A stretch of 52,643 nt of DNA from a virus (taxonomy: Duplodnaviria > Caudoviricetes): the IMG/VR virus record IMGVR_UViG_3300012921_000070, positions 1 to 52,643 of that record; one strand, written 5' to 3'. Made by a program: the position numbers and the translations under genes. Each line of letters opens with the position of its first letter. Positions within the stretch are counted from its first letter, which is position 1. This document shows positions 1 to 52,643 of this stretch, one piece after another. The notes under the pieces were generated by a model that was not told the DNA's origin, did no database searches, and saw nothing but the letters and a program-made list of their open reading frames with translations.

Positions 1-1236
1 CTACTTTCGGACTTTTTTCCTAGCTGATTCCATTGGGCTTTTCGGCGTTTCGGAATGACCGAATCGCTTCATGGTCGCGCGCAACACCCTTTGCTCGGTC
101 TCCTTGGCGTAGACCCGGTAGGCTGATGTGGTGTGCGTCGATAGGGCCTTGCCCTGGCCTTCGGTGAGCTCGCTTTCCTCAAGCTCGGTCATCCCGCCGT
201 GACGGGCCTTGTCGAGCGTGAAGCCGGACATGCCGAGATCGTCGGCCATTTCTCGGATCGCCTTCGGCAGCAGCGTGGTGTCGCCATAGAGCTGCCCGTC
301 GTGCTTGGTGACGATCGATAGGCCACGGCGCGGCACGGCTGCCAGGATCTTCTCCGCCTCTTCGTAGAACCTGACCACGGCACCATCGACCACGGCTTCA
401 AGCGGGTGATCGACCTCGCCGCCGTTCTTCCTGTGCCGGATCTTGATCTTTCTCGGCTCGGCGGCGGAGCGATAGTTCGTCCATGACGCATAGCCTGCCG
501 AGATCGACGACGGGCGCATCAGCCATTCAAATGCCAGGACGGCCGCTGCCCCGAGTTCGGGCTTCCCCTTCTCCACAGCGCCCCAGGCGAACCGATACGT
601 GGTCGCGCGATCGACGTGGCCCTTCTTGACCTTCTCCCTGCGACGCTTCGTCACCCCGTTCCATGGGTTCGGAACGTCTTTGCGGAACAGGGCAGGGAAG
701 TGGGGTAGCATGCGGGACCACGCCGTCTCGCAATACATCAGGGCCTTTTCCGCGGTGCGGAGCGCGCCGGCATCGGCGAAGTGCTTGTAGACCTGGTTCG
801 CCGCCTTGACGCCGAACTCCTTCACCATCCCGTCAGCGTATCGAGCGGTGGTGACCGGGCTCCTGACCTCGCACACGCGCTTTAGAATGCGCCGGTAGTC
901 CGCCCGCGACGGCTCTGCAACGCGCTCCAGGAAGGCCTCCGAAGTCAGGTAATAGTCGAGCATCCACCCGACGGCGCCATATCGGAAATGATCCTCCAGC
1001 GGCCGGGGGGTGGCGGACCGGCTGCTGTCTCGGCTTTTCACCCACTCGTCGAAGCGGTCATTCCAGATGCCCGCGGCCGCATTTAGTTGATCCTGGGCTA
1101 GGTCTACGCCAAGCGGACCCGAGTGCCATGGGCAGCCCGCCTGGCGGTAAATCTTCGGGCAGTTCCAGTAGTAGCCTATGCTGCCCGAGCGCAGGCGCTT
1201 CGGGGAGACATAGCGGGGCAGAACGATCTCGACCAT
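1..1236 (-). CDS. int: Tyrosine recombinase/phage integrase
   Basis: Catalytic pattern R (LMRPSSI), K (HRKNG), DKARHGG, H (STHTT), Y (YRVY); likely ATG at 1236 overlaps the xis stop (TAATG). Confidence 0.9.
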   Translation of the reverse strand: MVEIVLPRYVSPKRLRSGSIGYYWNCPKIYRQAGCPWHSGPLGVDLAQDQLNAAAGIWNDRFDEWVKSRDSSRSATPRPLEDHFRYGAVGWMLDYYLTSEAFLERVAEPSRADYRRILKRVCEVRSPVTTARYADGMVKEFGVKAANQVYKHFADAGALRTAEKALMYCETAWSRMLPHFPALFRKDVPNPWNGVTKRRREKVKKGHVDRATTYRFAWGAVEKGKPELGAAAVLAFEWLMRPSSISAGYASWTNYRSAAEPRKIKIRHRKNGGEVDHPLEAVVDGAVVRFYEEAEKILAAVPRRGLSIVTKHDGQLYGDTTLLPKAIREMADDLGMSGFTLDKARHGGMTELEESELTEGQGKALSTHTTSAYRVYAKETEQRVLRATMKRFGHSETPKSPMESARKKVRK

Positions 1237-1481
1237 TATTCGAGCTCGGGCGGGTCGCGTCCGTCGTCGACGTCCACGCCGATCGCCCTGTCCAGATCCA
1301 CTCTCCGCCATAGGCGCCGCCTGCCTTTGCCCGTGCCTGTGTCGACGGCCGGGGCAGGATACTCCTTCCCCACGAGACGCAGGAACGCCTCCATGGTCCG
1401 TTCGCCGACATAGGCAGCCGCGATTTCAGGCGGCATTCTGGCGGGCCAGCAACCCTCTGGGATCACGACAGGCCTACCCAT
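1236..1481 (-). CDS. Excisionase/AlpA-like wHTH protein
   Basis: 81 aa, directly upstream of int; AAAYVG...YPAP...RLWRRVDLD pattern. Confidence 0.7.
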   Translation of the reverse strand: MGRPVVIPEGCWPARMPPEIAAAYVGERTMEAFLRLVGKEYPAPAVDTGTGKGRRRLWRRVDLDRAIGVDVDDGRDPPELE

Positions 1482-1523
1482 GGACCTTATCCCCGATATC
1501 CACGATGGTCGATAGCGCCCTGG

Positions 1524-1868
1524 TCACGGCCCGTCCTCCTCTGCGGCAGGCGCCTCTCCTATGGAGCGGAGAGGCTTTCCCGTGGACTTGAGGGCGCGGA
1601 TGGCGGCGGCGCTGGCAAAGAGCGATTTCACAATGTCCGGATGACCGTTGACGTAGACGCCCTTGCCTCGCGCAACCACCTTCGCCGCCTCCTCGAACGC
1701 CTCCTCGCGGATGGCGTCCTGCTCCCGGCGCAGTTGGTCGTTCTCGGTGCGGAGGCGGGTGAGTTCATCAAGGCTTGCCCTAACCAACGCGGCGTCTGTG
1801 TAATTTCCTTCGAACTCTCGCCTATGTGCCAGCCTGGCCAGCCGGCCTACATCAACAGTCTGGGTCAT
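1524..1868 (-). CDS. Hypothetical phage protein
   Basis: Starts MTQTVDVG with RBS; coiled-coil REEAFEEAAKV. Confidence 0.6.
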   Translation of the reverse strand: MTQTVDVGRLARLAHRREFEGNYTDAALVRASLDELTRLRTENDQLRREQDAIREEAFEEAAKVVARGKGVYVNGHPDIVKSLFASAAAIRALKSTGKPLRSIGEAPAAEEDGP

Positions 1869-2307
1869 AATCTTGCCACTCCTGTTGTTCGTCCGGTTGA
1901 CCGTCATCAACGACCTTGCCTTGACGAACACAGAACTCCCCCTCGATGACGGCCAAATCGTCTTCGGTGTCAGGGACCTGATGCCCTGCTCGGTTGTATC
2001 GCGGGCGCTGCGCAGGCATTCCGTTTGATCGCCTGATCTCGGCTGCAATGATCGCTAACTTTGCCGCCGCTTTATTGCTGGCATTTGCAGCCGCTCTGTT
2101 CCATTCAAGGTCACTCTGCAATCCAGCAATGATTGCTTCTACGCCCCCTGGAGGGGGGAGAAGAGCTTGCGAAATCAAACGACGGGCGTCTTGGCTGAGC
2201 TGATCATATGATCCATCTTCGGCCGCGATGATGAGCGCCCTGCGGATCAACGCTAAGGCAGCTTCGTGTTTGGATTGATCCGATAGCAAATCCAGTTGCT
2301 CGACCAT
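1852..2307 (-). CDS. Hypothetical phage protein
   Basis: Starts MVEQLDLL, coupled to upstream stop (TGATG). Confidence 0.6.
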   Translation of the reverse strand: MVEQLDLLSDQSKHEAALALIRRALIIAAEDGSYDQLSQDARRLISQALLPPPGGVEAIIAGLQSDLEWNRAAANASNKAAAKLAIIAAEIRRSNGMPAQRPRYNRAGHQVPDTEDDLAVIEGEFCVRQGKVVDDGQPDEQQEWQDYDPDC

Positions 2308-3281
2308 CACTCCGCCTCCCGCTTCTGCTGGTAGCGGAGGGCGGCGCGGAGATCGCCGTTGGTGAGAGCGCTCCCGTGAATCGGCAAAGTGTCCATCTCT
2401 GGATAGACACCGGTCAGCCAAGGCCGATTGCTTGCTTCAATCGCAAACGGCTTCACCACCTCGTCCGCCTCTGTCAGTAGCCCGGTGAGGCGCTCAATCT
2501 CCTTCGTTGATGCATCACGCAACACTGCGAATTCGTCCGTCGCCGTAGTCAGGAGATTTGTGAGGCGAGCGTTATCGGCTTGTGAGGCAATAATCGTGTT
2601 AATATACCCCGCGCACTCTTCCGAAGTTACTGGAGAAGCGAGTTCGTGCACACCCTTATCATACCCCTGCACGAACAACGGATGTTCTTCTTCATAGAAC
2701 CCGAACACCACTTCACTGCGCGCCTCGTCCCTCTCTACCGTGAGACGTTTAATGGCGTCTCGGCGCAGTTCGGCTACTTTTCGCCAGTCAACAGGACCGC
2801 CATCAACATCGTGCAAATCGCCAATTAGCAATGTTGAAGGCGTATCAACGTAGGCATCTTCCCACGCATCTGATGGTTCATCGACAGGAGCCGGAGCGGA
2901 CGGGACAAGGGCGGAGAGGTAGGCGCGGATCGCGTTTTCGATTGCCGCGTAGAAATCGACCATATCACCCGAACGCGTTCTGCTTGCGGCTGACTGCGCC
3001 GCCTCTAGCGCCTTCCGGTCCAGTTCGCCCGGCTGGACGGCTACCGGTTCGAGAGCGGAGAAGACTCGGCGCTCATAATCGGCCTGCGCGGCGTCGTGTA
3101 GGTCTTCATCGATTCCGCTGAACACCAACACGCCGTTTAGGCGCACCTCTTTGCGCTCCGCGTCTATCGCGTAAATGCCGACTGGGTCTGCTGTTGCAGT
3201 GGCCATCAGGTCACAGAACGGCTTCCACTCCAGCGCCTTCACATTCACGCCCGGCGCTTGCCGGTTCGGTTCGTTCGTCAT
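2307..3281 (-). CDS. Hypothetical phage accessory protein
   Basis: Starts MTNEPN after GGAG RBS; VKALEW...AAQADYERR motif common in rhizobial phages. Confidence 0.65.
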   Translation of the reverse strand: MTNEPNRQAPGVNVKALEWKPFCDLMATATADPVGIYAIDAERKEVRLNGVLVFSGIDEDLHDAAQADYERRVFSALEPVAVQPGELDRKALEAAQSAASRTRSGDMVDFYAAIENAIRAYLSALVPSAPAPVDEPSDAWEDAYVDTPSTLLIGDLHDVDGGPVDWRKVAELRRDAIKRLTVERDEARSEVVFGFYEEEHPLFVQGYDKGVHELASPVTSEECAGYINTIIASQADNARLTNLLTTATDEFAVLRDASTKEIERLTGLLTEADEVVKPFAIEASNRPWLTGVYPEMDTLPIHGSALTNGDLRAALRYQQKREAE

Positions 3282-3282
3282 G

Positions 3283-3657
3283 TCAGGGCTCCACCTTTCG
3301 GAATTCGATGCGAGTGACGACGCTTTCCGGCGTGCATCCGGCATGCGAGTCGCAGAAGAACGTGATGAATTCGGATGGCCACGAGTATCGATGAGGCGGC
3401 GGGAAGCCTTCGCGGATACATTCAGCAAAACCGTATTCGAGATCGTCCGTCATGCGACGAAGCGGCTCTCTAGTCGCAGAGACGACCTCGATAACTCCGA
3501 GGCGCTCGATCTGCTCGCCAGGGCGAAGGCCCATGCCTTTCTTGACGCCGCAAAGAAGATCTCCGGCCTCAAGATTGGCCCATCCCAACCTGCGGGTGAC
3601 ATCCTTCGTCCCGGCGATGAACTGTTCCGTGGTCAGCGCGAAGGAGATGTTGCGCAT
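3283..3657 (-). CDS. ASCH/PUA-like domain protein
   Basis: GTKDVTRRLGW and ECIREGF motifs; AGGAG RBS. Confidence 0.75.
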   Translation of the reverse strand: MRNISFALTTEQFIAGTKDVTRRLGWANLEAGDLLCGVKKGMGLRPGEQIERLGVIEVVSATREPLRRMTDDLEYGFAECIREGFPPPHRYSWPSEFITFFCDSHAGCTPESVVTRIEFRKVEP

Positions 3658-3666
3658 GTCAGGCTC

Positions 3667-4158
3667 CTACGGGCGGGAGGGGAGAGGGGCCAGATACGGC
3701 CAACGTCCTGAGTTTATGTCCTCAACGATCTCCGCTTCCTCATCTGGGGTAAGCCAGGGCTCATCCGCTTGCGGAAACGGCATCCACTCGGCCACCGGAT
3801 AGGCAATCAGTCCTTCTTCGTGAGAATAATGGACAAACGAGCTGCCGTCGAAAAAGCAGGAAAAGGCCGGGAAGGAAGGTCCACAACGACCTATGAACTC
3901 GTCGCCATCCTTCGGTGCGCTCTCGATCGGCAGCCATCCCCCACCTTCCAGTGCCGCATCAATGGCGGCGAGGGCGGAGCGGGCTGTTAGAAACGCTTCG
4001 AATAGCAAGGACAATTCGACCGGCGTGCCGTCAGAGGCCACCCCTTGGACAGAGTAGACCTTGTCATTTCGGTTGAAGTTGCGGGCGAACAGTTCGCCAG
4101 CGATGATGCTGAACGGCTCCAGCGCCTTCCTTGCCTGTGCGAGTGCATCCGTGGTCAT
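3667..4158 (-). CDS. Hypothetical protein with DUF551-like C-terminus
   Basis: WLPIESAPKDG...WMPFP motif; AGGAG RBS. Confidence 0.6.
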   Translation of the reverse strand: MTTDALAQARKALEPFSIIAGELFARNFNRNDKVYSVQGVASDGTPVELSLLFEAFLTARSALAAIDAALEGGGWLPIESAPKDGDEFIGRCGPSFPAFSCFFDGSSFVHYSHEEGLIAYPVAEWMPFPQADEPWLTPDEEAEIVEDINSGRWPYLAPLPSRP

Positions 4159-4159
4159 G

Positions 4160-4507
4160 TCAGGCTCCTGATTTGGAGAGGGCGGCGGGATCGGAGTTGG
4201 TGGCCTTGGCGAGGGCAGTGCGGCCACGGGAAATCTCACCTCTTGGAGCAGGGTTGGGATAGTGATGGGAGAGTAGACTCAGGGCGTCCTTCAACGCCTC
4301 CAGCAACTCCGGCGCAGCGGCCATTATAAGAGCCAGTGCCGTCAGTTTGTCCTCGTCATGGGAGAGGACCGGCGACAGTTCGAAGACCGGCTTTCCGTAT
4401 CCTTCTTGGCTGATGTAGCCAAAGGGCATTGGTTCGCCGTCGATCGACGTTCCGTAGCCGCCATGTGGCTCGAATTTCATTCGAGAGAATTCAGGCGCCA
4501 TTTTCAT
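4160..4507 (-). CDS. Hypothetical phage protein
   Basis: AAAPELLEALK motif; coupled operon. Confidence 0.6.
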   Translation of the reverse strand: MKMAPEFSRMKFEPHGGYGTSIDGEPMPFGYISQEGYGKPVFELSPVLSHDEDKLTALALIMAAAPELLEALKDALSLLSHHYPNPAPRGEISRGRTALAKATNSDPAALSKSGA

Positions 4508-5301
4508 TCTCCTGTTCTCGCCTCTGCGTAGAGCGGGCGGGGTGCGAGCTGCTGTTCGTCGTCTGCGTCGGTTGGCTCAGGAAAGAACTCTTCCAGCCTC
4601 TTGCGCCAATAATCGCGGCTCTCGTGCCATTGCGGCCCGACCGATTCCGTCACGACAGGATCGCGGTTTTCCTTGATGTAGACGGCAAGGCGATCTGGAT
4701 GGATGTGGCGCTCTGTGAACGCCTTGGTGCGCTCTTCGTCGCCTTCCAGCTGGCGAAGCGTGTATTCGTAGATGCCCGTGTAGTGACCGAGTTCGACCGC
4801 CTTCCAGCGATAGTAATCCGTTCGGGATCGGTTGCCGTCCTCAGCTTGGTTCAGCCGCTCAACAGCGCGGTCGATCGCCTTGGCGTATATCTCGACCTGG
4901 ATTTGGGTGAGAAGCTTGCGACGGTCCTCATCCTCGACCGGGCCGGCATACCGGTTCGCCATGCATTCAACGAAGCGCTCGCGCACGCCATCGTCGCGCC
5001 AGAGACCTTCTGCAAGTTCCTCGGCAGGGACACGCCGAAGGATCAGGTCAACAAGATCCTCGATCGGAATGCGCATCTCGCCCTCGCTGAACGACATGTT
5101 CGGCATCGGGTTTTCCGACGCGCCCCACCGGTTGTAGAGATGGGAGACCTTGATCGGCTGCTCTGGATCGTCGGACACCGTGATGCCGTATCCGCCAACC
5201 TTGAAATAGCGGTCGCCGTTCACGCGTGAGTCCGGCGTCTTGATGCTGGCGCGGTTACCCCACGCGTCGTAAATCTGATGAACGGCTTCGCTCACGTTCA
5301 A
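4504..5301 (-). CDS. Hypothetical phage protein
   Basis: TTG start after GAGGAG, overlapping the HNH stop. Confidence 0.6.
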   Translation of the reverse strand: MNVSEAVHQIYDAWGNRASIKTPDSRVNGDRYFKVGGYGITVSDDPEQPIKVSHLYNRWGASENPMPNMSFSEGEMRIPIEDLVDLILRRVPAEELAEGLWRDDGVRERFVECMANRYAGPVEDEDRRKLLTQIQVEIYAKAIDRAVERLNQAEDGNRSRTDYYRWKAVELGHYTGIYEYTLRQLEGDEERTKAFTERHIHPDRLAVYIKENRDPVVTESVGPQWHESRDYWRKRLEEFFPEPTDADDEQQLAPRPLYAEARTGE

Positions 5302-5684
5302 TCTCCTCGTGACTGCCCCGCCTGCCACATCCGGTAGATGAGGCTCTGGTTCGGGGGCTGCTGTTTCTGTTGCTTCGCCGGGGCTTTGTCGCGCTTGGCC
5401 CACTGGCCTTTCGGACGTGCCGCGCCGGTATGCTTCGCCTCGCGCCGCTTGGCCTTGGCGATGGCGGGGACATCTTCCTGCCGGGTTTTCGCCTCATGGC
5501 AGCGCTTGTGCGCCGGACGGAGGTTAGCGTCGCTGTTGTCCCGCGTCAGGGCATAGGGGATGACATGCTCGATCTCCCAAGCCTCGCGAACGCCGTCGAT
5601 CTTCTGCTTGCACAGATGGCAGACGCCATTGTTCGCGGAGAAGATGCGGGTGCGATCCTTGGTCGAGAACGAGCGGCGGGCCAT
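5298..5684 (-). CDS. HNH endonuclease
   Basis: CHLC...IEHVIP...NLRPAHKRCH; start MARRSFS after GGAGG. Confidence 0.85.
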   Translation of the reverse strand: MARRSFSTKDRTRIFSANNGVCHLCKQKIDGVREAWEIEHVIPYALTRDNSDANLRPAHKRCHEAKTRQEDVPAIAKAKRREAKHTGAARPKGQWAKRDKAPAKQQKQQPPNQSLIYRMWQAGQSRGD

Positions 5685-5685
5685 G

Positions 5686-6084
5686 TCAGTCGGCCTCCGC
5701 GCAGTGAGGGCGGTTCGCCAATTCGAGCAGCACGTCTGCATGGCATGGCGCGCCGGGCTTGCACCAGCAGGCGAGGTTCCTGCCGCGCAATGCGGTGCGG
5801 ATATCTTCCGTCGTCGGCGGGGCGCCGAACTCCGGCAGTTCACCGCCAAGCCATGCATCGTAGTAGCGGACGGCCCGTTCCTGCCATGCGAGCTTGGGTG
5901 GAGCGGAACCGATCGCCCCCAGCATCCGATCCATCTCCTCAATGTCGCGTTGCGTGATCGGATTGCCCCACCTGCCGGGGCGGGAGCAGTTGACGGCCGG
6001 CAGGCCGTTGGTCGCCTGCGACAGGGCCAGCAGGTTGAAGCCCGCGCGGCGGGAGAGTTGGACGCGCACAGGTCGGTCAGCCAT
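5686..6084 (-). CDS. DUF4326 family protein
   Basis: RPGRWGNP...LRGRNLACWC...CHADVL signature. Confidence 0.85.
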   Translation of the reverse strand: MADRPVRVQLSRRAGFNLLALSQATNGLPAVNCSRPGRWGNPITQRDIEEMDRMLGAIGSAPPKLAWQERAVRYYDAWLGGELPEFGAPPTTEDIRTALRGRNLACWCKPGAPCHADVLLELANRPHCAEAD

Positions 6085-6087
6085 ATC

Positions 6088-6354
6088 TCACCCCTCCCTG
6101 CCGGCGCGGCCGGTCCAGTCGAGACCGCATTCCGCGGTTCCCCTCGGAACAACGCCGCGTAAGGCCCCATGCAGGGCGCTGCGCTTGTTGATGCGGGCTG
6201 CGTGCAGGGCGCGTGTGCACCCGCTGTCCTTTGCCCTGCGCTCTGCCTCGGCGGCCCGCGCGTAGCCGGGGATGGCGCGCTCCAATGTCCGGTCGGGGTG
6301 GGTTTGACGCCACCATGCCAGCGCGGATCTGATCATGCGGTCGAGGCGCGTCAT
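6088..6354 (-). CDS. Hypothetical phage protein
   Basis: ATGA coupling to recT stop. Confidence 0.5.
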   Translation of the reverse strand: MTRLDRMIRSALAWWRQTHPDRTLERAIPGYARAAEAERRAKDSGCTRALHAARINKRSALHGALRGVVPRGTAECGLDWTGRAGREG

Positions 6355-7502
6355 TTGATCAGCCTCCCCAGATACTCGCGCTCGGTCTCCGCTGTAGACG
6401 GGTTGGCGACGATCCGGCCGGTTGCCTCAACGCATCTCGCGATGAAATCGAGATGATCCGGTAGCTCGGCGGAGAAAGCCTCCCGAACGCGCCGCACATG
6501 CTCCCGACGCGCGTCTGTGCTCAGGTCGCCCCGCACTGCTGTCTGGATAAACTTGTCGCGGCACTCTTCCATGAGATTGCGGGCAGCGCCGTCGAGTTCG
6601 GAGACCGGAGCGGGCTCGGACTGTTCCTGCCCTTCTGCGCCAGCCTCCACCGGCTCGCCAGCCGGGGTGGAAGCGACATCGGAGGACAGGGGGACATCTT
6701 GCTCCGGTTCGCTTCCGACCGTCTCGACAGAGGGAGAGGACGACTCTGTCGAGGCGGGTTCGTGATTGGTGGGTTCCTGGCCCGCTGACAGGCCTTGCGT
6801 CTCGCGGGCGACGAAGGAGGCGTCGAAGCCTTCGCGAGTGTCGGCGGCCTCGCCTGTGGCGGCGCGGGCCGATGCGAGACGGTCGGCAAGAGAAGGGCGC
6901 GGCTCATCATCGCTGTGGTCAATCGACCGCATTTCCTCGACGTCATAGATGCCGAGAAGGATTTCGGGGCAGTGCCGGCGCGCGAAGCCGCGCAGGGAAT
7001 AGTAGGCGAGCTGCTGATCCGGATCATTCTTCCACAGCGGGGAGTTCTTCGGCGTGATCGACCCGATACGCGGGCTGCGATAGTCCCGCACCGCGCCGTC
7101 CTTGAACTCGCCGGTGACGATGCAGATACGATCTGCACCGTCGCCCTCGTATGCGATCTGCGGCCGCTGCTTGAGCGGGGCGTGAGCATTCACAATACCG
7201 GCCAGCACCTGTGCCTCGTAGGCCAGATTGTCGTTCACGAAGTAGGATTTCCGTGCCAGGGCATACGGGCTGGTCTGGAAGCGGATCGCATCGTCGATGA
7301 TGCCGAGGCAGGCGCCGGGCTGGCCGCGCAGGTGCTTCGGCACGGCGGACCCGGATACGGCCATCATCTTCGCGTATTCCATGACCTCGCCGGCATTCTG
7401 GAAGGAGATGCCGCCAGTTCCGACCGCAATGGCCGACGAGACCTGAGTGTTGATCTTCTGCTCAATGGCCGTCATGCGATCGGCCGGGACCATCTGATTC
7501 AT
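6351..7502 (-). CDS. recT: RecT-family ssDNA annealing protein
   Basis: VPKHLRGQPGAC, SPYALARKSYFVN, YEAQ, NSPLWKNDPDQQLAY, ARRHCPEILLG; next to RecE-like gene. Confidence 0.85.
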   Translation of the reverse strand: MNQMVPADRMTAIEQKINTQVSSAIAVGTGGISFQNAGEVMEYAKMMAVSGSAVPKHLRGQPGACLGIIDDAIRFQTSPYALARKSYFVNDNLAYEAQVLAGIVNAHAPLKQRPQIAYEGDGADRICIVTGEFKDGAVRDYRSPRIGSITPKNSPLWKNDPDQQLAYYSLRGFARRHCPEILLGIYDVEEMRSIDHSDDEPRPSLADRLASARAATGEAADTREGFDASFVARETQGLSAGQEPTNHEPASTESSSPSVETVGSEPEQDVPLSSDVASTPAGEPVEAGAEGQEQSEPAPVSELDGAARNLMEECRDKFIQTAVRGDLSTDARREHVRRVREAFSAELPDHLDFIARCVEATGRIVANPSTAETEREYLGRLIK

Positions 7503-7503
7503 G

Positions 7504-8190
7504 TCAGTTCGCTCCCAGGATGTGGCGGGCGGTATGCTTCTCGTCGACGCCGAGATCGGACTTGAAGGCGATCCACTGCAGGTAATCGCGGGGAAGGTCG
7601 GCCCACTTCGCGCCTCGGTGTTTGCCGAAGGTGATGGTGCGAAGGACGACCGGTGCGGCAGTGAGCTCAACCAGCCTGTCAACGCTGGTCGCGAAGATCA
7701 TCCGCGAGAGCACGTAGGCGGTGACCAGTGTATCCGGGCCGGCGCGATGGGGTGGCATCGCTGCCACAGGATCGAGCCCATCGGCATCGACGTTGAGATA
7801 GTAGCGGAGCACCTGGTTCGAATGGCCGGGCGCGTCGGGGAAAATGTGCTTGGCGCATTGGAATGTGCAGATCCATCGATGCGATCCGCCGCCGAAGAAT
7901 GCGCGCTCGAATTTGGCATTATGTGCCGCGAACACGTCATCCGGCTCCATGCCAGCCATAAGCGTCTGGCAAGCTTCGGTTGGCGATATCGCGCCCGCAA
8001 CGTCGGCGTCGCTGATGTGGTGGACCGCTCGCGTCGCTGGCGGGATCGGATGGCCGGGGTTCACCAGCGCCGAGTGAGGTCCGTGGATTGACCAATCATC
8101 GTGGATATCGGTCCAGCCGATTTCGCAGATGCCCTTGACCTCATCTTCGGGCAGGCCAGTTGTTTCGAGGTCGATGACGCGGATTTTCAT
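7504..8190 (-). CDS. DEDDh 3'-5' exonuclease, ExoX-like
   Basis: IDLETTG, AHNAKFE, HRAGPD motifs; C-terminal FGKHRG...YLQW. Confidence 0.85.
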   Translation of the reverse strand: MKIRVIDLETTGLPEDEVKGICEIGWTDIHDDWSIHGPHSALVNPGHPIPPATRAVHHISDADVAGAISPTEACQTLMAGMEPDDVFAAHNAKFERAFFGGGSHRWICTFQCAKHIFPDAPGHSNQVLRYYLNVDADGLDPVAAMPPHRAGPDTLVTAYVLSRMIFATSVDRLVELTAAPVVLRTITFGKHRGAKWADLPRDYLQWIAFKSDLGVDEKHTARHILGAN

Positions 8191-9215
8191 GCTGCCTCCT
8201 GCTGCTCAAGGAATCGGTCGATCTGCTCCTTGGCCCATGGTTTCATCTGGATGTGTCTGGTGCCGTCGTTGAACGGCCTGGCGCCGGGCCACTCGCCGGC
8301 GTCGAGGCACTGGCGGATCGTGTCGAGGCACCAGCGGATGACGCGCTCGCCCCGGTCGATCTCGTGTTCCGAGACCTCGACGTGTGCCGTGTCCGGCACG
8401 TCGTCTTTCAGCACGTAGATCAGCGCGAAGGTCTCGAACGGGATGCCGAGACCGCGGCAAACCATCCGCGTCATCGCCGCCTGCAGGTAATAACCGGCGT
8501 CGAAAATCTGGCGCTCAAGGAAATCCTCGCCGAAGTCCGAGGCGGTCTTGAGATCGGCGAAAACTCCGTCGGCATGAGGGATCGCGTCTGGCCGCGCCTT
8601 GAGCCATATCCCGGTTGCCGGGTCCTTCCAGAACATCGATCGTTCGATGCGACCGTTCAGGATGCCGGACTGGATCAGCGGATGCCGGCTGGCATCGGCA
8701 TGGATACGCCGGATCATCTCCATGTCGTCGCTGGACAGGACGGTGCGGCCGTTGACGTGCCGCTCCAGCCATTCCTTGCAGACGTTGGATTTGGCTTTCC
8801 AGGGCTTGAATTCGCCCGTCTTGGCGTCAGGGTAGGAGTCCGGCCGGACGACGAATTTCTCTTCGAACACCTCATCGCCGAGGAGCCTGGCGTGCGCTGC
8901 CTTGCCGAAGTCGAGCGCCTTGGTGGTCTTGGGCTCGACATGGTCGGGATTGTGCTTCCACCGGCCCCAGAACGCTTTCGGGCTGCCGCCATGGGCCGGG
9001 ATGAGCCACTTCAACGCGCTCTTGGACACGGACGGCCCGTCGAGAAGATCGACCTTGCTGTGGTAGTCGTCTAGGCTGATGCCGCTCCACACACCAGGTT
9101 CCGAGATTGTCTCGCCAGTCCACCGGCGTTCCCCGCGCGCGCCGCGCACCACGCGCTCGGCAACGGCGCCGATCGGCTCGAACGCATCTCGGTCGATGTC
9201 CACATGTCGGGTCAT
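8187..9215 (-). CDS. RecE-like PD-(D/E)XK exonuclease (DUF3799)
   Basis: YH...SKSAL, FGKAAH, KARPD...ADLKT, GYYLQAA. Confidence 0.85.
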   Translation of the reverse strand: MTRHVDIDRDAFEPIGAVAERVVRGARGERRWTGETISEPGVWSGISLDDYHSKVDLLDGPSVSKSALKWLIPAHGGSPKAFWGRWKHNPDHVEPKTTKALDFGKAAHARLLGDEVFEEKFVVRPDSYPDAKTGEFKPWKAKSNVCKEWLERHVNGRTVLSSDDMEMIRRIHADASRHPLIQSGILNGRIERSMFWKDPATGIWLKARPDAIPHADGVFADLKTASDFGEDFLERQIFDAGYYLQAAMTRMVCRGLGIPFETFALIYVLKDDVPDTAHVEVSEHEIDRGERVIRWCLDTIRQCLDAGEWPGARPFNDGTRHIQMKPWAKEQIDRFLEQQEAA

Positions 9216-9397
9216 GCCGCGTTCCTCCGATCGAACAGCCGGTCGAGATCGGCCTTTGCCAGAGCGCGCCGCTCCGGGTCCTCGTCGTGCTTCAGCGCCT
9301 GTTCGATTTCGTGCAGCCGGTCGCGGATCGCTTTGCCTGCGAGTTCATCGCCGAGGGCCGCTGCGGCGCGGGCGATATGGGTGAGCTCGTCGATCAT
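9212..9397 (-). CDS. Hypothetical protein
   Basis: Coupled ATGA junctions on both sides. Confidence 0.55.
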   Translation of the reverse strand: MIDELTHIARAAAALGDELAGKAIRDRLHEIEQALKHDEDPERRALAKADLDRLFDRRNAA

Positions 9398-9666
9398 GAC
9401 GCGTCACTGCCTTTCTCGCGGGCGGCGATCATGGCGTCGGCGTATCGATATGCACCCCGCGCAACGCTAAGCAGAAAGGCTTCGTCAGATAGCGGGTCAT
9501 CGCCGCTATTTAGATGGTCCATAAGGTTCGCGTTGGCCGTTAAACCAGCGATTGCCTGCCCCGCGAGCCAGTCGCGCAGCGACATGCCGTTCGTCTGCAT
9601 ATCCGTGCAGTTCGGGTGAACTGCTGCAAACGGAAACGCTGGCCCACCGTCATTGATCGTGCTCAC
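9394..9666 (-). CDS. Hypothetical phage protein (GGPAFP...GMSLRDW family)
   Basis: DGGPAFP, GMSLRDWLAGQA, AYRYADAMIAAR; GTG start. Confidence 0.7.
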   Translation of the reverse strand: MSTINDGGPAFPFAAVHPNCTDMQTNGMSLRDWLAGQAIAGLTANANLMDHLNSGDDPLSDEAFLLSVARGAYRYADAMIAAREKGSDAS

Positions 9667-9788
9667 AGCGGTTCTCCCAAGATGATGCGCGCCCTGGCAA
9701 TCCAGCCGATGGTGAGCGCGATGTATGTGCTGGGATGAGCGGCAAGCCACTCAAAGGCGGCGTGGAGGAGAGCGTCGGGGGAGGTCAA
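9663..9788 (-). CDS. Small hydrophobic protein (41 aa), not in ORF track
   Basis: TTG start coupled to upstream stop; MTSPDALLHAAFEWLAAHPSTYIALTIGWIARARIILGEPL; fills operon gap exactly. Confidence 0.5.
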   Translation of the reverse strand: MTSPDALLHAAFEWLAAHPSTYIALTIGWIARARIILGEPL

Positions 9789-10006
9789 TTCCGCATCCTC
9801 CTGAGCTTGCGAGCAACGTCCTTCGCGTCAGTCGCGATTGCGTCTATTCCTCTCGACGCGCCGGCATCCGTGTCCTCAAGGAGAAGGATGAACTGGCCAA
9901 GGATGATGCCAAGGGCGATGCCAACGTCTTGGACAGGCTCCCGTTCTAGAAGCACACCGATCTTGCCGGCTATCTCTAGCGCGTGCGGGTTCTTGAAGCC
10001 CATCAC
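9785..10006 (-). CDS. Hypothetical protein
   Basis: Coupled operon gene with RBS. Confidence 0.55.
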   Translation of the reverse strand: MMGFKNPHALEIAGKIGVLLEREPVQDVGIALGIILGQFILLLEDTDAGASRGIDAIATDAKDVARKLRRMRN

Positions 10007-10374
10007 TCCGCCTCCTGCCCTGTGCTTCCGGCACTCGTCTTGTGAGAGGCGAGGGCGGCGCGGACCAGCTCAAGAGCCGGACCAGCGGGCGCTGTGTCGT
10101 ATGTCGCGTCGAGATCGCCGCGCGCTTCGACCTCGGCGGCAAGGACGATCTCGGCAGCCTCCAGCGCCTTCACGAGAGCGGGGAGGGAGTTCACGGCGCG
10201 ACGGTTCCAATTGGAGACGAAGTTCTCCTTGAACCCAAACTCCAGGTTCCCGCTCGCATTGCACTGCGTGCAGCAAATGAACGACGCGCCTTGATTTTCG
10301 CCCTCATAGAGATCCACGCGCTCAGCCTCTCCACCGCAGAACGGGCAGGGCTTCAATTCAGTCGTGTGCGTCAT
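10003..10374 (-). CDS. Lar-family restriction alleviation protein
   Basis: LKPCPFCGG...CTQC...WNRRA signature. Confidence 0.8.
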   Translation of the reverse strand: MTHTTELKPCPFCGGEAERVDLYEGENQGASFICCTQCNASGNLEFGFKENFVSNWNRRAVNSLPALVKALEAAEIVLAAEVEARGDLDATYDTAPAGPALELVRAALASHKTSAGSTGQEAE

Positions 10375-10435
10375 CTTCCTGTCCTCTCAACCACTTGAAG
10401 GAACGGCGGGGGAAACCGCCGCTCGATGAAGGGGT

Positions 10436-10624
10436 TCAGGCTGCGGGGTTGTAGTTTTCGGCCCACGAGTTCAGGAGGCTGGCCCACTCTTCGGGACGGT
10501 CGAGGTCGACAGCGCTATCGTTCCGCATGTCGGTAAGGCTCTGCGCTAGTTCCATCATCTCGCCGTAGGTCAGGTTGTTCAGCGCATCAGCGACAGCTGC
10601 CAGCGCGTTAATCTCGACCGTCAT
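10436..10624 (-). CDS. Hypothetical protein
   Basis: Starts MTVEINAL after GGAG. Confidence 0.55.
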   Translation of the reverse strand: MTVEINALAAVADALNNLTYGEMMELAQSLTDMRNDSAVDLDRPEEWASLLNSWAENYNPAA

Positions 10625-10664
10625 CGTTCTCTCCATTCCACAAAGCACCGGGCCAAGGTGCGGG

Positions 10665-11036
10665 TTAGGCCTGTGCTGTGGTTGATGCCGCGGCCGCGGC
10701 ATTGACGAGACCCGCCGATTCCAGCGCGATCTCGAAGGTTGCCTCTCCGTCATGCGCGCCGGTATATTCGAGCGAGGTGATCTGGAACGGCCCTTCCACC
10801 GTGCCGAAATCCGGCACCACGGCCTGCCAGTCGCGGATCGCGCCGGCAAAGAACGCACTGCGGATCGCCGCGTCCGACGCCTGGTCCTTGAAGATGCCAG
10901 ACCCAGTGATGCGGAGGTGTGGGTCGAACCATCGCCAGCGTATCAGGCGCAGGCCAGCCACGGTGCGGCCTTCCAGCTTAAGAAGCGCGTCGATCTTCTT
11001 CCCGTCTGCTATGGCCTCAGTGATTGAGTTGTGCAT
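10665..11036 (-). CDS. GTA/TP901-1-type major tail tube homolog with internal deletion
   Basis: LLKL..TVAGLR and GSGIFKDQASDAAIRSAFFAG..DWQ..PDFGTVEGPFQITSLEYTGAHDGEATFEIALESAG match the remembered alphaproteobacterial GTA tail tube; GGAG RBS. Confidence 0.8.
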   Translation of the reverse strand: MHNSITEAIADGKKIDALLKLEGRTVAGLRLIRWRWFDPHLRITGSGIFKDQASDAAIRSAFFAGAIRDWQAVVPDFGTVEGPFQITSLEYTGAHDGEATFEIALESAGLVNAAAAASTTAQA

Positions 11037-11191
11037 CACATCGTCTCCAGTCGTGCGCTGCACCCGCCAAGCGAGCGCCAGAACGCAATGTTTGAGAGGG
11101 CATCAGACCGGCGGGTGAACGGGCCGGACCAAAACAGCGGCGGTAGGACGCGGTCGCTCAGCGGGGTCACGATGACGCGGTAGAGGGTCAT
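11036..11191 (-). CDS. Small hypothetical protein
   Basis: MTLYRVIV..., coupled at both ends. Confidence 0.45.
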   Translation of the reverse strand: MTLYRVIVTPLSDRVLPPLFWSGPFTRRSDALSNIAFWRSLGGCSARLETM

Positions 11192-11376
11192 GGCGCGAAC
11201 TCTCCACATGCTGGCTCGGTAGCTCTCCGTGCTGGGAACCACTCGGCGGGCAAGTAGGCGATTGGGTGTTGGTTGTCGGACGTCGTAGCGACCACTTGCG
11301 GCGGATATCGGCGGCACTCGCCACCGTTCCAATGTCCGCAGTCCCCGCATAACTTCCCGGCTTTGAGGGGCGTCAT
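11188..11376 (-). CDS. Small Cys-rich (Zn-binding) protein
   Basis: CGDCGHW...ECRRYPP...CGEF. Confidence 0.65.
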   Translation of the reverse strand: MTPLKAGKLCGDCGHWNGGECRRYPPQVVATTSDNQHPIAYLPAEWFPARRATEPACGEFAP

Positions 11377-11591
11377 CGCGCGGCACTCCTCTTCCGGTTT
11401 TCGCGATTGATCTTGGCGGACCGTCGTGCGTCCCGAACCTGCTCGGTGGTGATCTCGTCCAACTGTTCGTCGGTGAGGAAGTAATCGAGGCCATTCCGGT
11501 AAGCCGCCTCGGTGATCGCCGTGATCAATGCGTTGCGACCGAACGACTTGATGAATGCGAGCTTCTTTTCTCGGGTAGCGGCGGTCATCAT
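11373..11591 (-). CDS. Hypothetical protein
   Basis: Coupled, GGAGG RBS. Confidence 0.55.
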   Translation of the reverse strand: MMTAATREKKLAFIKSFGRNALITAITEAAYRNGLDYFLTDEQLDEITTEQVRDARRSAKINRENRKRSAAR

Positions 11592-11806
11592 GCAGCCTCC
11601 TGCTTCTGACGCTCAGCCATCTCGGCAAGCGCTTTCGCCAGCGCTTCGTCGAAGGTGTCAGCGGAGCCCGACGCGCAAGTCTGGTATTCACCGTCCCAAT
11701 GGACGTAGACGCCGATGTAGGGGTGGCCCGGCGCTCCGAAGACGTTGACGCCGAGGCCGGTGAGGTTGTGATCCGCGACGATCTTCATCAGGGCGGCTTC
11801 CATCAC
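11588..11806 (-). CDS. Hypothetical protein
   Basis: Coupled, AAGGAGG RBS. Confidence 0.6.
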   Translation of the reverse strand: MMEAALMKIVADHNLTGLGVNVFGAPGHPYIGVYVHWDGEYQTCASGSADTFDEALAKALAEMAERQKQEAA

Positions 11807-12234
11807 GCCACCTCCTTCGCCAGACGCGTCCGGCGCGCCACGAGCTCGTCAAAGTCCCGCCATGTGCCGATCGACGAATAGGCCGCGATCAGATCCGCCA
11901 CGGCTTCGTCATTGAGGGGAACGAGCGCGTTGAGCCCGTATTCGCGGCCCGGCGCGCCAAGGGCGTATTCGGTGCGCAGGGCGCAGACGAGATCGCCGGT
12001 CGTGTTCGCCGTCTTGCACAGGCAACAGGCGCGGGCGCTGTGATACGTCGCGGTCGAGTAGAACGCCGGGCGCCCCGCCGCATATGCCGCGACCGCGCCG
12101 TCGATCATCACCGCATCCTCGATCTTGTCGCCGTGGATCGCGATCAGAACCGCGATCATCTGGCGCGCCGTCGAGGCGGGGTCTGCGCTGGTCCGGGACC
12201 GGGTCGACCGGAAGGTCTGTGCGAGGGCGGTCAT
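11803..12234 (-). CDS. Hypothetical protein
   Basis: Likely start MTALAQ just after upstream stop. Confidence 0.5.
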   Translation of the reverse strand: MTALAQTFRSTRSRTSADPASTARQMIAVLIAIHGDKIEDAVMIDGAVAAYAAGRPAFYSTATYHSARACCLCKTANTTGDLVCALRTEYALGAPGREYGLNALVPLNDEAVADLIAAYSSIGTWRDFDELVARRTRLAKEVA

Positions 12235-12235
12235 C

Positions 12236-12628
12236 TCAGCGGCCCTCAGCCTTGGCGAAGCCGCCATGATCGACAATAGCTTGGGCGACCACTCTCAGCG
12301 GCACGTAACCGTAGACAGTATCAGTCGGATTTGAATCCTCACCGTCGATGTAAGGCATGAAGCCCTCCACCTTCTCGGAGGGATAGCCGACCTCGACCAT
12401 GCTCCACGGTCCCGCGCTGTCGCGCGGCGAGCAGTAGTGGAAGGCGCTCGCCTGGACGGACATCTTGAAGCCGTCCGCGCAGACGATCTTGGGGACATGG
12501 TTGAGGTGCCTGTTGAGCGCCATTGCTTCGCCGTGGAAGCGCGCCGTCACCTTGTCTGTCTCAGCATTGATGCGCTTGCTGGCATCAAGCCGGCTCTGCA
12601 GCTCGCTCATCACCTCGTTCAGCGTCAT
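12236..12628 (-). CDS. First PL gene; widespread phage protein of unknown function
   Basis: AGGAGAG RBS; CADGFKMSVQAS..HYCSPR..VEVGYPS..DTVYGYVP..HGG. Confidence 0.7.
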   Translation of the reverse strand: MTLNEVMSELQSRLDASKRINAETDKVTARFHGEAMALNRHLNHVPKIVCADGFKMSVQASAFHYCSPRDSAGPWSMVEVGYPSEKVEGFMPYIDGEDSNPTDTVYGYVPLRVVAQAIVDHGGFAKAEGR

Positions 12629-12666
12629 CGCGTCTCTCCTCATCAGCCAGGAAGGCTATGGGGAGG

Positions 12667-12717
12667 ATATTGCCACGTGGCAAACACATTGACAATAGGC
12701 AAAATGCCACTTGGCAA
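12667..12717 (-). promoter_or_regulatory. PL promoter and OL operators
   Basis: Operators TTGCCACGTGGCAA (12670-83), TTGACAATAGGCAA (12689-702), ATGCCACTTGGCAA (12704-17); minus-strand TTGTCA-N17-CAATAT. Confidence 0.85.
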
Positions 12718-12734
12718 AAAATCTTTGCCGTGCG

Positions 12735-12770
12735 AAAAGAAAAGCCCCGGCGGGATGATCCGACCGGGGC
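12735..12770 (-). terminator. Intrinsic terminator insulating PL
   Basis: GCCCCGG/CCGGGGC stem followed by TTTTCTTTT on the minus strand. Confidence 0.7.
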
Positions 12771-12809
12771 GCGCAGGCGTTCGTAAGACACTCGGTCCCT
12801 AGCAAATCC

Positions 12810-13200
12810 CAATGGATTTCGCAACCGAAACGATCGCCGCGCGGCGCAGAAAGTCCAGATTTCTCGCGTCTGACCGGAGGTTCCCGGCGAGAAAGAAGGA
12901 CCGGAGCGCTAAAGCGGCGGTCTTCACGGGCGTTGCCCCGCCGCGCCGATCATCCGGCGCATGAACTCCCAAGCGGTGATCGACTGCCAGGCTCAGTCGG
13001 ATGGTCGGGACGGGTAGGCGCCGTCCGAATGCTTTGGATGCGAGCTGAGGTGTAAACTGCGCGACATACCCTGAAGGTTCAGGCGGACTGGTCCACCGAT
13101 GAAGACGGACGGCGCAGGATATCCCGACTTGATAGCATCCCGGCCCGCGGCATAGGCGGCAGCCGAGGCGACGTTGCCCTTCAGGGTGAACGTCTTGATT
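12810..13200. ncRNA. Candidate structured ncRNA/leader upstream of HNH gene
   Basis: No credible ORF over ~400 nt; dense run of stems (see findings). Confidence 0.45.
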
Positions 13201-13228
13201 GGGCGAAGTGTGTCCAGAGGAGACCGGT

Positions 13229-13684
13229 ATGCCGATTGCGGCGGAAAAAATGAAGCTCTATCCCGGCGGGTCGATCAAGTCGGCGGAGTGGCAAGCGATC
13301 CGTGAGCGCATCCGTGCCCGCGCCGGCAATCGGTGCGAGAAATGCGGTGTCGAGAACCACGTCCTCGGCGGCCGGCTGCATAGCGGGAAGTTCTTGAAAG
13401 CCCAACCAAAGGGCGACAACGGCCTACGCCTGGTATGGCCGAATCCGGGCGAGGAGTGGTGGTGCGGCGATGTCGAGCCGATCAAGCTCCGCATCATAAA
13501 GATCGTCTGCACCGTGGCACACTTCGACAACCACCTGACCGATCACAGCGACGACAATCTGCGCTTCTGGTGTCAGCAGTGCCACCTGCGGCACGACGCG
13601 CGACAGCATGCAGAAAGCGCCAGGGTAACGCGCCGACGCAAGGCGCCGCAGATCGATATCGAGGACTGGTTGAGCAGTGCCTAA
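13229..13684 (+). CDS. Zn-finger HNH-like endonuclease
   Basis: AGAGGAG RBS; CEKC...TVAHFD...NLRFWCQQCH. Confidence 0.75.
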   Translation: MPIAAEKMKLYPGGSIKSAEWQAIRERIRARAGNRCEKCGVENHVLGGRLHSGKFLKAQPKGDNGLRLVWPNPGEEWWCGDVEPIKLRIIKIVCTVAHFDNHLTDHSDDNLRFWCQQCHLRHDARQHAESARVTRRRKAPQIDIEDWLSSA

Positions 13685-13710
13685 ACGAAAACCCCGGCCG
13701 GAGCCGGGGC
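13683..13710 (-). terminator. Intrinsic terminator of the cI operon
   Basis: CCCCGGC-CGGA-GCCGGGG stem with minus-strand TTTTCGTTT, between convergent genes. Confidence 0.7.
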
Positions 13711-13713
13711 AAA

Positions 13714-14235
13714 TTATGCTGCCGCAGGTGCGTCCTGTATGAGATGTAGCAAGTTCAACGCCCGGAGCCGGACCTCCATGGCCAACTTCGAAACGTCGAA
13801 CTTCTCCGCGAGGCCGGCCAGCGTAGTATTGCCAGAGGCGATCTCTTGCTGGATGGGCACCTTCGGCATCAGCAAACTTGCAGCAAAGCCGTTTGCTTGC
13901 ATTTCGTGCTGATAGGTGAGAGGCGCACTGACATTGCGGTTCGCGGCCTCATCGAATAATCGATCCAAGTGCTTGTGCTTCTTAAGCAAATCGCGGTGGT
14001 ATAGGAAGTGACCGAGCTCGTGCGCGGCCGTGAAGCGTCGGCGCTGGGGGCCTTCGTTGCTGTTTACGGCTATGGTGCAGGTCCATCCGTCGTATTCGAT
14101 GTAACCGGATTCTCCGGGCGGAAGATCACGCTCGACATAGGTCAGCCCAATATCGCGAATGATACCCTTCACATCGACCGGCGGGCGAAGCGCATATGCG
14201 CGAACGATCTCATTCTCGTTCTCGTATTTGATCAT
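13714..14235 (-). CDS. ImmA/IrrE family Zn metallopeptidase
   Basis: RRRFTAAHELGH, EMQANGFAASLLMP, C-terminal HTH. Confidence 0.9.
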   Translation of the reverse strand: MIKYENENEIVRAYALRPPVDVKGIIRDIGLTYVERDLPPGESGYIEYDGWTCTIAVNSNEGPQRRRFTAAHELGHFLYHRDLLKKHKHLDRLFDEAANRNVSAPLTYQHEMQANGFAASLLMPKVPIQQEIASGNTTLAGLAEKFDVSKLAMEVRLRALNLLHLIQDAPAAA

Positions 14236-14636
14236 TGCTTCCCTCCGTCGAGGCTATTAACCGCTTCTTGCGCCGTGGTCGAGGAAACCTGCTCCTGTCC
14301 TAGAATGTCCTTTAGGTCGCGCACCTCTGCGAACTCGCGTTTGACCAACGCTGGCAATTCCGAGTTTACCACATTCTCAGCGGTAGTGCGCGCGGTTTCC
14401 TCCGACACATACCGAAGCGACTGATAGCCCCAGATCGCGAGTAAAGCGATGAAGATCCCGAGAGCAGTGAGCAACACGCTGAGCGCGGCAAGGACTATCG
14501 TTACGAGTTCGACGGAAGTGAACCCGCCTACGACGAAGTAGCCTCGACCAAGAAACAGATAGAGGAGGCAGGCCGTGAGACCAATGTTGATCACAAACAT
14601 GCCGGCGGAGATAATCTTGCGCGCGCGCCAAATCAT
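14232..14636 (-). CDS. Two-TM membrane protein
   Basis: Two hydrophobic segments plus soluble tail; ATGA-coupled to immA. Confidence 0.7.
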   Translation of the reverse strand: MIWRARKIISAGMFVINIGLTACLLYLFLGRGYFVVGGFTSVELVTIVLAALSVLLTALGIFIALLAIWGYQSLRYVSEETARTTAENVVNSELPALVKREFAEVRDLKDILGQEQVSSTTAQEAVNSLDGGKQ

Positions 14637-14815
14637 GTTTCGCTTTCCGTACTGCCGCGCTCTTTCTGCTGAAGGCTGATCTCGAGCATCCCCATTCCTA
14701 CCAGCGCATCCCGCAATGCACGGATCGCTGCTTCCTCCTCTGAGCATCGGAGCTCGTGCGCCAGGCGGCGGAGCGCGATAGACGTGGCGGTGTCGAGGGT
14801 GAGGGTGAGCTTCAT
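14633..14815 (-). CDS. Small ribbon-helix-helix-like protein
   Basis: MKLTLTLD...LRRLA...EEAAIRALRDAL. Confidence 0.5.
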   Translation of the reverse strand: MKLTLTLDTATSIALRRLAHELRCSEEEAAIRALRDALVGMGMLEISLQQKERGSTESET

Positions 14816-14822
14816 GGCGAGG

Positions 14823-15230
14823 CTACTCGAAAGTCTCTTTGGTCCCGTCCTGATAGAGCACGGCTTTCGTGCACCCCCTCGTTGTGATGTTCTTCGGAGC
14901 AAGGGTGACCAGGCGGTCGAACCCGATCATCTTGTTCGTCTCGGTGGCCTCTTTGCCTGGGTCGAGGCGAAGATCCCTGTCGATCGGAATGCCGCCGAGA
15001 CTGCCGCCCAAAACATCGTCGAACCATATCGTGGCGTCGATCATCTCGATCGGCTTCGATGTCTTGTTGCGAACAGTGGTCGTAACCGATGTTCCTCCAG
15101 GGGCCGACTTTTCAGCGCTCCAGGTCACCACTTCGATGATGTTGGGCGACCCGCGATTGCACTGCGCTGCCGCCACCTCCGGCATGAGAGCAACCAAGCA
15201 CGCCGCGATCACCCTCGCCACTGAAACCAT
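14823..15230 (-). CDS. Secreted/periplasmic beta-rich protein
   Basis: Signal peptide ending AAA-Q; two Cys in mature part; downstream of cI. Confidence 0.65.
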   Translation of the reverse strand: MVSVARVIAACLVALMPEVAAAQCNRGSPNIIEVVTWSAEKSAPGGTSVTTTVRNKTSKPIEMIDATIWFDDVLGGSLGGIPIDRDLRLDPGKEATETNKMIGFDRLVTLAPKNITTRGCTKAVLYQDGTKETFE

Positions 15231-15910
15231 GCGACCACCCTCCCATAGACCCGAACATCCTCGCGGCGCAGTTCATCGGCGCCGTAGCGTTCATTGTCCG
15301 ACATCACGATGATCTTCTCCGACCGGGGCACCATTTTCAGGCGCTTGATCATGAGGCCATCGCCGTAGTCGAGCGCGTAGATATCCTCCGGTGCCGGCAC
15401 GATGTGCGACGTGTCGATGAAAACGAACGAGCCGTTCGGTAGCGTCGGTTCCATGCTGTCGCCGATCACAGGCAAGGCGAACACCTTGCCCATGCGCTTC
15501 CATCCGGCCTTTACAGCATCCGGGAAGCTCCAGAACCCATCGGAATAGTCGGAGTATACCTCTCCTGCGTCGTTCGTGAGCACACTCAGCGCGCCGCCCG
15601 GTCCCATGCCCGCGTGAATGGTGAAGTTCGGAACATCGCCCTTCCGGCCAGGCTCATTCGGGAAGACGGCGAGCTCTTTCGCCCGTTCCAGGTCGGCGAC
15701 GTCAAAGTCGTCGCTCAGTTCCTCCGCATCGGTCTCAAGCGCACGAGCGATTCGGATGATCTGCTCGAGGCTGATGCCGCGCAAACCGGCTTCCATGCGG
15801 GAAAGGTGGCTGGTCGAAATGCCCGTGCTCTCCGCCAGTTGCTCTAGCGTCAGTTCTTTTTTCTTGCGGACTTCCCGGATGCGATTTGCCATGCCGAGCT
15901 TATTCGCCAT
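15209..15910 (-). CDS. cI: CI repressor (HTH_XRE + S24 peptidase)
   Basis: N-terminal HTH, AG cleavage site (IHAGMG), GDSMEP and IKRL catalytic motifs; start 15910 or 15892. Confidence 0.92.
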   Translation of the reverse strand: MANKLGMANRIREVRKKKELTLEQLAESTGISTSHLSRMEAGLRGISLEQIIRIARALETDAEELSDDFDVADLERAKELAVFPNEPGRKGDVPNFTIHAGMGPGGALSVLTNDAGEVYSDYSDGFWSFPDAVKAGWKRMGKVFALPVIGDSMEPTLPNGSFVFIDTSHIVPAPEDIYALDYGDGLMIKRLKMVPRSEKIIVMSDNERYGADELRREDVRVYGRVVAWFQWRG

Positions 15911-15978
15911 CCGGCAAAATTTCGCTACCGCCAACTGGCAAATTGCCAATTGACAAGTATGTTGCCACGTGGCAAGTT
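15904..15978 (+). promoter_or_regulatory. OR operators and PR promoter
   Basis: TCGCCATCCGGCAA (15904-17), CCGCCAACTGGCAA (15928-41), TTGCCAATTGACAA (15943-56), TTGCCACGTGGCAA (15962-75); TTGACA-N17-CAAGTT. Confidence 0.85.
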
Positions 15979-15984
15979 CGCGCC

Positions 15985-16200
15985 ATGACGCTGCGCGAAT
16001 ATCTCCAGAGCCGAGACATGAAGCCATCCGCATTCGCCGCGGAGGTTGGTGTCCCGCCGTCGACGATCACACGCATCCTCAACGGGGAGAGGTCTCCCGG
16101 CCTCGAGCTGATGCGCGCCATCCGAGACAACACGAACGGCGAAGTGCAACCGAACGACTGGCTCGCCGCTCCCGCCCCCACCACAGGAGAGGCGGCATGA
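15985..16200 (+). CDS. cro: Cro-like HTH repressor
   Basis: MTLREYL...FAAEVGVPPSTITRILNGERSP...TNGEVQPNDW; divergent from cI. Confidence 0.85.
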   Translation: MTLREYLQSRDMKPSAFAAEVGVPPSTITRILNGERSPGLELMRAIRDNTNGEVQPNDWLAAPAPTTGEAA

Positions 16201-16508
16201 GCGGCGCGCACCTCACCAAGGCACCTGATGGCGCCGTTGTCCTGGGGATCGACGTCAACTCCGAACCGCGGCTGACCTATTCGCTGGAAAGCCTGCCGGC
16301 GCTGATCGGCGATCGCCAGTTCAAGATGCTGTGCGACGCGCTCGGCATCTCGGATGCGATGGTCGACGCCAAGGCGGGTCGCGCCGACCGGTTTGATGCC
16401 GGCGCGTTCTTTGCCGAGGCTGTGCAGCGGCGTGTCATTCATCAGCGGATAGAGGCGTCCCGGCAAGCGCAGCACTTGGCGTCTTCTTCGCAGACTGGAG
16501 ACCTTTGA
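16197..16508 (+). CDS. Hypothetical protein
   Basis: ATGA-coupled to cro. Confidence 0.55.
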   Translation: MSGAHLTKAPDGAVVLGIDVNSEPRLTYSLESLPALIGDRQFKMLCDALGISDAMVDAKAGRADRFDAGAFFAEAVQRRVIHQRIEASRQAQHLASSSQTGDL

Positions 16509-16770
16509 CGATGTCGTCGCGGTCTTCCTGCTCCAATGCGTCCATCGCGAAGTCGGCGGCGATCAGCAGCCCAAGCGCGGCCCGCTTCCGCGCCCTTCGG
16601 ATGCAGTCCTCGACGGTGCGTTCCGCAGCGTCCCTGTCTCCGGTTTCAAATGCCTCGACCTCAATCTCGATCGGTAGTGAGCCGATGAAGTCGGCCGACG
16701 CCAAGAACCGGAACTTCCAAATCCGATCGCCGCGCGACATTGCTCGCAGCTCGATCCCCCGTTTAGCCAT
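16435..16770 (-). CDS. Counter-oriented hypothetical protein (moron)
   Basis: MAKRGIEL... natural composition; purine-rich upstream; the opposite-strand ORF looks like a shadow. Confidence 0.55.
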   Translation of the reverse strand: MAKRGIELRAMSRGDRIWKFRFLASADFIGSLPIEIEVEAFETGDRDAAERTVEDCIRRARKRAALGLLIAADFAMDALEQEDRDDIVKGLQSAKKTPSAALAGTPLSADE

Positions 16771-16863
16771 CTCAGTTCGTCCCTTCCTGTCGTTGGTGGT
16801 TGGATTGTCGCGATCCCACTCTGCCGACGACCGGAAGGGACGTCCAGCGGGGAGGGCATAGCC

Positions 16864-18210
16864 ATGTCTCTCGCGCACCAGATCGTGCCGGCAGGCGAGG
16901 GGAAGGGCGACACGTCGCTGCTCCGATATGATGCGGCATGTCGCGCGCTCGCCGAAGCCAAGTCGGTCGATGAGGTAAAGGACGTTCGCGACCGCGCCGA
17001 GGCGATGCGTGCCTATGCGCGCCAGGCCAAGAACAAGCAACTCGAGGTCGACGCAGCCGAAATCCGAATCCGTGCAGAGCGGCGGCTTGGCGAGATGATC
17101 GCTGGTCAGAAGGCGACCGTCGGCCTGAACGAAGGTGGCCGACCGAAAACCGGGTTGCAGAAAAACCCAGTTTCCAAGCCGACACTCGCCGAAGCAGGCA
17201 TCGACAAGAACCTTGCCGACCGCGCCCGCAAGATGGCGGCAGTGCCGGCGGACCAGTTCGAAGAGATGGTGGGCGACTGGCGCGTCCGCGTGGCCGACGA
17301 GAACGAGCGCGTCACGACGAACCTTTTGAAGGCTGGCGAAAAGAAGCTCGCCCGTGACGAGAAGGAAGCCGCGCTCGCCGAGAAGATGCGCGCCGCTGCC
17401 GAAAGCCTGGGGCAGGGCAGTTTCGGCGTGATCTATGCCGATCCGCCGTGGCGTTTCGAGCCATATAGCCGCGACACCGGCATGGACCGCGCTGCCGACA
17501 ATCACTACCCGACCATGGACGTCGAAGCGATCTGTCGCATGGAAGTCCCGGCCGCTGACGACTGTGCGTTGTTCCTCTGGGCGACCGCTCCGATGCTGCC
17601 GGAGGCTCTGGCGGTGATGTTCGCCTGGGGCTTCGAATACAAGTCCCAGATCATCTGGGCCAAGGATCGGATCGGCACCGGATACTGGGCGAGGAACAAG
17701 CACGAGATACTGTTGATCGGGACCAAGGGCAGCATTCCAGCCCCGGCGCCTGGAACACAACCGGAGAGCGTCATCGTCGCTCCCGTCGGCGTGCACAGCG
17801 CAAAGCCTGAACTGTTCGCGGAGATGATCGAGCGTCTGTTCCCGAACCTTCCGAAGATTGAGATGTTCGCGCGGACCAGCCGGCCGGGATGGCAAGGCTG
17901 GGGCGCGGAAGCAGATACCGAGGCACCTACGGCGCGCCCGGAAGCGACGGTAAATCCCGTTGCCCATGTAAGAACGCCCGCGCCCGCAAAGTCCTCGTCT
18001 CAGGGGCCATCCGAAGCGGAAGGCTCCGGGGCGGCGCATGGCCCACAAGGGTCGCCCGTCGCCCCACCCATTCAGCAGTTGAGCCCGGCCGATCGCGTCC
18101 GGCTCCTGCGCCCGCACTGCGCTCATCCAGATGATCTCTCGCAATGCGCTGGCGTGGGCCGGAAGCACTGCCACGCCTGTGCCGCAACTATTGAGCCGGA
18201 GGCCGCATGA
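16864..18210 (+). CDS. MT-A70 family adenine methyltransferase with N-terminal helical domain
   Basis: IYADPPW, LFLWAT, WGFEYK, HSAKP, IEMFAR. Confidence 0.9.
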   Translation: MSLAHQIVPAGEGKGDTSLLRYDAACRALAEAKSVDEVKDVRDRAEAMRAYARQAKNKQLEVDAAEIRIRAERRLGEMIAGQKATVGLNEGGRPKTGLQKNPVSKPTLAEAGIDKNLADRARKMAAVPADQFEEMVGDWRVRVADENERVTTNLLKAGEKKLARDEKEAALAEKMRAAAESLGQGSFGVIYADPPWRFEPYSRDTGMDRAADNHYPTMDVEAICRMEVPAADDCALFLWATAPMLPEALAVMFAWGFEYKSQIIWAKDRIGTGYWARNKHEILLIGTKGSIPAPAPGTQPESVIVAPVGVHSAKPELFAEMIERLFPNLPKIEMFARTSRPGWQGWGAEADTEAPTARPEATVNPVAHVRTPAPAKSSSQGPSEAEGSGAAHGPQGSPVAPPIQQLSPADRVRLLRPHCAHPDDLSQCAGVGRKHCHACAATIEPEAA

Positions 18211-18338
18211 CGATCAACCTTCCCCAACTCATTGCCGTGGTGCCTCTCGCGGTCGTGCTGGGCGCGGTGATCGCTGCGGTGATCGTCGCCGGCGAATACG
18301 TGATGGCGCGTCTCGGTCTCGGCATCGGGAGCAAGTGA
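18207..18338 (+). CDS. Small membrane protein (43 aa)
   Basis: ATGA-coupled; MTINLPQLIAVVPLAVVLGAVIAAVIVAGEY... Confidence 0.5.
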   Translation: MTINLPQLIAVVPLAVVLGAVIAAVIVAGEYVMARLGLGIGSK

Positions 18339-18339
18339 C

Positions 18340-18486
18340 ATGGCCGCGACCGAAGTTCCCAAGCCGACCGACGCTGATATCGAGCGCGAGCTGAACCGTG
18401 CCTTCATGGCAGTGGAAGGGCGCTCGATTGATGATTGGGCGGAAGGGCTGAGCCGACCGCGGAAGACGAAGCGGAGGGCGGCTTGA
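18340..18486 (+). CDS. Small hypothetical protein (48 aa)
   Basis: GGAG RBS; fills operon gap. Confidence 0.45.
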   Translation: MAATEVPKPTDADIERELNRAFMAVEGRSIDDWAEGLSRPRKTKRRAA

Positions 18487-18713
18487 TGTCCACCGTCGCC
18501 TACAAGGGCAAGGTCAAGGATAGCCAAGTCAGCGCCTACGGTCTTTTCCGCGCCGGCAAGGACACGATGCAGATCGCCGAGTTGCTCGGCATTTCCGAGG
18601 CTGTCGCATCGCGTCGCGTGTTCATCGGCCGCTACAAGTTCAAGAAACTGGCGATGGGTTTCGAGCCGCGCTCGACGCGCCGGCCCGGTCGCCCCAGGAA
18701 GGATGCGGCATGA
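18486..18713 (+). CDS. Small HTH protein with AT-hook
   Basis: DTMQIAELLGISEAVASRR; RPGRPRK. Confidence 0.65.
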   Translation: MSTVAYKGKVKDSQVSAYGLFRAGKDTMQIAELLGISEAVASRRVFIGRYKFKKLAMGFEPRSTRRPGRPRKDAA

Positions 18714-18901
18714 CCGCGCTCCTGATCTCCACCGGCTTCGTTCTCTCATTCGCGGCTGGCTTTGCCACGTGCTGGGCCGCATCGCGCAAGCAAATCAGAG
18801 AAGCCAAGGCCGACCTTATGGACGCGCTCTACGCGCGCCACGCTCTTTCCGAACACGTCCGGTTCAACCGGGAACAGCACGTCGCGAGGATGGTCCCATG
18901 A
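18710..18901 (+). CDS. Small membrane-anchored protein
   Basis: N-terminal hydrophobic helix; coupled. Confidence 0.5.
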   Translation: MTALLISTGFVLSFAAGFATCWAASRKQIREAKADLMDALYARHALSEHVRFNREQHVARMVP

Positions 18902-19106
18902 GAACGGATCATCGTCATTTGCGGCAGCCCGACGCGGTGAACGTGGGGTCTGCCACTCGAATTCCAACTGCTTCGGTCGCTGAGATTGGCGTCCTGTCGA
19001 GCGAAGCATTTTCAGTCCCTTTCTGGCCCTGGCCCATCCGCCCCTTCGAAAGGGGCTCAGTCGCCGTTGGTTCGACGGACACGAACCTACGCGAAAGGAA
19101 ACCAAA

Positions 19107-19517
19107 TTGTCCGAACCAAGACGGTGCGAATCCGCACCAAAACGGGGCGATAGCGTGATGAGTGAAAGTATCGCTGCAAGAGAGGCGTTCGAATATCTGA
19201 ACGCTGGCACGAGACGGGAGTTTCGCGGCTGGGGCGACACGCGCTCCGCCGCGAGGGATCGGGCCGCAGGACAGGCTGGTGTCACTTCCGCGCAGGCCGA
19301 GCGCCTGTGGAAGCACTGGCAGACGATGAAGACCGTGAACGGGGATGTCTACCGGCTGTTGCGGAACGCCTACGGACACCTCTGCGAAAGCATCGAGAAC
19401 AAGGCTGCCGCCATCGAGCGTGAGGCCCAAGAAATCGAGGAAGCCAATGAGGTTCTGGAACGCGCTCGCCAGCCTGTGGTGCGCGCTGAAACGTCGGCGC
19501 CGCGCGCGCCGCAATAG
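19107..19517 (+). CDS. Putative phage regulator (CII-like position)
   Basis: TTG after AAAGGAA; GDTRSAARDRAA..GVTSAQAERLW HTH-like. Confidence 0.55.
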   Translation: MSEPRRCESAPKRGDSVMSESIAAREAFEYLNAGTRREFRGWGDTRSAARDRAAGQAGVTSAQAERLWKHWQTMKTVNGDVYRLLRNAYGHLCESIENKAAAIEREAQEIEEANEVLERARQPVVRAETSAPRAPQ

Positions 19518-19526
19518 GGGGTGATG

Positions 19527-19778
19527 ATGGCAGAGGAGAGCACATTCGAACGGGTGAAGCGCGTCGTCATCGAAGCGCTCAATGTTGACGCCGAAGCCGA
19601 GGGCGTCGTGGACGATGCAGCATGCCTTGAAGAGTTAGACGCCGACAGCCTCGATGCCGTGACCATCGTCATGATGCTTGAGGAGGAGTTCGGCATCGAA
19701 ATCCCCGACGAGGACGCAGACACAATCGAGACGGCCGGCGACGCGGTCAAAGTAATCGACCGTCTCTGCGCCGCGTAA
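19527..19778 (+). CDS. acpP: Acyl carrier protein
   Basis: Acidic ~83 aa; LDADSLDAV phosphopantetheine Ser; LEEEFGIEIPDEDA. Confidence 0.9.
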   Translation: MAEESTFERVKRVVIEALNVDAEAEGVVDDAACLEELDADSLDAVTIVMMLEEEFGIEIPDEDADTIETAGDAVKVIDRLCAA

Positions 19779-19802
19779 CCCCAACCAACCAAGGAACCCA
19801 CC

Positions 19803-20354
19803 ATGTCCAAGGCATCATCGCCGGCAGAGGCCGGGCATAACTCCGAACTGACGCCTGCTGAGCGGAAAGCTCTCTTCTTCGACCACTACCGCCCCATCGC
19901 GGCGCAGCTCGAAAAGGTCCGGGAGGCACAGGCCGAATACAAGCGGCTCCGCAAGCTGGCTAAGGCCGACAAGATCGCGCTCTGGGAAATCGACTACGCG
20001 CTGAAATGCGCCGAAGTCGAGGACGAGAACATCATCCCCGACCGGATCAAGCGCGAGGCTGAAATCGCGGCGTGGTTTGCATTGCCGGTCGAGTATCAGT
20101 CCGACCTGTTCGGCGACTTCTCGCGAGAGCCAGGCGTTGACCGCGCGCGCCGCGAGGGTGCCACGGCCGGCGCTACGGGACACGGCAGCAACCCCTACGA
20201 CGAGAACAGTGACCAGGGCCGCGCATGGGCCGAAGCATGGCGCGAGGAGCAGGCCAAGGCCCGTGAAGCGCTCCAGTCCGCCATGGAGAAGCGCAACGCC
20301 GCTCTCGCCGACAATGACGACGCCGATCCCGGCTTTGCGGACGCTGCGGAGTAG
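19803..20354 (+). CDS. Phage protein, helical N-terminus and Rmf/CrpP-like C-terminus
   Basis: ARREGATAG...NPY...WAEAW resembles the RMF pattern; AAGGA RBS. Confidence 0.55.
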   Translation: MSKASSPAEAGHNSELTPAERKALFFDHYRPIAAQLEKVREAQAEYKRLRKLAKADKIALWEIDYALKCAEVEDENIIPDRIKREAEIAAWFALPVEYQSDLFGDFSREPGVDRARREGATAGATGHGSNPYDENSDQGRAWAEAWREEQAKAREALQSAMEKRNAALADNDDADPGFADAAE

Positions 20355-20363
20355 GAGCGGGCG

Positions 20364-21059
20364 ATGCAACACGTCGATCCCAGCCGCATGAGCCGATCCG
20401 AACTGATCACGCGGATCGACAACCTCGAGGCCGAAGTGGAGGCGCTTCGCGATGCCGGAAAGCCAGATCGGACGCTTCGACTGCAGAACGCGTTCCATTT
20501 GACGGCGCAGGAGTGCAAGTTGGTCGCGCTCCTGAGCGACGGCCGGCCGCGCCGGAAAGAGCAGATCATGTCCGGCATCTACAGCGACAGGATCGACGAT
20601 CCGCCGGAGATGAAAATCATCGACGTATGGGTCTGCAAGGTCAGGAGAAAGCTCGACCCGCACGGCGTCCACATCGAAACGGTGTGGGGATCTGGCTATT
20701 ACCTGACGGACCATGCTGGCGTTCTCAAGCTGGTCATGGACGGCGGTGTCCCGCCGCTCGTGAATGCTCCGCCGGAACGGCCCCATCCGCAACACTTGGA
20801 GCGGCGCAAGAAGGGCGCGGACATCGAACTCCTGCTCGCGGATTTCCGATCGCATGATGACGGGAATGGGATGGTTTCATTCCGGTATCGCGAGTTGGCC
20901 GCGCGCACCGGTGTCAGGCGGACGATTTCGTCCCTCATGGATCGGCTGGAGCATCGCGGCCTGATCAAGATCGTCTCACGTCCCCAGCGCGGAGCCGATG
21001 GCGGCCCCTGGATTGTGCGCCTCGCCGCGTCGCAGCGAGCCGAGAAGGTGTCGCCATGA
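20364..21059 (+). CDS. CtrA-like OmpR wHTH domain lacking receiver, plus second wHTH
   Basis: PPEMKIIDVWVCKVRRKL...IETVWGSGYYL versus remembered CtrA EPELKIIDVFICKLRKKL...IETVWGRGYVL. Confidence 0.8.
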   Translation: MQHVDPSRMSRSELITRIDNLEAEVEALRDAGKPDRTLRLQNAFHLTAQECKLVALLSDGRPRRKEQIMSGIYSDRIDDPPEMKIIDVWVCKVRRKLDPHGVHIETVWGSGYYLTDHAGVLKLVMDGGVPPLVNAPPERPHPQHLERRKKGADIELLLADFRSHDDGNGMVSFRYRELAARTGVRRTISSLMDRLEHRGLIKIVSRPQRGADGGPWIVRLAASQRAEKVSP

Positions 21060-21436
21060 CCGATCTCCAACGCGAATTCGCCATGCTGCTCCGCCTGGCC
21101 TTTCTCGCCTTCATCATCGGCATATCGCTCATCGTCGGCATTACGGCCGGCAGCATGAGAGCATGTGCCCATGAGGCGACGAACACGGCAGGGCAGCCGC
21201 TCGGCTGGTCCTACCCCCTGTCGTGCTGTTCGCTCACGGACTGCAGGCCGGCGGCCTCGAACGAGGTTCGCGAGACTGCCAACGGCTATCGCCTCGTCAC
21301 GACAGGCGAGGTCGTTCCTTACACCGATAGGCGCGTGAAGGATTCTCCCTCTGGCGATTTCCACGTCTGTCAGCAGGGCGGCGATTTCGACAAGGGCAGG
21401 GTGCTTTGCCTGTTTCGGCCGGCGAGGGGGTTCTAG
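21056..21436 (+). CDS. Secreted Cys-rich protein
   Basis: Signal peptide; GWSYPLSCCSLTDC...SPSGDFHVC...CLF. Confidence 0.7.
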   Translation: MTDLQREFAMLLRLAFLAFIIGISLIVGITAGSMRACAHEATNTAGQPLGWSYPLSCCSLTDCRPAASNEVRETANGYRLVTTGEVVPYTDRRVKDSPSGDFHVCQQGGDFDKGRVLCLFRPARGF

Positions 21437-22111
21437 ATGGCGGCCTCTGCACGCGGGCTTTTCCGAGCCACCGGGAAGGCGTCGAAGCCTGTGGCGGCTC
21501 GTATGCTCGACGGCTCGTTTGCTAAAGTAGAGCATCTGGAGCGGGAGAAGGACGAATTCTATCCAACGCCACCGGAGCCGATTCGCGCCCTGCTTCATGC
21601 AGAAGGTGATAGGCTTCGCGATTTCGAATCCATATGGGAAGCGAGCGCGGGAGATGGCGCGATTGTCCGCGAACTGGAAGCGCTTGGCTTCAAGGTCCAT
21701 GCCTCCGATCTTGTCGATAGAGGCTGCGGAGCCGAGATCCGAAGCTTCTATGACTACACCGTTCCACCTTCGAAAGCGACGGTCCAGAATCCTCCCTTTG
21801 CCGAATGCGGTTGGGGGAACGGGAAAGCGCGGTGGCTGAAACACGCGCTGGAAACTCTCGACCTGGAATACATGGCGCTGTTGATGAATTGGGGCTGGCC
21901 TGGCGCGGGCGGACTTGGTCCGTTCTATGCCAAGTATCCGCCGGCCCGCGTCTATCTCATGCGCTGGAAGATCGACTTCACCGGGCAGGGCGCTCCGCCC
22001 ATGCTCAATGGCTGGTTCGTGTGGGACAAGGCATGGAAGGGCGAAACCGTCCTGAGGATGCTCGACCGCAAGGACGCGCGGCAGGCCGAACTCTTCGGAG
22101 ATGTCGCATGA
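21437..22111 (+). CDS. DNA N6-adenine methyltransferase
   Basis: FYPTP, WEASAGDG, QNPPF. Confidence 0.8.
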   Translation: MAASARGLFRATGKASKPVAARMLDGSFAKVEHLEREKDEFYPTPPEPIRALLHAEGDRLRDFESIWEASAGDGAIVRELEALGFKVHASDLVDRGCGAEIRSFYDYTVPPSKATVQNPPFAECGWGNGKARWLKHALETLDLEYMALLMNWGWPGAGGLGPFYAKYPPARVYLMRWKIDFTGQGAPPMLNGWFVWDKAWKGETVLRMLDRKDARQAELFGDVA

Positions 22112-22869
22112 CAAATCCCATCAAGCGCGAGGTGACGATCGGCAACTGCCGGCTGCTTCTGGGTGACTGCCTGGAGATCCTGCCGATGCTCGGCAAGGTG
22201 GATGCGGTGGTGACGGACCCGCCGTATGGGATTGGTGCGCATTTTCCTGCGCCGCGACCACGCTCCTTTCGAGCGACTGGAACCCGCGCCGCTTTCGGTG
22301 AGCATCGTCGGCCAATTCACGGTGACGACCAGCCATTCGATCCGTCTCCTTGGATGCAATGGCCCTGTATTCTCTGGGGGGCCAACCATTACAGCTCTCG
22401 CCTGACGCATGGCCGCTGGCTGGTCTGGAACAAGTTGGGGGAGAAGGAGCCGTGGGATTCTCGTAGCGACGTAGAACTCGCATGGCAGAACGTACGCGCC
22501 AAGGACACGATTTTTTCGCTCTTGTGGAAAGGGCTCGTCAGAGCCGGCGATGTCGAACGACAGGGCGCGGCTGCCGGGAAGAAGTTGCACCCCACTGAAA
22601 AGCCCGTTCCTCTCATGCTATGGTGCCTAGGCTTTCTGCCTAAAGCCAGCACCATCCTTGACCCATACATGGGCTCCGGCACGACCGGCGTGGCCTGCGT
22701 CAGGCTCGGCCGGTCGTTCATCGGCATCGAGATCGACGAGGGCTATTTCGACATCGCCTGTGATCGCATCGCCAAGGCGGTGGCACAGCCTGACATGTTC
22801 ATTGAGCAGGCAAGATTTCCGGAGCCGGCGCAACAGCCCCTCTTCGGCCCCACAGGGGAGGCCGCATGA
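22108..22869 (+). CDS. Beta-class DNA methyltransferase (m4C/m6A)
   Basis: GDCLE, TDPPYG, HPTEKP, LDPYMGSGTTG, FIGIE. Confidence 0.92.
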   Translation: MTNPIKREVTIGNCRLLLGDCLEILPMLGKVDAVVTDPPYGIGAHFPAPRPRSFRATGTRAAFGEHRRPIHGDDQPFDPSPWMQWPCILWGANHYSSRLTHGRWLVWNKLGEKEPWDSRSDVELAWQNVRAKDTIFSLLWKGLVRAGDVERQGAAAGKKLHPTEKPVPLMLWCLGFLPKASTILDPYMGSGTTGVACVRLGRSFIGIEIDEGYFDIACDRIAKAVAQPDMFIEQARFPEPAQQPLFGPTGEAA

Positions 22870-23444
22870 TCATCCTCGGGCTGGACGTGGCAACGACGAC
22901 GGGGTTCGCGTGGTATGACACCGACGCGAAAAGCCTGTCGGCGATCAAGACAGGGCTGATCAAGGCGGAGGGCGACAACGCCGAACAGAAGGCTGCGTCT
23001 CTGGCGCAGCAACTGGTCCGCATGTTTCGCGACCCGGTGACGCGAGAGCCGAGCCTGCCCGACTTCGTCGTGATCGAACAGCCCATGCGCAACGTGAAGA
23101 CCTTCACCAAGCGCCGGCAGGACTTTGGCGGCGAGGTCGAGGAGCAGACCATCAACCCGAACGCGTTGCAGCTCGAGGGGCTTGTCTGCGCCGTCGTGGC
23201 GATCGTGGCGGCCTATCGCCTGCCGTGGGAGACCATCCCGGCGGCTACGTGGCGCAAGGCCTTCCTCGGCATGGGGCGGTCGCCCGGAATGAACCGGGCC
23301 GGCTGGAAAAAGGCCGCGGTCGATCGGTGCCGCGCACTGCGGATCGATGTTCGCAATTCGGATGCCGCGGAAGCGGTCGGAATCGCCTTTGCCGGCGCCG
23401 GGCTCCAGGCCTTCAAGATGATGGAACGCGGGAGGGCGGCGTGA
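22866..23444 (+). CDS. RuvC-like Holliday junction resolvase
   Basis: ILGLDVATTTGFA, VVIEQP, TWRK, DAAEAVGI. Confidence 0.8.
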   Translation: MIILGLDVATTTGFAWYDTDAKSLSAIKTGLIKAEGDNAEQKAASLAQQLVRMFRDPVTREPSLPDFVVIEQPMRNVKTFTKRRQDFGGEVEEQTINPNALQLEGLVCAVVAIVAAYRLPWETIPAATWRKAFLGMGRSPGMNRAGWKKAAVDRCRALRIDVRNSDAAEAVGIAFAGAGLQAFKMMERGRAA

Positions 23445-24013
23445 GTGTTCAAGCGTCATTCTTCCCGCCGGACGTTGTGAGCGATGCGACGTTTTCCGCA
23501 GACGGGTCATGTCGGCTCACGCTCGTGCGCAGGTGGGGCCCCGGGCCGTCACTATGCCTCATCGGCTGCAACCCCTCGCGCGCCGGTCGTGATCGCGAAG
23601 ACCCGACGAGCCGGTGGTGGGTGAATTGGGCTCAGATCAGCGGCTACGGCCGGCTGACCGCAGTGAATCTTTACCCCTTCATCAGCAGCAGTCCTGCGGA
23701 ATGCCGCAAGATTGCCGACTGGCAGTCGAACGGCCCTGACTGGTATGCGCGGGACGCCATTCAGGACAACCTCGACGTCGTGGTGCGAGAGGCAAAAGCC
23801 GCCGATCGCGTCGTCGCATGTTGGGGCGCCATCGCATGGGACGGCGACTGGATAGATCACGTCATCGAAGCGATTCAGAGCGGCGAAGAGCCTTGGCCGG
23901 ACATCTACTGTTTCGGCAAAACCCAAGGCGGGGCTCCCATGCACCCGCTCGCCCGCGGCAAGCATCGTTTGGCCCCGGATGTCTCGCTGAAGATCTGGCA
24001 GGCCGCGGCATGA
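23441..24013 (+). CDS. DUF1643 family protein
   Basis: LVRRW, NPSRA...DPT, NLYP, ACWG, PMHPL. Confidence 0.8.
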   Translation: MSVQASFFPPDVVSDATFSADGSCRLTLVRRWGPGPSLCLIGCNPSRAGRDREDPTSRWWVNWAQISGYGRLTAVNLYPFISSSPAECRKIADWQSNGPDWYARDAIQDNLDVVVREAKAADRVVACWGAIAWDGDWIDHVIEAIQSGEEPWPDIYCFGKTQGGAPMHPLARGKHRLAPDVSLKIWQAAA

Positions 24014-25479
24014 ACGCGATCAACCACTCCCGCGACTTCTACGCCCTGCCGGACGCGATCGAGGCGCCGAACAACATGACGTCGGAACAGGCGCTGTTGG
24101 GCTTGCTGATGCTCAATCCGAAGGGCTTCGATGAAGTGTCGGGGCTCTTGACGGAAGATGACTTCTTCGAACCGCTGCACCGTCGCCTGTTCCAAGCGAT
24201 TTCCGGCCTGCTCTCCCAGGGCAAGAAGGCAACGCCGCCGACCCTGATCCCGTTCATGCCTACCGACGGCAAGATCGGCGACATGTCGATTCCGCAGTAT
24301 CTTGCCAAGTTGTGTGCCGAGGCGGTCCGGATGTCAGGCGCGGCCGGATATGCCGGCGCGATCAAAGACGCCGCGTTTCGGCGTTCGATGGTCTCGGCAG
24401 GGCAGGACATCGTTGCCCTCGGGTATCAAGCCGATGCGGCGGCGTCCCGTGCCGAACTACTGTCGGCCGCCCAGGATCGGCTCTTCGCCCTGTCGGCCGG
24501 CGATGACGGTGCGGACATGATGACCGCCAAGGATGAAGCGGATCGCATGATGTCGGCCACCGGCATCGTCCGCCGCCCCACGGTCCCGCTGCCGCTCCCC
24601 CAGCTCCGCGAGGTCATGGGCGAGGAGTTGGAGGCCGGCAACCTCTACGGCATGCTATCGGGCTCGGGCGAGGGCAAGACGTCCATGGTGCTCCAGATCA
24701 TCCGCCACGCTGCGGAACAGGGCCACCCCGTCCTCCTGCTCTCCTACGACCAGTTGTGGGACCAGTGCCTGCTTCAGATGGTCTCGCAGAAGCTCGGTAT
24801 CGAGCACAACCGGCTGAAGGATGAAACCCGTCTCCAGACGCGTGAGCGGGAACAGAAATGGGATGCGGTCATGGATCTGCGGTCCCTGCCGATGGTGTTC
24901 AAGAAGTGCTCCGGCCGTCGGGACGGATCGGCACAGATCGCCGGCTACGCCAAGCGGTTCCTGATCACCTATGCGCCGCGGTTCGAGAAGGTCCCGCTCA
25001 TCGTGCTCGACCATACCCGCAAGGTGAAGCCGAAGAGCGACCGCGATCATGAGGGCAGGGTGGCGGCAGAGGTCAACGGCGTCTGCAAGGACGTGGCGTC
25101 GGAACACGACGCGGTTTGGCTAAGCCTGAATCAACGCTCGAGCGCGGGCGCTAAGCGAAAGAACCCGCGACCGATCGATGCGGACCTGTTCGGCGGCGAG
25201 ATGGCGCGGGAGGATTACGACGGCATTTTCTACCTCTACCGCGCTTGGAAATACCGGAAGGCGCAGCTCGCCACAGCGGCAGATGAGAGAGAGGAACGGG
25301 AGGTCGAGGCCAGGTTCTCCCGTGGCAAATGGGAAGAGGACCATGCCGAACTCGGTGCGCTGAAGGTGCGGTTCGGAGATCCATCCATCGCCCGCCGTAT
25401 CCGGTTCGAGGCTCAATACACACGCTACGTTTCGATGCGGGAAGAAGGCCCGCCGGAACTGTTCGAAGGAGGTCTGTGA
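24010..25479 (+). CDS. DnaB-like replicative helicase
   Basis: N-domain EQALLG...DFFEPLHRRLF; Walker A SGSGEGKTS; Walker B IVLDH; KVRFG. Confidence 0.88.
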   Translation: MNAINHSRDFYALPDAIEAPNNMTSEQALLGLLMLNPKGFDEVSGLLTEDDFFEPLHRRLFQAISGLLSQGKKATPPTLIPFMPTDGKIGDMSIPQYLAKLCAEAVRMSGAAGYAGAIKDAAFRRSMVSAGQDIVALGYQADAAASRAELLSAAQDRLFALSAGDDGADMMTAKDEADRMMSATGIVRRPTVPLPLPQLREVMGEELEAGNLYGMLSGSGEGKTSMVLQIIRHAAEQGHPVLLLSYDQLWDQCLLQMVSQKLGIEHNRLKDETRLQTREREQKWDAVMDLRSLPMVFKKCSGRRDGSAQIAGYAKRFLITYAPRFEKVPLIVLDHTRKVKPKSDRDHEGRVAAEVNGVCKDVASEHDAVWLSLNQRSSAGAKRKNPRPIDADLFGGEMAREDYDGIFYLYRAWKYRKAQLATAADEREEREVEARFSRGKWEEDHAELGALKVRFGDPSIARRIRFEAQYTRYVSMREEGPPELFEGGL

Positions 25480-25841
25480 TGTTTGCAGTGAGCGCGCGGC
25501 GCACGATGGCGGGAGCGAAGCGATTGCACGTCGATCCGCCGGTGGCGAAGGCGTCATTGCCGCCGCCGGCTGTGGTCGAGCGGCCGAAGGTCGAAGTGGT
25601 GCGCAGCCCGGTTCAGGCTGTCATTGCCGTGATCGCGGAAAGGCACGGGATCACGGTGAAAGAGATGATGGCACGCTCCCGGGCCGGTCGGCTCGTCAAG
25701 GCTAGGCACGAGGCCATCGTCACAGTCGCCACGACATGCACGGTGGGCGGGGAGAGGATGTCGCTCGCGCAGATCGGCCGCATTTTCCAGCGCGACCATA
25801 CATCCATCTTGCATGTGCTGCAGAAGGCGCGCGTTCGATGA
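25479..25841 (+). CDS. DnaA domain IV-like HTH protein
   Basis: SRAGRLVKARHEAI...SLAQIGRIFQRDHTSILH. Confidence 0.82.
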   Translation: MFAVSARRTMAGAKRLHVDPPVAKASLPPPAVVERPKVEVVRSPVQAVIAVIAERHGITVKEMMARSRAGRLVKARHEAIVTVATTCTVGGERMSLAQIGRIFQRDHTSILHVLQKARVR

Positions 25842-26137
25842 ACGAATTCCGAGCCTTTGCCGCCCCGGTCTGTGCCGGCTGGCATGCGATGATCCGGTTG
25901 CCGGCCGATGCGGCGGCGCGGCCGATAATGGCCGACGGCGGGCGCCCGAAGGTGTTCCCGACCGAACTGGAGGCGCACAAAGAGGCGACGCGTCACCTCG
26001 AGCGCTATGTCAACGGCAACATGCGGCGTGACGGCGCTACGCTGGGCGAGATGGACCCGGACGTTGAACGCGTCTTTGCCAACTTCGCCAAGCAGCGCGG
26101 GCGGGACCGTAGGATACCGGTGGAGGTGCGAAGATGA
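25838..26137 (+). CDS. Hypothetical protein
   Basis: ATGA-coupled. Confidence 0.55.
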   Translation: MNEFRAFAAPVCAGWHAMIRLPADAAARPIMADGGRPKVFPTELEAHKEATRHLERYVNGNMRRDGATLGEMDPDVERVFANFAKQRGRDRRIPVEVRR

Positions 26138-26322
26138 ACAGCGCGCTCCGCTCCAAATCCGACCGCGACCGCATCCGCCAACGGGCCGGCGATGCGCGTC
26201 GGCTCGACAAGAGCGTCGCGGAAGTCGCACGCCGGGTGGTGCGGGAGCATCTAGAGCAGGGCAGGCCGGCGCAAGCGTGCATGGCCGATCTCGTCAACGC
26301 GGCGAAGGGAGGCCAGAAGTGA
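26134..26322 (+). CDS. Hypothetical protein
   Basis: GGAGG RBS, coupled. Confidence 0.55.
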   Translation: MNSALRSKSDRDRIRQRAGDARRLDKSVAEVARRVVREHLEQGRPAQACMADLVNAAKGGQK

Positions 26323-26762
26323 CCGATTCCCGCGTCGCCGCGCTGTGTGCCGAGTTCGGGGTCGAGATCATCCCGGCGCACCGCTATCCCGAGATCGGCC
26401 AGACCCGGGCCACCGAGACCATCGCGCGCATCATCCGCAAGCACGGCGAGGCCCATGCCCGTCTGGTCATGTCCTTCCTGACCGAGACGGCGAACAACAA
26501 GACGCTGCTGGACGAAACCGGCCTCTGGTGCATGTCGGACATGCTGCGGGCCTGTGGCGGGCTGCTGGAGCGCCGGGCCGGGGATCTGATGGAAACCTTC
26601 GACGCGATGCCGCTGGGGCCGCTGCAGGCCATGGCGCAGGGCCTGTCAGGCCATGTCCCGGTTCGCTATGCACTGGACGGCATGGTTTGGGAACGCATCG
26701 CCCGCCGGTTCGGCGATGACGCGGACCAGATGGATTTGCTGGACGACAGGAGGATGCCATGA
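26319..26762 (+). CDS. Conserved rhizobial phage protein
   Basis: GTG after GGAGG; GQTRA...HGEAHARLV...ETANNK. Confidence 0.65.
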   Translation: MTDSRVAALCAEFGVEIIPAHRYPEIGQTRATETIARIIRKHGEAHARLVMSFLTETANNKTLLDETGLWCMSDMLRACGGLLERRAGDLMETFDAMPLGPLQAMAQGLSGHVPVRYALDGMVWERIARRFGDDADQMDLLDDRRMP

Positions 26763-27448
26763 CCGAGCTCGAGATCGCCGAACGTCTGATCCGCGCCGCA
26801 GAGATCGAAGATCGGCTTCCCCGCGTCGGTCCCGGCAGCCTGAAGGCGCAGAAGCTTCCCTACGTCCATTCCGAGGCCGACATGCTCAATTGGGGCAAGC
26901 GCGTTGGGGAAAAGGACCAACTGCGCAAGGAAGACGCCGAGGCCCACGCGGCCCACCGTCGCGAATTCTGGGACCGCGTGTCCGTGTCGGCACGGGACGT
27001 ATCCGATGCGGAAGAGGCATGGGGCTGGCTCTCCATGGTCGAGAACGAGGCACAGCGCGCCGCACTCGCGGCATGGGCCGGCTGCATGGCCGACAACAAG
27101 CGCCGCTTCTTCAAGGACTGGTGCGCGAAGCAGGGCATCTCGGAAAAGACCGGGCGGAAGCGAAAAGACCGGGCCATCGCTCGAATTTATGCACATCTGG
27201 TTCGGAGCGATGTGCAGCATTGCGAGAACGGGGCAGGGGACGGGTTGCCCGATACCCCCGAAATCGAGCATGTTGCGGATACGATCGGCGCAGGTTGCAT
27301 AGATCGCTTCACGTGGCGCGATGACCCGGCATTCAAGCCGGTCGACCTCCCCGAAATCCGCAGCTTCGATTGGGCCGAGAAGCGCAACGCGCACCGCCGG
27401 AAGATGGCGGAGCGGAAGCGCAAGGCGGCGGAGAAGGTGGCGGCGTGA
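26759..27448 (+). CDS. Putative late transcription regulator
   Basis: Q-like position; HTH-like FKDWCAKQGISEKTGRKRKDRAI. Confidence 0.55.
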   Translation: MTELEIAERLIRAAEIEDRLPRVGPGSLKAQKLPYVHSEADMLNWGKRVGEKDQLRKEDAEAHAAHRREFWDRVSVSARDVSDAEEAWGWLSMVENEAQRAALAAWAGCMADNKRRFFKDWCAKQGISEKTGRKRKDRAIARIYAHLVRSDVQHCENGAGDGLPDTPEIEHVADTIGAGCIDRFTWRDDPAFKPVDLPEIRSFDWAEKRNAHRRKMAERKRKAAEKVAA

Positions 27449-27638
27449 GAGTGACTGACGCCAGGCTCCGAGAGTTGATCGCCTTCGCGAGGGATGAGGT
27501 GGCCCCTGTCGGCCCGCTTCACGCGATGTGGGATGTGATACACGACGCGGAAGCGCCACTTGATGGGCGCCGTGGAATAGTGGAAGATCGCGAGTGGCTG
27601 GTGAGCGAGTTGCTCGCCTTCCATGACAAGAGGCGACG

Positions 27639-27642
<4 letters not shown>
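27445..27642 (+). CDS. Hypothetical protein
   Basis: GTGA-coupled. Confidence 0.45.
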
Positions 27643-28006
<364 letters not shown>

Positions 28007-28030
28007 GTTCCGCGCTTCGGCGCACGAGAT

Positions 28031-28255
28031 GCGAGGCGAAGGCACCCGCGAGCGAACCCCGATAGGGCAGGTCGATGTCGGGAAAGGGTGCACCGGGCAA
28101 TCCCGCGAAAGGCTAGCCAAGCGGGGATCGGGTAGCGGTCACTGGCGGGCGTCGCAGCCGGAAGGCATAGGTCGGCGAAACGAATTCCCGAGCATCCGGA
28201 GGCAGACAGCTACGGCCAACCGACAGAGCCGGGGTCGCGCCCGGCTTCGCCTCGC
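28031..28255 (+). ncRNA. Candidate ornate pseudoknotted ncRNA
   Basis: 11-bp closing stem GCGAGGCGAAG/CTTCGCCTCGC, multiple internal stems and a long pseudoknot. Confidence 0.65.
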
Positions 28256-28280
28256 TCCCCGCGGCGCAATGCGCCAGAGA

Positions 28281-29042
28281 TCAGAGGTCCGTCAGCAATG
28301 CATGCAGATCTGATGACACTGCAACGTTGAGATTACCATAGGCGCCGCCACTTCCCCCGCCGATTGAGAGACTTGTGACGGAAAATGAGTGTTGGAGCCC
28401 CCGAGCGGATTGCAAGGCCTCAAGGCTTGGTCTGATGAGAACGTAGTCTCTCTCCGAGATCCCATTCATCGCTATGGTGACGCCAGGGGGATTCGTGAGA
28501 ATGTGGCTCACAACATTTGGACTCGTAGATTTCAGAGTTAGCGCAGCTTCTGCTAGTCTCAGCCGGACGATGTAGGGCGCTTCGAAAACCTTCACCTTTG
28601 CAGCAAGGGCGGACGCATCCACGTCGGGCAGGGAAGAGCCGAGCTGCTTGGCTATCAGCTGAAATATCTGTTCAATTTTGGTTGGGTCATGCGCTTCAAG
28701 GCCTTGCAACAAGCTCATCGGTAGCGGGAGATCAACTGGCCGAAGACCGGAGTGGCATATAGGGGCAACTTCAATGTTCCGCGCCCACCCCGCACCTGCT
28801 TCGAAATTTATCCACGGCCGTTTGATGCTGGCCGGGCTGCAAAGCAAGAGCATCGCCTTACAAGACCTGAGGCCCCTGGTAACGCTGTCCAGCCAATTTT
28901 GTCCTAACGGGATGCTCTGAGCGTCCGATGAAACGAAGACATCGACCAATCCCAAGAAGGTTTTCTCGATTTGCTCCTTGAAGAGCACTGCCAGCGCGCG
29001 TTCTTCGGAGATGTGGCTGAGAAAGATCGTTGGCTTCGACAT
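28281..29042 (-). CDS. TIR-domain protein (moron)
   Basis: IFLSH, VFVSSD, G..W, SPASIKRPWINFEAG catalytic Glu; lower GC; counter-oriented. Confidence 0.88.
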   Translation of the reverse strand: MSKPTIFLSHISEERALAVLFKEQIEKTFLGLVDVFVSSDAQSIPLGQNWLDSVTRGLRSCKAMLLLCSPASIKRPWINFEAGAGWARNIEVAPICHSGLRPVDLPLPMSLLQGLEAHDPTKIEQIFQLIAKQLGSSLPDVDASALAAKVKVFEAPYIVRLRLAEAALTLKSTSPNVVSHILTNPPGVTIAMNGISERDYVLIRPSLEALQSARGLQHSFSVTSLSIGGGSGGAYGNLNVAVSSDLHALLTDL

Positions 29043-29089
29043 TGCTAATATTGCCCTTGGAAACTGAATTAATTCAAAGGTAATCAAAC

Positions 29090-29470
29090 GTGGCGCGTGG
29101 TGGCAAGAGGACAGGGGCAGGGCGGCCCAAGGGGGCGGCTACACGCCGGACGCGGGCAATCGCGGACAAGGCTACCGAGGAAGGCTTGACGCCGCTGGAG
29201 GTCATGCTGAAGGCGATGCGAGTCCACGCCAAAGCCGACCGGTGGGATGAGGCTGCCAGCATCGCGAAGGATGCCGCGCCGTATATGCACCCGCGTCTAG
29301 CTTCGATGCAGCACACCGGCCGCAACGGCGGCCCGATCCAGACAATGGATGTCTCAAATTTAACCGATGAACAGCTTGCAGCCCTCTACGCCGCGCTCGG
29401 TGGCGCTCCCGATTTCACGGGAGGAGCTGAGGCAGCAGGTGGCGGCGGAGATATCGAGACGAACGGCTAA
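29090..29470 (+). CDS. terS: Terminase small subunit
   Basis: RGGKRTGAGRPKG, TPLEVML, AAPYMHPRL; precedes terL. Confidence 0.75.
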   Translation: MARGGKRTGAGRPKGAATRRTRAIADKATEEGLTPLEVMLKAMRVHAKADRWDEAASIAKDAAPYMHPRLASMQHTGRNGGPIQTMDVSNLTDEQLAALYAALGGAPDFTGGAEAAGGGGDIETNG

Positions 29471-31028
29471 GGCTCAGGCCGGCGGATGGGAGGTCGAGCG
29501 CCAACGCTGCGCAACGGACATCATCTACTGGTTCGACAAGTGGGTGATGACCTACGACCCGCGCCTGGTGGGCAAACCCGGCGGAGCGTTCGTCCCGTTC
29601 AAGCTGTGGCCGAAGCAGCGCGAGGTGGTGCTGTGGCTCCTCGACCGCATCAGGGCCTCTGAGGAGGGTCTGGTCGAGAAAAGCCGCGACGTTGGTATCA
29701 CCTACCTATGCGCTGGGGTGGCGCTGCATCAGTGGTTGTTCGAGCCGGGCTTTAAGGCCACGTTCGGCAGCCGCAAGGTCGATTACGTCGACAAGAAGGA
29801 CAACCCGGACAGCATCTTCGCCAAGCTGCGCATCATGCTGGCGAGGCTGCCGGCCGAGATGCTGCCCAAGGGCTTTTCCTGGGGCCAGCACGACAACTAC
29901 ATGCGCATCGTCAACCCGGAGACCGGGTCAATCATCTCGGGCGAGGGTGGCGAGGACATGGGCCGCGGCGGCCGATCGTCCCTCTATGTCGTGGACGAGG
30001 CGGCATTCGTGCCTAATGCTGAGACGGTTGAGAAGGCGCTGTCCGGCAACACTGACTGCGTGATCTGGGTATCCTCGGTGAATGGCATGGGCAACCTGTT
30101 CGCCCGCAAGCGCCATTCGATCCTGAAGCCGCATCAGATCGCGCGCATCCACTGGCGCGACGACCCGCGCAAGACCGAGGAATGGGCGGCCGCGAAGCAG
30201 GCCAGCTTTTCCGACCCGACGACATGGGCGTCGGAATACGACATCGACTACACCGCGTCGGTCGAAGGCATCTGCATCCCGGCCGCATGGGTAGAGAGCG
30301 CCAAACGGCTGCAGGAACTTGAGCCAAGGCTGAAGCCGTCGAATGCTGGCGTGGTCGGTCTTGACGTCGGCGCTGGCAAGGCGAAGTCGGTGGCGATCCC
30401 GCGCAAGGGACCGGTGGTCGAGCGACCGCAGGCTCGTGGCAACCCCGATACGATCGGAACCGCGTGGTGGGGCCTGGAGACGGCGCTTGAGACCGGGTGC
30501 GACGGGCTGAACTTCGATGCGCCTGGCGTGGGAGCCGGCGTATCGTCGGCGCTGATGCATCGTGATGATGACGAGGCGCAGGCGAAGCGGTTCGCGCATC
30601 TGTCGGTGACGCCGGTGAACACCGGCCTGCCGCCGTCCGAAACGAGGATATGGCCTGACGGCCGCACCTCGGAAGAGATGTTCGGCAACCTCAAGGCGGA
30701 GGTCTGGTGGCTCTGCCGCACAGCCCTGCAGCGCACGCACGAGCATGTGCTGTGGCTGCTCGGAAAAGAGAATGGGAAGGAGCATTCCGTCGTGGACCTG
30801 CTGGCGCTGCCCAGCGGCGACAAGGAAAGCGACGCGCTCTGCCTCCAACTCTCGCTGGTCAAGTGGGGGCGCAACGACCGCGGCAAGATCGTGATCGAAC
30901 GCAAGGAAGCCTTGGCGAAGCGAGGCATATCGAGCCCGGATCATGCCGACGCCCTAATGCTTACCTTCGTTGATCCGCCGGCGCCGCCATCGGTCGCCAT
31001 GTTCCTGATGAAGAGGCACAGATCATGA
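29367..31028 (+). CDS. terL: Terminase large subunit
   Basis: LWPKQ, EKSRDVG, GRGGR..VVDEAAF, GLDVGAG, SPDHADA; exact start uncertain. Confidence 0.92.
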   Translation: MNSLQPSTPRSVALPISREELRQQVAAEISRRTAKAQAGGWEVERQRCATDIIYWFDKWVMTYDPRLVGKPGGAFVPFKLWPKQREVVLWLLDRIRASEEGLVEKSRDVGITYLCAGVALHQWLFEPGFKATFGSRKVDYVDKKDNPDSIFAKLRIMLARLPAEMLPKGFSWGQHDNYMRIVNPETGSIISGEGGEDMGRGGRSSLYVVDEAAFVPNAETVEKALSGNTDCVIWVSSVNGMGNLFARKRHSILKPHQIARIHWRDDPRKTEEWAAAKQASFSDPTTWASEYDIDYTASVEGICIPAAWVESAKRLQELEPRLKPSNAGVVGLDVGAGKAKSVAIPRKGPVVERPQARGNPDTIGTAWWGLETALETGCDGLNFDAPGVGAGVSSALMHRDDDEAQAKRFAHLSVTPVNTGLPPSETRIWPDGRTSEEMFGNLKAEVWWLCRTALQRTHEHVLWLLGKENGKEHSVVDLLALPSGDKESDALCLQLSLVKWGRNDRGKIVIERKEALAKRGISSPDHADALMLTFVDPPAPPSVAMFLMKRHRS

Positions 31029-32398
31029 CCAGCCTGCGCCTCATCGTGAATGAGGGCTACCGGCGCCTGGACCGCATGTTCCCAGGCTTCTTCGGCACGC
31101 CGAAGCATGACCACTACAAGGACTTCGGCTACCCGGCGGAGCTGACCTTTGACCAGCTCTACCGCATCTACCGGCGAAACGGGCTGGCCCATGCCGCGGT
31201 GTCCAAGACGATCGACAAGACATGGCAGGATCTACCGTTCCTCCTCGAGAAGGAGCGCGACGGCAGCGAGGGCGAGGGCAAGGAAGAGACGACGCTGGAG
31301 CGCGAAATCCGCCAGCGCTTCGACGATCTCCGCCTATGGATGCGCCTCGCCGAGGCCGACCGGCGTGCGATGGTCGGAAAGTATGCCGGCGCGATCCTGC
31401 GCCTCGCCGACGGCAAGCGGTTCGCCGAACCGGTTGATCGGGTGCCGGGCGGTCTCGATGGCCTGGTCGAGGTTGTTGCGGCCTGGGAAGGGCAGCTGAC
31501 CGTCTCTGAGTGGGACACCGTAGAGACCTCGCCCACCTATGGCGAGCCGAAGATGTTCCAGTTCAACGAGGCGGCAGTCGGCGAAACGACCAATCCGAGG
31601 TCGTTCAACGTCCATCCCGACAGGGTGCTGATCTGGTCCCTCGACGGCACGGTGCACGGTCATTCGGCACTGGAGCCGGGCTACAACGATCTGATCGACA
31701 TGGAGAAGATCAAGGGAGCCGGCGGCGAGGGCTTCTGGAAGAACGCCAAGTCCGCCCCCGTGCTGGAGGTCGACAAGGAAGCGAACATCTCCACCATGGC
31801 GAAGGTCATGGGCGTGCCGGAGAGCGAGATCGTCGACAAGATGAACGAGCAGGTCGCTGACTGGCAGAAGGGGTTCGACCAACTCCTGATGATCCAGGGC
31901 ATCCAGGCCAAGACCCTCGGCATCACGCTGCCCAGCCCGGAGCATTTCTTCGCTGCGCCGCTGCAGTCCTTCGCCGCCTCGATGCGCATGCCGACCAAGA
32001 TCCTCGTCGGCATGCAGACCGGTGAACGGGCCAGCACCGAGGATGCCCAGGAATGGGCGCAGACCAACATGTCGCGCCGGGACGGGCATGTGATCCCGAA
32101 CATCATGATGCTGGTGCGCCGGCTGGAGCGCTTCGGCATCCTGCCGGAGAAGGACTGGTTTCTCGACTGGACCGACCTGACCGAGACGTCCATGGGCGAG
32201 AAGATCGACCGCACCGTCAAGATGGCGGAGGTCAACGCCAAGATGCAGACGAGCGGCGAGTGGGTGTTCACGCCGGAGGAAATCCGCGCCGCGGCCGACT
32301 ACGAGCCGCTGAGCGACGCGGACAAGTATCGCGACGATCCCGACGACGATGAGACGGACGCCGCCACGACGCCACCGGCGCGGCGCGCAGCCGCCTAG
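31025..32398 (+). CDS. Portal protein (DUF1073-like)
   Basis: Follows terL; DFGYP, YRRNGLA, ERASTED. Confidence 0.88.
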   Translation: MTSLRLIVNEGYRRLDRMFPGFFGTPKHDHYKDFGYPAELTFDQLYRIYRRNGLAHAAVSKTIDKTWQDLPFLLEKERDGSEGEGKEETTLEREIRQRFDDLRLWMRLAEADRRAMVGKYAGAILRLADGKRFAEPVDRVPGGLDGLVEVVAAWEGQLTVSEWDTVETSPTYGEPKMFQFNEAAVGETTNPRSFNVHPDRVLIWSLDGTVHGHSALEPGYNDLIDMEKIKGAGGEGFWKNAKSAPVLEVDKEANISTMAKVMGVPESEIVDKMNEQVADWQKGFDQLLMIQGIQAKTLGITLPSPEHFFAAPLQSFAASMRMPTKILVGMQTGERASTEDAQEWAQTNMSRRDGHVIPNIMMLVRRLERFGILPEKDWFLDWTDLTETSMGEKIDRTVKMAEVNAKMQTSGEWVFTPEEIRAAADYEPLSDADKYRDDPDDDETDAATTPPARRAAA

Positions 32399-32413
32399 CA
32401 CTGGAGATCAGAC

Positions 32414-33544
32414 ATGCCGAAACCCGTGCGGGTCAACATCCGCTCGGTCGCCAACACGCGCGCCGTCCGCAGAGAAAAGCGGAACAGCCGCGATGTGGTG
32501 ATCGTGCCGGCCGCGACGCTCCCCGACGGGATCGTGATGAACGACATCATGTATCCCGCCGACGAGATCGAGAAGAGCTACATCGGCTTGAACCGGACCC
32601 CGGCGCCGCTCGGTCATCCGACCATCAACGGCAAGTTCGTTTCGGCCCGCGACCCGGAAGGCATCAACATCGGTTGGATCGGGGCGTGGAACGAGAACCT
32701 GCGCCGAGAGAACGGCCGCGTGCTGCTCGACAAGGTGATCGACGTCGAGATGGCGAACCGCTCCGAGGGCGGCAAGGCGGTCCTGGCGGCGATCGAGAAG
32801 GGCGAGCCGGTCCATACCTCGACCGGGCTCTACTGCAACCTGGAGGCCGCCAACGGCGATGTCTCCTACAAGCACATCGCTCGCAACATCGAGTTCGACC
32901 ACGACGCCATCCTGCTTGACCAGGACGGTGCTGCCACGCCTGCCCAGGGCGTCGGCATGATGGTCAACGCGAAGGGCGAAGAGGAAGAGATCGAGGTCAT
33001 CAACTCGTTCATCGAGGATGCTGACCGCGAGATGGATTGGGCGGTGGAAAGCCTCGCCCGAGCTCTGGAGCGGAAGCGCAAGGCCTCCGTGATGGAGCGA
33101 ATGAAGACCGCGATCATGGAGGCCATTGGCCTTTCCGAGCGGGAAACCTCCACAAACACGAAGGAGACTGCCATGCCCGTCACCGACGAGCAGTTCAAGG
33201 CGCTTTCCGATGAGGTCAAGACCCTCTCGGACGCGCTCAAGCCCGATGCGCTGGCGACGGCCATCGGTAATGCGGTCGCGGCCGCCGTGAAGCCGCTGAC
33301 CGACTCCCATGCGGAGATGGTCGCAAACCAGAAGGCGAAGGACGAAGCCGAGCAGGCCGATCTCGTCGCCAAGGTGGTCAAGGCGAACCTCCTCGACGAG
33401 GAGACGGCCAAGGCCACGCCGCTGAACACGCTGCGCAAGCTTGCCGAGAAGGCCAAGCCCGGCACGGCGGCCCCGCTCAACGGCGCGTTCAACCAGGGCG
33501 GCGGCGAGAAGCCCGGCTTCAAGCTGCCCAAGGCGGAGGGCTGA
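32414..33544 (+). CDS. Prohead protease/scaffold
   Basis: APLGHP, HTSTG, FDHDAIL..GAATP; Ala/Lys-rich scaffold tail. Confidence 0.8.
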   Translation: MPKPVRVNIRSVANTRAVRREKRNSRDVVIVPAATLPDGIVMNDIMYPADEIEKSYIGLNRTPAPLGHPTINGKFVSARDPEGINIGWIGAWNENLRRENGRVLLDKVIDVEMANRSEGGKAVLAAIEKGEPVHTSTGLYCNLEAANGDVSYKHIARNIEFDHDAILLDQDGAATPAQGVGMMVNAKGEEEEIEVINSFIEDADREMDWAVESLARALERKRKASVMERMKTAIMEAIGLSERETSTNTKETAMPVTDEQFKALSDEVKTLSDALKPDALATAIGNAVAAAVKPLTDSHAEMVANQKAKDEAEQADLVAKVVKANLLDEETAKATPLNTLRKLAEKAKPGTAAPLNGAFNQGGGEKPGFKLPKAEG

Positions 33545-33548
33545 GACC

Positions 33549-34007
33549 ATGGCTCGCTACAACAAGATCTTCCTGGGTCCGGTCGAAAAGACCAAGCCGC
33601 AGGTGAAGGAACTGATCGGCGACGTTGCCCTCAAGCCGGGCCGCCTCGTCGCTATCAGCTCCGGCAAGTGGGCTCTCGCCGGCGCGACTACCGTCGGCAA
33701 GGTCTGGCTTGTCCAGGACAACTACCTGGCGCTCAAGGGCGTCGATGACGACTGGCCGGACGAGGATCGCGTCGTCGCGATCGAGATGATGCCGGACGAG
33801 CTTTACGCCGCCCGCATCGCCAACGGCGTGAACATCACGGCGATCGGCACCGCTCTGACGCCGGGTGCCAACGGCACGCTGGCCATCGCATCCACCTCGG
33901 ACCTCATCGTGGCCTATGCCGACGAGGTCTACAACAACAACTCCGGCTCCGAGCAGCTGCTGAAAATCCGTCCCGCGGGTCTCAGCTACCTGTCGGCCGC
34001 GTCGTAA
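33549..34007 (+). CDS. Head decoration protein
   Basis: Between scaffold and capsid; 152 aa beta-rich. Confidence 0.65.
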   Translation: MARYNKIFLGPVEKTKPQVKELIGDVALKPGRLVAISSGKWALAGATTVGKVWLVQDNYLALKGVDDDWPDEDRVVAIEMMPDELYAARIANGVNITAIGTALTPGANGTLAIASTSDLIVAYADEVYNNNSGSEQLLKIRPAGLSYLSAAS

Positions 34008-34019
34008 GGAGAAAGCGAC

Positions 34020-35084
34020 ATGCGCTATTTCGACGAACAGCTGGTCGCCAACTCCCGGCCGCACGCGGCTTGGTGGGGCGAACTCTCGGTGGCCCGAGAG
34101 CACTTCCATCGGGTGGAGGAATCTCACGCATCGCTCATGGGGGAACTCATGGGCAACGCGGCGTCGATCCTGCCGCGCGACGCGTGGCTCGATCTCGACG
34201 GCATTACCCGCCGGGTGATGCGCAACGACGAAGGCCAGGTCTACATGGCGGACCTGATGCCGCTCGCGAAGGCGGTGAACATCGGCAAGCTGGTCCACAT
34301 GACCCGCGTGTCGAGCGACGCCGGCTCGGTCGTGCGGTCCATGTCCGGCCAGGTGCCGGTGACCATGGACAAGGTCACCTACGACTACCGCGGCGTGCCG
34401 GTGCCGATCTTCCAGGCCGCCTACGGACGCGAATGGCGCGAGTGGAACACCCTGCAGTCCGAGAACTTCGACGCACTCTCGGATGACCAGGAAGCCCACA
34501 CCGCCAAGATCCGGCGCGACATGGCGCAGTATGTCCTCGACGGCGACAGCACGATCGTCTTCCAGGGCTATACCGGCACTGGCATCCGCACCTCGTCCCT
34601 GTCCAAGGTTCTGAACCTCGGATCGGCGGGCGGCGGCGCCAACATCGACCTGACCGCGACCGGCACCACGTCGGATGCGATCGACACGTTCTTCACCCAG
34701 ACCATGGGTGCGATGCTCGACGCCAACCTGATCACCGGCAAGGTGAACCTGTATGTGTCGCCGGAGATCGGGCGGAACCTGGACCGGTCCTATTCGGGCT
34801 CGTCCGGCTTCAAGGGCGGGACGCTCCTGTCCTACCTGCTCACCAACCGCCGCATCAACAAGATCGCGGTGACCTACGAGCTCAGCGGAAACGCGTTCTT
34901 CGGCTTCGTGCCGAACAGCGACTACATCCGCCCGCTCGTCGGCATGGCGGTGAACACCACGGCGATGACCCGCCTCAACCCGACCGACAACTACCAGTTC
35001 CTGGTCATGGGCGCGATGGGTCTGGAAATCCGGGCAGACTTCAGCGGCAAGTCGGGCGTGTTCTACACCACCGACATCGACTGA
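34020..35084 (+). CDS. Major capsid protein
   Basis: 354 aa, strong RBS, highly biased codons, position. Confidence 0.88.
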   Translation: MRYFDEQLVANSRPHAAWWGELSVAREHFHRVEESHASLMGELMGNAASILPRDAWLDLDGITRRVMRNDEGQVYMADLMPLAKAVNIGKLVHMTRVSSDAGSVVRSMSGQVPVTMDKVTYDYRGVPVPIFQAAYGREWREWNTLQSENFDALSDDQEAHTAKIRRDMAQYVLDGDSTIVFQGYTGTGIRTSSLSKVLNLGSAGGGANIDLTATGTTSDAIDTFFTQTMGAMLDANLITGKVNLYVSPEIGRNLDRSYSGSSGFKGGTLLSYLLTNRRINKIAVTYELSGNAFFGFVPNSDYIRPLVGMAVNTTAMTRLNPTDNYQFLVMGAMGLEIRADFSGKSGVFYTTDID

Positions 35085-35172
35085 TCAGACATCGCGAGAT
35101 GGTCTCTGAGACGGGTCGGCCCAGCGTCGGCCCGTTCGGTGAGCCCATGGACCGAACCGAAAGGACAGGACA

Positions 35173-35493
35173 ATGAAGATCAAGATCACGAAGCCCGGCA
35201 TCTTCAACGCCAAGGGCGAGGAAGTTGCAGTTGGGACCGAACTCGACGTGAAGTCGGAGCCGACGGCATGGGCGGGCCGCTACGAGACCATCTCCGGCGG
35301 CGGCAAGGGCAAGGTGGCGATGACCAATCCGGCGGCTGTCGGCCTCAAGGCTGTCCATCACGGCGGCGGCAAGTTCAACATCGTCGACGGCGACACCGTG
35401 CTCATCTCCGGCCTGCCCAAGGCCGACGCCGACGCGTTCAACGCGATGTCGGACGAGGACAAGAAGGCCTACGTCGAGGCGAGCAAAGGCTGA
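35173..35493 (+). CDS. Hypothetical virion-associated protein
   Basis: Post-capsid position, AGGA RBS. Confidence 0.6.
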   Translation: MKIKITKPGIFNAKGEEVAVGTELDVKSEPTAWAGRYETISGGGKGKVAMTNPAAVGLKAVHHGGGKFNIVDGDTVLISGLPKADADAFNAMSDEDKKAYVEASKG

Positions 35494-35496
35494 TCC

Positions 35497-36015
35497 ATGG
35501 CCGGCTACGGCGGGGATAGCGCCATTGCGGCGTGGATGGAGGCCAATGGCTACAGCCTGCCCGAGGGCGCTCCATCTCTCGCCGTGCTGCGCCAGAGGGG
35601 CAGCGTCTACATCGACGCCACCTATGGCCCGCGTTTCAAGGGGCAGGCGACCGGTGGCTATGCGCAGGAGCGCGCCTGGCCGCGGACCGGTGCTGTGGTC
35701 GGTGGGTCGACCATCCCCGACGACGTGGTGCCGGTAGCGGTCGAGCATGCCTCCTACCGCGCTGCATATCAGGAGGCCATCGCACCCGGCAGCCTGACAT
35801 CGATCGGTTCTGCCGCCGGCGTGGTGAAGCGTGAGCGCGTCGAGGGCGCGGTCGAGATGGAATATTTCGAGGCGAAGCAGCAGGATGGCCAGCCCTACGA
35901 CCCGCTGGCACCGTCGACCGCAACGCCCACAATCGCCGAGATTGATGGCATGCTGGCACCGTATCTCGTCCTGCCGATGGCGGGCCTTGGCGTCTGGTCC
36001 GTGGGCTGCGGATGA
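35497..36015 (+). CDS. Head-tail adaptor (DnaT-like family)
   Basis: YID...FKG...QERAWPRTG...IP..V; VKRERVEGAVEMEY. Confidence 0.75.
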   Translation: MAGYGGDSAIAAWMEANGYSLPEGAPSLAVLRQRGSVYIDATYGPRFKGQATGGYAQERAWPRTGAVVGGSTIPDDVVPVAVEHASYRAAYQEAIAPGSLTSIGSAAGVVKRERVEGAVEMEYFEAKQQDGQPYDPLAPSTATPTIAEIDGMLAPYLVLPMAGLGVWSVGCG

Positions 36016-36380
36016 CCGGATTCGACTATGGCCGGATGCAGGGCACCGCGACGCGGCTGCTCGACCGGTTCGCACAGGGCACCGTCTCGCTGAAGCGCGT
36101 CACCACGGCCGCGCCCGACCCGGAGACGCCCTGGATACCAGGTGCAGAAACGGTCACGACCTATCCGCTCTCCGCCGCGGTCAAGCGCCTTCATCAGCGC
36201 TATGAGAACGGTGTCCTGATCATCCAGACCGGCGACATGGTGACGTTCGCGGTGCCGGAAGTGGTGCCGCTGATCACCGATCTCCTCGTCATCGACGGGG
36301 TGGAGCGGGTGATTACGAACCTGACGCCAGTGCCTGGGGCAGGGGTGACTGTGGCTTGGAAAGCCTGGTGCGCGCTGTAG
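36012..36380 (+). CDS. Head closure/stopper protein
   Basis: FDYGRMQGTATRLL; position. Confidence 0.65.
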   Translation: MTGFDYGRMQGTATRLLDRFAQGTVSLKRVTTAAPDPETPWIPGAETVTTYPLSAAVKRLHQRYENGVLIIQTGDMVTFAVPEVVPLITDLLVIDGVERVITNLTPVPGAGVTVAWKAWCAL

Positions 36381-36381
36381 C

Positions 36382-37437
36382 ATGGCCCGCCGTCCCGACA
36401 GTGTGATCTTCGCCGAACTGCTGGAGCGGTTCGAGCCATTGATCCGCGCCGCCTTCCTCGACGCCATCGCGGAGGTGCGGGACAGCATCACGCTTCGCGT
36501 CGTGGTCGAGATGCTCGAGCGGGGTGATGTGGAAGGCGCGATCCGCGCGATGAACCTGGAGCCGGAAGCATTTGCCCGGCTCGAAATGATCTTGCGTGAC
36601 GCCTACAACTCGGGCGGCCTGGCACAGGTCGGCAACCTGCCGGCGCTTCGCGACCCGGAAGGCAATCGCGTCCGGTTCTTCTTCTCGCCGCGCAACATGT
36701 TCGGCGAGGATTGGGTCGCGCGGCACAGCGCTGATCTGATCACGCGCGCCACCGAGGATATGAAGCAGGCAATCCGCCAGCATTTGACCGAGGGGCTATC
36801 CCAGGGCCGGAACCCGACGCAGACCATGCTTTCGGTCATCGGAAGGGTGGAGAAGGTCAGCAATCGCCGCTCAGGCGGCATCCTTGGTCTCACCGCGGCT
36901 CAAGAGCGGTATGTGTCATCGGCGCGGCTGGAGCTTCTGTCGGGCGATCCTGCACTGCTGCGCAACTATCTCACGCGCGCGCGCCGGGACAAGCGCTTCG
37001 ACAGGACGATCGCAAAGGCCATCCGGGAGGGCAGGCCGCTCAGCGAGGCGGACGTTGCCAAGATCACGGGTCGCTATTCGGACGGGCTGCTGAAATACCG
37101 CAGCGAGGTGATAGGCCTCAACGAGACCATGACCGCTCTCGCCAAGAGCAGAGAGAACGCGGTCCGCCAACAGATCGATGCGGGGAAGATCGCGGCGCAG
37201 GACGTGCGCAAGGTCTGGAAACACACTCCGCAGGAGCATCCGCGCTTTCACCATCGGGCGATGAACGGCAAGAGCGTCGGGATCGACGAACAGTTCAAAC
37301 TACCGAACGGGGCCAGGATGAGCTACCCGCACGCGCCCGACGCGCCGGCCGGAGAAACGCTAGGATGCAAATGCACCTACAGCATCAAGATCGACTATTT
37401 CGCATCGGTCGAGCGCCGGTTTAAGGCGGCGGCCTGA
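36382..37437 (+). CDS. MuF/SPP1 gp7-like head morphogenesis protein
   Basis: KVWKH...R..H..MNG...F...MSYP...CKC. Confidence 0.8.
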   Translation: MARRPDSVIFAELLERFEPLIRAAFLDAIAEVRDSITLRVVVEMLERGDVEGAIRAMNLEPEAFARLEMILRDAYNSGGLAQVGNLPALRDPEGNRVRFFFSPRNMFGEDWVARHSADLITRATEDMKQAIRQHLTEGLSQGRNPTQTMLSVIGRVEKVSNRRSGGILGLTAAQERYVSSARLELLSGDPALLRNYLTRARRDKRFDRTIAKAIREGRPLSEADVAKITGRYSDGLLKYRSEVIGLNETMTALAKSRENAVRQQIDAGKIAAQDVRKVWKHTPQEHPRFHHRAMNGKSVGIDEQFKLPNGARMSYPHAPDAPAGETLGCKCTYSIKIDYFASVERRFKAAA

Positions 37438-37886
37438 TGGCACAGTCGTTCAGCGCCACGGTCGAGGAATGGACGCGGAAGGCCGAGGGCGCGGTCGAAG
37501 CCATCTTCAAGGAATCGGTGCAGGAACTTGTCGAGCAGGCCGACGCGCTCCTGACGCAGATGGTCTACGAGGCCCCGCCGAGCCCGAACTACAACCGAAC
37601 GGGCTTCCTACGGGCGTCGATCACGGCGTCAAACATGTCAATGCCTCTGGCAAACCGGCCGCAAGGCGTCCCGCAGGCCGACTACCTGGCTGAAATCGAA
37701 GTCGTGATCGCCGGAACTGATCTCGGCGGGACGATCTACATCGGCTGGACCGCAGAATACGCGGGCTATGTCCACTACGGCGCCAACGGGGCAGTCCCTA
37801 AGCCGTGGGTGGATCTGGTAGCGCAACGGTGGGAAACCATCGTCTTCGACAAGACGCAGGAACTCAGGACTCGCCTCGGTCTGTAG
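37437..37886 (+). CDS. HK97 gp10-like tail completion protein
   Basis: TGFLRAS, YAGYVHYG. Confidence 0.75.
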   Translation: MAQSFSATVEEWTRKAEGAVEAIFKESVQELVEQADALLTQMVYEAPPSPNYNRTGFLRASITASNMSMPLANRPQGVPQADYLAEIEVVIAGTDLGGTIYIGWTAEYAGYVHYGANGAVPKPWVDLVAQRWETIVFDKTQELRTRLGL

Positions 37887-38073
37887 GCACACCGTCGAGC
37901 CGGTCGCTTTCCTGCTCGCCTGCCAAGAGCAGCGCCAGTCCAAGACCGGTGAGAACCTGTCGGGCGGCTTTGAGAGCGGTGTCGCCTCGCACGGTCTCTG
38001 CCGCGCCTTCGCCCATGACCTTGCGGGCCGCGGCAAGGCGTTCATGGACTTCGATGTCGGACAGCAGCTTCAT
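37864..38073 (-). CDS. Small counter-oriented protein (moron)
   Basis: Fills gap between tail genes; own promoter-like TTTCAA-N17-TATCCC. Confidence 0.55.
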   Translation of the reverse strand: MKLLSDIEVHERLAAARKVMGEGAAETVRGDTALKAARQVLTGLGLALLLAGEQESDRLDGVPTDRGES

Positions 38074-38092
38074 GCCGAAGGGATAGCGCAGA

Positions 38093-38512
38093 ATGCCCAG
38101 CGTTGAAACGGCCATGCGCGCTGCCGCGGCGACCCGTGTGGACACGCTGCCGATGAAGGCGACGTTCCCGATCGTCTGGACCGACGAGGCGTCCTACAAC
38201 CCGTCGGCGACCACGCCCTACATTCGAGCGACGTGGGTGCCGAACCAGACGAGCCGGCGCTTCGTTGGGTCTGCTGACCCCCATCAGAGGACTGCGATCC
38301 TCCAACTGGACGTAATGGCAAAGAAGACATGGTCCGGTCTGCAGGCCAGCGAGATCGCAGGGCAGGTTGCCGCGCATTTCCCCGCTGATCACGCCATGTA
38401 TTCCGGTGATGTGAAGTGCAGGGTTACCGCCGCTCCGAACGTCACGGGGCCGATCGCCGGGACCGTGTTCATGCAGGTGCCGGTCACCATCCAGATCGAG
38501 GCCTTCGCCTAA
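38093..38512 (+). CDS. Tail terminator (DUF4128-like)
   Basis: PYIR, ILQLDV, AGQVAAHFP; precedes tail tube. Confidence 0.75.
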   Translation: MPSVETAMRAAAATRVDTLPMKATFPIVWTDEASYNPSATTPYIRATWVPNQTSRRFVGSADPHQRTAILQLDVMAKKTWSGLQASEIAGQVAAHFPADHAMYSGDVKCRVTAAPNVTGPIAGTVFMQVPVTIQIEAFA

Positions 38513-38585
38513 CCAATTCCCGACCAGATCGGGCCGTTCGCCCTGGCCGCGCGCCGGGGTTTTCTGCCATTCAAGGAGACCCCAA

Positions 38586-39095
38586 ATGGCCATTCACAAG
38601 ACGGGTGGAAGCAAGTTCTACATCTCCCCGACCAGCGTCGATGTCGACGCGATCGAGGCGATGAATGACGCGGATATGCTCGAGTTCTACGAGGACATCG
38701 CCGATTGGGAGGAGGTCGAAGAGATCGAGAACCTGGGCACCGTCGGCGATACGGCGGAGGAGATTTCATTCACTACCATCGGGCGCAATCGCGTCCGCAA
38801 GCTGAAGGGCCCGCGCGACGCCGGCACACAGGAGGTTACGGTCGGCCGTGACCCTCTGGATGATGGGCAAGAAGCGCTCATCGCGGCCGAAGGCAACGAC
38901 TTCAATTATCCGTTCAAGATCGAACTGAACGACGCCCGTTCGGCGAATTATACGAAGTCGGTGCTGTATTACGCCGGTCTTGTCATGTCCAAGCCGACGA
39001 ACATGGGCACGAACCCCACGGTGGTGACTCGCGCGTTCAACATCGGCATCAACACCTCGATCGTCGAAGTCAAGTCCGCGGTCATCACCCCGTAG
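38586..39095 (+). CDS. Major tail tube protein
   Basis: GTVGD, RVRKLKGPRDAG, DPLDDGQ; AAGGAG RBS. Confidence 0.82.
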   Translation: MAIHKTGGSKFYISPTSVDVDAIEAMNDADMLEFYEDIADWEEVEEIENLGTVGDTAEEISFTTIGRNRVRKLKGPRDAGTQEVTVGRDPLDDGQEALIAAEGNDFNYPFKIELNDARSANYTKSVLYYAGLVMSKPTNMGTNPTVVTRAFNIGINTSIVEVKSAVITP

Positions 39096-39185
39096 CCGTT
39101 CCCCTTCTGCGCAGAACGGCCCGCCCTGTCGTCGGGGCAGGGCGGGTCACCCCCGACACCCGACATATCCCGATAGGAGAATTCC

Positions 39186-39719
39186 ATGGTCGACTTTGAC
39201 CTGTCGGCGTTCGACGCCGTCGACGAAAGCTATTTCATCGCCCACGCGACTGATGCCGTCCGCTGGGTGTGGACCTATGCCGGCCCCGGTCATCCCAAGA
39301 CCATCGAGATTTCGAACCGTCGCGCCAAGAAGGATCTGCACGAGACCGCCCGGCAACAGCAGGCGATCGTCAACGGCAAGAAGTGGAAGGCCGAAGAGCA
39401 GTCCGTCGAAGAGGCCAAGGAAGATACGGTGCGCATCGCGACCGAACGCCTCCTTGGATGGCACCTGGAGGACGTGAAGACCGGCAAGAGGCTTCCCGAC
39501 CTGCCGAAGCTCAATGGCGAGCCGCTGCCGTTCAGCGAGGCCAATGCGATGCAGTTCCTTCGTGAGCCGCGCCGCATCGACACGCTCAGGCGGGCGCTCG
39601 AATGGCTGGGTGATGAGAATTCTTTTACGCAGCGCTCGGCGACGACCTCCGGGGATTCGCTGAGCGAACATTCGAGCTCGACCGGGACGAAGAAGGCCGC
39701 ACCCGCAGAGACCGCCTGA
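39186..39719 (+). CDS. Tail assembly chaperone G
   Basis: Between tube and tape measure; AGPGHP. Confidence 0.75.
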   Translation: MVDFDLSAFDAVDESYFIAHATDAVRWVWTYAGPGHPKTIEISNRRAKKDLHETARQQQAIVNGKKWKAEEQSVEEAKEDTVRIATERLLGWHLEDVKTGKRLPDLPKLNGEPLPFSEANAMQFLREPRRIDTLRRALEWLGDENSFTQRSATTSGDSLSEHSSSTGTKKAAPAETA

Positions 39720-40078
39720 CATCGAGGCTTGAGCGGGCGATCCGCAAGAACCGGCAGGACATTGCCGCCCAGCTTGAGGCCGATCTTGAATGCCCGCCAT
39801 TCCCCATGGCGCTCAACTACATCTGGCGTGCGTGGTCTCGACTGAGACGCCGCACGCGAGACGGGATCAACGGCCCTGGCCCGATCACGATAGAGGCGAT
39901 CGACGCTTTTATCCGCCGAACCGGGCTTCATCTCTCCCCGCAGGACATCGAACTGATCGAAGACATCGACGACCTGTATCTGTCCAAGGTGGCGGAGCAG
40001 GCGAGCGAGCGGGATCGTCAACAGGCGATCAAGGACGGCCTGGTGCAGGCCAGCAAAACGGGAATGAAAGGAGGCTGA
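39623..40078 (+). CDS. Tail assembly chaperone GT extension (-1 frameshift)
   Basis: -1 frame open from 39617 to 40078; TTCTTTT at 39620-26. Confidence 0.65.
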   Translation, partial: FYAALGDDLRGFAERTFELDRDEEGRTRRDRLTSRLERAIRKNRQDIAAQLEADLECPPFPMALNYIWRAWSRLRRRTRDGINGPGPITIEAIDAFIRRTGLHLSPQDIELIEDIDDLYLSKVAEQASERDRQQAIKDGLVQASKTGMKGG

Positions 40079-40079
40079 G

Positions 40080-42221
40080 ATGGAAGTCGCTTCGCTTGGC
40101 CTCGCGGTCGATAGTTCCCAGGCCGACAAGGGCGCGATCTCGCTTGAGCGGCTTTCGAGCGCCGCCAAGCGCGCGGAGTCCGCAACGCGGGGCCTCGCTG
40201 GGGGTGCCAACGCCAGCAGCACTGCGTCGGCCGCAGCGGCTGGTTCCGCGAACCGGGCCGCTGCCGCGCTCAATGTCGAAGCCGCAGCCGCCACCAAGGC
40301 CGCCAACGCGATGCATGTTCATGGCAAGGCGGTGAACGACAACGCGCGCCGTATGGGCGGCTCCATGTCCGGCCTCGCTGCACAATTTCAGGATATCGGT
40401 GTCACGGCCGCGATGGGCATGAACCCGGCCCTTATCGCGCTTCAGCAGGGCACCCAGATCGCAGGCCAGATGGAAATGGCCATGCAGAGCGGCGCGAAGG
40501 CTACCGATGTGCTCGGCACGGCCTTCAGGTCGCTGTTCTCGCCCCTGACCTTTGTCACGATCGCGCTCACCGCGCTTGCCGCCGTCGGCCTCCAGATGGT
40601 GGATTGGGCTGGTCTCGCCGCTGCTGCCCTTCGCGCGCTCGCCTCGGTGCTCCAGACCATTGCGCCCTACGCTGCCATGGCTGCGGCTGGTCTTGCCCTC
40701 CTCTATGCCCCAGCGATCATCGGCGGCGTTGTCTCCCTTATTGCTCTCCTCGGTCGCCTTGCCGTATCGGCTTTGGCCGTCGCCGGCGCTATGGCAGCTG
40801 CGAACCCGGCCGCTGCATTCGTGCTCGGCATCACGGCCGCAGTCGCGGCGGCGAATATCTTCCGGGACGAGCTCACCCAGATATTCGGCGTCGATATCGT
40901 CGGCGCGGCAAAGACGGGCGCGAACTATGTCATCGGCTCGTTTGTCGCGGCCTACGAGGACATCAAATTTGTCTGGAACAACTTCGGCAACATCATCGGC
41001 GCGGCCATCACCGGCGCGGTGAACGCGGTCGTTGATGGCGTCAACACGATGATCCAGAAAGCCGCCACCGGCGTCGATTGGTTGATTGATAAGCTCAATC
41101 AGATTCCTGGCGTCAACCTTGAGAAGATCGGATCGGTTGGCGATATCGTTCCGAAGTGGAAGAACGACTACGCCGCGAAGGCGGGCGCAGCGCTTGAGGG
41201 GCGAAACAAGGCTGTAGCCGATGCGTTGAGCCGTGACTACCTTGGCGAGTTTGGTGCCGGCATCACCAAGGGCGCATCGGCTGCTTCTGCAAAGCTGAAG
41301 GAACTCGCCGCTGACCTGACGAAGGTCGACGAAAAGACCAAGAAGAAGGGCGGTGGTGGCAAGACAGACGGCGAGAAGTTCTCTGACATCGTTAGGGACG
41401 CCGACGCCAAGATCGCGGCACTTCGTGCGGAGCAGGCAGGGCTGGGCCAGACCGCCGAAGCGGCGGCGCGACTGCGCTACGAACAGGAACTCCTGAACAA
41501 GGCGACCCAGGCGGGCCTCACGCTAGATCCGCAGCAGATCGCGTTGCTCAAGGCCAAGGCGGCGGAGATGGCCTCTGTCGAGGCGGCGACCAAGCGCGCC
41601 AAGGAAAACCAGGACGCCTTGAACGAGGCCGGCAAGGGCTTCGGTGGCATCCTGAAGGGTTTGCTCGACGGCACGATGACATGGAAGGACGCGCTACAGG
41701 CGGCCATCCCGATCCTTCTGAAGCTGCTCGACACGATGAACAAGGCCGGCGGTGGCAAGGGCATCTTCGGCGGTGGTTTCCTGCAGTCGATCCTTCAGGG
41801 CTTCTTTGGCTTCGCCAAGGGCGGATACACCGGCAACAAGCCGGCTCACGCCCCTGCGGGCATCGTCCATGGCGGCGAGTTCGTGTTCTCCAAGAAAGCG
41901 ACCGATCGCATCGGCGTCGGCAATCTGACCCGTGCCCACAATGCCGCCAAGGGCTATGCCCAGGGTGGGTATGTCGCGCCGATCACGCCGCGCATGCAGG
42001 CGCCTGCGACCGACCAGCCCCTCCGTATCGAGGTCGTCTCGCGCTTCGATGCCGATGGCGGCTTTGACACGGCCGTGGAGCGCGTCGCCGGACCCGTCGC
42101 CACACGCGAAAGCGTCAAAATGGGATCTAAGGTCGCCAAGGCGGTTCCGGGAATGGTCGACGCGCGCAACGACGAGGCCAAGTATCGTCGTATCCGGCCG
42201 CAGTTTGCTGGGGTGGGCTGA
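40080..42221 (+). CDS. Tape measure protein
   Basis: 713 aa Ala-rich; AQFQDIGV..QQGTQI; FAKGGYTG..PAGIVHGGEFV. Confidence 0.92.
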   Translation: MEVASLGLAVDSSQADKGAISLERLSSAAKRAESATRGLAGGANASSTASAAAAGSANRAAAALNVEAAAATKAANAMHVHGKAVNDNARRMGGSMSGLAAQFQDIGVTAAMGMNPALIALQQGTQIAGQMEMAMQSGAKATDVLGTAFRSLFSPLTFVTIALTALAAVGLQMVDWAGLAAAALRALASVLQTIAPYAAMAAAGLALLYAPAIIGGVVSLIALLGRLAVSALAVAGAMAAANPAAAFVLGITAAVAAANIFRDELTQIFGVDIVGAAKTGANYVIGSFVAAYEDIKFVWNNFGNIIGAAITGAVNAVVDGVNTMIQKAATGVDWLIDKLNQIPGVNLEKIGSVGDIVPKWKNDYAAKAGAALEGRNKAVADALSRDYLGEFGAGITKGASAASAKLKELAADLTKVDEKTKKKGGGGKTDGEKFSDIVRDADAKIAALRAEQAGLGQTAEAAARLRYEQELLNKATQAGLTLDPQQIALLKAKAAEMASVEAATKRAKENQDALNEAGKGFGGILKGLLDGTMTWKDALQAAIPILLKLLDTMNKAGGGKGIFGGGFLQSILQGFFGFAKGGYTGNKPAHAPAGIVHGGEFVFSKKATDRIGVGNLTRAHNAAKGYAQGGYVAPITPRMQAPATDQPLRIEVVSRFDADGGFDTAVERVAGPVATRESVKMGSKVAKAVPGMVDARNDEAKYRRIRPQFAGVG

Positions 42222-42928
42222 TGTTTCGGCTGCTTCCTTTCAGCGAAGACACGTGGATCGTTTCGATCGACTGGATCAACGGTCCCAACGCCCGCAACTC
42301 CGGATCGACCACAGCGACGGACGGCAGCGAACAGTCTTTCGATGGTGTAGGTGACGTTGTATCGCTTCGGCTGAACCTCGCCGGGGCGAAAGGCACACGC
42401 GCGCGCCGCAACCGGGGCTTGGTGACGGCGGTTTCGCCAGGCAATGCGTTCCGGTTCACCTATATCGATCCGGACATCATGACGCCCGCTGAGGCGGGAG
42501 TCGTTGGCAGTTATGGCTCGCAGCGATGGTCAAACGGCATGCCGTGGTCAAACGGCCGAAACTGGCAGCCCGCATATCCCATCGTGCCGGTTGCGGCGGC
42601 GTCGGGATACAACACAGGCATCGTCTCGCTTGGATCGGCTTTCTGGGGCCACAATCTCGGGCTTGGCGACCACATCGGGTTCTTCCCGTTTCACTTCGGC
42701 ATCTACACCGTCACCGAGGTAATCGCCGCGGGCCAGTATCGGGTCTGGCCTCGGCTCAGAAAGGCGCTTTCCCCAAGCGACTACTGCACCCTCAACCCCA
42801 CCGTCGTGATGCGCCCCACCAGCAAGGAAACCGCGACGTGGTCGCGCAACCCGTTACTTCAAGATGGCATCTCGATTACATGCACCGAAGTGATCGACCC
42901 CTATGTCCGCCAGCATTTCGAAGGCTGA
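42221..42928 (+). CDS. Distal tail protein
   Basis: Directly after tape measure. Confidence 0.6.
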   Translation: MFRLLPFSEDTWIVSIDWINGPNARNSGSTTATDGSEQSFDGVGDVVSLRLNLAGAKGTRARRNRGLVTAVSPGNAFRFTYIDPDIMTPAEAGVVGSYGSQRWSNGMPWSNGRNWQPAYPIVPVAAASGYNTGIVSLGSAFWGHNLGLGDHIGFFPFHFGIYTVTEVIAAGQYRVWPRLRKALSPSDYCTLNPTVVMRPTSKETATWSRNPLLQDGISITCTEVIDPYVRQHFEG

Positions 42929-42931
42929 CAC

Positions 42932-43507
42932 GTGATCTTCTCCGACGATGATTTCGCGAAGCTGCAATGGCTTCACGTCCAGCGCACTTGGCTGGCGCAC
43001 TGCTTTTTCCCCCAAGGGGAGAGACGGCTTCACACCGGCATGGGGCCGCTCGACATGGGCGGCTACACCTGGGAAGGCATATCCGACCCGTTCGGCGGGC
43101 AGTTGGTCGGGATGTCCGGCATCGAGGAGCCGATATTCGGGCAAGCCGTCGCGGTTGAGATCGTTCTGTCCGGTGCCAATCGTGAGTTCCTGAAAACGGT
43201 ATGGACCGATCGGCATGCCATCATCGGACGTCGGTGCGATCTCTACTTTGCGACGGTGGAGCCAGAGACCGGGGAAACGCTGGTCGACATCAAGCGGATG
43301 ATACGGGGCAAGTTCTCTGCCCCCGCTTTCTCGATCATCGGTGCGTCGGTCAGGGCAATCAAGATCAAGGTCGTCGCTCCCTGGGAAGGGCTGAACTTTC
43401 CGGAAACCGGATACATGTGGAGCCCGGCCGGCGCGCGTCAGCGCAACTCTGGCGACAAGGGCCAGGACCACGTCAACGATCAGATCATCGACGACTTCAA
43501 GCCATGA
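42932..43507 (+). CDS. Minor tail/hub protein
   Basis: RLHTGMG...WEG...GDKG; position. Confidence 0.6.
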   Translation: MIFSDDDFAKLQWLHVQRTWLAHCFFPQGERRLHTGMGPLDMGGYTWEGISDPFGGQLVGMSGIEEPIFGQAVAVEIVLSGANREFLKTVWTDRHAIIGRRCDLYFATVEPETGETLVDIKRMIRGKFSAPAFSIIGASVRAIKIKVVAPWEGLNFPETGYMWSPAGARQRNSGDKGQDHVNDQIIDDFKP

Positions 43508-43944
43508 CACACAACGATCGGGAAAGGGGCGAGCGGCTTCGCACGTTCTGCGCATCCGTGGCGGGAAAGCCGATCGAATGGGGTCAAGACGATTGCTCGA
43601 CATGGGTGTTGCAGTGGGTCGTGAACGAGACCGGCAGCGAGGTTGACTGGCCTGCCTATTCGAGCCGAGAGGAGGCAGAGGCCATGATCGCCTCCGCCGG
43701 AGGGTTAGAGGCAATCTGGACGCGGATGGCTCGTGACCTTCGCCTCGTGGAGTGCCACGAGGAGGCCATCCCGGCGGGGTCTGTCGGGCTGCTGAACGTC
43801 GAGACATGGGGCGGTCCTGTGGGTGTGATCTTCGCACACGGCAATGTCGTTTGCTGGCGCCACGAACGGGGAGCGCGTGTGTTCGGAGTGCGCCGCTGGT
43901 CAAACGCCGGCCGTGCCACCATCGTGAAGGTCTGGACCGTCTAG
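43504..43944 (+). CDS. NlpC/P60-like tail assembly protein
   Basis: EWGQDDC motif; lambda gpK position. Confidence 0.65.
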   Translation: MTHNDRERGERLRTFCASVAGKPIEWGQDDCSTWVLQWVVNETGSEVDWPAYSSREEAEAMIASAGGLEAIWTRMARDLRLVECHEEAIPAGSVGLLNVETWGGPVGVIFAHGNVVCWRHERGARVFGVRRWSNAGRATIVKVWTV

Positions 43945-46500
43945 ATGAAGATCAGGACCGTTCTTCTAGCCGGCGCCTCGCTGCTGGCGTTGACGACGCA
44001 CGCCTACAGTTTCGAGGCCATCGGCATCTTGATCGTCAATGTGGCGTTCGCTCTCCCAGGGGGTGTTCCTGCACTTGCTGCCCTGTTCCCGGCCGGCGCG
44101 TCCGCCGCCACGATCGGAGCTGCGGCTGTCTCTACTGCGCTGTCGCTTGGCGGCCTTGCGGTCAGTTTCCTGAACCAGCCGAAACTCCCCACACAAAAGA
44201 TCAAGCAAACCACGCAGGGTGCCGAAGGACCCGGCATCACGCTGTTCGGTCGAGCGGAGGCCAAGGGCCGCATCCTGTTCGGACGATCGACGGGCTACTA
44301 CCACACAAGGCTCGTCGCTCATGCGTTCGGGCCGGTCTCGACGATTGAAGCCTACTTCTACGACGGCCGCGAAATCACGGTGGAGCCCGACGGACTGGTG
44401 TCGTCGCCGCCTTGGGCCTATTGGGACCCGGGCGGCGGCTGGGACATCGCTGGGTCAACCGGCTCGTTCATGAACGTGCTTTCGCAAGTCGGCGACGGGA
44501 CAGAAGAAGCCTTCGCCTCGATGCTGACTGACTTCCCGAGCACGTGGACGGCAGCGCATCGGAACATCGGACTCGCGCAAAGCAGGGTGCGCATCCGCAG
44601 TCCAGGCACCCAAAGCGATAAATTCGGCCGCCTACTCCAGGGCGGAGTGAAGGAACTCAGCGTCCGCGGGCGGTGGCTTGAGCCATATGATCCGCGGATC
44701 GATGGCTACCAATGGACAATCAACGGCGTTTTGTGGTCGCTGCACTTCCTTCGCCAACTCGGCATGATCGATGACGAGGACATCGACTTTGATGACATCG
44801 GTGCGACGGCGACGCTGGGCGAAGCCACAGTCACGACCAAGACTGGAACGACGCAACGGTGCCAGGTGTCCGGCGGATGGGAAGGACCACTCACCCTCGA
44901 TATCGTCGCGGACATCATGCAGTCGTCCGGGCTGGAGTTGTATCAGACGGCCGCTGGCAAATGGTCTCTGCGGTTCATAGAGGATTGGCCGGAACCCGAA
45001 ATTTCAATCCCCGCCTCGTGCATCGTCGCGATCTATCCGCAGGCCGGGCCTGATAACGGCAAGCGCGCGACGCGCTGCACGCTCAGCTACTTCTCTCCGG
45101 AGCGGCGGTATGAAAGGGCGGAGGTCGCTCTTCACGAGATCGACACCGAGACCGACGAATACAAGGGCGCCGGCTGGGCGCGGCTGGACGATGAGGCTGA
45201 AGAACTCGGCGAGCAAGAGTTCCCATGCGACCTGACCTACACCTGCCATGCCTCGCTCGCGCAGAGGCTGGCGCGGCAGTTGTTCTATCTGGCTCGCGCC
45301 GACGCTGGTCTGTTGGTGACGAACTTCGCCGGCATCGCGGCGTGGGGCAGACGAACCGCGCTTATTGAGTTCCCGGATATTGGAGAGGATGGGGCATCGG
45401 TGTGGCTACGGGCGCGCCTTGGCGCTGTTCGGCCGAACGATGCCGAGGGCACGGTCGAGATACCGTTCAAGTTGATCCCGGAAATCCTCGCCACGCCGTT
45501 CAACCCGACAACCGACGAGGTCGACCCACCGCCCGTGTTGGTCCCTCCTATCACGGAATCCGATCTGACAAAGCCGCCACAGCCAACCGCGGCATGCGTG
45601 GTGCAGTATCCGGACGGGACACGCGAGTTGCGCGTCGCGACGGAAACCCCATCTGGCGCGGCGCATGTCGAAGCAGTGTTCAGGGTGTGGGACGCTGGAG
45701 GCCCGCTGCCGGGTCAGTCGATGACCGAGGTAGAACTGCCAGGCGCGGCAGACTTCGCCTGGCGGCAGATCAAATACAACATCTTCACCAATCCCGACAC
45801 ATGGTCGGGGTGGACGCTGGGCACGGGGTGGGCCGCTTCGCCTCCCTATCTGGTCGCGACGGCCGGGACACAATCGGCGGCGAACCAGACGCATGCCTTC
45901 ACGGCCGGCCTGTCCTACGACTTCATCGTCACCATTTCCGACCGGACGGCCGGCGTGCTGCGGCCCCGGTTTGGCGGCGGCGGCGCGGTCGAGGGCACGG
46001 ACATCTCGACCAACGGGACGTTCACCCAGACGCTGGTGGCAGCCAGCGGATCGTCTACTGCCAATTTCCGCAAGGATGCCAGCTTCAACGGCAAGCTCTC
46101 GGCGCCAAAGCTCTACCACACTGGGGATCATCCCGTGCTGGAGCTCGGCTCCAAGGTCGACTTCCGCAAGCGGATCTTCGACGGCGACGGCAATGCCAGC
46201 GAGTTCTCGGATGCGCTCGTGGTCGAGAGCATCGCGATCGACAATACGCCACTGACGACCCTCAGCATCGCCTCCGAGCGTGTGTTGATCGATGTCGGTG
46301 GGGGGGAGACCTATGCGTATGACCGCGTGGTCTTCACGGTCACCGCGCTTCGAACCGCCGCCTACCAGGTCAGCACCGGCCCGATCGTCAAGACTCGGCC
46401 CGGAACCTACACGGTGGACATAGGTCCGGTTGATCCGGAAGACCCAGCCGCCACCTATCCGGTCGTTCTTTACGTCTCGGACGGCACGCCCAGCACATGA
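43945..46500 (+). CDS. Tail tip/central fibre protein
   Basis: 851 aa; LFGR..G, YDPR, AQRLAR; beta-rich C-terminus. Confidence 0.8.
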   Translation: MKIRTVLLAGASLLALTTHAYSFEAIGILIVNVAFALPGGVPALAALFPAGASAATIGAAAVSTALSLGGLAVSFLNQPKLPTQKIKQTTQGAEGPGITLFGRAEAKGRILFGRSTGYYHTRLVAHAFGPVSTIEAYFYDGREITVEPDGLVSSPPWAYWDPGGGWDIAGSTGSFMNVLSQVGDGTEEAFASMLTDFPSTWTAAHRNIGLAQSRVRIRSPGTQSDKFGRLLQGGVKELSVRGRWLEPYDPRIDGYQWTINGVLWSLHFLRQLGMIDDEDIDFDDIGATATLGEATVTTKTGTTQRCQVSGGWEGPLTLDIVADIMQSSGLELYQTAAGKWSLRFIEDWPEPEISIPASCIVAIYPQAGPDNGKRATRCTLSYFSPERRYERAEVALHEIDTETDEYKGAGWARLDDEAEELGEQEFPCDLTYTCHASLAQRLARQLFYLARADAGLLVTNFAGIAAWGRRTALIEFPDIGEDGASVWLRARLGAVRPNDAEGTVEIPFKLIPEILATPFNPTTDEVDPPPVLVPPITESDLTKPPQPTAACVVQYPDGTRELRVATETPSGAAHVEAVFRVWDAGGPLPGQSMTEVELPGAADFAWRQIKYNIFTNPDTWSGWTLGTGWAASPPYLVATAGTQSAANQTHAFTAGLSYDFIVTISDRTAGVLRPRFGGGGAVEGTDISTNGTFTQTLVAASGSSTANFRKDASFNGKLSAPKLYHTGDHPVLELGSKVDFRKRIFDGDGNASEFSDALVVESIAIDNTPLTTLSIASERVLIDVGGGETYAYDRVVFTVTALRTAAYQVSTGPIVKTRPGTYTVDIGPVDPEDPAATYPVVLYVSDGTPST

Positions 46501-46567
46501 AGCAACACGCCCGGCGCGACCGCGACGGCGATCTACACCTGATCAATCCAAGCAATTCGAGGTTGCC

Positions 46568-49201
46568 ATGTCCGTCTTTACCAAGCCGGCCGCAGAAGTG
46601 TTCGCACCAACGACCGCGGGCGGCGCGCCGCGCGGCGCCGACATCGGAGAGGCGCAGGTCTGGGGCGTCGAGGTCGAGACGGCCATCAATGCCGCTATCG
46701 CTTCCGGGGCGCTGGTCTACACGACCAAGGCGGCGCTTGATGCTGATCTTGCACACCCGGCCAACACGGGCGCATGGGTGGTTGCGGACGGAACGTCGGC
46801 GAACAACGGCATCTACAACAAGGCTGGCGCGTCAGGCGCCGGGTCGTGGACGAAGCGTATCGGACTTCCGGTGGGTGTGACCGGTGCGACTGGCCCAGCC
46901 GGACCGGCGGGGGCCACAGGTGCGACCGGTGCGACAGGAGCGACTGGCGCGCAGGGTCCGGCAGGCCCGACGGGTGCAACGGGAGCTGCTGGGCCGACCG
47001 GACCAGCTGGAGCGGATGCCCCTCTCGGCGATCTTGCCCAGACTCAGGGGCGGCCCGGCGATGCCGTGTCGCGGTTCACGTCGACCTTGACGGGTGCGGC
47101 CGATGCTGCCGCATCTCCGAATGGCACGCCGACCAACAATCTGGACGGCCGGGTCCTGCGCATAACGGGCGATGACACGCTGGCCCTGCGCGAGCGGATC
47201 AAGGTCGAGAGTGGGCACAAGTATCTGCTGACATGGATATTCAAGCGGGCGACGAACCCGACCGATCCGGCAGGCGATACGGTTCGGTGCGACATCCAGT
47301 TTCTGACCTCGGCCAAGGCCGCCAATGGCACCATGTCGGTGCCGATCGATACAACGTTGACGGTGGCGATGGGGCGTCAGGTGATCACGCTGGTGGTGGC
47401 CGGCGAGGCCGGCGACGGTGTCGATGTTGTCTGGTCTGCGAACACCAAATATATCGTGCCCTTCATCCGCACTTATGGCGCAGACGGCGTGACCGATCGC
47501 GAGGCGATCGAGTGGGCGGACATCACCTTTGGTGATACGGCCGTGGCCGCTGTGGCTGCCGATCTGGCAGAACTGGACGAAGCGGTAGTGCACAAGGCCG
47601 GGGACGAAAACATTGACGGGGTCAAGACGTTCTCTGAATCGCCTATAGTGCCGACGCTCCCGCCTGGCACCAACACGACTCAGATCGCTTCGACCGCGCA
47701 TGTCAAGGCGGCGATCGACCAGCTGCTCTCCGGGGCGCCGGGCGCGCTGGACACGCTGAACGAGCTGGCCGCCGCTCTTGGCGACGACGAGAACTTCGCG
47801 GCGAACGTGACGAATGCTCTGAGCCTGCTACAGGCAGCGCTCGATCTAAAGGCGGCCGACAGCGCAGTCGTCCATAAGACCGGCGATGAGACCATCGCCG
47901 GGGTCAAGGAATTCAACGGGGCTGTGAAGGTCACCGAGCATCAGCCCGGCTACGACACCGACGAGGACGGGCCGTTTACCGTCGTAAGCGAGGACGGGAA
48001 GATCCTCCAGCAGCCGGTGATGCGAGAGGAATACGACACCGACGAGGATGCCGCGCGCGTCGTGGTCGGCCTCGACGGCCATATCCTCTTCGAGGATGTT
48101 CCGCCGCCCTACGCACCTGTGGTGAATGCCCACGCGGTGCGTCAGGCGCGGGTGAAGCTACGCAGCATCCTTCGCGGCTCTGTCAAGCAGTGCCGCATAG
48201 GGTGGATCGGGGACTCTTACTTCAACAGTTGGACACCAGCATGGTTTCGCAACCGTATGGTGTCGATCTTCGGCAACGCTGGGCCGGGCTTCGTATCGCT
48301 GGAGACCTCGGAGAACTTCGTCAGCGCCGATACCAACATATCGATCGCCTCGACCGGGACATGGACCAACACCAAGGGCGGCAAGGCGGTCCCCCGGCTC
48401 TCGACCGCATCGACATCCGATCCGGCCGCCTTCAGAACCGTGTTCGGCAATGGCGCGATCACGTCCGCCCACCTGCATTATCTGGCAGCGGGTGGTGCGA
48501 CGGCCTTCTATCGCTGGGGTGTCTATGGCGGGTCCGGCTCGCTGACCGACCGGACGAAGTATGCATTTGGTTCCAATCACTCGCTCGACCTGTCGACCGG
48601 CTATCGCATTTCGATGCCGACCGACCTCCCGGCAAGCGGCTATTGGGCGCTGGAGATCGGGTGCGCCGCCGGCACGATAGAGGTGGCCTCGGTCGACCTG
48701 AAGAACAGCGCGGCCGGCGTTATCGTCGACAACCTCGGCGTCGGCGGGTTCACAACGTCGAACTGGCTCGCACCGAACTCCGCGGCCTGGTCGACCGTCA
48801 TCGGGTCCATGAATATCGATCTGGCGATCATAGGGCTGGGTCCCAACGACCAGGCCGGCACGGTGCCTGACACGGGCATCGCCAACAACTTCGCCGAGAT
48901 CAGGCAGCGGCTTCTTGTCGGGACGCCTTCGATGAGCACCGTGTTCATGTCGGCGCCCGAGAACTTCCTCGGCCGGGCGCGCAAGATGGCGGACATCACG
49001 AAGGCCGTGCGCGCCATGGCGATGCAGCTCGGCGTCACGCATGTGGATCTGCAGCCGCTCTTCGGCCCGGTCGAGCACAAGGAAGATTACCGCTCGACCG
49101 GCATTCGTCCGCTAGTTGCTGCCTATCCGGACGACATCCACCCCTCCGTCGACGGCGGCGATCTCATCCTCGCCCAGGCCATCGAAGACCTCCTGATCTG
49201 A
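46568..49201 (+). CDS. Tail fibre/spike with collagen repeat and SGNH esterase
   Basis: 16 Gly-X-Y triplets; APGALDTLNELAAALGDD; SGNH blocks GDS, GVGG, GPND, DDIHP. Confidence 0.85.
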   Translation: MSVFTKPAAEVFAPTTAGGAPRGADIGEAQVWGVEVETAINAAIASGALVYTTKAALDADLAHPANTGAWVVADGTSANNGIYNKAGASGAGSWTKRIGLPVGVTGATGPAGPAGATGATGATGATGAQGPAGPTGATGAAGPTGPAGADAPLGDLAQTQGRPGDAVSRFTSTLTGAADAAASPNGTPTNNLDGRVLRITGDDTLALRERIKVESGHKYLLTWIFKRATNPTDPAGDTVRCDIQFLTSAKAANGTMSVPIDTTLTVAMGRQVITLVVAGEAGDGVDVVWSANTKYIVPFIRTYGADGVTDREAIEWADITFGDTAVAAVAADLAELDEAVVHKAGDENIDGVKTFSESPIVPTLPPGTNTTQIASTAHVKAAIDQLLSGAPGALDTLNELAAALGDDENFAANVTNALSLLQAALDLKAADSAVVHKTGDETIAGVKEFNGAVKVTEHQPGYDTDEDGPFTVVSEDGKILQQPVMREEYDTDEDAARVVVGLDGHILFEDVPPPYAPVVNAHAVRQARVKLRSILRGSVKQCRIGWIGDSYFNSWTPAWFRNRMVSIFGNAGPGFVSLETSENFVSADTNISIASTGTWTNTKGGKAVPRLSTASTSDPAAFRTVFGNGAITSAHLHYLAAGGATAFYRWGVYGGSGSLTDRTKYAFGSNHSLDLSTGYRISMPTDLPASGYWALEIGCAAGTIEVASVDLKNSAAGVIVDNLGVGGFTTSNWLAPNSAAWSTVIGSMNIDLAIIGLGPNDQAGTVPDTGIANNFAEIRQRLLVGTPSMSTVFMSAPENFLGRARKMADITKAVRAMAMQLGVTHVDLQPLFGPVEHKEDYRSTGIRPLVAAYPDDIHPSVDGGDLILAQAIEDLLI
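46874..47017 (+). repeat. Collagen-like Gly-X-Y coding repeat
   Basis: GVT GAT GPA GPA GAT...GAD, 9-nt periodicity. Confidence 0.85.
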
Positions 49202-49213
49202 AGGACCATCCCC

Positions 49214-50122
49214 ATGCAGACTGTGCATATCGATCCCAATCTCGCCGCCGCTGCCGGTCACGGGCTGATGGGGCGCACAAAGCTCATTCGCACCGATGTG
49301 AGCCGGGGCAACAAGTGGTCATTCGACCTATCGCGAGGCTACTGCTCGCCCGGCGTTGGGACGATCGTCAATGGCGCGGTGGTTAAGAACCTTTCCGAAA
49401 GCTATGCCGAGCGCGACAACCCGGTGCCGGCCGGGGACATGGTCATAGCGTCGAGCGAAACACTGTCCGTCTCGGGCGGCGGCATCTACTTCGGCGCGGC
49501 GACGGTCGCCAACAGTTATCTGCGCGGCCCTGCCACGGCCGCCGCCGCGATCTGGGCGAACGGTCAGTATTATCTCTCGACTACCGTTCTGAAGCTGCCA
49601 ACGGCGGCGGACTGGGCGGAATCCACGACAGCCATCCTGCCGTTCCACAGCTGGACAGCCGGCGTTAACAGCTACGCGGCCAATCTGGACATTGCCTCGA
49701 CGGGTTTCCAGAAGTCCGGCGCGACGCCGATCATCATGCATCGCAGGCAGTATGGTGGCGCTTTCGCTGGCGACCTTGTCGGACTCATTCCGCCCACGGC
49801 AGCGCTCGGGGGGTTTGCCATGGTCGCATCGTGGTATCGGCCGGGCGAGATCGGGACGGCGTTCTATTATCCGGGCGGGATCGTCCCGGCGACACCTATC
49901 GCGCCGACCGGGGCACACAGCACTGACTTCTCGGCGCTTCGGCCGTTGCGCGGCTTGCCAGCGACAATCTGGAACGCGGAAATCGCCAACAACGCTCACA
50001 AGTTCAAGATCTACGCCGGCTTCGACGAAGCGATCGGCCTGTCGGGTCGCAGCGTATCGGCCGTGCTTGCCGAGCACTGGGCTCGGGAAAAGGCGAAGTG
50101 GGACGCCGGGATCTATTCGTGA
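49214..50122 (+). CDS. Tail-associated beta-rich protein
   Basis: AAGGA RBS; follows fibre gene. Confidence 0.6.
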   Translation: MQTVHIDPNLAAAAGHGLMGRTKLIRTDVSRGNKWSFDLSRGYCSPGVGTIVNGAVVKNLSESYAERDNPVPAGDMVIASSETLSVSGGGIYFGAATVANSYLRGPATAAAAIWANGQYYLSTTVLKLPTAADWAESTTAILPFHSWTAGVNSYAANLDIASTGFQKSGATPIIMHRRQYGGAFAGDLVGLIPPTAALGGFAMVASWYRPGEIGTAFYYPGGIVPATPIAPTGAHSTDFSALRPLRGLPATIWNAEIANNAHKFKIYAGFDEAIGLSGRSVSAVLAEHWAREKAKWDAGIYS

Positions 50123-50250
50123 CCGGCCGACCGACAGGTCTTTGACTGCTCCGGCGCGAACATCTGCTCGACCGAGCCTGCTCGCGGCCGGCATGGCTCC
50201 GGCACCGGCGCGCAGCCGGCAAGCACGGCAAGGATGACGAGGTATCGCAT
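50113..50250 (-). CDS. Small lipoprotein (45 aa), not in ORF track
   Basis: MRYLVILAVLAGCAPVPEPCRPRAGSVEQMFAPEQSKTCRSAGHE; LAGC lipobox; GGGGAG RBS. Confidence 0.7.
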   Translation of the reverse strand: MRYLVILAVLAGCAPVPEPCRPRAGSVEQMFAPEQSKTCRSAGHE

Positions 50251-50257
50251 GGAACTC

Positions 50258-50429
50258 CCCTGGTTTGGATCGGGGAGTTGAGAAGCCTCTGGTGAAGCCG
50301 CCGACGCCTTTAGGCTTTCGCCCTGGACATGCGCGCACGGCCTCCCCGACCAAACCGGGAAACGCGCCCTGACCAGCGATCAGGACGCGCCATTACCGCC
50401 GAAGCGGACCAGAGGGGTTCTCACGCCCC
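50258..50429 (-). ncRNA. C4-like antisense RNA with upstream target
   Basis: ~18-bp closing stem; GAAA and UUCG tetraloops on minus strand; TTCTCA segment complementary to target GGGGCGTGAGAACCCC. Confidence 0.6.
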
Positions 50430-50459
50430 AGCGCCGCCGTGTCGGCCGCGCCGTCGACA

Positions 50460-50488
50460 CAGATAGCCGCCCGCGCAGGCCAAGGCAA
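50460..50488 (-). promoter_or_regulatory. Putative sigma70 promoter for C4-like RNA/lipoprotein
   Basis: TTGCCT-N17-TATCTG. Confidence 0.45.
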
Positions 50489-50558
50489 CGCGCCTGACCG
50501 CTGCGGGCTCCATCACAACCCGACCTGAACACTCCGCCACTGGCGGAAAGGAGAGACC

Positions 50559-51344
50559 ATGGACAAGTATCATGTCTATCGGCCGATGCTGAACCTCATC
50601 GGCTACACCGAGGGCACCGACAAGGGCGCGGGCTACAACGAGACGCTCGCCTACGGCGCCTATACCGGCGGCGCGGTGAACCTGGTCAAGATGACGCTGG
50701 ATGAGCTCGACACGCTGCAGACGAAGATGCTGCGGCATCCGAAGAACAAGCTGAAGTCCTCGGCGGCCGGCCGGTATCAGATCGTCCGCACCACGGCGCG
50801 CGCGATCCGCGCCGCGCTCGACATGACCGGCCGGGAGAAGTTTGACGAGGACATGCAGGACCGCATGGCCTGCTACCTGCTCGGGCAGCGCGGCATCGAC
50901 AAGTATCTCGCGGGCCGGATGTCCGAGGACACGCTGCTCAACAACCTGGCGAAGGAATGGGCCTCGCTGCCCACAACCGCGGGCAAGGGCTACTACGGCG
51001 GGCAGCACGCCGCGGTGACGCCGGCACGGGTGCGGGCGGTGCTGGCAGAGGTGCGCGATCGCCACCGGGAAGACCAGCCGAAGGAGGTCGAGACGGTCGA
51101 GGTCGAGAAGCCCGTCGTTCCGGAGAAGGTCGACAAGGAGGTCAAGCAGAAAACCAACTGGCTGACCTATCTCTTCGGCGCGGGCGGCCTGGGATCGGGC
51201 GCGATCGCCTTCCTGCGCGACGCGGACTGGCAGACCATCGCGGCGCTGATTGCCGGCGGTGTCGTGGCCGGCGGTCTGTCGCTCGCGGCCGGGATCTGGA
51301 TCGTGCGCCGCATCAAGGCGATCAAGGCGGAGATCGCGGCGTGA
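50559..51344 (+). CDS. Endolysin (lambda-R-like transglycosylase) with C-terminal TM helices
   Basis: IGYTEGT, SSAAGRYQI, QDRMA, EWASLP. Confidence 0.88.
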   Translation: MDKYHVYRPMLNLIGYTEGTDKGAGYNETLAYGAYTGGAVNLVKMTLDELDTLQTKMLRHPKNKLKSSAAGRYQIVRTTARAIRAALDMTGREKFDEDMQDRMACYLLGQRGIDKYLAGRMSEDTLLNNLAKEWASLPTTAGKGYYGGQHAAVTPARVRAVLAEVRDRHREDQPKEVETVEVEKPVVPEKVDKEVKQKTNWLTYLFGAGGLGSGAIAFLRDADWQTIAALIAGGVVAGGLSLAAGIWIVRRIKAIKAEIAA

Positions 51345-51535
51345 GTAAGCGTCGCTGTGTGGCTTGTCGAGGCGAGCGATGGGTCGATGATCAGAATTGG
51401 TCCGCAGAACATCCCGATCTCTACTCTCGGCTCGGTGATGCGCTCCGTAAGCCCGGAGACGGCCGCATTCCCTGTGCCCGCTGCAACTTTGCCGGATGGG
51501 ACGTGCCAGACGGCAAACCTGTGAAGGTGGCATGA
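51341..51535 (+). CDS. Small Zn-finger protein
   Basis: CVAC...CARC; GTGA-coupled. Confidence 0.5.
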   Translation: MSKRRCVACRGERWVDDQNWSAEHPDLYSRLGDALRKPGDGRIPCARCNFAGWDVPDGKPVKVA

Positions 51536-51789
51536 TGCTCGCACTCCTCCCCACCTGGCTGCGGCTCGGCGCCGTGGCCGTGCTCGGCGGCATGATCGCC
51601 GCCGGGCCTGTCTATCTCTACGGCCATTCCAAGGGGCGCGAGGCGGAGCGCGTGGCCGTCCTGAAGCGATCCGTCGACCTCCTGCGCGAAAGGAATGCGA
51701 GCGATGAAGCGATCAACGGCATGGATGATGCTGGCCTGTGTGCCGCTCTTGACGGTGTCTGGGTGCCAGACGACCGGCGGTGCGAGTGA
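51532..51789 (+). CDS. i-spanin (Rz-like)
   Basis: N-terminal TM, helical periplasmic part. Confidence 0.65.
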   Translation: MMLALLPTWLRLGAVAVLGGMIAAGPVYLYGHSKGREAERVAVLKRSVDLLRERNASDEAINGMDDAGLCAALDGVWVPDDRRCE

Positions 51790-51919
51790 ATGCGACGGAT
51801 GGCGCAAGCTCTCGCCGGCCGCGGCGACGCGCGACTTCATCGTCCGGCAGGACCGTCCGTTCGCCGAACAGGTCGCCGGTCACAACCGGTTCGGCGCGCA
51901 GCGCAAGTGCTGGCAGTGA
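51704..51919 (+). CDS. o-spanin (Rz1-like lipoprotein)
   Basis: VSGC lipobox; overlaps Rz 3' end in another frame. Confidence 0.7.
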   Translation: MKRSTAWMMLACVPLLTVSGCQTTGGASECDGWRKLSPAAATRDFIVRQDRPFAEQVAGHNRFGAQRKCWQ

Positions 51920-51995
51920 GCGAAGCCATCTTCTTCACCTGCGGTTTCGTCGTGCTCGGCGTGACCGCATTCGTTCTATGGCGGGGATATGATTG

Positions 51996-52358
51996 ATGGC
52001 AGGCGAAACGCAGGCGGAGCGCATGGCGCGAATGGACGAGCGCCTGAAGTCGATCGAACGAATGCTGGTGGCTATCGCCGACGATCAGAAAGGCGCCGCC
52101 GAGGGGCGCAAGCGCGGCTACGAAGCGCAGGAGCGGACCGAAAAGGAGATGATCGTCATCAATCATCGCCTGACCGCCGTCGAGAAAAGCGTCGAAGGCA
52201 TTCGCCCCACGACGGTCGAACTGGAAAAAGTCCGCGACCGCGTCGTCTTCGCCGGATCTCTGGGAAGGGCGTTGTGGGCCATCGGCAAGGCGCTGCTCGC
52301 TGCCGCCGCCGGCGCGGCCGGCGCTTGGTATGCGCTCACCGGCCGCCCGCCGCCGTGA
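51996..52358 (+). CDS. Holin-like protein (DUF1515-like)
   Basis: Coiled coil plus C-terminal TM; lysis module. Confidence 0.55.
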   Translation: MAGETQAERMARMDERLKSIERMLVAIADDQKGAAEGRKRGYEAQERTEKEMIVINHRLTAVEKSVEGIRPTTVELEKVRDRVVFAGSLGRALWAIGKALLAAAAGAAGAWYALTGRPPP

Positions 52359-52397
52359 TCACTCGCTTTCGACCATTGCGGATGCTATAGTTTCCAA

Positions 52398-52643
52398 ATG
52401 TTGAAAGCTGATCTCATCCAAGGCGTGCCGCTCTACCGCATCCATGAAAAGGATGCGAAGCCGCACCACGAGGCAATCGTTCGCGAGGCCAATCAGGCTG
52501 GCTTGAATTCCCTGCCGTTCAGCGCCCACGGGAAGGACTGGTTCGTCACCCGTCTGGATGTCGAAGACGGCGTCCTGATCATCGACGGCATCGAATTCGA
52601 CGAATTCATCGCGACCAACGGTGTGCCGCGCCCGCCGCCGTAG
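52398..52643 (+). CDS. Hypothetical terminal moron
   Basis: TATAGT 6 nt upstream of ATG, no RBS. Confidence 0.55.
   Translation: MLKADLIQGVPLYRIHEKDAKPHHEAIVREANQAGLNSLPFSAHGKDWFVTRLDVEDGVLIIDGIEFDEFIATNGVPRPPP

What the first reader, a model, noticed from the sequence alone, without database searches (positions are those of the whole stretch)
10665..11036. Loop-deleted GTA tail tube homolog in the early operon: candidate tail-assembly poison against GTA or rival phages
Seen: an intact gene with an RBS in the PL operon, ~28 kb from this phage's own, unrelated tail tube gene (38586). Its C-terminal ~70 aa closely match, from memory, the alphaproteobacterial gene transfer agent major tail protein (TP901-1 family), and the N-terminal LLKL..TVAGLR is retained. 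The ~25 aa normally between them (remembered as NAETVDxTDxxSAGRWRELLxGxGVQR) are replaced by a short turn (WRWFDPHL). Established: that segment corresponds to the extended loop that siphoviral tube proteins such as lambda gpV need for ring stacking. Inference: a captured host gene trimmed into a dominant-negative cap that blocks GTA or competing-phage tail assembly during induction.
Basis: partly seen in the sequence, partly recalled or inferred. Interest (0 to 1): 0.9.

Follow-up and report, generated by a model that had tools for sequence, protein, structure and literature searches.

The report
Loop-less GTA tail-tube paralogue in prophage
A prophage carries, among its early genes, a small intact copy of the host-type gene-transfer-agent tail-tube protein that has lost the loop tube rings use to stack, which makes it a plausible but untested blocker of rival tail assembly.

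Summary
Window 10665-11036 (-) is an intact 123-aa gene in a leftward early operon, with a Lar-like gene and RecE/RecT-like genes downstream. Residues 43-111 match the TP901-1/GTA tube family (PF06199, 1.9e-20). The N-terminal part is homologous too (hhalign 96%), but it lacks about 23 aa of the beta2-beta3 "long loop", which the literature names as the main ring-to-ring contact. It also lacks 6-7 aa of the beta1-beta2 loop and has gained an N-terminal helix. AlphaFold2 gives a compact tube core (pLDDT 93), and its best PDB match is the RcGTA tube.

New here: the gene is a mosaic. Codons 45-111 are 94% nucleotide-identical to Mesorhizobium GTA g9 genes. The homologous 5' part is only 51% identical (Fisher p 1e-17). 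Three other sequences share the same N-module and the same 14-aa spacer, each with a different g9-like C-half. The form is very rare.

My best reading (about 0.4) is a ring-competent, stacking-incompetent subunit that interferes with GTA-type tail assembly. "A trimmed host gene" is only partly right, and no function was tested.

The parts
10665..11036 (-). Intact 123-aa gene (stop at 10665-10667) for a loop-less paralogue of the GTA/TP901-1-type tail tube protein.
   Evidence: ORF and translation; PF06199 1.9e-20; TIGR02126; AF2 pLDDT 93.3; Foldseek best hits are the RcGTA tube, 6tba/6toa.
10704..10904 (-). Codons 45-111: central helix plus beta4-beta6 core. This patch is near-identical to Mesorhizobium GTA g9 and looks like a recent conversion or recombination patch.
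   Evidence: blastn gives one hit, 94.0% over 201 nt to L083 8007-8207. Mismatches are 16-19 of 207 nt to L083/L003/L002. The C-half is 99% aa identical to full-length P0278.
10905..11036 (-). Codons 1-44: the diverged 'N-module'. It holds a new N-terminal helix, beta1, a trimmed beta1-beta2 loop, and beta2 joined to beta3 by a tight turn.
   Evidence: hhalign against full-length proteins, 96.3%. Only 51% nt identity to g9 over 35 aligned codons, against 94% in the C part, Fisher p 1e-17. Shared with P0002, P0003 and P0121.
10911..10946 (-). Codons 31-42 (LIRWRWFDPHLR): the short hairpin that replaces the ~35-aa beta2-beta3 long loop of full-length tube proteins.
   Evidence: Alignments A1/A3. 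AF2 shows E24-37, a turn at 38-39 and E40-49, against E21-40, loop 41-52 and E53-70 in full-length P0278.
11007..11033 (-). Codons 2-10: an N-terminal alpha-helix that is absent from full-length tube proteins and conserved among the short forms.
   Evidence: AF2 H2-10 with block pLDDT 94; alignment A4.
10668..10703 (-). Codons 112-123 (NAAAAASTTAQA): a unique low-complexity C-terminal tail that lies outside the g9 homology.
   Evidence: Alignment A1; DNA alignment; last pLDDT block 49.
11039..11191 (-). Upstream 51-aa ORF of unknown function. Its TGA overlaps the ATG of the tube-like gene (TGATG), which suggests translational coupling.
   Evidence: Sequence; no Pfam, PHROG or PADLOC hit; the atlas search gave nothing above chance.
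11045..11048 (-). GGAG Shine-Dalgarno-like motif 8 nt upstream of the ATG.
   Evidence: Read.
10003..10374 (-). Lar-like restriction-alleviation gene, two genes downstream in the same leftward gene string.
   Evidence: PF14354 2.6e-8; phrog_599.
6351..9215 (-). Recombination genes of the same leftward string: RecE-like exonuclease (8187-9215), DnaQ-like exonuclease (7504-8190) and a RecT-family protein (6351-7682).
15209..16033 (-). CI-like repressor (HTH plus S24 peptidase) that marks the immunity region.
38586..39095 (+). The prophage's own major tail (tube) protein. It belongs to a different sequence family and sits in a complete tail module (terminator 38093-38512, tape measure 40080-42221).
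   Evidence: phrog_158 4.5e-20, phrog_179, phrog_8892; no Pfam hit; BLASTP against P0001 E 0.13.

Best explanation
The gene encodes a remodelled paralogue of the GTA-type (TP901-1 family) tail tube protein. It keeps the beta-sandwich and helix core, which builds the hexameric ring. Both elements that the literature names as ring-to-ring connectors have changed: the beta2-beta3 long loop is cut to a tight turn, and the N-terminus is replaced by a new helix. The ring-forming C-terminal two-thirds is almost a copy of a Mesorhizobium GTA g9 gene. The inferred mechanism is as follows. The gene is expressed with the early leftward operon after induction or infection. Its product joins, or sequesters, GTA-type tube subunits through the matched lateral interface. 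The resulting rings cannot stack or extend, so GTA-type tails are not completed. The target would be either the resident GTA or co-resident or superinfecting phages with GTA-like tail modules. What is shown here: the homology, the positions of the deletions, the fold, the mosaic structure, the operon context, and the existence of three relatives with the same design. What is inferred: expression timing, binding, interference and the target.
For: (1) The family match covers only profile positions 62-130. hhalign shows that the N part is homologous, with gaps of 7, 18 and 5 aa.
(2) AF2 of the short form gives a compact core at pLDDT 93.3 with a tight beta2-beta3 turn. The full-length relative has a 20+12+18-residue hairpin with low pLDDT (63-73). 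The best PDB matches are the RcGTA tube, E 1.6e-7.
(3) Literature: the long loop mediates disc-disc and tube-Dit contacts in RcGTA (PMC7296036 passages). The beta2-beta3 loop is the main inter-ring contact, and its deletion abolishes tube growth in T5 and SPP1 and yields hexamer rings in YSD1 (PMC8718954 passages).
(4) The C part is 94% nt identical to GTA g9 and the 5' part 51%. The C-half is 99% aa identical to a full-length g9. The donor-type gene lies in a canonical GTA cluster.
(5) The gene sits in the early/accessory string next to a Lar-like gene and the recombination genes, not in the tail module, which is complete and unrelated. No terminator-like site lies on either strand, and no promoter-like site on the minus strand, in 9300-13300.
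(6) P0002, P0003 and P0121 share the N-module (66, 54 and 48% identity over residues 1-50) and the same 14-aa spacer. Their N-modules are more diverged than full-length N-halves at equal C-half identity in 5 of 6 pairs.
(7) Precedents exist for the kind of function. Prophage- and PICI-encoded Tai proteins block tail assembly (PMC11364771, abstract and section 11). PLE11 Rta restricts tail assembly (PMC12987554 passages). SaPIbov5 Ccm is a capsid-protein homologue that redirects assembly (abstract start in the listing).
Against: No functional, binding or expression data were obtained.

The deleted loop points toward the baseplate and is the arm by which an incoming subunit docks on the previous disc (PMC7296036 passages). 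A loop-less subunit may therefore simply fail to join rather than poison assembly. I saw no report of trans-dominance for the loop deletions.

The form is very rare. Four sequences share the N-module (window, P0002, P0003, P0121) in a 5.8-billion-cluster collection, and one representative cluster matches end to end among 1.84 billion. There were 0 hits in IMG/VR, 0 in JGI metagenome contigs, 0 short forms among 158 g9 genes extracted from 160 loci, and 0 of 401 genomes of the donor's family.

The genomic context of the relatives is unknown, so they could be ordinary tail-module genes elsewhere. Tube homologues with intermediate loop lengths exist (spacers of 27-28 aa in P0148 and P0172), so a short loop need not mean a non-structural role.

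The near-identity to g9 could be a neutral by-product of homology-driven gene conversion. The low dN/dS of the C part (0.04-0.09 to five g9 genes) may only reflect the donor's history.

Blocking GTA tails would not stop GTA-driven lysis or DNA packaging, so the benefit of targeting the host's own GTA is unclear.

Monophyly of the four C-halves is not rejected (p-AU 0.083).
Confidence: 0.4

Rival explanations
1. It is a non-adaptive mosaic. A diverged tube-like remnant carried in the variable early region was partly overwritten by gene conversion from the resident GTA g9 gene. It is translated but has no selected function.
For: There is a sharp 51% to 94% nt identity step. The form is extremely rare. 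In run X5 a 1612-nt contig matches 11100-11590 and then runs on unlike the window toward the gene, which suggests that this site is variable. The low-complexity C-terminal tail falls outside the homology.
Against: The ORF is intact, has an SD motif and has a start that overlaps the upstream stop. Four sequences at 43-66% N-module identity all keep open frames, the same 14-aa spacer and the N-helix. AF2 is more confident for the short form (93.3) than for the full-length protein (80.7).
Confidence: 0.2
2. It is a decoy or anti-defence protein. As a tube-fold mimic, it would occupy a host sensor that recognises tail tube proteins, or another GTA-linked host factor, early in infection.
For: The gene lies two genes from a Lar-like anti-restriction gene in the early string. 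Tube proteins are known defence triggers: DSR2-tail tube protein complexes (8k98, 8wfn) appear among the weaker fold matches, at E 0.011-0.015.
Against: The phage's own tube belongs to another sequence family, so a g9-like decoy would not obviously mimic it. There is no PADLOC hit for the gene or for eight neighbours; the ninth, 13199-13684, matched ZorE-like HNH models. The tight match to the host g9 is not explained by this reading.
Confidence: 0.12
3. It is a free hexameric ring with a new job, for example an Hcp-like scaffold or chaperone used by the phage early in its cycle. The tube ancestry would be incidental.
For: Loop deletion in YSD1 gives free hexamer rings (PMC8718954 passage). 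Hcp proteins are the next-best fold matches after the GTA tube (E 5e-4 to 1e-3). The conserved new N-helix could be a new binding element.
Against: No partner or cargo is evident. This does not explain why the C-half equals the local g9 at the nucleotide level. Oligomer prediction could not be run.
Confidence: 0.1
4. It is a working alternative tube or adaptor subunit built into a hybrid or GTA-derived tail, that is, piracy rather than poisoning.
For: PLE satellites build chimeric tails from their own and phage parts (PMC12987554 passages). Terminator, stopper and distal tail proteins share the tube fold (PMC7296036 passage).
Against: The prophage has a complete tail module of its own. The gene is in the early string, not with the late genes. 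No other GTA-derived gene is in the record: 1 of 14 L083 GTA ORFs hits the window.
Confidence: 0.05

Closest known systems
RcGTA tail tube protein g9 (Rcc01691; PDB 6TBA/6TE9/6TOA) and its Mesorhizobium orthologues (TP901-1 family, PF06199/TIGR02126)
   Same: Same fold and family. Residues 45-111 are 97-99% aa identical and 94% nt identical to Mesorhizobium g9. The best structural matches are the RcGTA tube.
   Different: It lacks about 23 aa of the beta2-beta3 long loop and 6-7 aa of the beta1-beta2 loop, and it has an added N-terminal helix. It is not in a GTA or tail gene cluster. Its 5' third is only 51% nt identical.
Engineered beta2-beta3 loop deletions of siphophage tube proteins (T5 pb6, SPP1 gp17.1, YSD1)
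   Same: The same structural element is removed. These experiments show loss of tube growth, or free hexamer rings (PMC8718954 passages).
   Different: Those are laboratory constructs. This is a natural gene, kept in a prophage and in at least three related sequences. I did not see trans-dominance reported for the constructs.
Tai tail-assembly-inhibition proteins of prophages, PICIs and P4-like satellites; PLE11 Rta
   Same: These are proteins encoded by mobile elements that stop a rival's tail from assembling (PMC11364771 abstract and section 11; PMC12987554 passages).
   Different: Escape mutations point to the tail-tip protein J as the Tai target, and Rta restricts the tape measure protein. 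In what I read they are not described as homologues of the tube protein. Homology to them was not tested here.
SaPIbov5 Ccm
   Same: A mobile element carries a homologue of the target's structural protein and uses it to derail assembly (abstract start of PMC8569155 in the listing).
   Different: Ccm is a capsid-protein homologue that is built into small capsids. Here the homologue is of a tail tube, and its incorporation is only inferred.

Membership tests
TP901-1 family major tail (tube) protein, PF06199 / TIGR02126 | Profile HMM score above the curated cut-off | tested here: met
   PF06199 73.7 bits against 23.8; TIGR02126 58.5 against 37.
TP901-1 family major tail (tube) protein, PF06199 / TIGR02126 | Full-length match that includes the beta2-beta3 long loop | tested here: not met
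   Only profile positions 62-130 of 132 match. The loop is cut by 18 + 5 aa. The spacer is 14 aa against 37 aa in full-length proteins.
TP901-1 family major tail (tube) protein, PF06199 / TIGR02126 | Tube-protein fold (beta-sandwich flanked by one helix) | tested here: met
   AF2 pLDDT 93.3. Foldseek 6tba E 1.6e-7, TM 0.62, followed by Hcp and phage tubes.
TP901-1 family major tail (tube) protein, PF06199 / TIGR02126 | Gene placed in the tail module, between the terminator/completion gene and the chaperone/tape measure genes | tested here: not met
   It lies in the leftward early string with Lar and RecE/RecT. The tail module is at 37.4-50 kb and has its own tube gene.
RcGTA-like gene transfer agent cluster gene g9 | Part of a head-tail cluster: terminase, portal, protease, capsid ... 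g9, g10, g12-g15 | tested here: not met
   Of 14 GTA ORFs of L083, only g9 hits the window. L083 itself has the full cluster.
Tai / Rta-type tail assembly inhibitors | Sequence homology to Tai or Rta | not tested
   No Tai or Rta sequence was compared. PADLOC-DB 2023 gave no hit, but I do not know whether it holds Tai models.
Tai / Rta-type tail assembly inhibitors | Produces tailless particles of the target | not testable with these tools
   This needs expression and electron microscopy.
Structural-homologue interference proteins (Ccm-like) | Homologous to the target's structural protein but encoded by another element | tested here: met
   It is homologous to GTA g9 and encoded in a prophage with an unrelated tail. 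That the host itself carries the matching GTA is inferred, because only the provirus record is held.
Structural-homologue interference proteins (Ccm-like) | Co-assembles with the target protein | not testable with these tools

The most novel reading that the evidence does not exclude
A temperate phage carries a 'target-tracking' poison subunit. An old, fast-evolving N-module has all ring-stacking connectors removed and a blocking helix added. It is fused to a ring-forming half that is repeatedly refreshed by gene conversion from whichever GTA-type tube gene is resident. The inhibitor therefore always fits the local GTA or GTA-tailed rival prophage. This would be an arms race between a phage and a domesticated virus, fought with a structural paralogue.
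Probability: 0.25. Interest if true: 0.85.

Novelty: new variant of a known kind. Interest (0 to 1): 0.62.

Why it matters
Tail-assembly interference by mobile elements has only recently been recognised (Tai, Rta), and the known inhibitors are not described as copies of the tube protein. A natural tube paralogue that has lost its stacking loop would be a new way to do this. It would also be the first suggested case of a phage gene aimed at a gene transfer agent or at GTA-tailed rivals. In addition it would be a natural counterpart of the engineered loop deletions used to study tube polymerisation. The mosaic structure adds an evolutionary point that can be tested: an inhibitor kept compatible with its target by gene conversion. 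If the gene proves to have no function, the finding is still a clear example of exchange between a prophage and a resident GTA cluster.

Tried and rejected
I then tried the following:
- The search for related loci with the N-module alignment in viral contigs and JGI metagenome contigs. Patterns matched 380 and 247 stretches, but none was confirmed.
- The search for related loci with A2 in genome contigs. The 80 loci kept were all full-length (lengths).
- A degenerate DNA pattern for TVAGxR-14 aa-GxGxFK. It was validated on the window (1 hit, 0 expected). It gave 0 in viral contigs, 0 in metagenome contigs and 0 of 401 genomes of G001's family.
- A word-based search of residues 1-44, which found only the query.
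- The same search with the N-module alignment and longer lengths, which found only the four known sequences.
So conservation 'in other prophages' and dN/dS among short forms could not be assessed.

Monophyly test. The AU test does not reject the four C-halves forming one clade (p 0.083), so 'repeated conversion' remains suggestive. A 171-row quick tree is poorly resolved (67 columns). The placements of P0196, P0245 and P0149 are on long branches and should not be trusted.

Expression. No RNA holder is listed. Run X6 is labelled RNA only as a guess. It has a 239-nt contig over 10864-11092 with 4 differences. I do not use this as evidence.

Coverage. Parts of the stretch without cover in X5, X6 and X8 are not interpreted.

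Other steps:
- The atlas search of the upstream 51-aa ORF gave only sub-threshold unnamed clusters. The search for the downstream 62-aa ORF was not possible.
- PADLOC gave nothing for the gene or for eight of the nine neighbours scanned with it; 13199-13684 matched ZorE-like HNH models.
- The promoter/terminator scan found no terminator-like site and one promoter-like site, on the plus strand. This is weak because the consensus is sigma-70 of enterics.
- A weak Pfam hit to LPD7 (E 0.0054, below cut-off) was rejected as noise.
- I considered the GTG start at 11063 (132 aa) and rejected it, because the relatives start at the ATG position.
- The residue numbers of the RcGTA 'long loop' and 'short loop' are in supplementary tables of PMC7296036, which I could not see. 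I therefore equate the deleted segment with the long loop from the review's 'loop beta2-beta3' and from the two AF2 models. Equating the trimmed beta1-beta2 loop with their 'short loop' is my inference.
Full report
WHAT IS THERE. The window is a 52.6-kb IMG/VR provirus record that CheckV rates complete. On the minus strand, 10665-11036 is an open frame of 123 codons. A GGAG lies 8 nt before the ATG. The ATG shares its A with the TGA of an upstream 51-aa ORF (TGATG), an arrangement typical of translational coupling.

The gene sits in a string of leftward genes that runs from about 12643 down to about 4500. The string holds several small ORFs without family matches, then this gene, a 62-aa ORF, a Lar-like restriction-alleviation gene (10003-10374) and a phrog_2201 gene. 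After these come a RecE-like exonuclease (8187-9215), a DnaQ-like exonuclease, a RecT-family protein (6351-7682) and an HNH protein. A CI-like HTH/S24 repressor (15209-16033) and an M78 peptidase gene lie to the right, and replication and late genes follow on the plus strand.

The tail module is complete: adaptor, closure, completion, terminator 38093-38512, tube 38586-39095 (phrog_158), chaperone, and tape measure 40080-42221. Its tube protein has no Pfam hit and no meaningful similarity to the 123-aa protein (E 0.13). PF06199 hits the record once only. The simple scan found no terminator-like site on either strand and no promoter-like site on the minus strand in 9300-13300. That is weak evidence for one transcription unit.

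Residues 43-111 match PF06199 positions 62-130 of 132 (1.9e-20), TIGR02126 (7.8e-16) and phrog_1407. A search of 5.8 billion clusters gave 5763 relatives, nearly all 135-138 aa and many named 'TP901-1 family major tail protein' of Mesorhizobium. One of these, P0005, matches the solved RcGTA tube protein Rcc01691 end to end (E 3.8e-50). The genomic locus of a close relative (L083, a Mesorhizobium MAG) is a canonical RcGTA-like cluster. It holds terminase, portal, S78 protease, HK97 capsid, tail completion, g9, GTA-gp10, DUF2460, hub, and GTA_TIM/Rcc01698_C; 10 of 10 ORFs scanned matched.

The N-terminal part, which Pfam does not align, is nevertheless homologous. A profile of four short N-modules aligns to a profile of 46 full-length proteins with 96.3% probability (E 1.6e-9). 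The alignment has gaps of 7 aa (beta1-beta2 loop) and of 18 and 5 aa (between beta2 and beta3). Counted directly, the spacer between TVAGxR and GxGxFK is 14 aa here and 37 aa in full-length proteins.

STRUCTURE. AlphaFold2 with a 13-row alignment gives pLDDT 93.3. The model has helix 2-10, strands 16-21, 24-37 and 40-49 (with a two-residue turn between the last two), helix 52-64, and strands 67-74, 78-95 and 98-107. The full-length relative P0278 gives strands 8-14, 21-40 and 53-70 with a 12-residue loop between the last two. Its pLDDT is only 63-73 over residues 31-60. So the short protein is the tube core with the distal half of the beta2-beta3 hairpin removed. It also has a shorter beta1-beta2 loop and an extra N-terminal helix. 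Foldseek against the PDB ranks the RcGTA tube first (6tba 1.6e-7, 6toa 4.8e-7), followed by Hcp proteins and phage tubes.

WHAT THE DELETED PART DOES. [quoted passage not shown] The N-terminus and shorter loops face the terminator (PMC7296036; passages found; residue numbers are in supplements that I could not open). The review of major tail proteins uses RcGTA as the minimal tube. [quoted passage not shown] It also states that deleting this loop abolishes tube formation in T5 and tube growth in SPP1, that two point mutations in it do the same in lambda, and that in YSD1 the deletion gives hexameric rings (PMC8718954, passages). Hence both elements named as ring-to-ring connectors are altered in this protein, while the strands and helix that form the ring are kept.

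THE GENE IS A MOSAIC. blastn of the L083 GTA cluster against the window gives a single hit: 94.0% over 201 nt, window 10704-10904, which is codons 45-111. Per-codon comparison gives 16-19 mismatches in 207 nt to L083, L003 and L002. I then took the 35 codons of the N part that hhalign pairs with g9. Of these, 15 encode the same residue, but nucleotide identity is 51% against 94% in the C part (Fisher p 1e-17). Genuine g9 genes do not behave like this. In random full-length pairs, N-half identity tracks C-half identity: for C-half identity of 0.80-0.90, N-half identity averages 0.85 with a 5th percentile of 0.72.

At the protein level the C-half is 99% identical to the full-length P0278, but only 75-85% identical to the other short forms. 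NG86 distances of the C part to five g9 genes are dN 0.013-0.034, dS 0.24-0.51 and omega 0.04-0.09. These fall in the same range as g9 against g9. The C part is therefore indistinguishable from a Mesorhizobium g9 allele, and these numbers say nothing certain about selection inside the phage. No other GTA gene is present in the record (1 of 14 ORFs hits).

RELATIVES OF THE SHORT FORM. P0002 (117 aa), P0003 (116 aa) and P0121 (116 aa) share the N-terminal helix, KKID-LLKL, TVAG(L/I)R, the RW motif and the same 14-aa spacer. Their N-modules are 66, 54 and 48% identical to the window's over residues 1-50. All are singletons from Logan assemblies on contigs of 1.3-3.4 kb.

A profile of three short forms was searched against 1.84 billion representatives. 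It found one cluster that matches end to end (P0121, 5.6e-45), and the remaining listed hits match only the C part or longer versions. More distant loop-poor proteins exist: P0196 (124 aa, with an N-helix and a 10-aa spacer), P0245 (106 aa, 14-aa spacer) and P0149 (127 aa). Intermediates also exist (P0148 and P0172, 27-28-aa spacers).

On a tree of the C-half, P0121 is sister to the full-length P0111 (100/99). P0001 sits with P0278 and L083, and P0002 and P0003 sit near P0274 and L003. None of 200 bootstrap trees unites the four, but the AU test does not reject one clade (p 0.083). In 5 of 6 short-form pairs, the N-module is more diverged than the 5th percentile of full-length N-halves at the same C-half identity. 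Two readings fit. Either the C-halves are refreshed from local g9 genes, or the N-module evolves fast.

RARITY AND OCCURRENCE. I found no short form in any of these searches:
- IMG/VR;
- JGI metagenome contigs;
- the 158 g9 genes I could extract from 160 loci, which were 132-164 aa long;
- 401 genomes of the donor genome's family.
The DNA pattern used for and 86 hits the window once, with 0 expected by chance.

Sampled 31-mers of 10436-11806 are held almost completely by four biocrust-metagenome runs; one may be the source and the other three are from other studies. In run X2, identical contigs cover 9000-10776 and 10869-13000, and two identical unitigs tile the gap. The breaks fall inside the g9-like C part, where other g9-like contigs of the same sample overlap; one of these is a 17.7-kb contig with 11 differences in 76 nt. 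So the short gene and ordinary g9 genes occur in the same sample, though not necessarily in the same cell. In a wastewater run (X5), a 1.6-kb contig matches 11100-11590 at about 96% and then continues unlike the window toward the gene. This hints that the site is a variable cassette.

HOW IT MOST LIKELY WORKS. My preferred reading (about 0.4) is an interfering subunit. Its C-half carries strands that in the tube pair with a neighbour's beta2 to close the ring (review). Because this half is a near-copy of a g9, a resident g9 subunit should bind it as it binds itself. That step is inferred.

A ring that contains such subunits has fewer or no docking arms and an altered proximal face because of the new helix, so it should not stack. 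Alternatively, free mixed rings could sequester g9. The deleted loop points toward the baseplate and is the incoming subunit's own docking arm. Poisoning would therefore have to work through mixed rings or sequestration.

The target is open. Blocking the tails of the host's own GTA would not prevent GTA-driven lysis or DNA packaging, so I see little benefit there. Rival prophages or superinfecting phages with GTA-like tail modules exist in Mesorhizobium: vB_MseS-P1 has 12 RcGTA homologues (PMC11409702 passages). These make more sense as targets, by analogy with the Tai systems of prophages and PICIs (PMC11364771), PLE11 Rta (PMC12987554) and the capsid homologue Ccm of SaPIbov5 (listing abstract).

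Rival readings are a neutral conversion mosaic (0.2), a tube-fold decoy for a host sensor (0.12), a ring with a new job (0.1) and a hybrid-tail component (0.05).

COMPARISON AND NOVELTY. By score and fold, the protein belongs to the PF06199/TIGR02126 family. It fails two features of a working tube protein: the full-length match including the long loop, and a position in the tail module. I therefore call it a paralogue, not a major tail protein. Two literature searches returned nothing that describes a natural loop-deleted tube paralogue outside a tail module, or a phage gene aimed at GTA tails. These searches cover only the held library. I rate the finding as a new variant of a known kind (tail-assembly interference, or structural-homologue interference). 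Function is untested and the family is very small.

LIMITS. Only the provirus is held, so the host's GTA is inferred. The relatives' DNA and context, complex prediction and earlier notes were unavailable. Supplementary tables that define the RcGTA loops were closed.

Noticed in passing
window 10003-10374 (-): A Lar-like restriction-alleviation gene (PF14354, phrog_599) lies two genes downstream of the tube-like gene. This marks the stretch as a host-takeover or anti-defence region.
   Followed up: partly
window 11100 (boundary), run X5: A 1612-nt wastewater-metagenome contig matches 11100-11590 (18 differences and a 3-nt indel), then continues unlike the window toward the tube-like gene. The cassette boundary would fall inside the upstream 51-aa ORF.
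   Followed up: no
window 10776-10869, run X2: In an independent biocrust metagenome the prophage contigs break exactly inside the g9-like part of the gene. Several divergent g9-like contigs overlap there. The repeat is therefore shared between the prophage and GTA clusters in the same sample.
   Followed up: partly
window 13199-13684 (+): A 161-aa protein on the opposite strand, between the M78 peptidase gene and the leftward operon, matches ZorE-like HNH endonuclease models of PADLOC (3.8e-7). It has no Pfam hit at 1e-3.
   Followed up: no
window 13714-16033 (-): The immunity region holds both an IrrE/ImmA-like M78 peptidase (13714-14235) and a CI-like HTH/S24 repressor (15209-16033), with two unknown genes between them. 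These are two different derepression logics in one prophage.
   Followed up: no
window 16864-18210 (+): An MT-A70 family methyltransferase (448 aa) lies in the rightward early region.
   Followed up: no
window 27930-28006 (+): A tRNA-Met (CAT) gene lies inside the prophage, between the replication and packaging genes.
   Followed up: no
window 46430-49201 (+): A 923-aa tail fibre-like protein carries collagen triple-helix repeats and a BppL_N lower-baseplate motif.
   Followed up: no
proteins P0148, P0172, P0196, P0245, P0149: The TP901-1/GTA tube family contains natural variants with beta2-beta3 spacers of 10, 14, 27 and 28 aa besides the usual 37. All are from short Logan contigs of unknown context. 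They scatter over the C-half tree on long branches.
   Followed up: partly
L002-L081: Many IMG/VR 'viral' contigs of 13-17 kb that hold full-length g9 have the size expected of GTA clusters filed as proviruses. I did not check their gene content.
   Followed up: no

Follow-up and report, generated by a model that had tools for sequence, protein, structure and literature searches.

Introduction

The C4 RNA of phages P1 and P7 is an RNA of ~77 nt that is cut from a leader by RNase P. In the P1 record and in Rfam, the region is laid out in the order a1, b1, c4, a2, b2, icd and ant. The CI RNA of phage P4 (seqA / seqB / seqC) and the Salmonella IsrK RNA are also derived from leaders and pair with sites in the transcripts of their own operons. 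P4 CI has seqA as its upstream site and acts by transcription termination; IsrK activates a long transcript that is translationally inactive. To our knowledge, a strand of the closing stem serves as an anti-Shine-Dalgarno sequence in neither P4 CI nor IsrK.

The sRNA-Xcc1 family (RF02221) is assigned to no Rfam clan. sRNA-Xcc1 of Xanthomonas is reported to be a discrete RNA of ~88-100 nt on Northern blots, with mapped ends (PMC2996969), and an array of 5 copies is reported in Xylella (PMC12189769). The papers examined treat sRNA-Xcc1 as an sRNA that acts in trans, has predicted targets and is linked to virulence. No description of cognate sites flanking sRNA-Xcc1 was found in the sRNA-Xcc1 literature examined, the coverage of which is incomplete.

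Here we analyse an element on the minus strand of a phage-derived stretch of 52,643 nt, referred to as the window. It belongs to an alphaproteobacterial prophage, where it forms the conserved, folded RNA leader of a very small lipoprotein gene.

Results

Features of the leader and of the gene that follows it

The initial annotation, made from the window alone, had described a C4-like antisense RNA switch, and all the features that it listed were found on the minus strand at the positions given in Table 1. The target hairpin P1 and the cUUCGg hairpin P2 are present, as is the proposed GGC-GAAA-GCC arm, which is the GGGC-GAAA-GCCU hairpin (50323-50312) that arm 1 carries together with a conserved internal loop. 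The helix proposed to close the cloverleaf (50359-50342 / 50277-50258) is part of the minimum-free-energy fold. For the putative promoter, the resemblance of the two hexamers stands, whereas a consensus promoter scan returned 0 promoter-like sites; at the aligned place, the homologous locus L007 has TTGCGG, 17 nt and TAGATT. The segment ACCAGAGGCTTCTC (50293-50280) complements 50422-50408 as proposed, with 13 pairs, one C/G mismatch and a one-base bulge, and the helix covaries in 14 sequences. Further downstream, AACTCCCC (50279-50272) and GGGGAGTT (50260-50253) flank the Shine-Dalgarno sequence of the 45-aa ORF.

Table 1. Elements of the leader and the gene downstream, with positions in the window
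Feature	Position	Strand	Description
Promoter-like hexamers	TTGCCT 50487-50482, 17 nt, TATCTG 50465-50460	-	putative, by resemblance; predicted start near 50454
P0, 5' hairpin	50429-50453	-	fold; directly before the target hairpin
P1, target hairpin	50429-50414	-	GGGG-CGTGAGAA-CCCC (loop also given as CGUGAGAA); 4 pairs, 94.6% of cells paired in 14 sequences
T, target site	50408-50424	-	3' part of P1 loop, P1 3' strand and next 7 nt; complements A
P2, hairpin	50396-50407	-	fold; CCGC-UUCG-GCGG
P3, hairpin	50359-50391	-	fold; 13-14 bp, G+C-rich, then UUU; terminator-like but weak
Three-way-junction core	50268-50351	-	closing stem 50351-50342 / 50277-50268; arm 1 50341-50300; arm 2 50299-50284
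A, antisense segment	50278-50293	-	arm-2 loop, its 3' strand and 3' junction strand; complements T
Alternative hairpin	50253-50279	-	AACUCCCC / GGGGAGUU; 3' strand of closing stem over Shine-Dalgarno GGGGAG (50260-50255)
45-aa lipoprotein gene	50250-50113	-	signal peptide MRYLVILAVLAGC, lipobox LAGC, two further conserved Cys

The hairpins that surround the target vary among the homologues described below. Judged by eye, a hairpin of differing sequence occupies the place of P0 in every homologue, and the changes of P0 in the close relative X4 (~93%) fall in a bulge or loop or give G.U. At the place of P2, L007 has a different hairpin. Hairpins like P3 followed by 3-4 U were seen, again by eye, in L007, L016, L017 and L021, and were absent from L015, L018-L020 and L022-L024. 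A role of P3 as a regulated terminator was rejected, as the hairpin occurs in ~6/14 copies (by eye) and was not called by the scan.

The 45-aa LAGC ORF, unlisted among the predicted reading frames and proposed in the initial annotation to encode a lipoprotein, is a real gene: homologues align with it, and 7 of its 9 differences from X4 are at third codon positions. Its signal peptide is short, basic and hydrophobic and ends in the lipobox, the A-G-C of which is invariant in 4/4 aligned homologues; the preceding position is L in three of them and V in L008. No Pfam or PHROG family was found for the lipoprotein, and its profile had no match in genome contigs. The family is tiny. It has 1 representative at E <= 1e-10 and 6 at E <= 1e-3; in three of these 6, which are 930-2397 aa long, the similarity is confined to short stretches. 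The nearest clusters in the Atlas are small lipoproteins (scores 0.88-0.90), a weak and generic likeness. The superinfection-exclusion or toxic role suggested in the initial annotation is conjectural. The gene converges on a 302-aa gene (49214-50122, plus strand), which it overlaps by 10 nt, and the element lies within a 436-nt gap between the plus-strand tail-fibre and lysis operons (49214-50122; 50559-51344).

Pairing and folding within the window

The window by itself provides weak, non-significant evidence. The fold z-score was -2.96 on the minus strand, where 2/200 shuffles were as good, and -2.11 on the plus strand. Of 200 shuffled antisense segments, 16 paired equally well with the upstream region. 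Moreover, the window holds 5-6 equally good pairing sites for A elsewhere; the segments 2341-2370, 13819-13848, 26511-26540 and 39469-39498 pair with A at -21 to -22.5 kcal/mol vs -20.7 kcal/mol for T. A trans target elsewhere in the window was rejected: several sites match T, none is at a checked start codon, and all are within chance. The case rests on comparison, namely on covariation in 14 sequences and on conservation in a close relative.

Conservation and covariation in phages and plasmids

Thirteen further copies of the ~190-nt element were found, in 4 phage or metagenome contigs and in 7 alphaproteobacterial plasmids, one of which has 3 copies. The plasmid hosts are Shinella, Paracoccus, Sphingomonas, Qipengyuania, Polymorphobacter and Haematospirillum. 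The full architecture is present in 14 copies from four alphaproteobacterial orders and phages, with T located 60-100 nt upstream of the junction RNA. Five of 15 plasmid records (H12, H14-H17) were dropped as chance matches, which were limited to the first 40 G+C-rich bases and in two of the five lay under annotated genes. Several searches gave little or nothing: the 302-aa neighbour protein had no relatives in viral or genome contigs, loci found via the lysozyme had no similar intergenic DNA, and an exact 30-mer search of viral contigs had no match. A strict anti-Shine-Dalgarno pattern matched the contig of L007 as its sole hit among viral contigs. In blastn searches of the phage collection, the lysozyme part was the sole match of the window, the L021 element found its own record only, and two 29-nt matches of the L016 element (E = 0.6) were disregarded.

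In the 14 sequences, several of which are close kin (L016/L017, L019/L022, L021a-c and L020/L023) and for which the shuffle controls ignore relatedness, RNAalifold gave 24 pairs in the core, 14 of them with compensatory changes. For the core together with the P1 hairpin (30 pairs), 91.4% of 420 cells were paired, compared with 78.2 ± 1.3 in shuffles and 35-57% in slid controls; double changes occurred in 54 cells vs 21 ± 3.5 in shuffles, with 0/500 shuffles as high. The T-A helix was counted over 15 in-register pairs; of 210 cells, 85.2% were paired vs 73.7 ± 1.4 in shuffles and 34-61% in slid controls, and double-change cells numbered 29 vs 7.9 ± 2.6, again with 0/500 shuffles as high. Its three loop/junction pairs are paired throughout (100%), and each of them occurs as 2 to 4 pair types. 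Arm 2 (82% of cells paired) and P1 (95%) also show some covariation. Thus, the T-A pairs and the junction-core pairs both covary (0/500 shuffles for each), where the initial annotation had named the absence of covariation as a reason to abandon its proposal. This covariation is equally compatible with pairing in cis or in trans, and with a switch or a static pseudoknot.

The match between T and A is also seen at the level of single copies. In the L021 plasmid, the matched loop/junction letters are private to each of the three tandem copies, and the best partner for a given A was the cognate upstream region in 12/13 cases, although matrices of cognate vs non-cognate energies are noisy in G+C-rich RNA and in-register counts are the better test. 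An extension of the closing-stem strand into the T-A helix (columns 14-17 / 193-196) was rejected, three of the four columns being broken in 2 to 6/14 sequences. ACCA stands right after the closing stem in 5/14 copies, which is reminiscent of a tRNA-like 3' end; with 5/14 copies only, it was rejected as a general feature.

The leader RNA is read from the minus strand, that of the lipoprotein gene. A conserved structure that acts on the plus strand or as DNA, such as an insulator or terminator separating the tail-fibre operon from the lysis operon, or a set of protein-bound inverted repeats, is very unlikely. The position of the element in the gap between two plus-strand operons would suit such a role, as would the plus-strand fold, which is better than shuffles, and the T-A helix, which pairs about equally on the opposite strand (87.6% vs 85.2%). 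However, the core has 61 G.U cells and its pairing falls from 91.4% on the minus-type strand to 78.6% on the other, GAAA/UUCG tetraloop swaps occur among the homologues, and the element is oriented like the following gene in every homologue, whatever its neighbours.

The genes that follow the homologous leaders vary and include regulators and secreted proteins, so the module is not specific to lipoproteins. The leader itself is under strong purifying selection: in X4, it has 0 listed differences over 155 informative positions, compared with 20/171 in the flanks (Fisher p = 1.6e-6). Words of the stretch were found in sequencing runs of 13 studies, most shares being small and four of the runs being aligned to it, and none of the listed runs that hold the stretch is on record as RNA. 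No inference was drawn from a 152-nt contig of X17 (depth 13.5), which covers exactly 50272-50423, as the run is labelled RNA-Seq but rated probably DNA and unitigs break at conserved/variable borders.

Comparison with the C4 and sRNA-Xcc1 families

The C4-like design was borne out: an upstream target hairpin precedes a three-way-junction RNA, in which arm 2 and the 3' junction strand are complementary to the target. Like the C4 regions of P1/P7 (RF01695, RF03163), the window presents a putative promoter, upstream target hairpins, a junction RNA and a gene, in this order. In C4 and in the new clade alike, the target is displayed in a hairpin loop and is the complement of the 3' junction strand, and the module is located in the leader of the operon that it precedes. 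The three-way junction, the two hairpins and the single-stranded antisense 3' junction strand of C4 are thus found in design, not in sequence, and its upstream complementary sites in the same transcript are represented by T (50424-50408). The likeness of the window leader to P4 CI and IsrK is drawn from descriptions, not from sequences.

Membership of the Rfam C4 family, which the initial annotation had proposed to check with Infernal against C4, c4-2 and c4-a1b1, was not supported, as there were no matches. RF01695 had no match at its gathering score (45 bits); with the threshold relaxed to E <= 10, it matched neither the segment 50000-50650 nor any other part of the record, and 8 homologous loci had nothing at E <= 1; P1, used as a positive control, scored 68.8 bits. 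The c4-a1b1 model RF03163 had no match in the window, where no Rfam family came up even at E <= 10. R1, a covariance model of the new clade that matches the window at 50247-50356 by construction, found nothing in P1, so that the two models do not match in either direction. C4 also differs from the new clade in its 17-bp closing stem and the 12-nt loop of arm 2. The gene controlled is icd/ant in C4 and would be the lipoprotein gene in the window. The working targets of C4, a2 and b2, lie downstream over the icd ribosome-binding site, whereas in the window the ribosome-binding site would be covered by the 3' strand of the closing stem instead. As the initial annotation had remarked, both an ant gene and a downstream target are missing: the downstream gene is the 45-aa lipoprotein gene, and no a2/b2-type site was found, since in 9/11 elements A was no better a partner for the next 150 nt downstream than its shuffled versions were (38/200 shuffles as low in the window). 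The two marginal cases among the 11 elements are at unrelated places. The module would thus be a diverged C4-like one, which seems to have retained the upstream complementary site and to be devoid of the downstream one.

The missing ant gene and downstream target and the failure of the window to match the Rfam models could mark the element as what is left of a C4-type immunity region that is in decay and has lost its antirepressor. This suggestion of the initial annotation was already disfavoured by the unchanged leader of X4 between its changed flanks, and is scarcely credible given the full architecture kept in 14 copies and the compensatory changes found throughout.

The demonstrable kin of the new clade is probably sRNA-Xcc1, with scores below threshold. 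The RF02221 model found nothing in the window at E <= 10 (cut-off, 53 bits), and with the same cut-off the homologues scored 32.9, 30.1 and 29.8 bits (L021) and 32.1 bits (L007); their alignments are full-length (model positions 1-87), with the same three helices. In the opposite direction, a search of 80 loci (695 kb) with R1, whose E-values are rough and whose scores are modest, returned 52 matches at E <= 1, the best of 34 bits (4.5e-5). In the 5 loci compared (L036, L041, L043, L062 and L079), the R1 matches fall on the RF02221 sites; 12 of the 14 loci picked are above the Rfam cut-off. The two models thus detect each other's members, sub-threshold.

Both groups have a closing stem of 9-10 bp, an arm 1 that combines an internal loop with a GNRA hairpin, an arm 2 and a 3' junction strand of 6-8 nt, and a covarying site upstream. 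Phages, plasmids and transposons carry members of both, and tandem arrays occur in both, with 3 copies in L021 of the new clade and at least 5 in L097. They differ in the sequence of the internal loop and in the upstream site, which is one continuous stretch of 17-21 bp in the new clade and two sites of 7-8 nt in sRNA-Xcc1. Unlike in sRNA-Xcc1, a downstream site is absent in the new clade, the cargo is something other than an antirepressor or symE, and the hosts are alphaproteobacterial.

The canonical sRNA-Xcc1 RNAs appear to behave like C4, with sites on both flanks and often before antirepressor genes. An exact complement of at least 8 nt to arm 2 or the junction was found upstream of 47/75 canonical cores and downstream of 33/75, compared with 7.2% and 5.0%, respectively, for mismatched partners. 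The complementary site abuts the first ORF in 43/71 cases, a raw and uncontrolled count. Among 15 hand-picked downstream ORFs, 8 encode AntA, P22_AR, KilA-N or Rha proteins.

These relatives, with their C4-style flanking targets before antirepressors, leave room for another explanation: the junction RNA could be a free trans-acting sRNA of the immunity type, in the strict C4 / P4 CI sense, which would be cut from the leader (e.g. by RNase P) and have its main job elsewhere, either at the T sites of new transcripts, by titration or termination, or on another mRNA of phage or host, with the lipoprotein as a passenger. The discrete ~88-100-nt species reported for Xanthomonas (PMC2996969) would fit this, and so would the variable downstream cargo and the ACCA found after the closing stem in some copies. 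We consider it rather unlikely, however. No second target was found near any ribosome-binding site, the downstream region being no better than shuffles in most elements; the pairing of A with further sites in the window is within chance expectation; and the overlap between the closing-stem strand and the Shine-Dalgarno sequence is conserved in the phage subgroup, which argues for control of the downstream gene.

A possible two-state switch at the ribosome-binding site

In the model that we propose for such control, the leader would alternate between two states. In state B, T would be held in its own hairpin, the junction RNA would be closed by GGUCGGGGAG / CUCCCCGAUC, and the Shine-Dalgarno sequence would be free of CUCCCC. 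In state A, pairing of T with A over 17 bp would open arm 2 and compete with the closing stem; the released CUCCCC strand would then fold onto GGGGAG and hide the ribosome-binding site. We infer alternation between the two states, not their coexistence in a pseudoknot. The A that meets T may belong to the same molecule or, as for C4 in P1, to junction RNAs released from earlier transcripts.

The alternative hairpin that the initial annotation had predicted to hide the ribosome-binding site is found in the window (-12.8 kcal/mol; 2/200 shuffles as low), and in a fold computation it is predicted to form once the T-A helix is imposed. This hairpin was better than shuffles in the window, L007, L016 and L024 and no better in 8/12 elements; the output stage may therefore differ between subgroups. 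By calculation, the T-A fold and the closed-junction fold appear close in energy. The unconstrained minimum contained the T-A helix in 8/11 elements and the closed junction in 3/11, including the window, where the closed junction (-116.5 kcal/mol) was favoured by 10 kcal/mol over the fold with T-A (-106.6 kcal/mol). The minimum-energy fold of the window pairs T with the ribosome-binding region instead. As X4 and L007 lack this pairing, it was not accepted as a conserved feature.

A single column is common to the T-A helix and the closing stem. With a conflict at that column alone the two can coexist, and the leader might therefore be a static compact pseudoknot in which T-A is stacked on the closing stem without any switching, which would stabilise the mRNA, signal processing or offer a platform to a protein; the internal loop and hairpin of arm 1, nearly invariant and outside both alternative pairings, would suit a binding site. 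Arm 2 and P1, on the other hand, also pair and partly covary, which would be needless under a static T-A helix, and an alternative partner over the Shine-Dalgarno sequence is available to the closing stem's 3' strand. We regard the static structure as decidedly unlikely.

Discussion

Our preferred reading, held with about even confidence, is that the leader (~50454-50251, minus strand; ~200 nt) is a diverged alphaproteobacterial member of an sRNA-Xcc1 / C4-like class of leader RNAs and works as a two-state switch. The class is carried by phages and plasmids. The analysis adds an unannotated and well-supported clade of structured RNAs to alphaproteobacterial phages and plasmids, in which two mutually exclusive helices have alike left a covariation signal.

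More broadly, and with confidence somewhat short of even, the sRNA-Xcc1 superfamily may be a C4-type self-targeting RNA of mobile elements, which the alphaproteobacterial clade would have rewired by dropping the target at the ribosome-binding site, enlarging the upstream site to 17-21 bp and using the closing-stem strand as an anti-Shine-Dalgarno sequence. The function of sRNA-Xcc1 has been open since 2010-2011, and C4-style control of the downstream gene via complementary sites in its own transcript is now a testable hypothesis for it. The family would then present a case of regulatory rewiring, in which one RNA scaffold gates antirepressors in one branch and cargo of the lysogenic-conversion type in another. 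If this is true, the leader would serve phages and plasmids as a portable RNA fuse before any gene that needs restriction, be it for lipoproteins, DUF2285 and HTH regulators or secreted proteins.

The leader in the provirus record

On the minus strand, ahead of a 45-aa lipoprotein ORF, the initial annotation had listed a putative promoter, a target hairpin, a cUUCGg hairpin, a cloverleaf with a segment complementary to the target, and a hairpin hiding the ribosome-binding site; on re-reading the sequence, we located every listed element at its minus-strand place. The fold of the leader on this strand had a z score of -2.96 and was equalled by 2 of 200 shuffles. Shuffled antisense segments paired equally well with the upstream region in 16 of 200 cases, and four other places in the window matched the proposed target in pairing strength with the antisense segment. 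At the gathering score, Rfam reported only tRNA in the window, and at E ≤ 10 the leader region gave a single chance-level match (SECIS_2). On the window alone, the finding was indistinguishable from chance.

The 52,643-nt window is a single provirus record from IMG/VR. The ORF and the leader lie between its tail-fibre and lysis modules, on the opposite strand and with their own promoter-like sequence. The host is probably an alphaproteobacterium, because the only named-phage DNA matches (blastn, phage collection) were to lysozymes of Rhizobium and Sinorhizobium phages and homologues of the RNA lie on alphaproteobacterial plasmids.

Features of the window and of loci carrying related elements
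Sequence	Feature	Positions	Strand	Remarks
Window	tRNA gene	27930-28002	+	mid-record; 54.6 bits; anticodon loop CUCAUAA
Window	collagen-like tail-fibre gene	46430-49201	+	
Window	302-aa gene	49214-50122	+	family unknown
Window	45-aa ORF (lipoprotein)	50250-50113	-	
Window	non-coding stretch			308 nt, between 45-aa ORF and endolysin-like gene
Window	endolysin-like gene	50559-51344	+	lysozyme-type N-terminal part, hydrophobic C-terminal stretch; only residues 177-261 common to three other viral contigs (49-81% identity)
Window	Rz-like spanin genes	51496-51919	+	after endolysin-like gene; overlapping; resemble inner- and outer-membrane spanin, the outer with lipobox LTVSGC
L009	small Trp-rich protein	661-834		
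L016	small Trp-rich protein	2905-3171		
L017	small Trp-rich protein	8274-8534		
L018	RNA copy on Shinella plasmid	1-3207		adjoins Tn3-family transposase and resolvase, amid IS elements
L021	three tandem units	2403-3088		each with own promoter-like hexamers and own matched target/junction letters
L033	isrK-model match in phage P1	1394-1475		a1b1-to-c4 spacer
L097	tandem array	7571-9507		at least 5 matches to the clade model, ~380 nt spacing
L037	canonical sRNA-Xcc1, prophage	1379-2130		short flanking complementary sites
L039	canonical sRNA-Xcc1, prophage	2780-3790		short flanking complementary sites
L041	canonical sRNA-Xcc1, prophage	5889-6278		short flanking complementary sites

Relatives and covariation of the leader

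The ORF has a 59-aa relative (76% identity) and homologues in the metagenome loci L007 (80%), L008 and L009 (68%). The long leader is absent at L008 and L009 although the lipoprotein homologue is present. L007 keeps the convergent 302-aa gene, with a D12-type methylase upstream in place of the lysozyme, and its leader is alignable with that of the window, from which it differs by a loop swap (GAAA to UUCG) and by 12 pairs changed on both sides, 5 of them in the target/antisense helix. A degenerate pattern derived from this alignment retrieved three further phage contigs (L015-L017), and in a blastn search with the leader the core was matched on 10 alphaproteobacterial plasmids, each time within unannotated DNA. 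Three tandem copies spaced by ~297 nt lie on one of them, L021, a Haematospirillum plasmid of 33 kb that is also filed among phages. The mobile-element context of the Shinella copy fits the wording 'transposon- and plasmid-transferred' with which Chen et al. (2011) titled their paper.

The core is a three-way junction across 14 sequences; of the 24 pairs that RNAalifold predicted for it, 14 show compensatory changes. Pairs of the named structures were counted on the full-length alignment of these sequences (A6). The target hairpin, closing stem, arm 1, GNRA hairpin and arm 2 (30 pairs) had 91.4% of cells paired versus 78.2 ± 1.3% when shuffled, and 54 double-change cells versus 21 ± 3.5. For the in-register part of the target/antisense helix (15 pairs) the values were 85.2% versus 73.7 ± 1.4%, and 29 versus 7.9 ± 2.6. 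In both cases 0 of 500 shuffles were as high, in a control that ignores relatedness where several rows are close kin; the sturdier slid controls reached 35-57% and 34-61%, respectively. By the number of pair types, likewise a sturdier measure, the 3' end of the target-hairpin loop paired with the 3' junction strand in 14/14 sequences, each pair occurring in 2 to 4 types. Beyond the hairpin, the variable stretch of the helix is not alignable in columns; assessed by duplex prediction, it was complementary in every element, with letters differing from element to element, and the whole helix measures 17-21 bp. Within each of the three paralogous copies of L021, loop and junction letters are matched, and they are distinct per copy. 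The C4-like design read from the window was thus right, as the target/antisense helix and the three-way-junction core covary in 14 sequences.

The RNA is transcribed from the same strand as the following gene; the core contains 61 G.U cells, and its pairing falls from 91.4% to 78.6% on the other strand. The internal loop of arm 1 is nearly invariant and may be a binding site.

Constraint on the leader

Contigs of a ~93% relative from sequencing run X4 cover 50124-50498. In the ORF they differed from the window at 9 positions, 7 being third codon positions. A further 4 differences fell in the spacer and hairpin loop beside the Shine-Dalgarno sequence and another 7 shortly upstream of 50438, whereas none was listed from 50265 to 50438. 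Since differences less than ~15 nt from a piece end are unlisted, 50372-50390 is uninformative and was excluded, which left 0/155 changed positions in the leader versus 20/171 elsewhere (p = 1.6e-6). This comparison indicates that the leader is under more constraint than its downstream protein, and the suggestion that it could be a relic was not borne out.

A 152-nt contig (depth 13.5) spans just 50272-50423, starting at the target and ending with the closing stem's 3' strand; its run is labelled metagenomic RNA-Seq but was rated as probably DNA, and the contig was left out of the interpretation.

Relationship to C4 and sRNA-Xcc1

Run singly on the whole record, the C4 and sRNA-Xcc1 models gave no match, and membership of C4 itself was not upheld. 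The sole Rfam family matching the homologues at relaxed thresholds was sRNA-Xcc1 (RF02221), with full-length matches in the same helices at 29.8-32.9 bits (cut-off 53). The covariance model of the new clade, R1, found one copy in the window and no match on phage P1. We collected a canonical sRNA-Xcc1 set with the conserved part of the RF02221 consensus as a pattern. It matched over 107 viral contigs, and 80 of these were retrieved; 12 of 14 picked loci passed the Rfam cut-off (63.7-77.5 bits). Across these 80 loci R1 had 52 matches at E ≤ 1 (best 34 bits, 4.5e-5), modest scores with rough E-values, and the matches coincided with RF02221 sites in the five loci whose coordinates were compared. 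Because the homologues match RF02221 below its cut-off and R1 matches canonical sites, the two groups are probably related; the window's clade falls outside the curated family.

The P1 a1b1-to-c4 spacer scores 35 bits with the isrK model (RF01394), short of the model's cut-off (50), so 'isrK' annotations beside genomic C4 hits may be C4 upstream regions.

Exact complements of at least 8 nt to the arm-2/junction segment were present upstream of 47/75 and downstream of 33/75 distinct canonical cores, versus 7.2% and 5.0% in the same search with another element's segment. Downstream sites were complementary either to the junction strand or to the arm-2 loop, sites of the latter kind extending into the Shine-Dalgarno sequence. 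A site ended within 25 nt of the first ORF in 43/71 cores, counted without a control. Among hand-picked downstream ORFs, 8/15 had AntA, P22_AR, KilA-N or Rha domains and 7/15 had none. In the prophage loci (L035-L114), upstream sites lie most often ~107 nt before the anchor, and downstream sites adjoin the Shine-Dalgarno sequence of antirepressor genes. This layout equals the immI order of the P1 record (a1, b1, c4, a2, b2, icd, ant) and that modelled by Rfam C4 and c4-a1b1; the sRNA-Xcc1 papers examined make no mention of it. Those papers place C4, isrK and sRNA-Xcc1 hits within 400 nt of one another in a Xylella genome and five tandem copies in another strain (PMC12189769). In APSE phages sRNA-Xcc1 precedes an ORF6N protein (bioRxiv 10.1101/2020.03.17.996009), and in integron cassettes of Xanthomonas it precedes symE (bioRxiv 10.1101/2025.06.18.660453).

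In contrast to canonical sRNA-Xcc1, the new clade keeps one enlarged upstream site and the downstream site is gone. In 9/11 elements, the 150 nt after the core paired with the antisense no better than with shuffled antisense; the remaining 2/11 paired marginally better, but at unrelated places. The genes behind the leader are varied. They encode small lipoproteins in the window, L007 and L015; in L016 and L017, where the element again sits between tail-fibre and lysis genes, an 86-88-aa Trp-rich protein comes first and a secreted protein second. DUF2285/RovC-type regulators follow in L019 and L022, an HTH protein in L021, and secreted proteins of 253-291 aa in L020, L023 and L024. The small Trp-rich proteins (57-88 aa, no Pfam family; likeness judged by eye, unaligned) stand beside the lipoprotein in L009 and replace it behind the leader in L016 and L017.

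Proposed model of a two-state switch

CUCCCC, which forms the 3' strand of the closing stem, has two potential partners, the 5' strand of the stem, which would close the junction, and the Shine-Dalgarno sequence GGGGAG, which sits 12 nt downstream. In the window, the CUCCCC/GGGGAG hairpin has -12.8 kcal/mol (2/200 shuffles as low). When the target/antisense helix was imposed in a nested fold, the closing stem was lost and the Shine-Dalgarno hairpin formed. The two global folds are near in energy: the unconstrained minimum was the long-range helix in 8/11 elements and the closed junction in 3/11, and in the window the closed junction is favoured (-116.5 versus -106.6 kcal/mol). The two partners of CUCCCC, the effect of the imposed helix and the similar energies suggest a two-state leader, in which pairing of the target with the antisense would hide the ribosome-binding site, whereas closure of the junction would leave it open. 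We infer that these states alternate rather than coexist as a pseudoknot. The target could meet the antisense strand of its own molecule or, as happens with C4, that of processed copies. Only the window, L007, L016 and L024 had a Shine-Dalgarno hairpin clearly above chance; therefore, the output stage may differ between subgroups.

The lipoprotein and the new clade

All 4 aligned homologues of the lipoprotein have the signal peptide, the lipobox AGC, the motif CRPRAGSVEQMFAP and a third Cys unchanged; the family is very small and matched none in Pfam or PHROG. The lipoprotein gene neighbours the tail-fibre genes, is oppositely oriented and has a promoter-like sequence to itself, which is the placement of a lysogenic-conversion gene. 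T5 Llp and phi80 Cor are examples of phage proteins acting in superinfection exclusion, and a similar role, which had been proposed for the lipoprotein, is possible by analogy. The leader represents a real and conserved clade of C4-like leader RNAs, apparently undescribed, which is probably kin to sRNA-Xcc1 and would have been rewired to control different genes.
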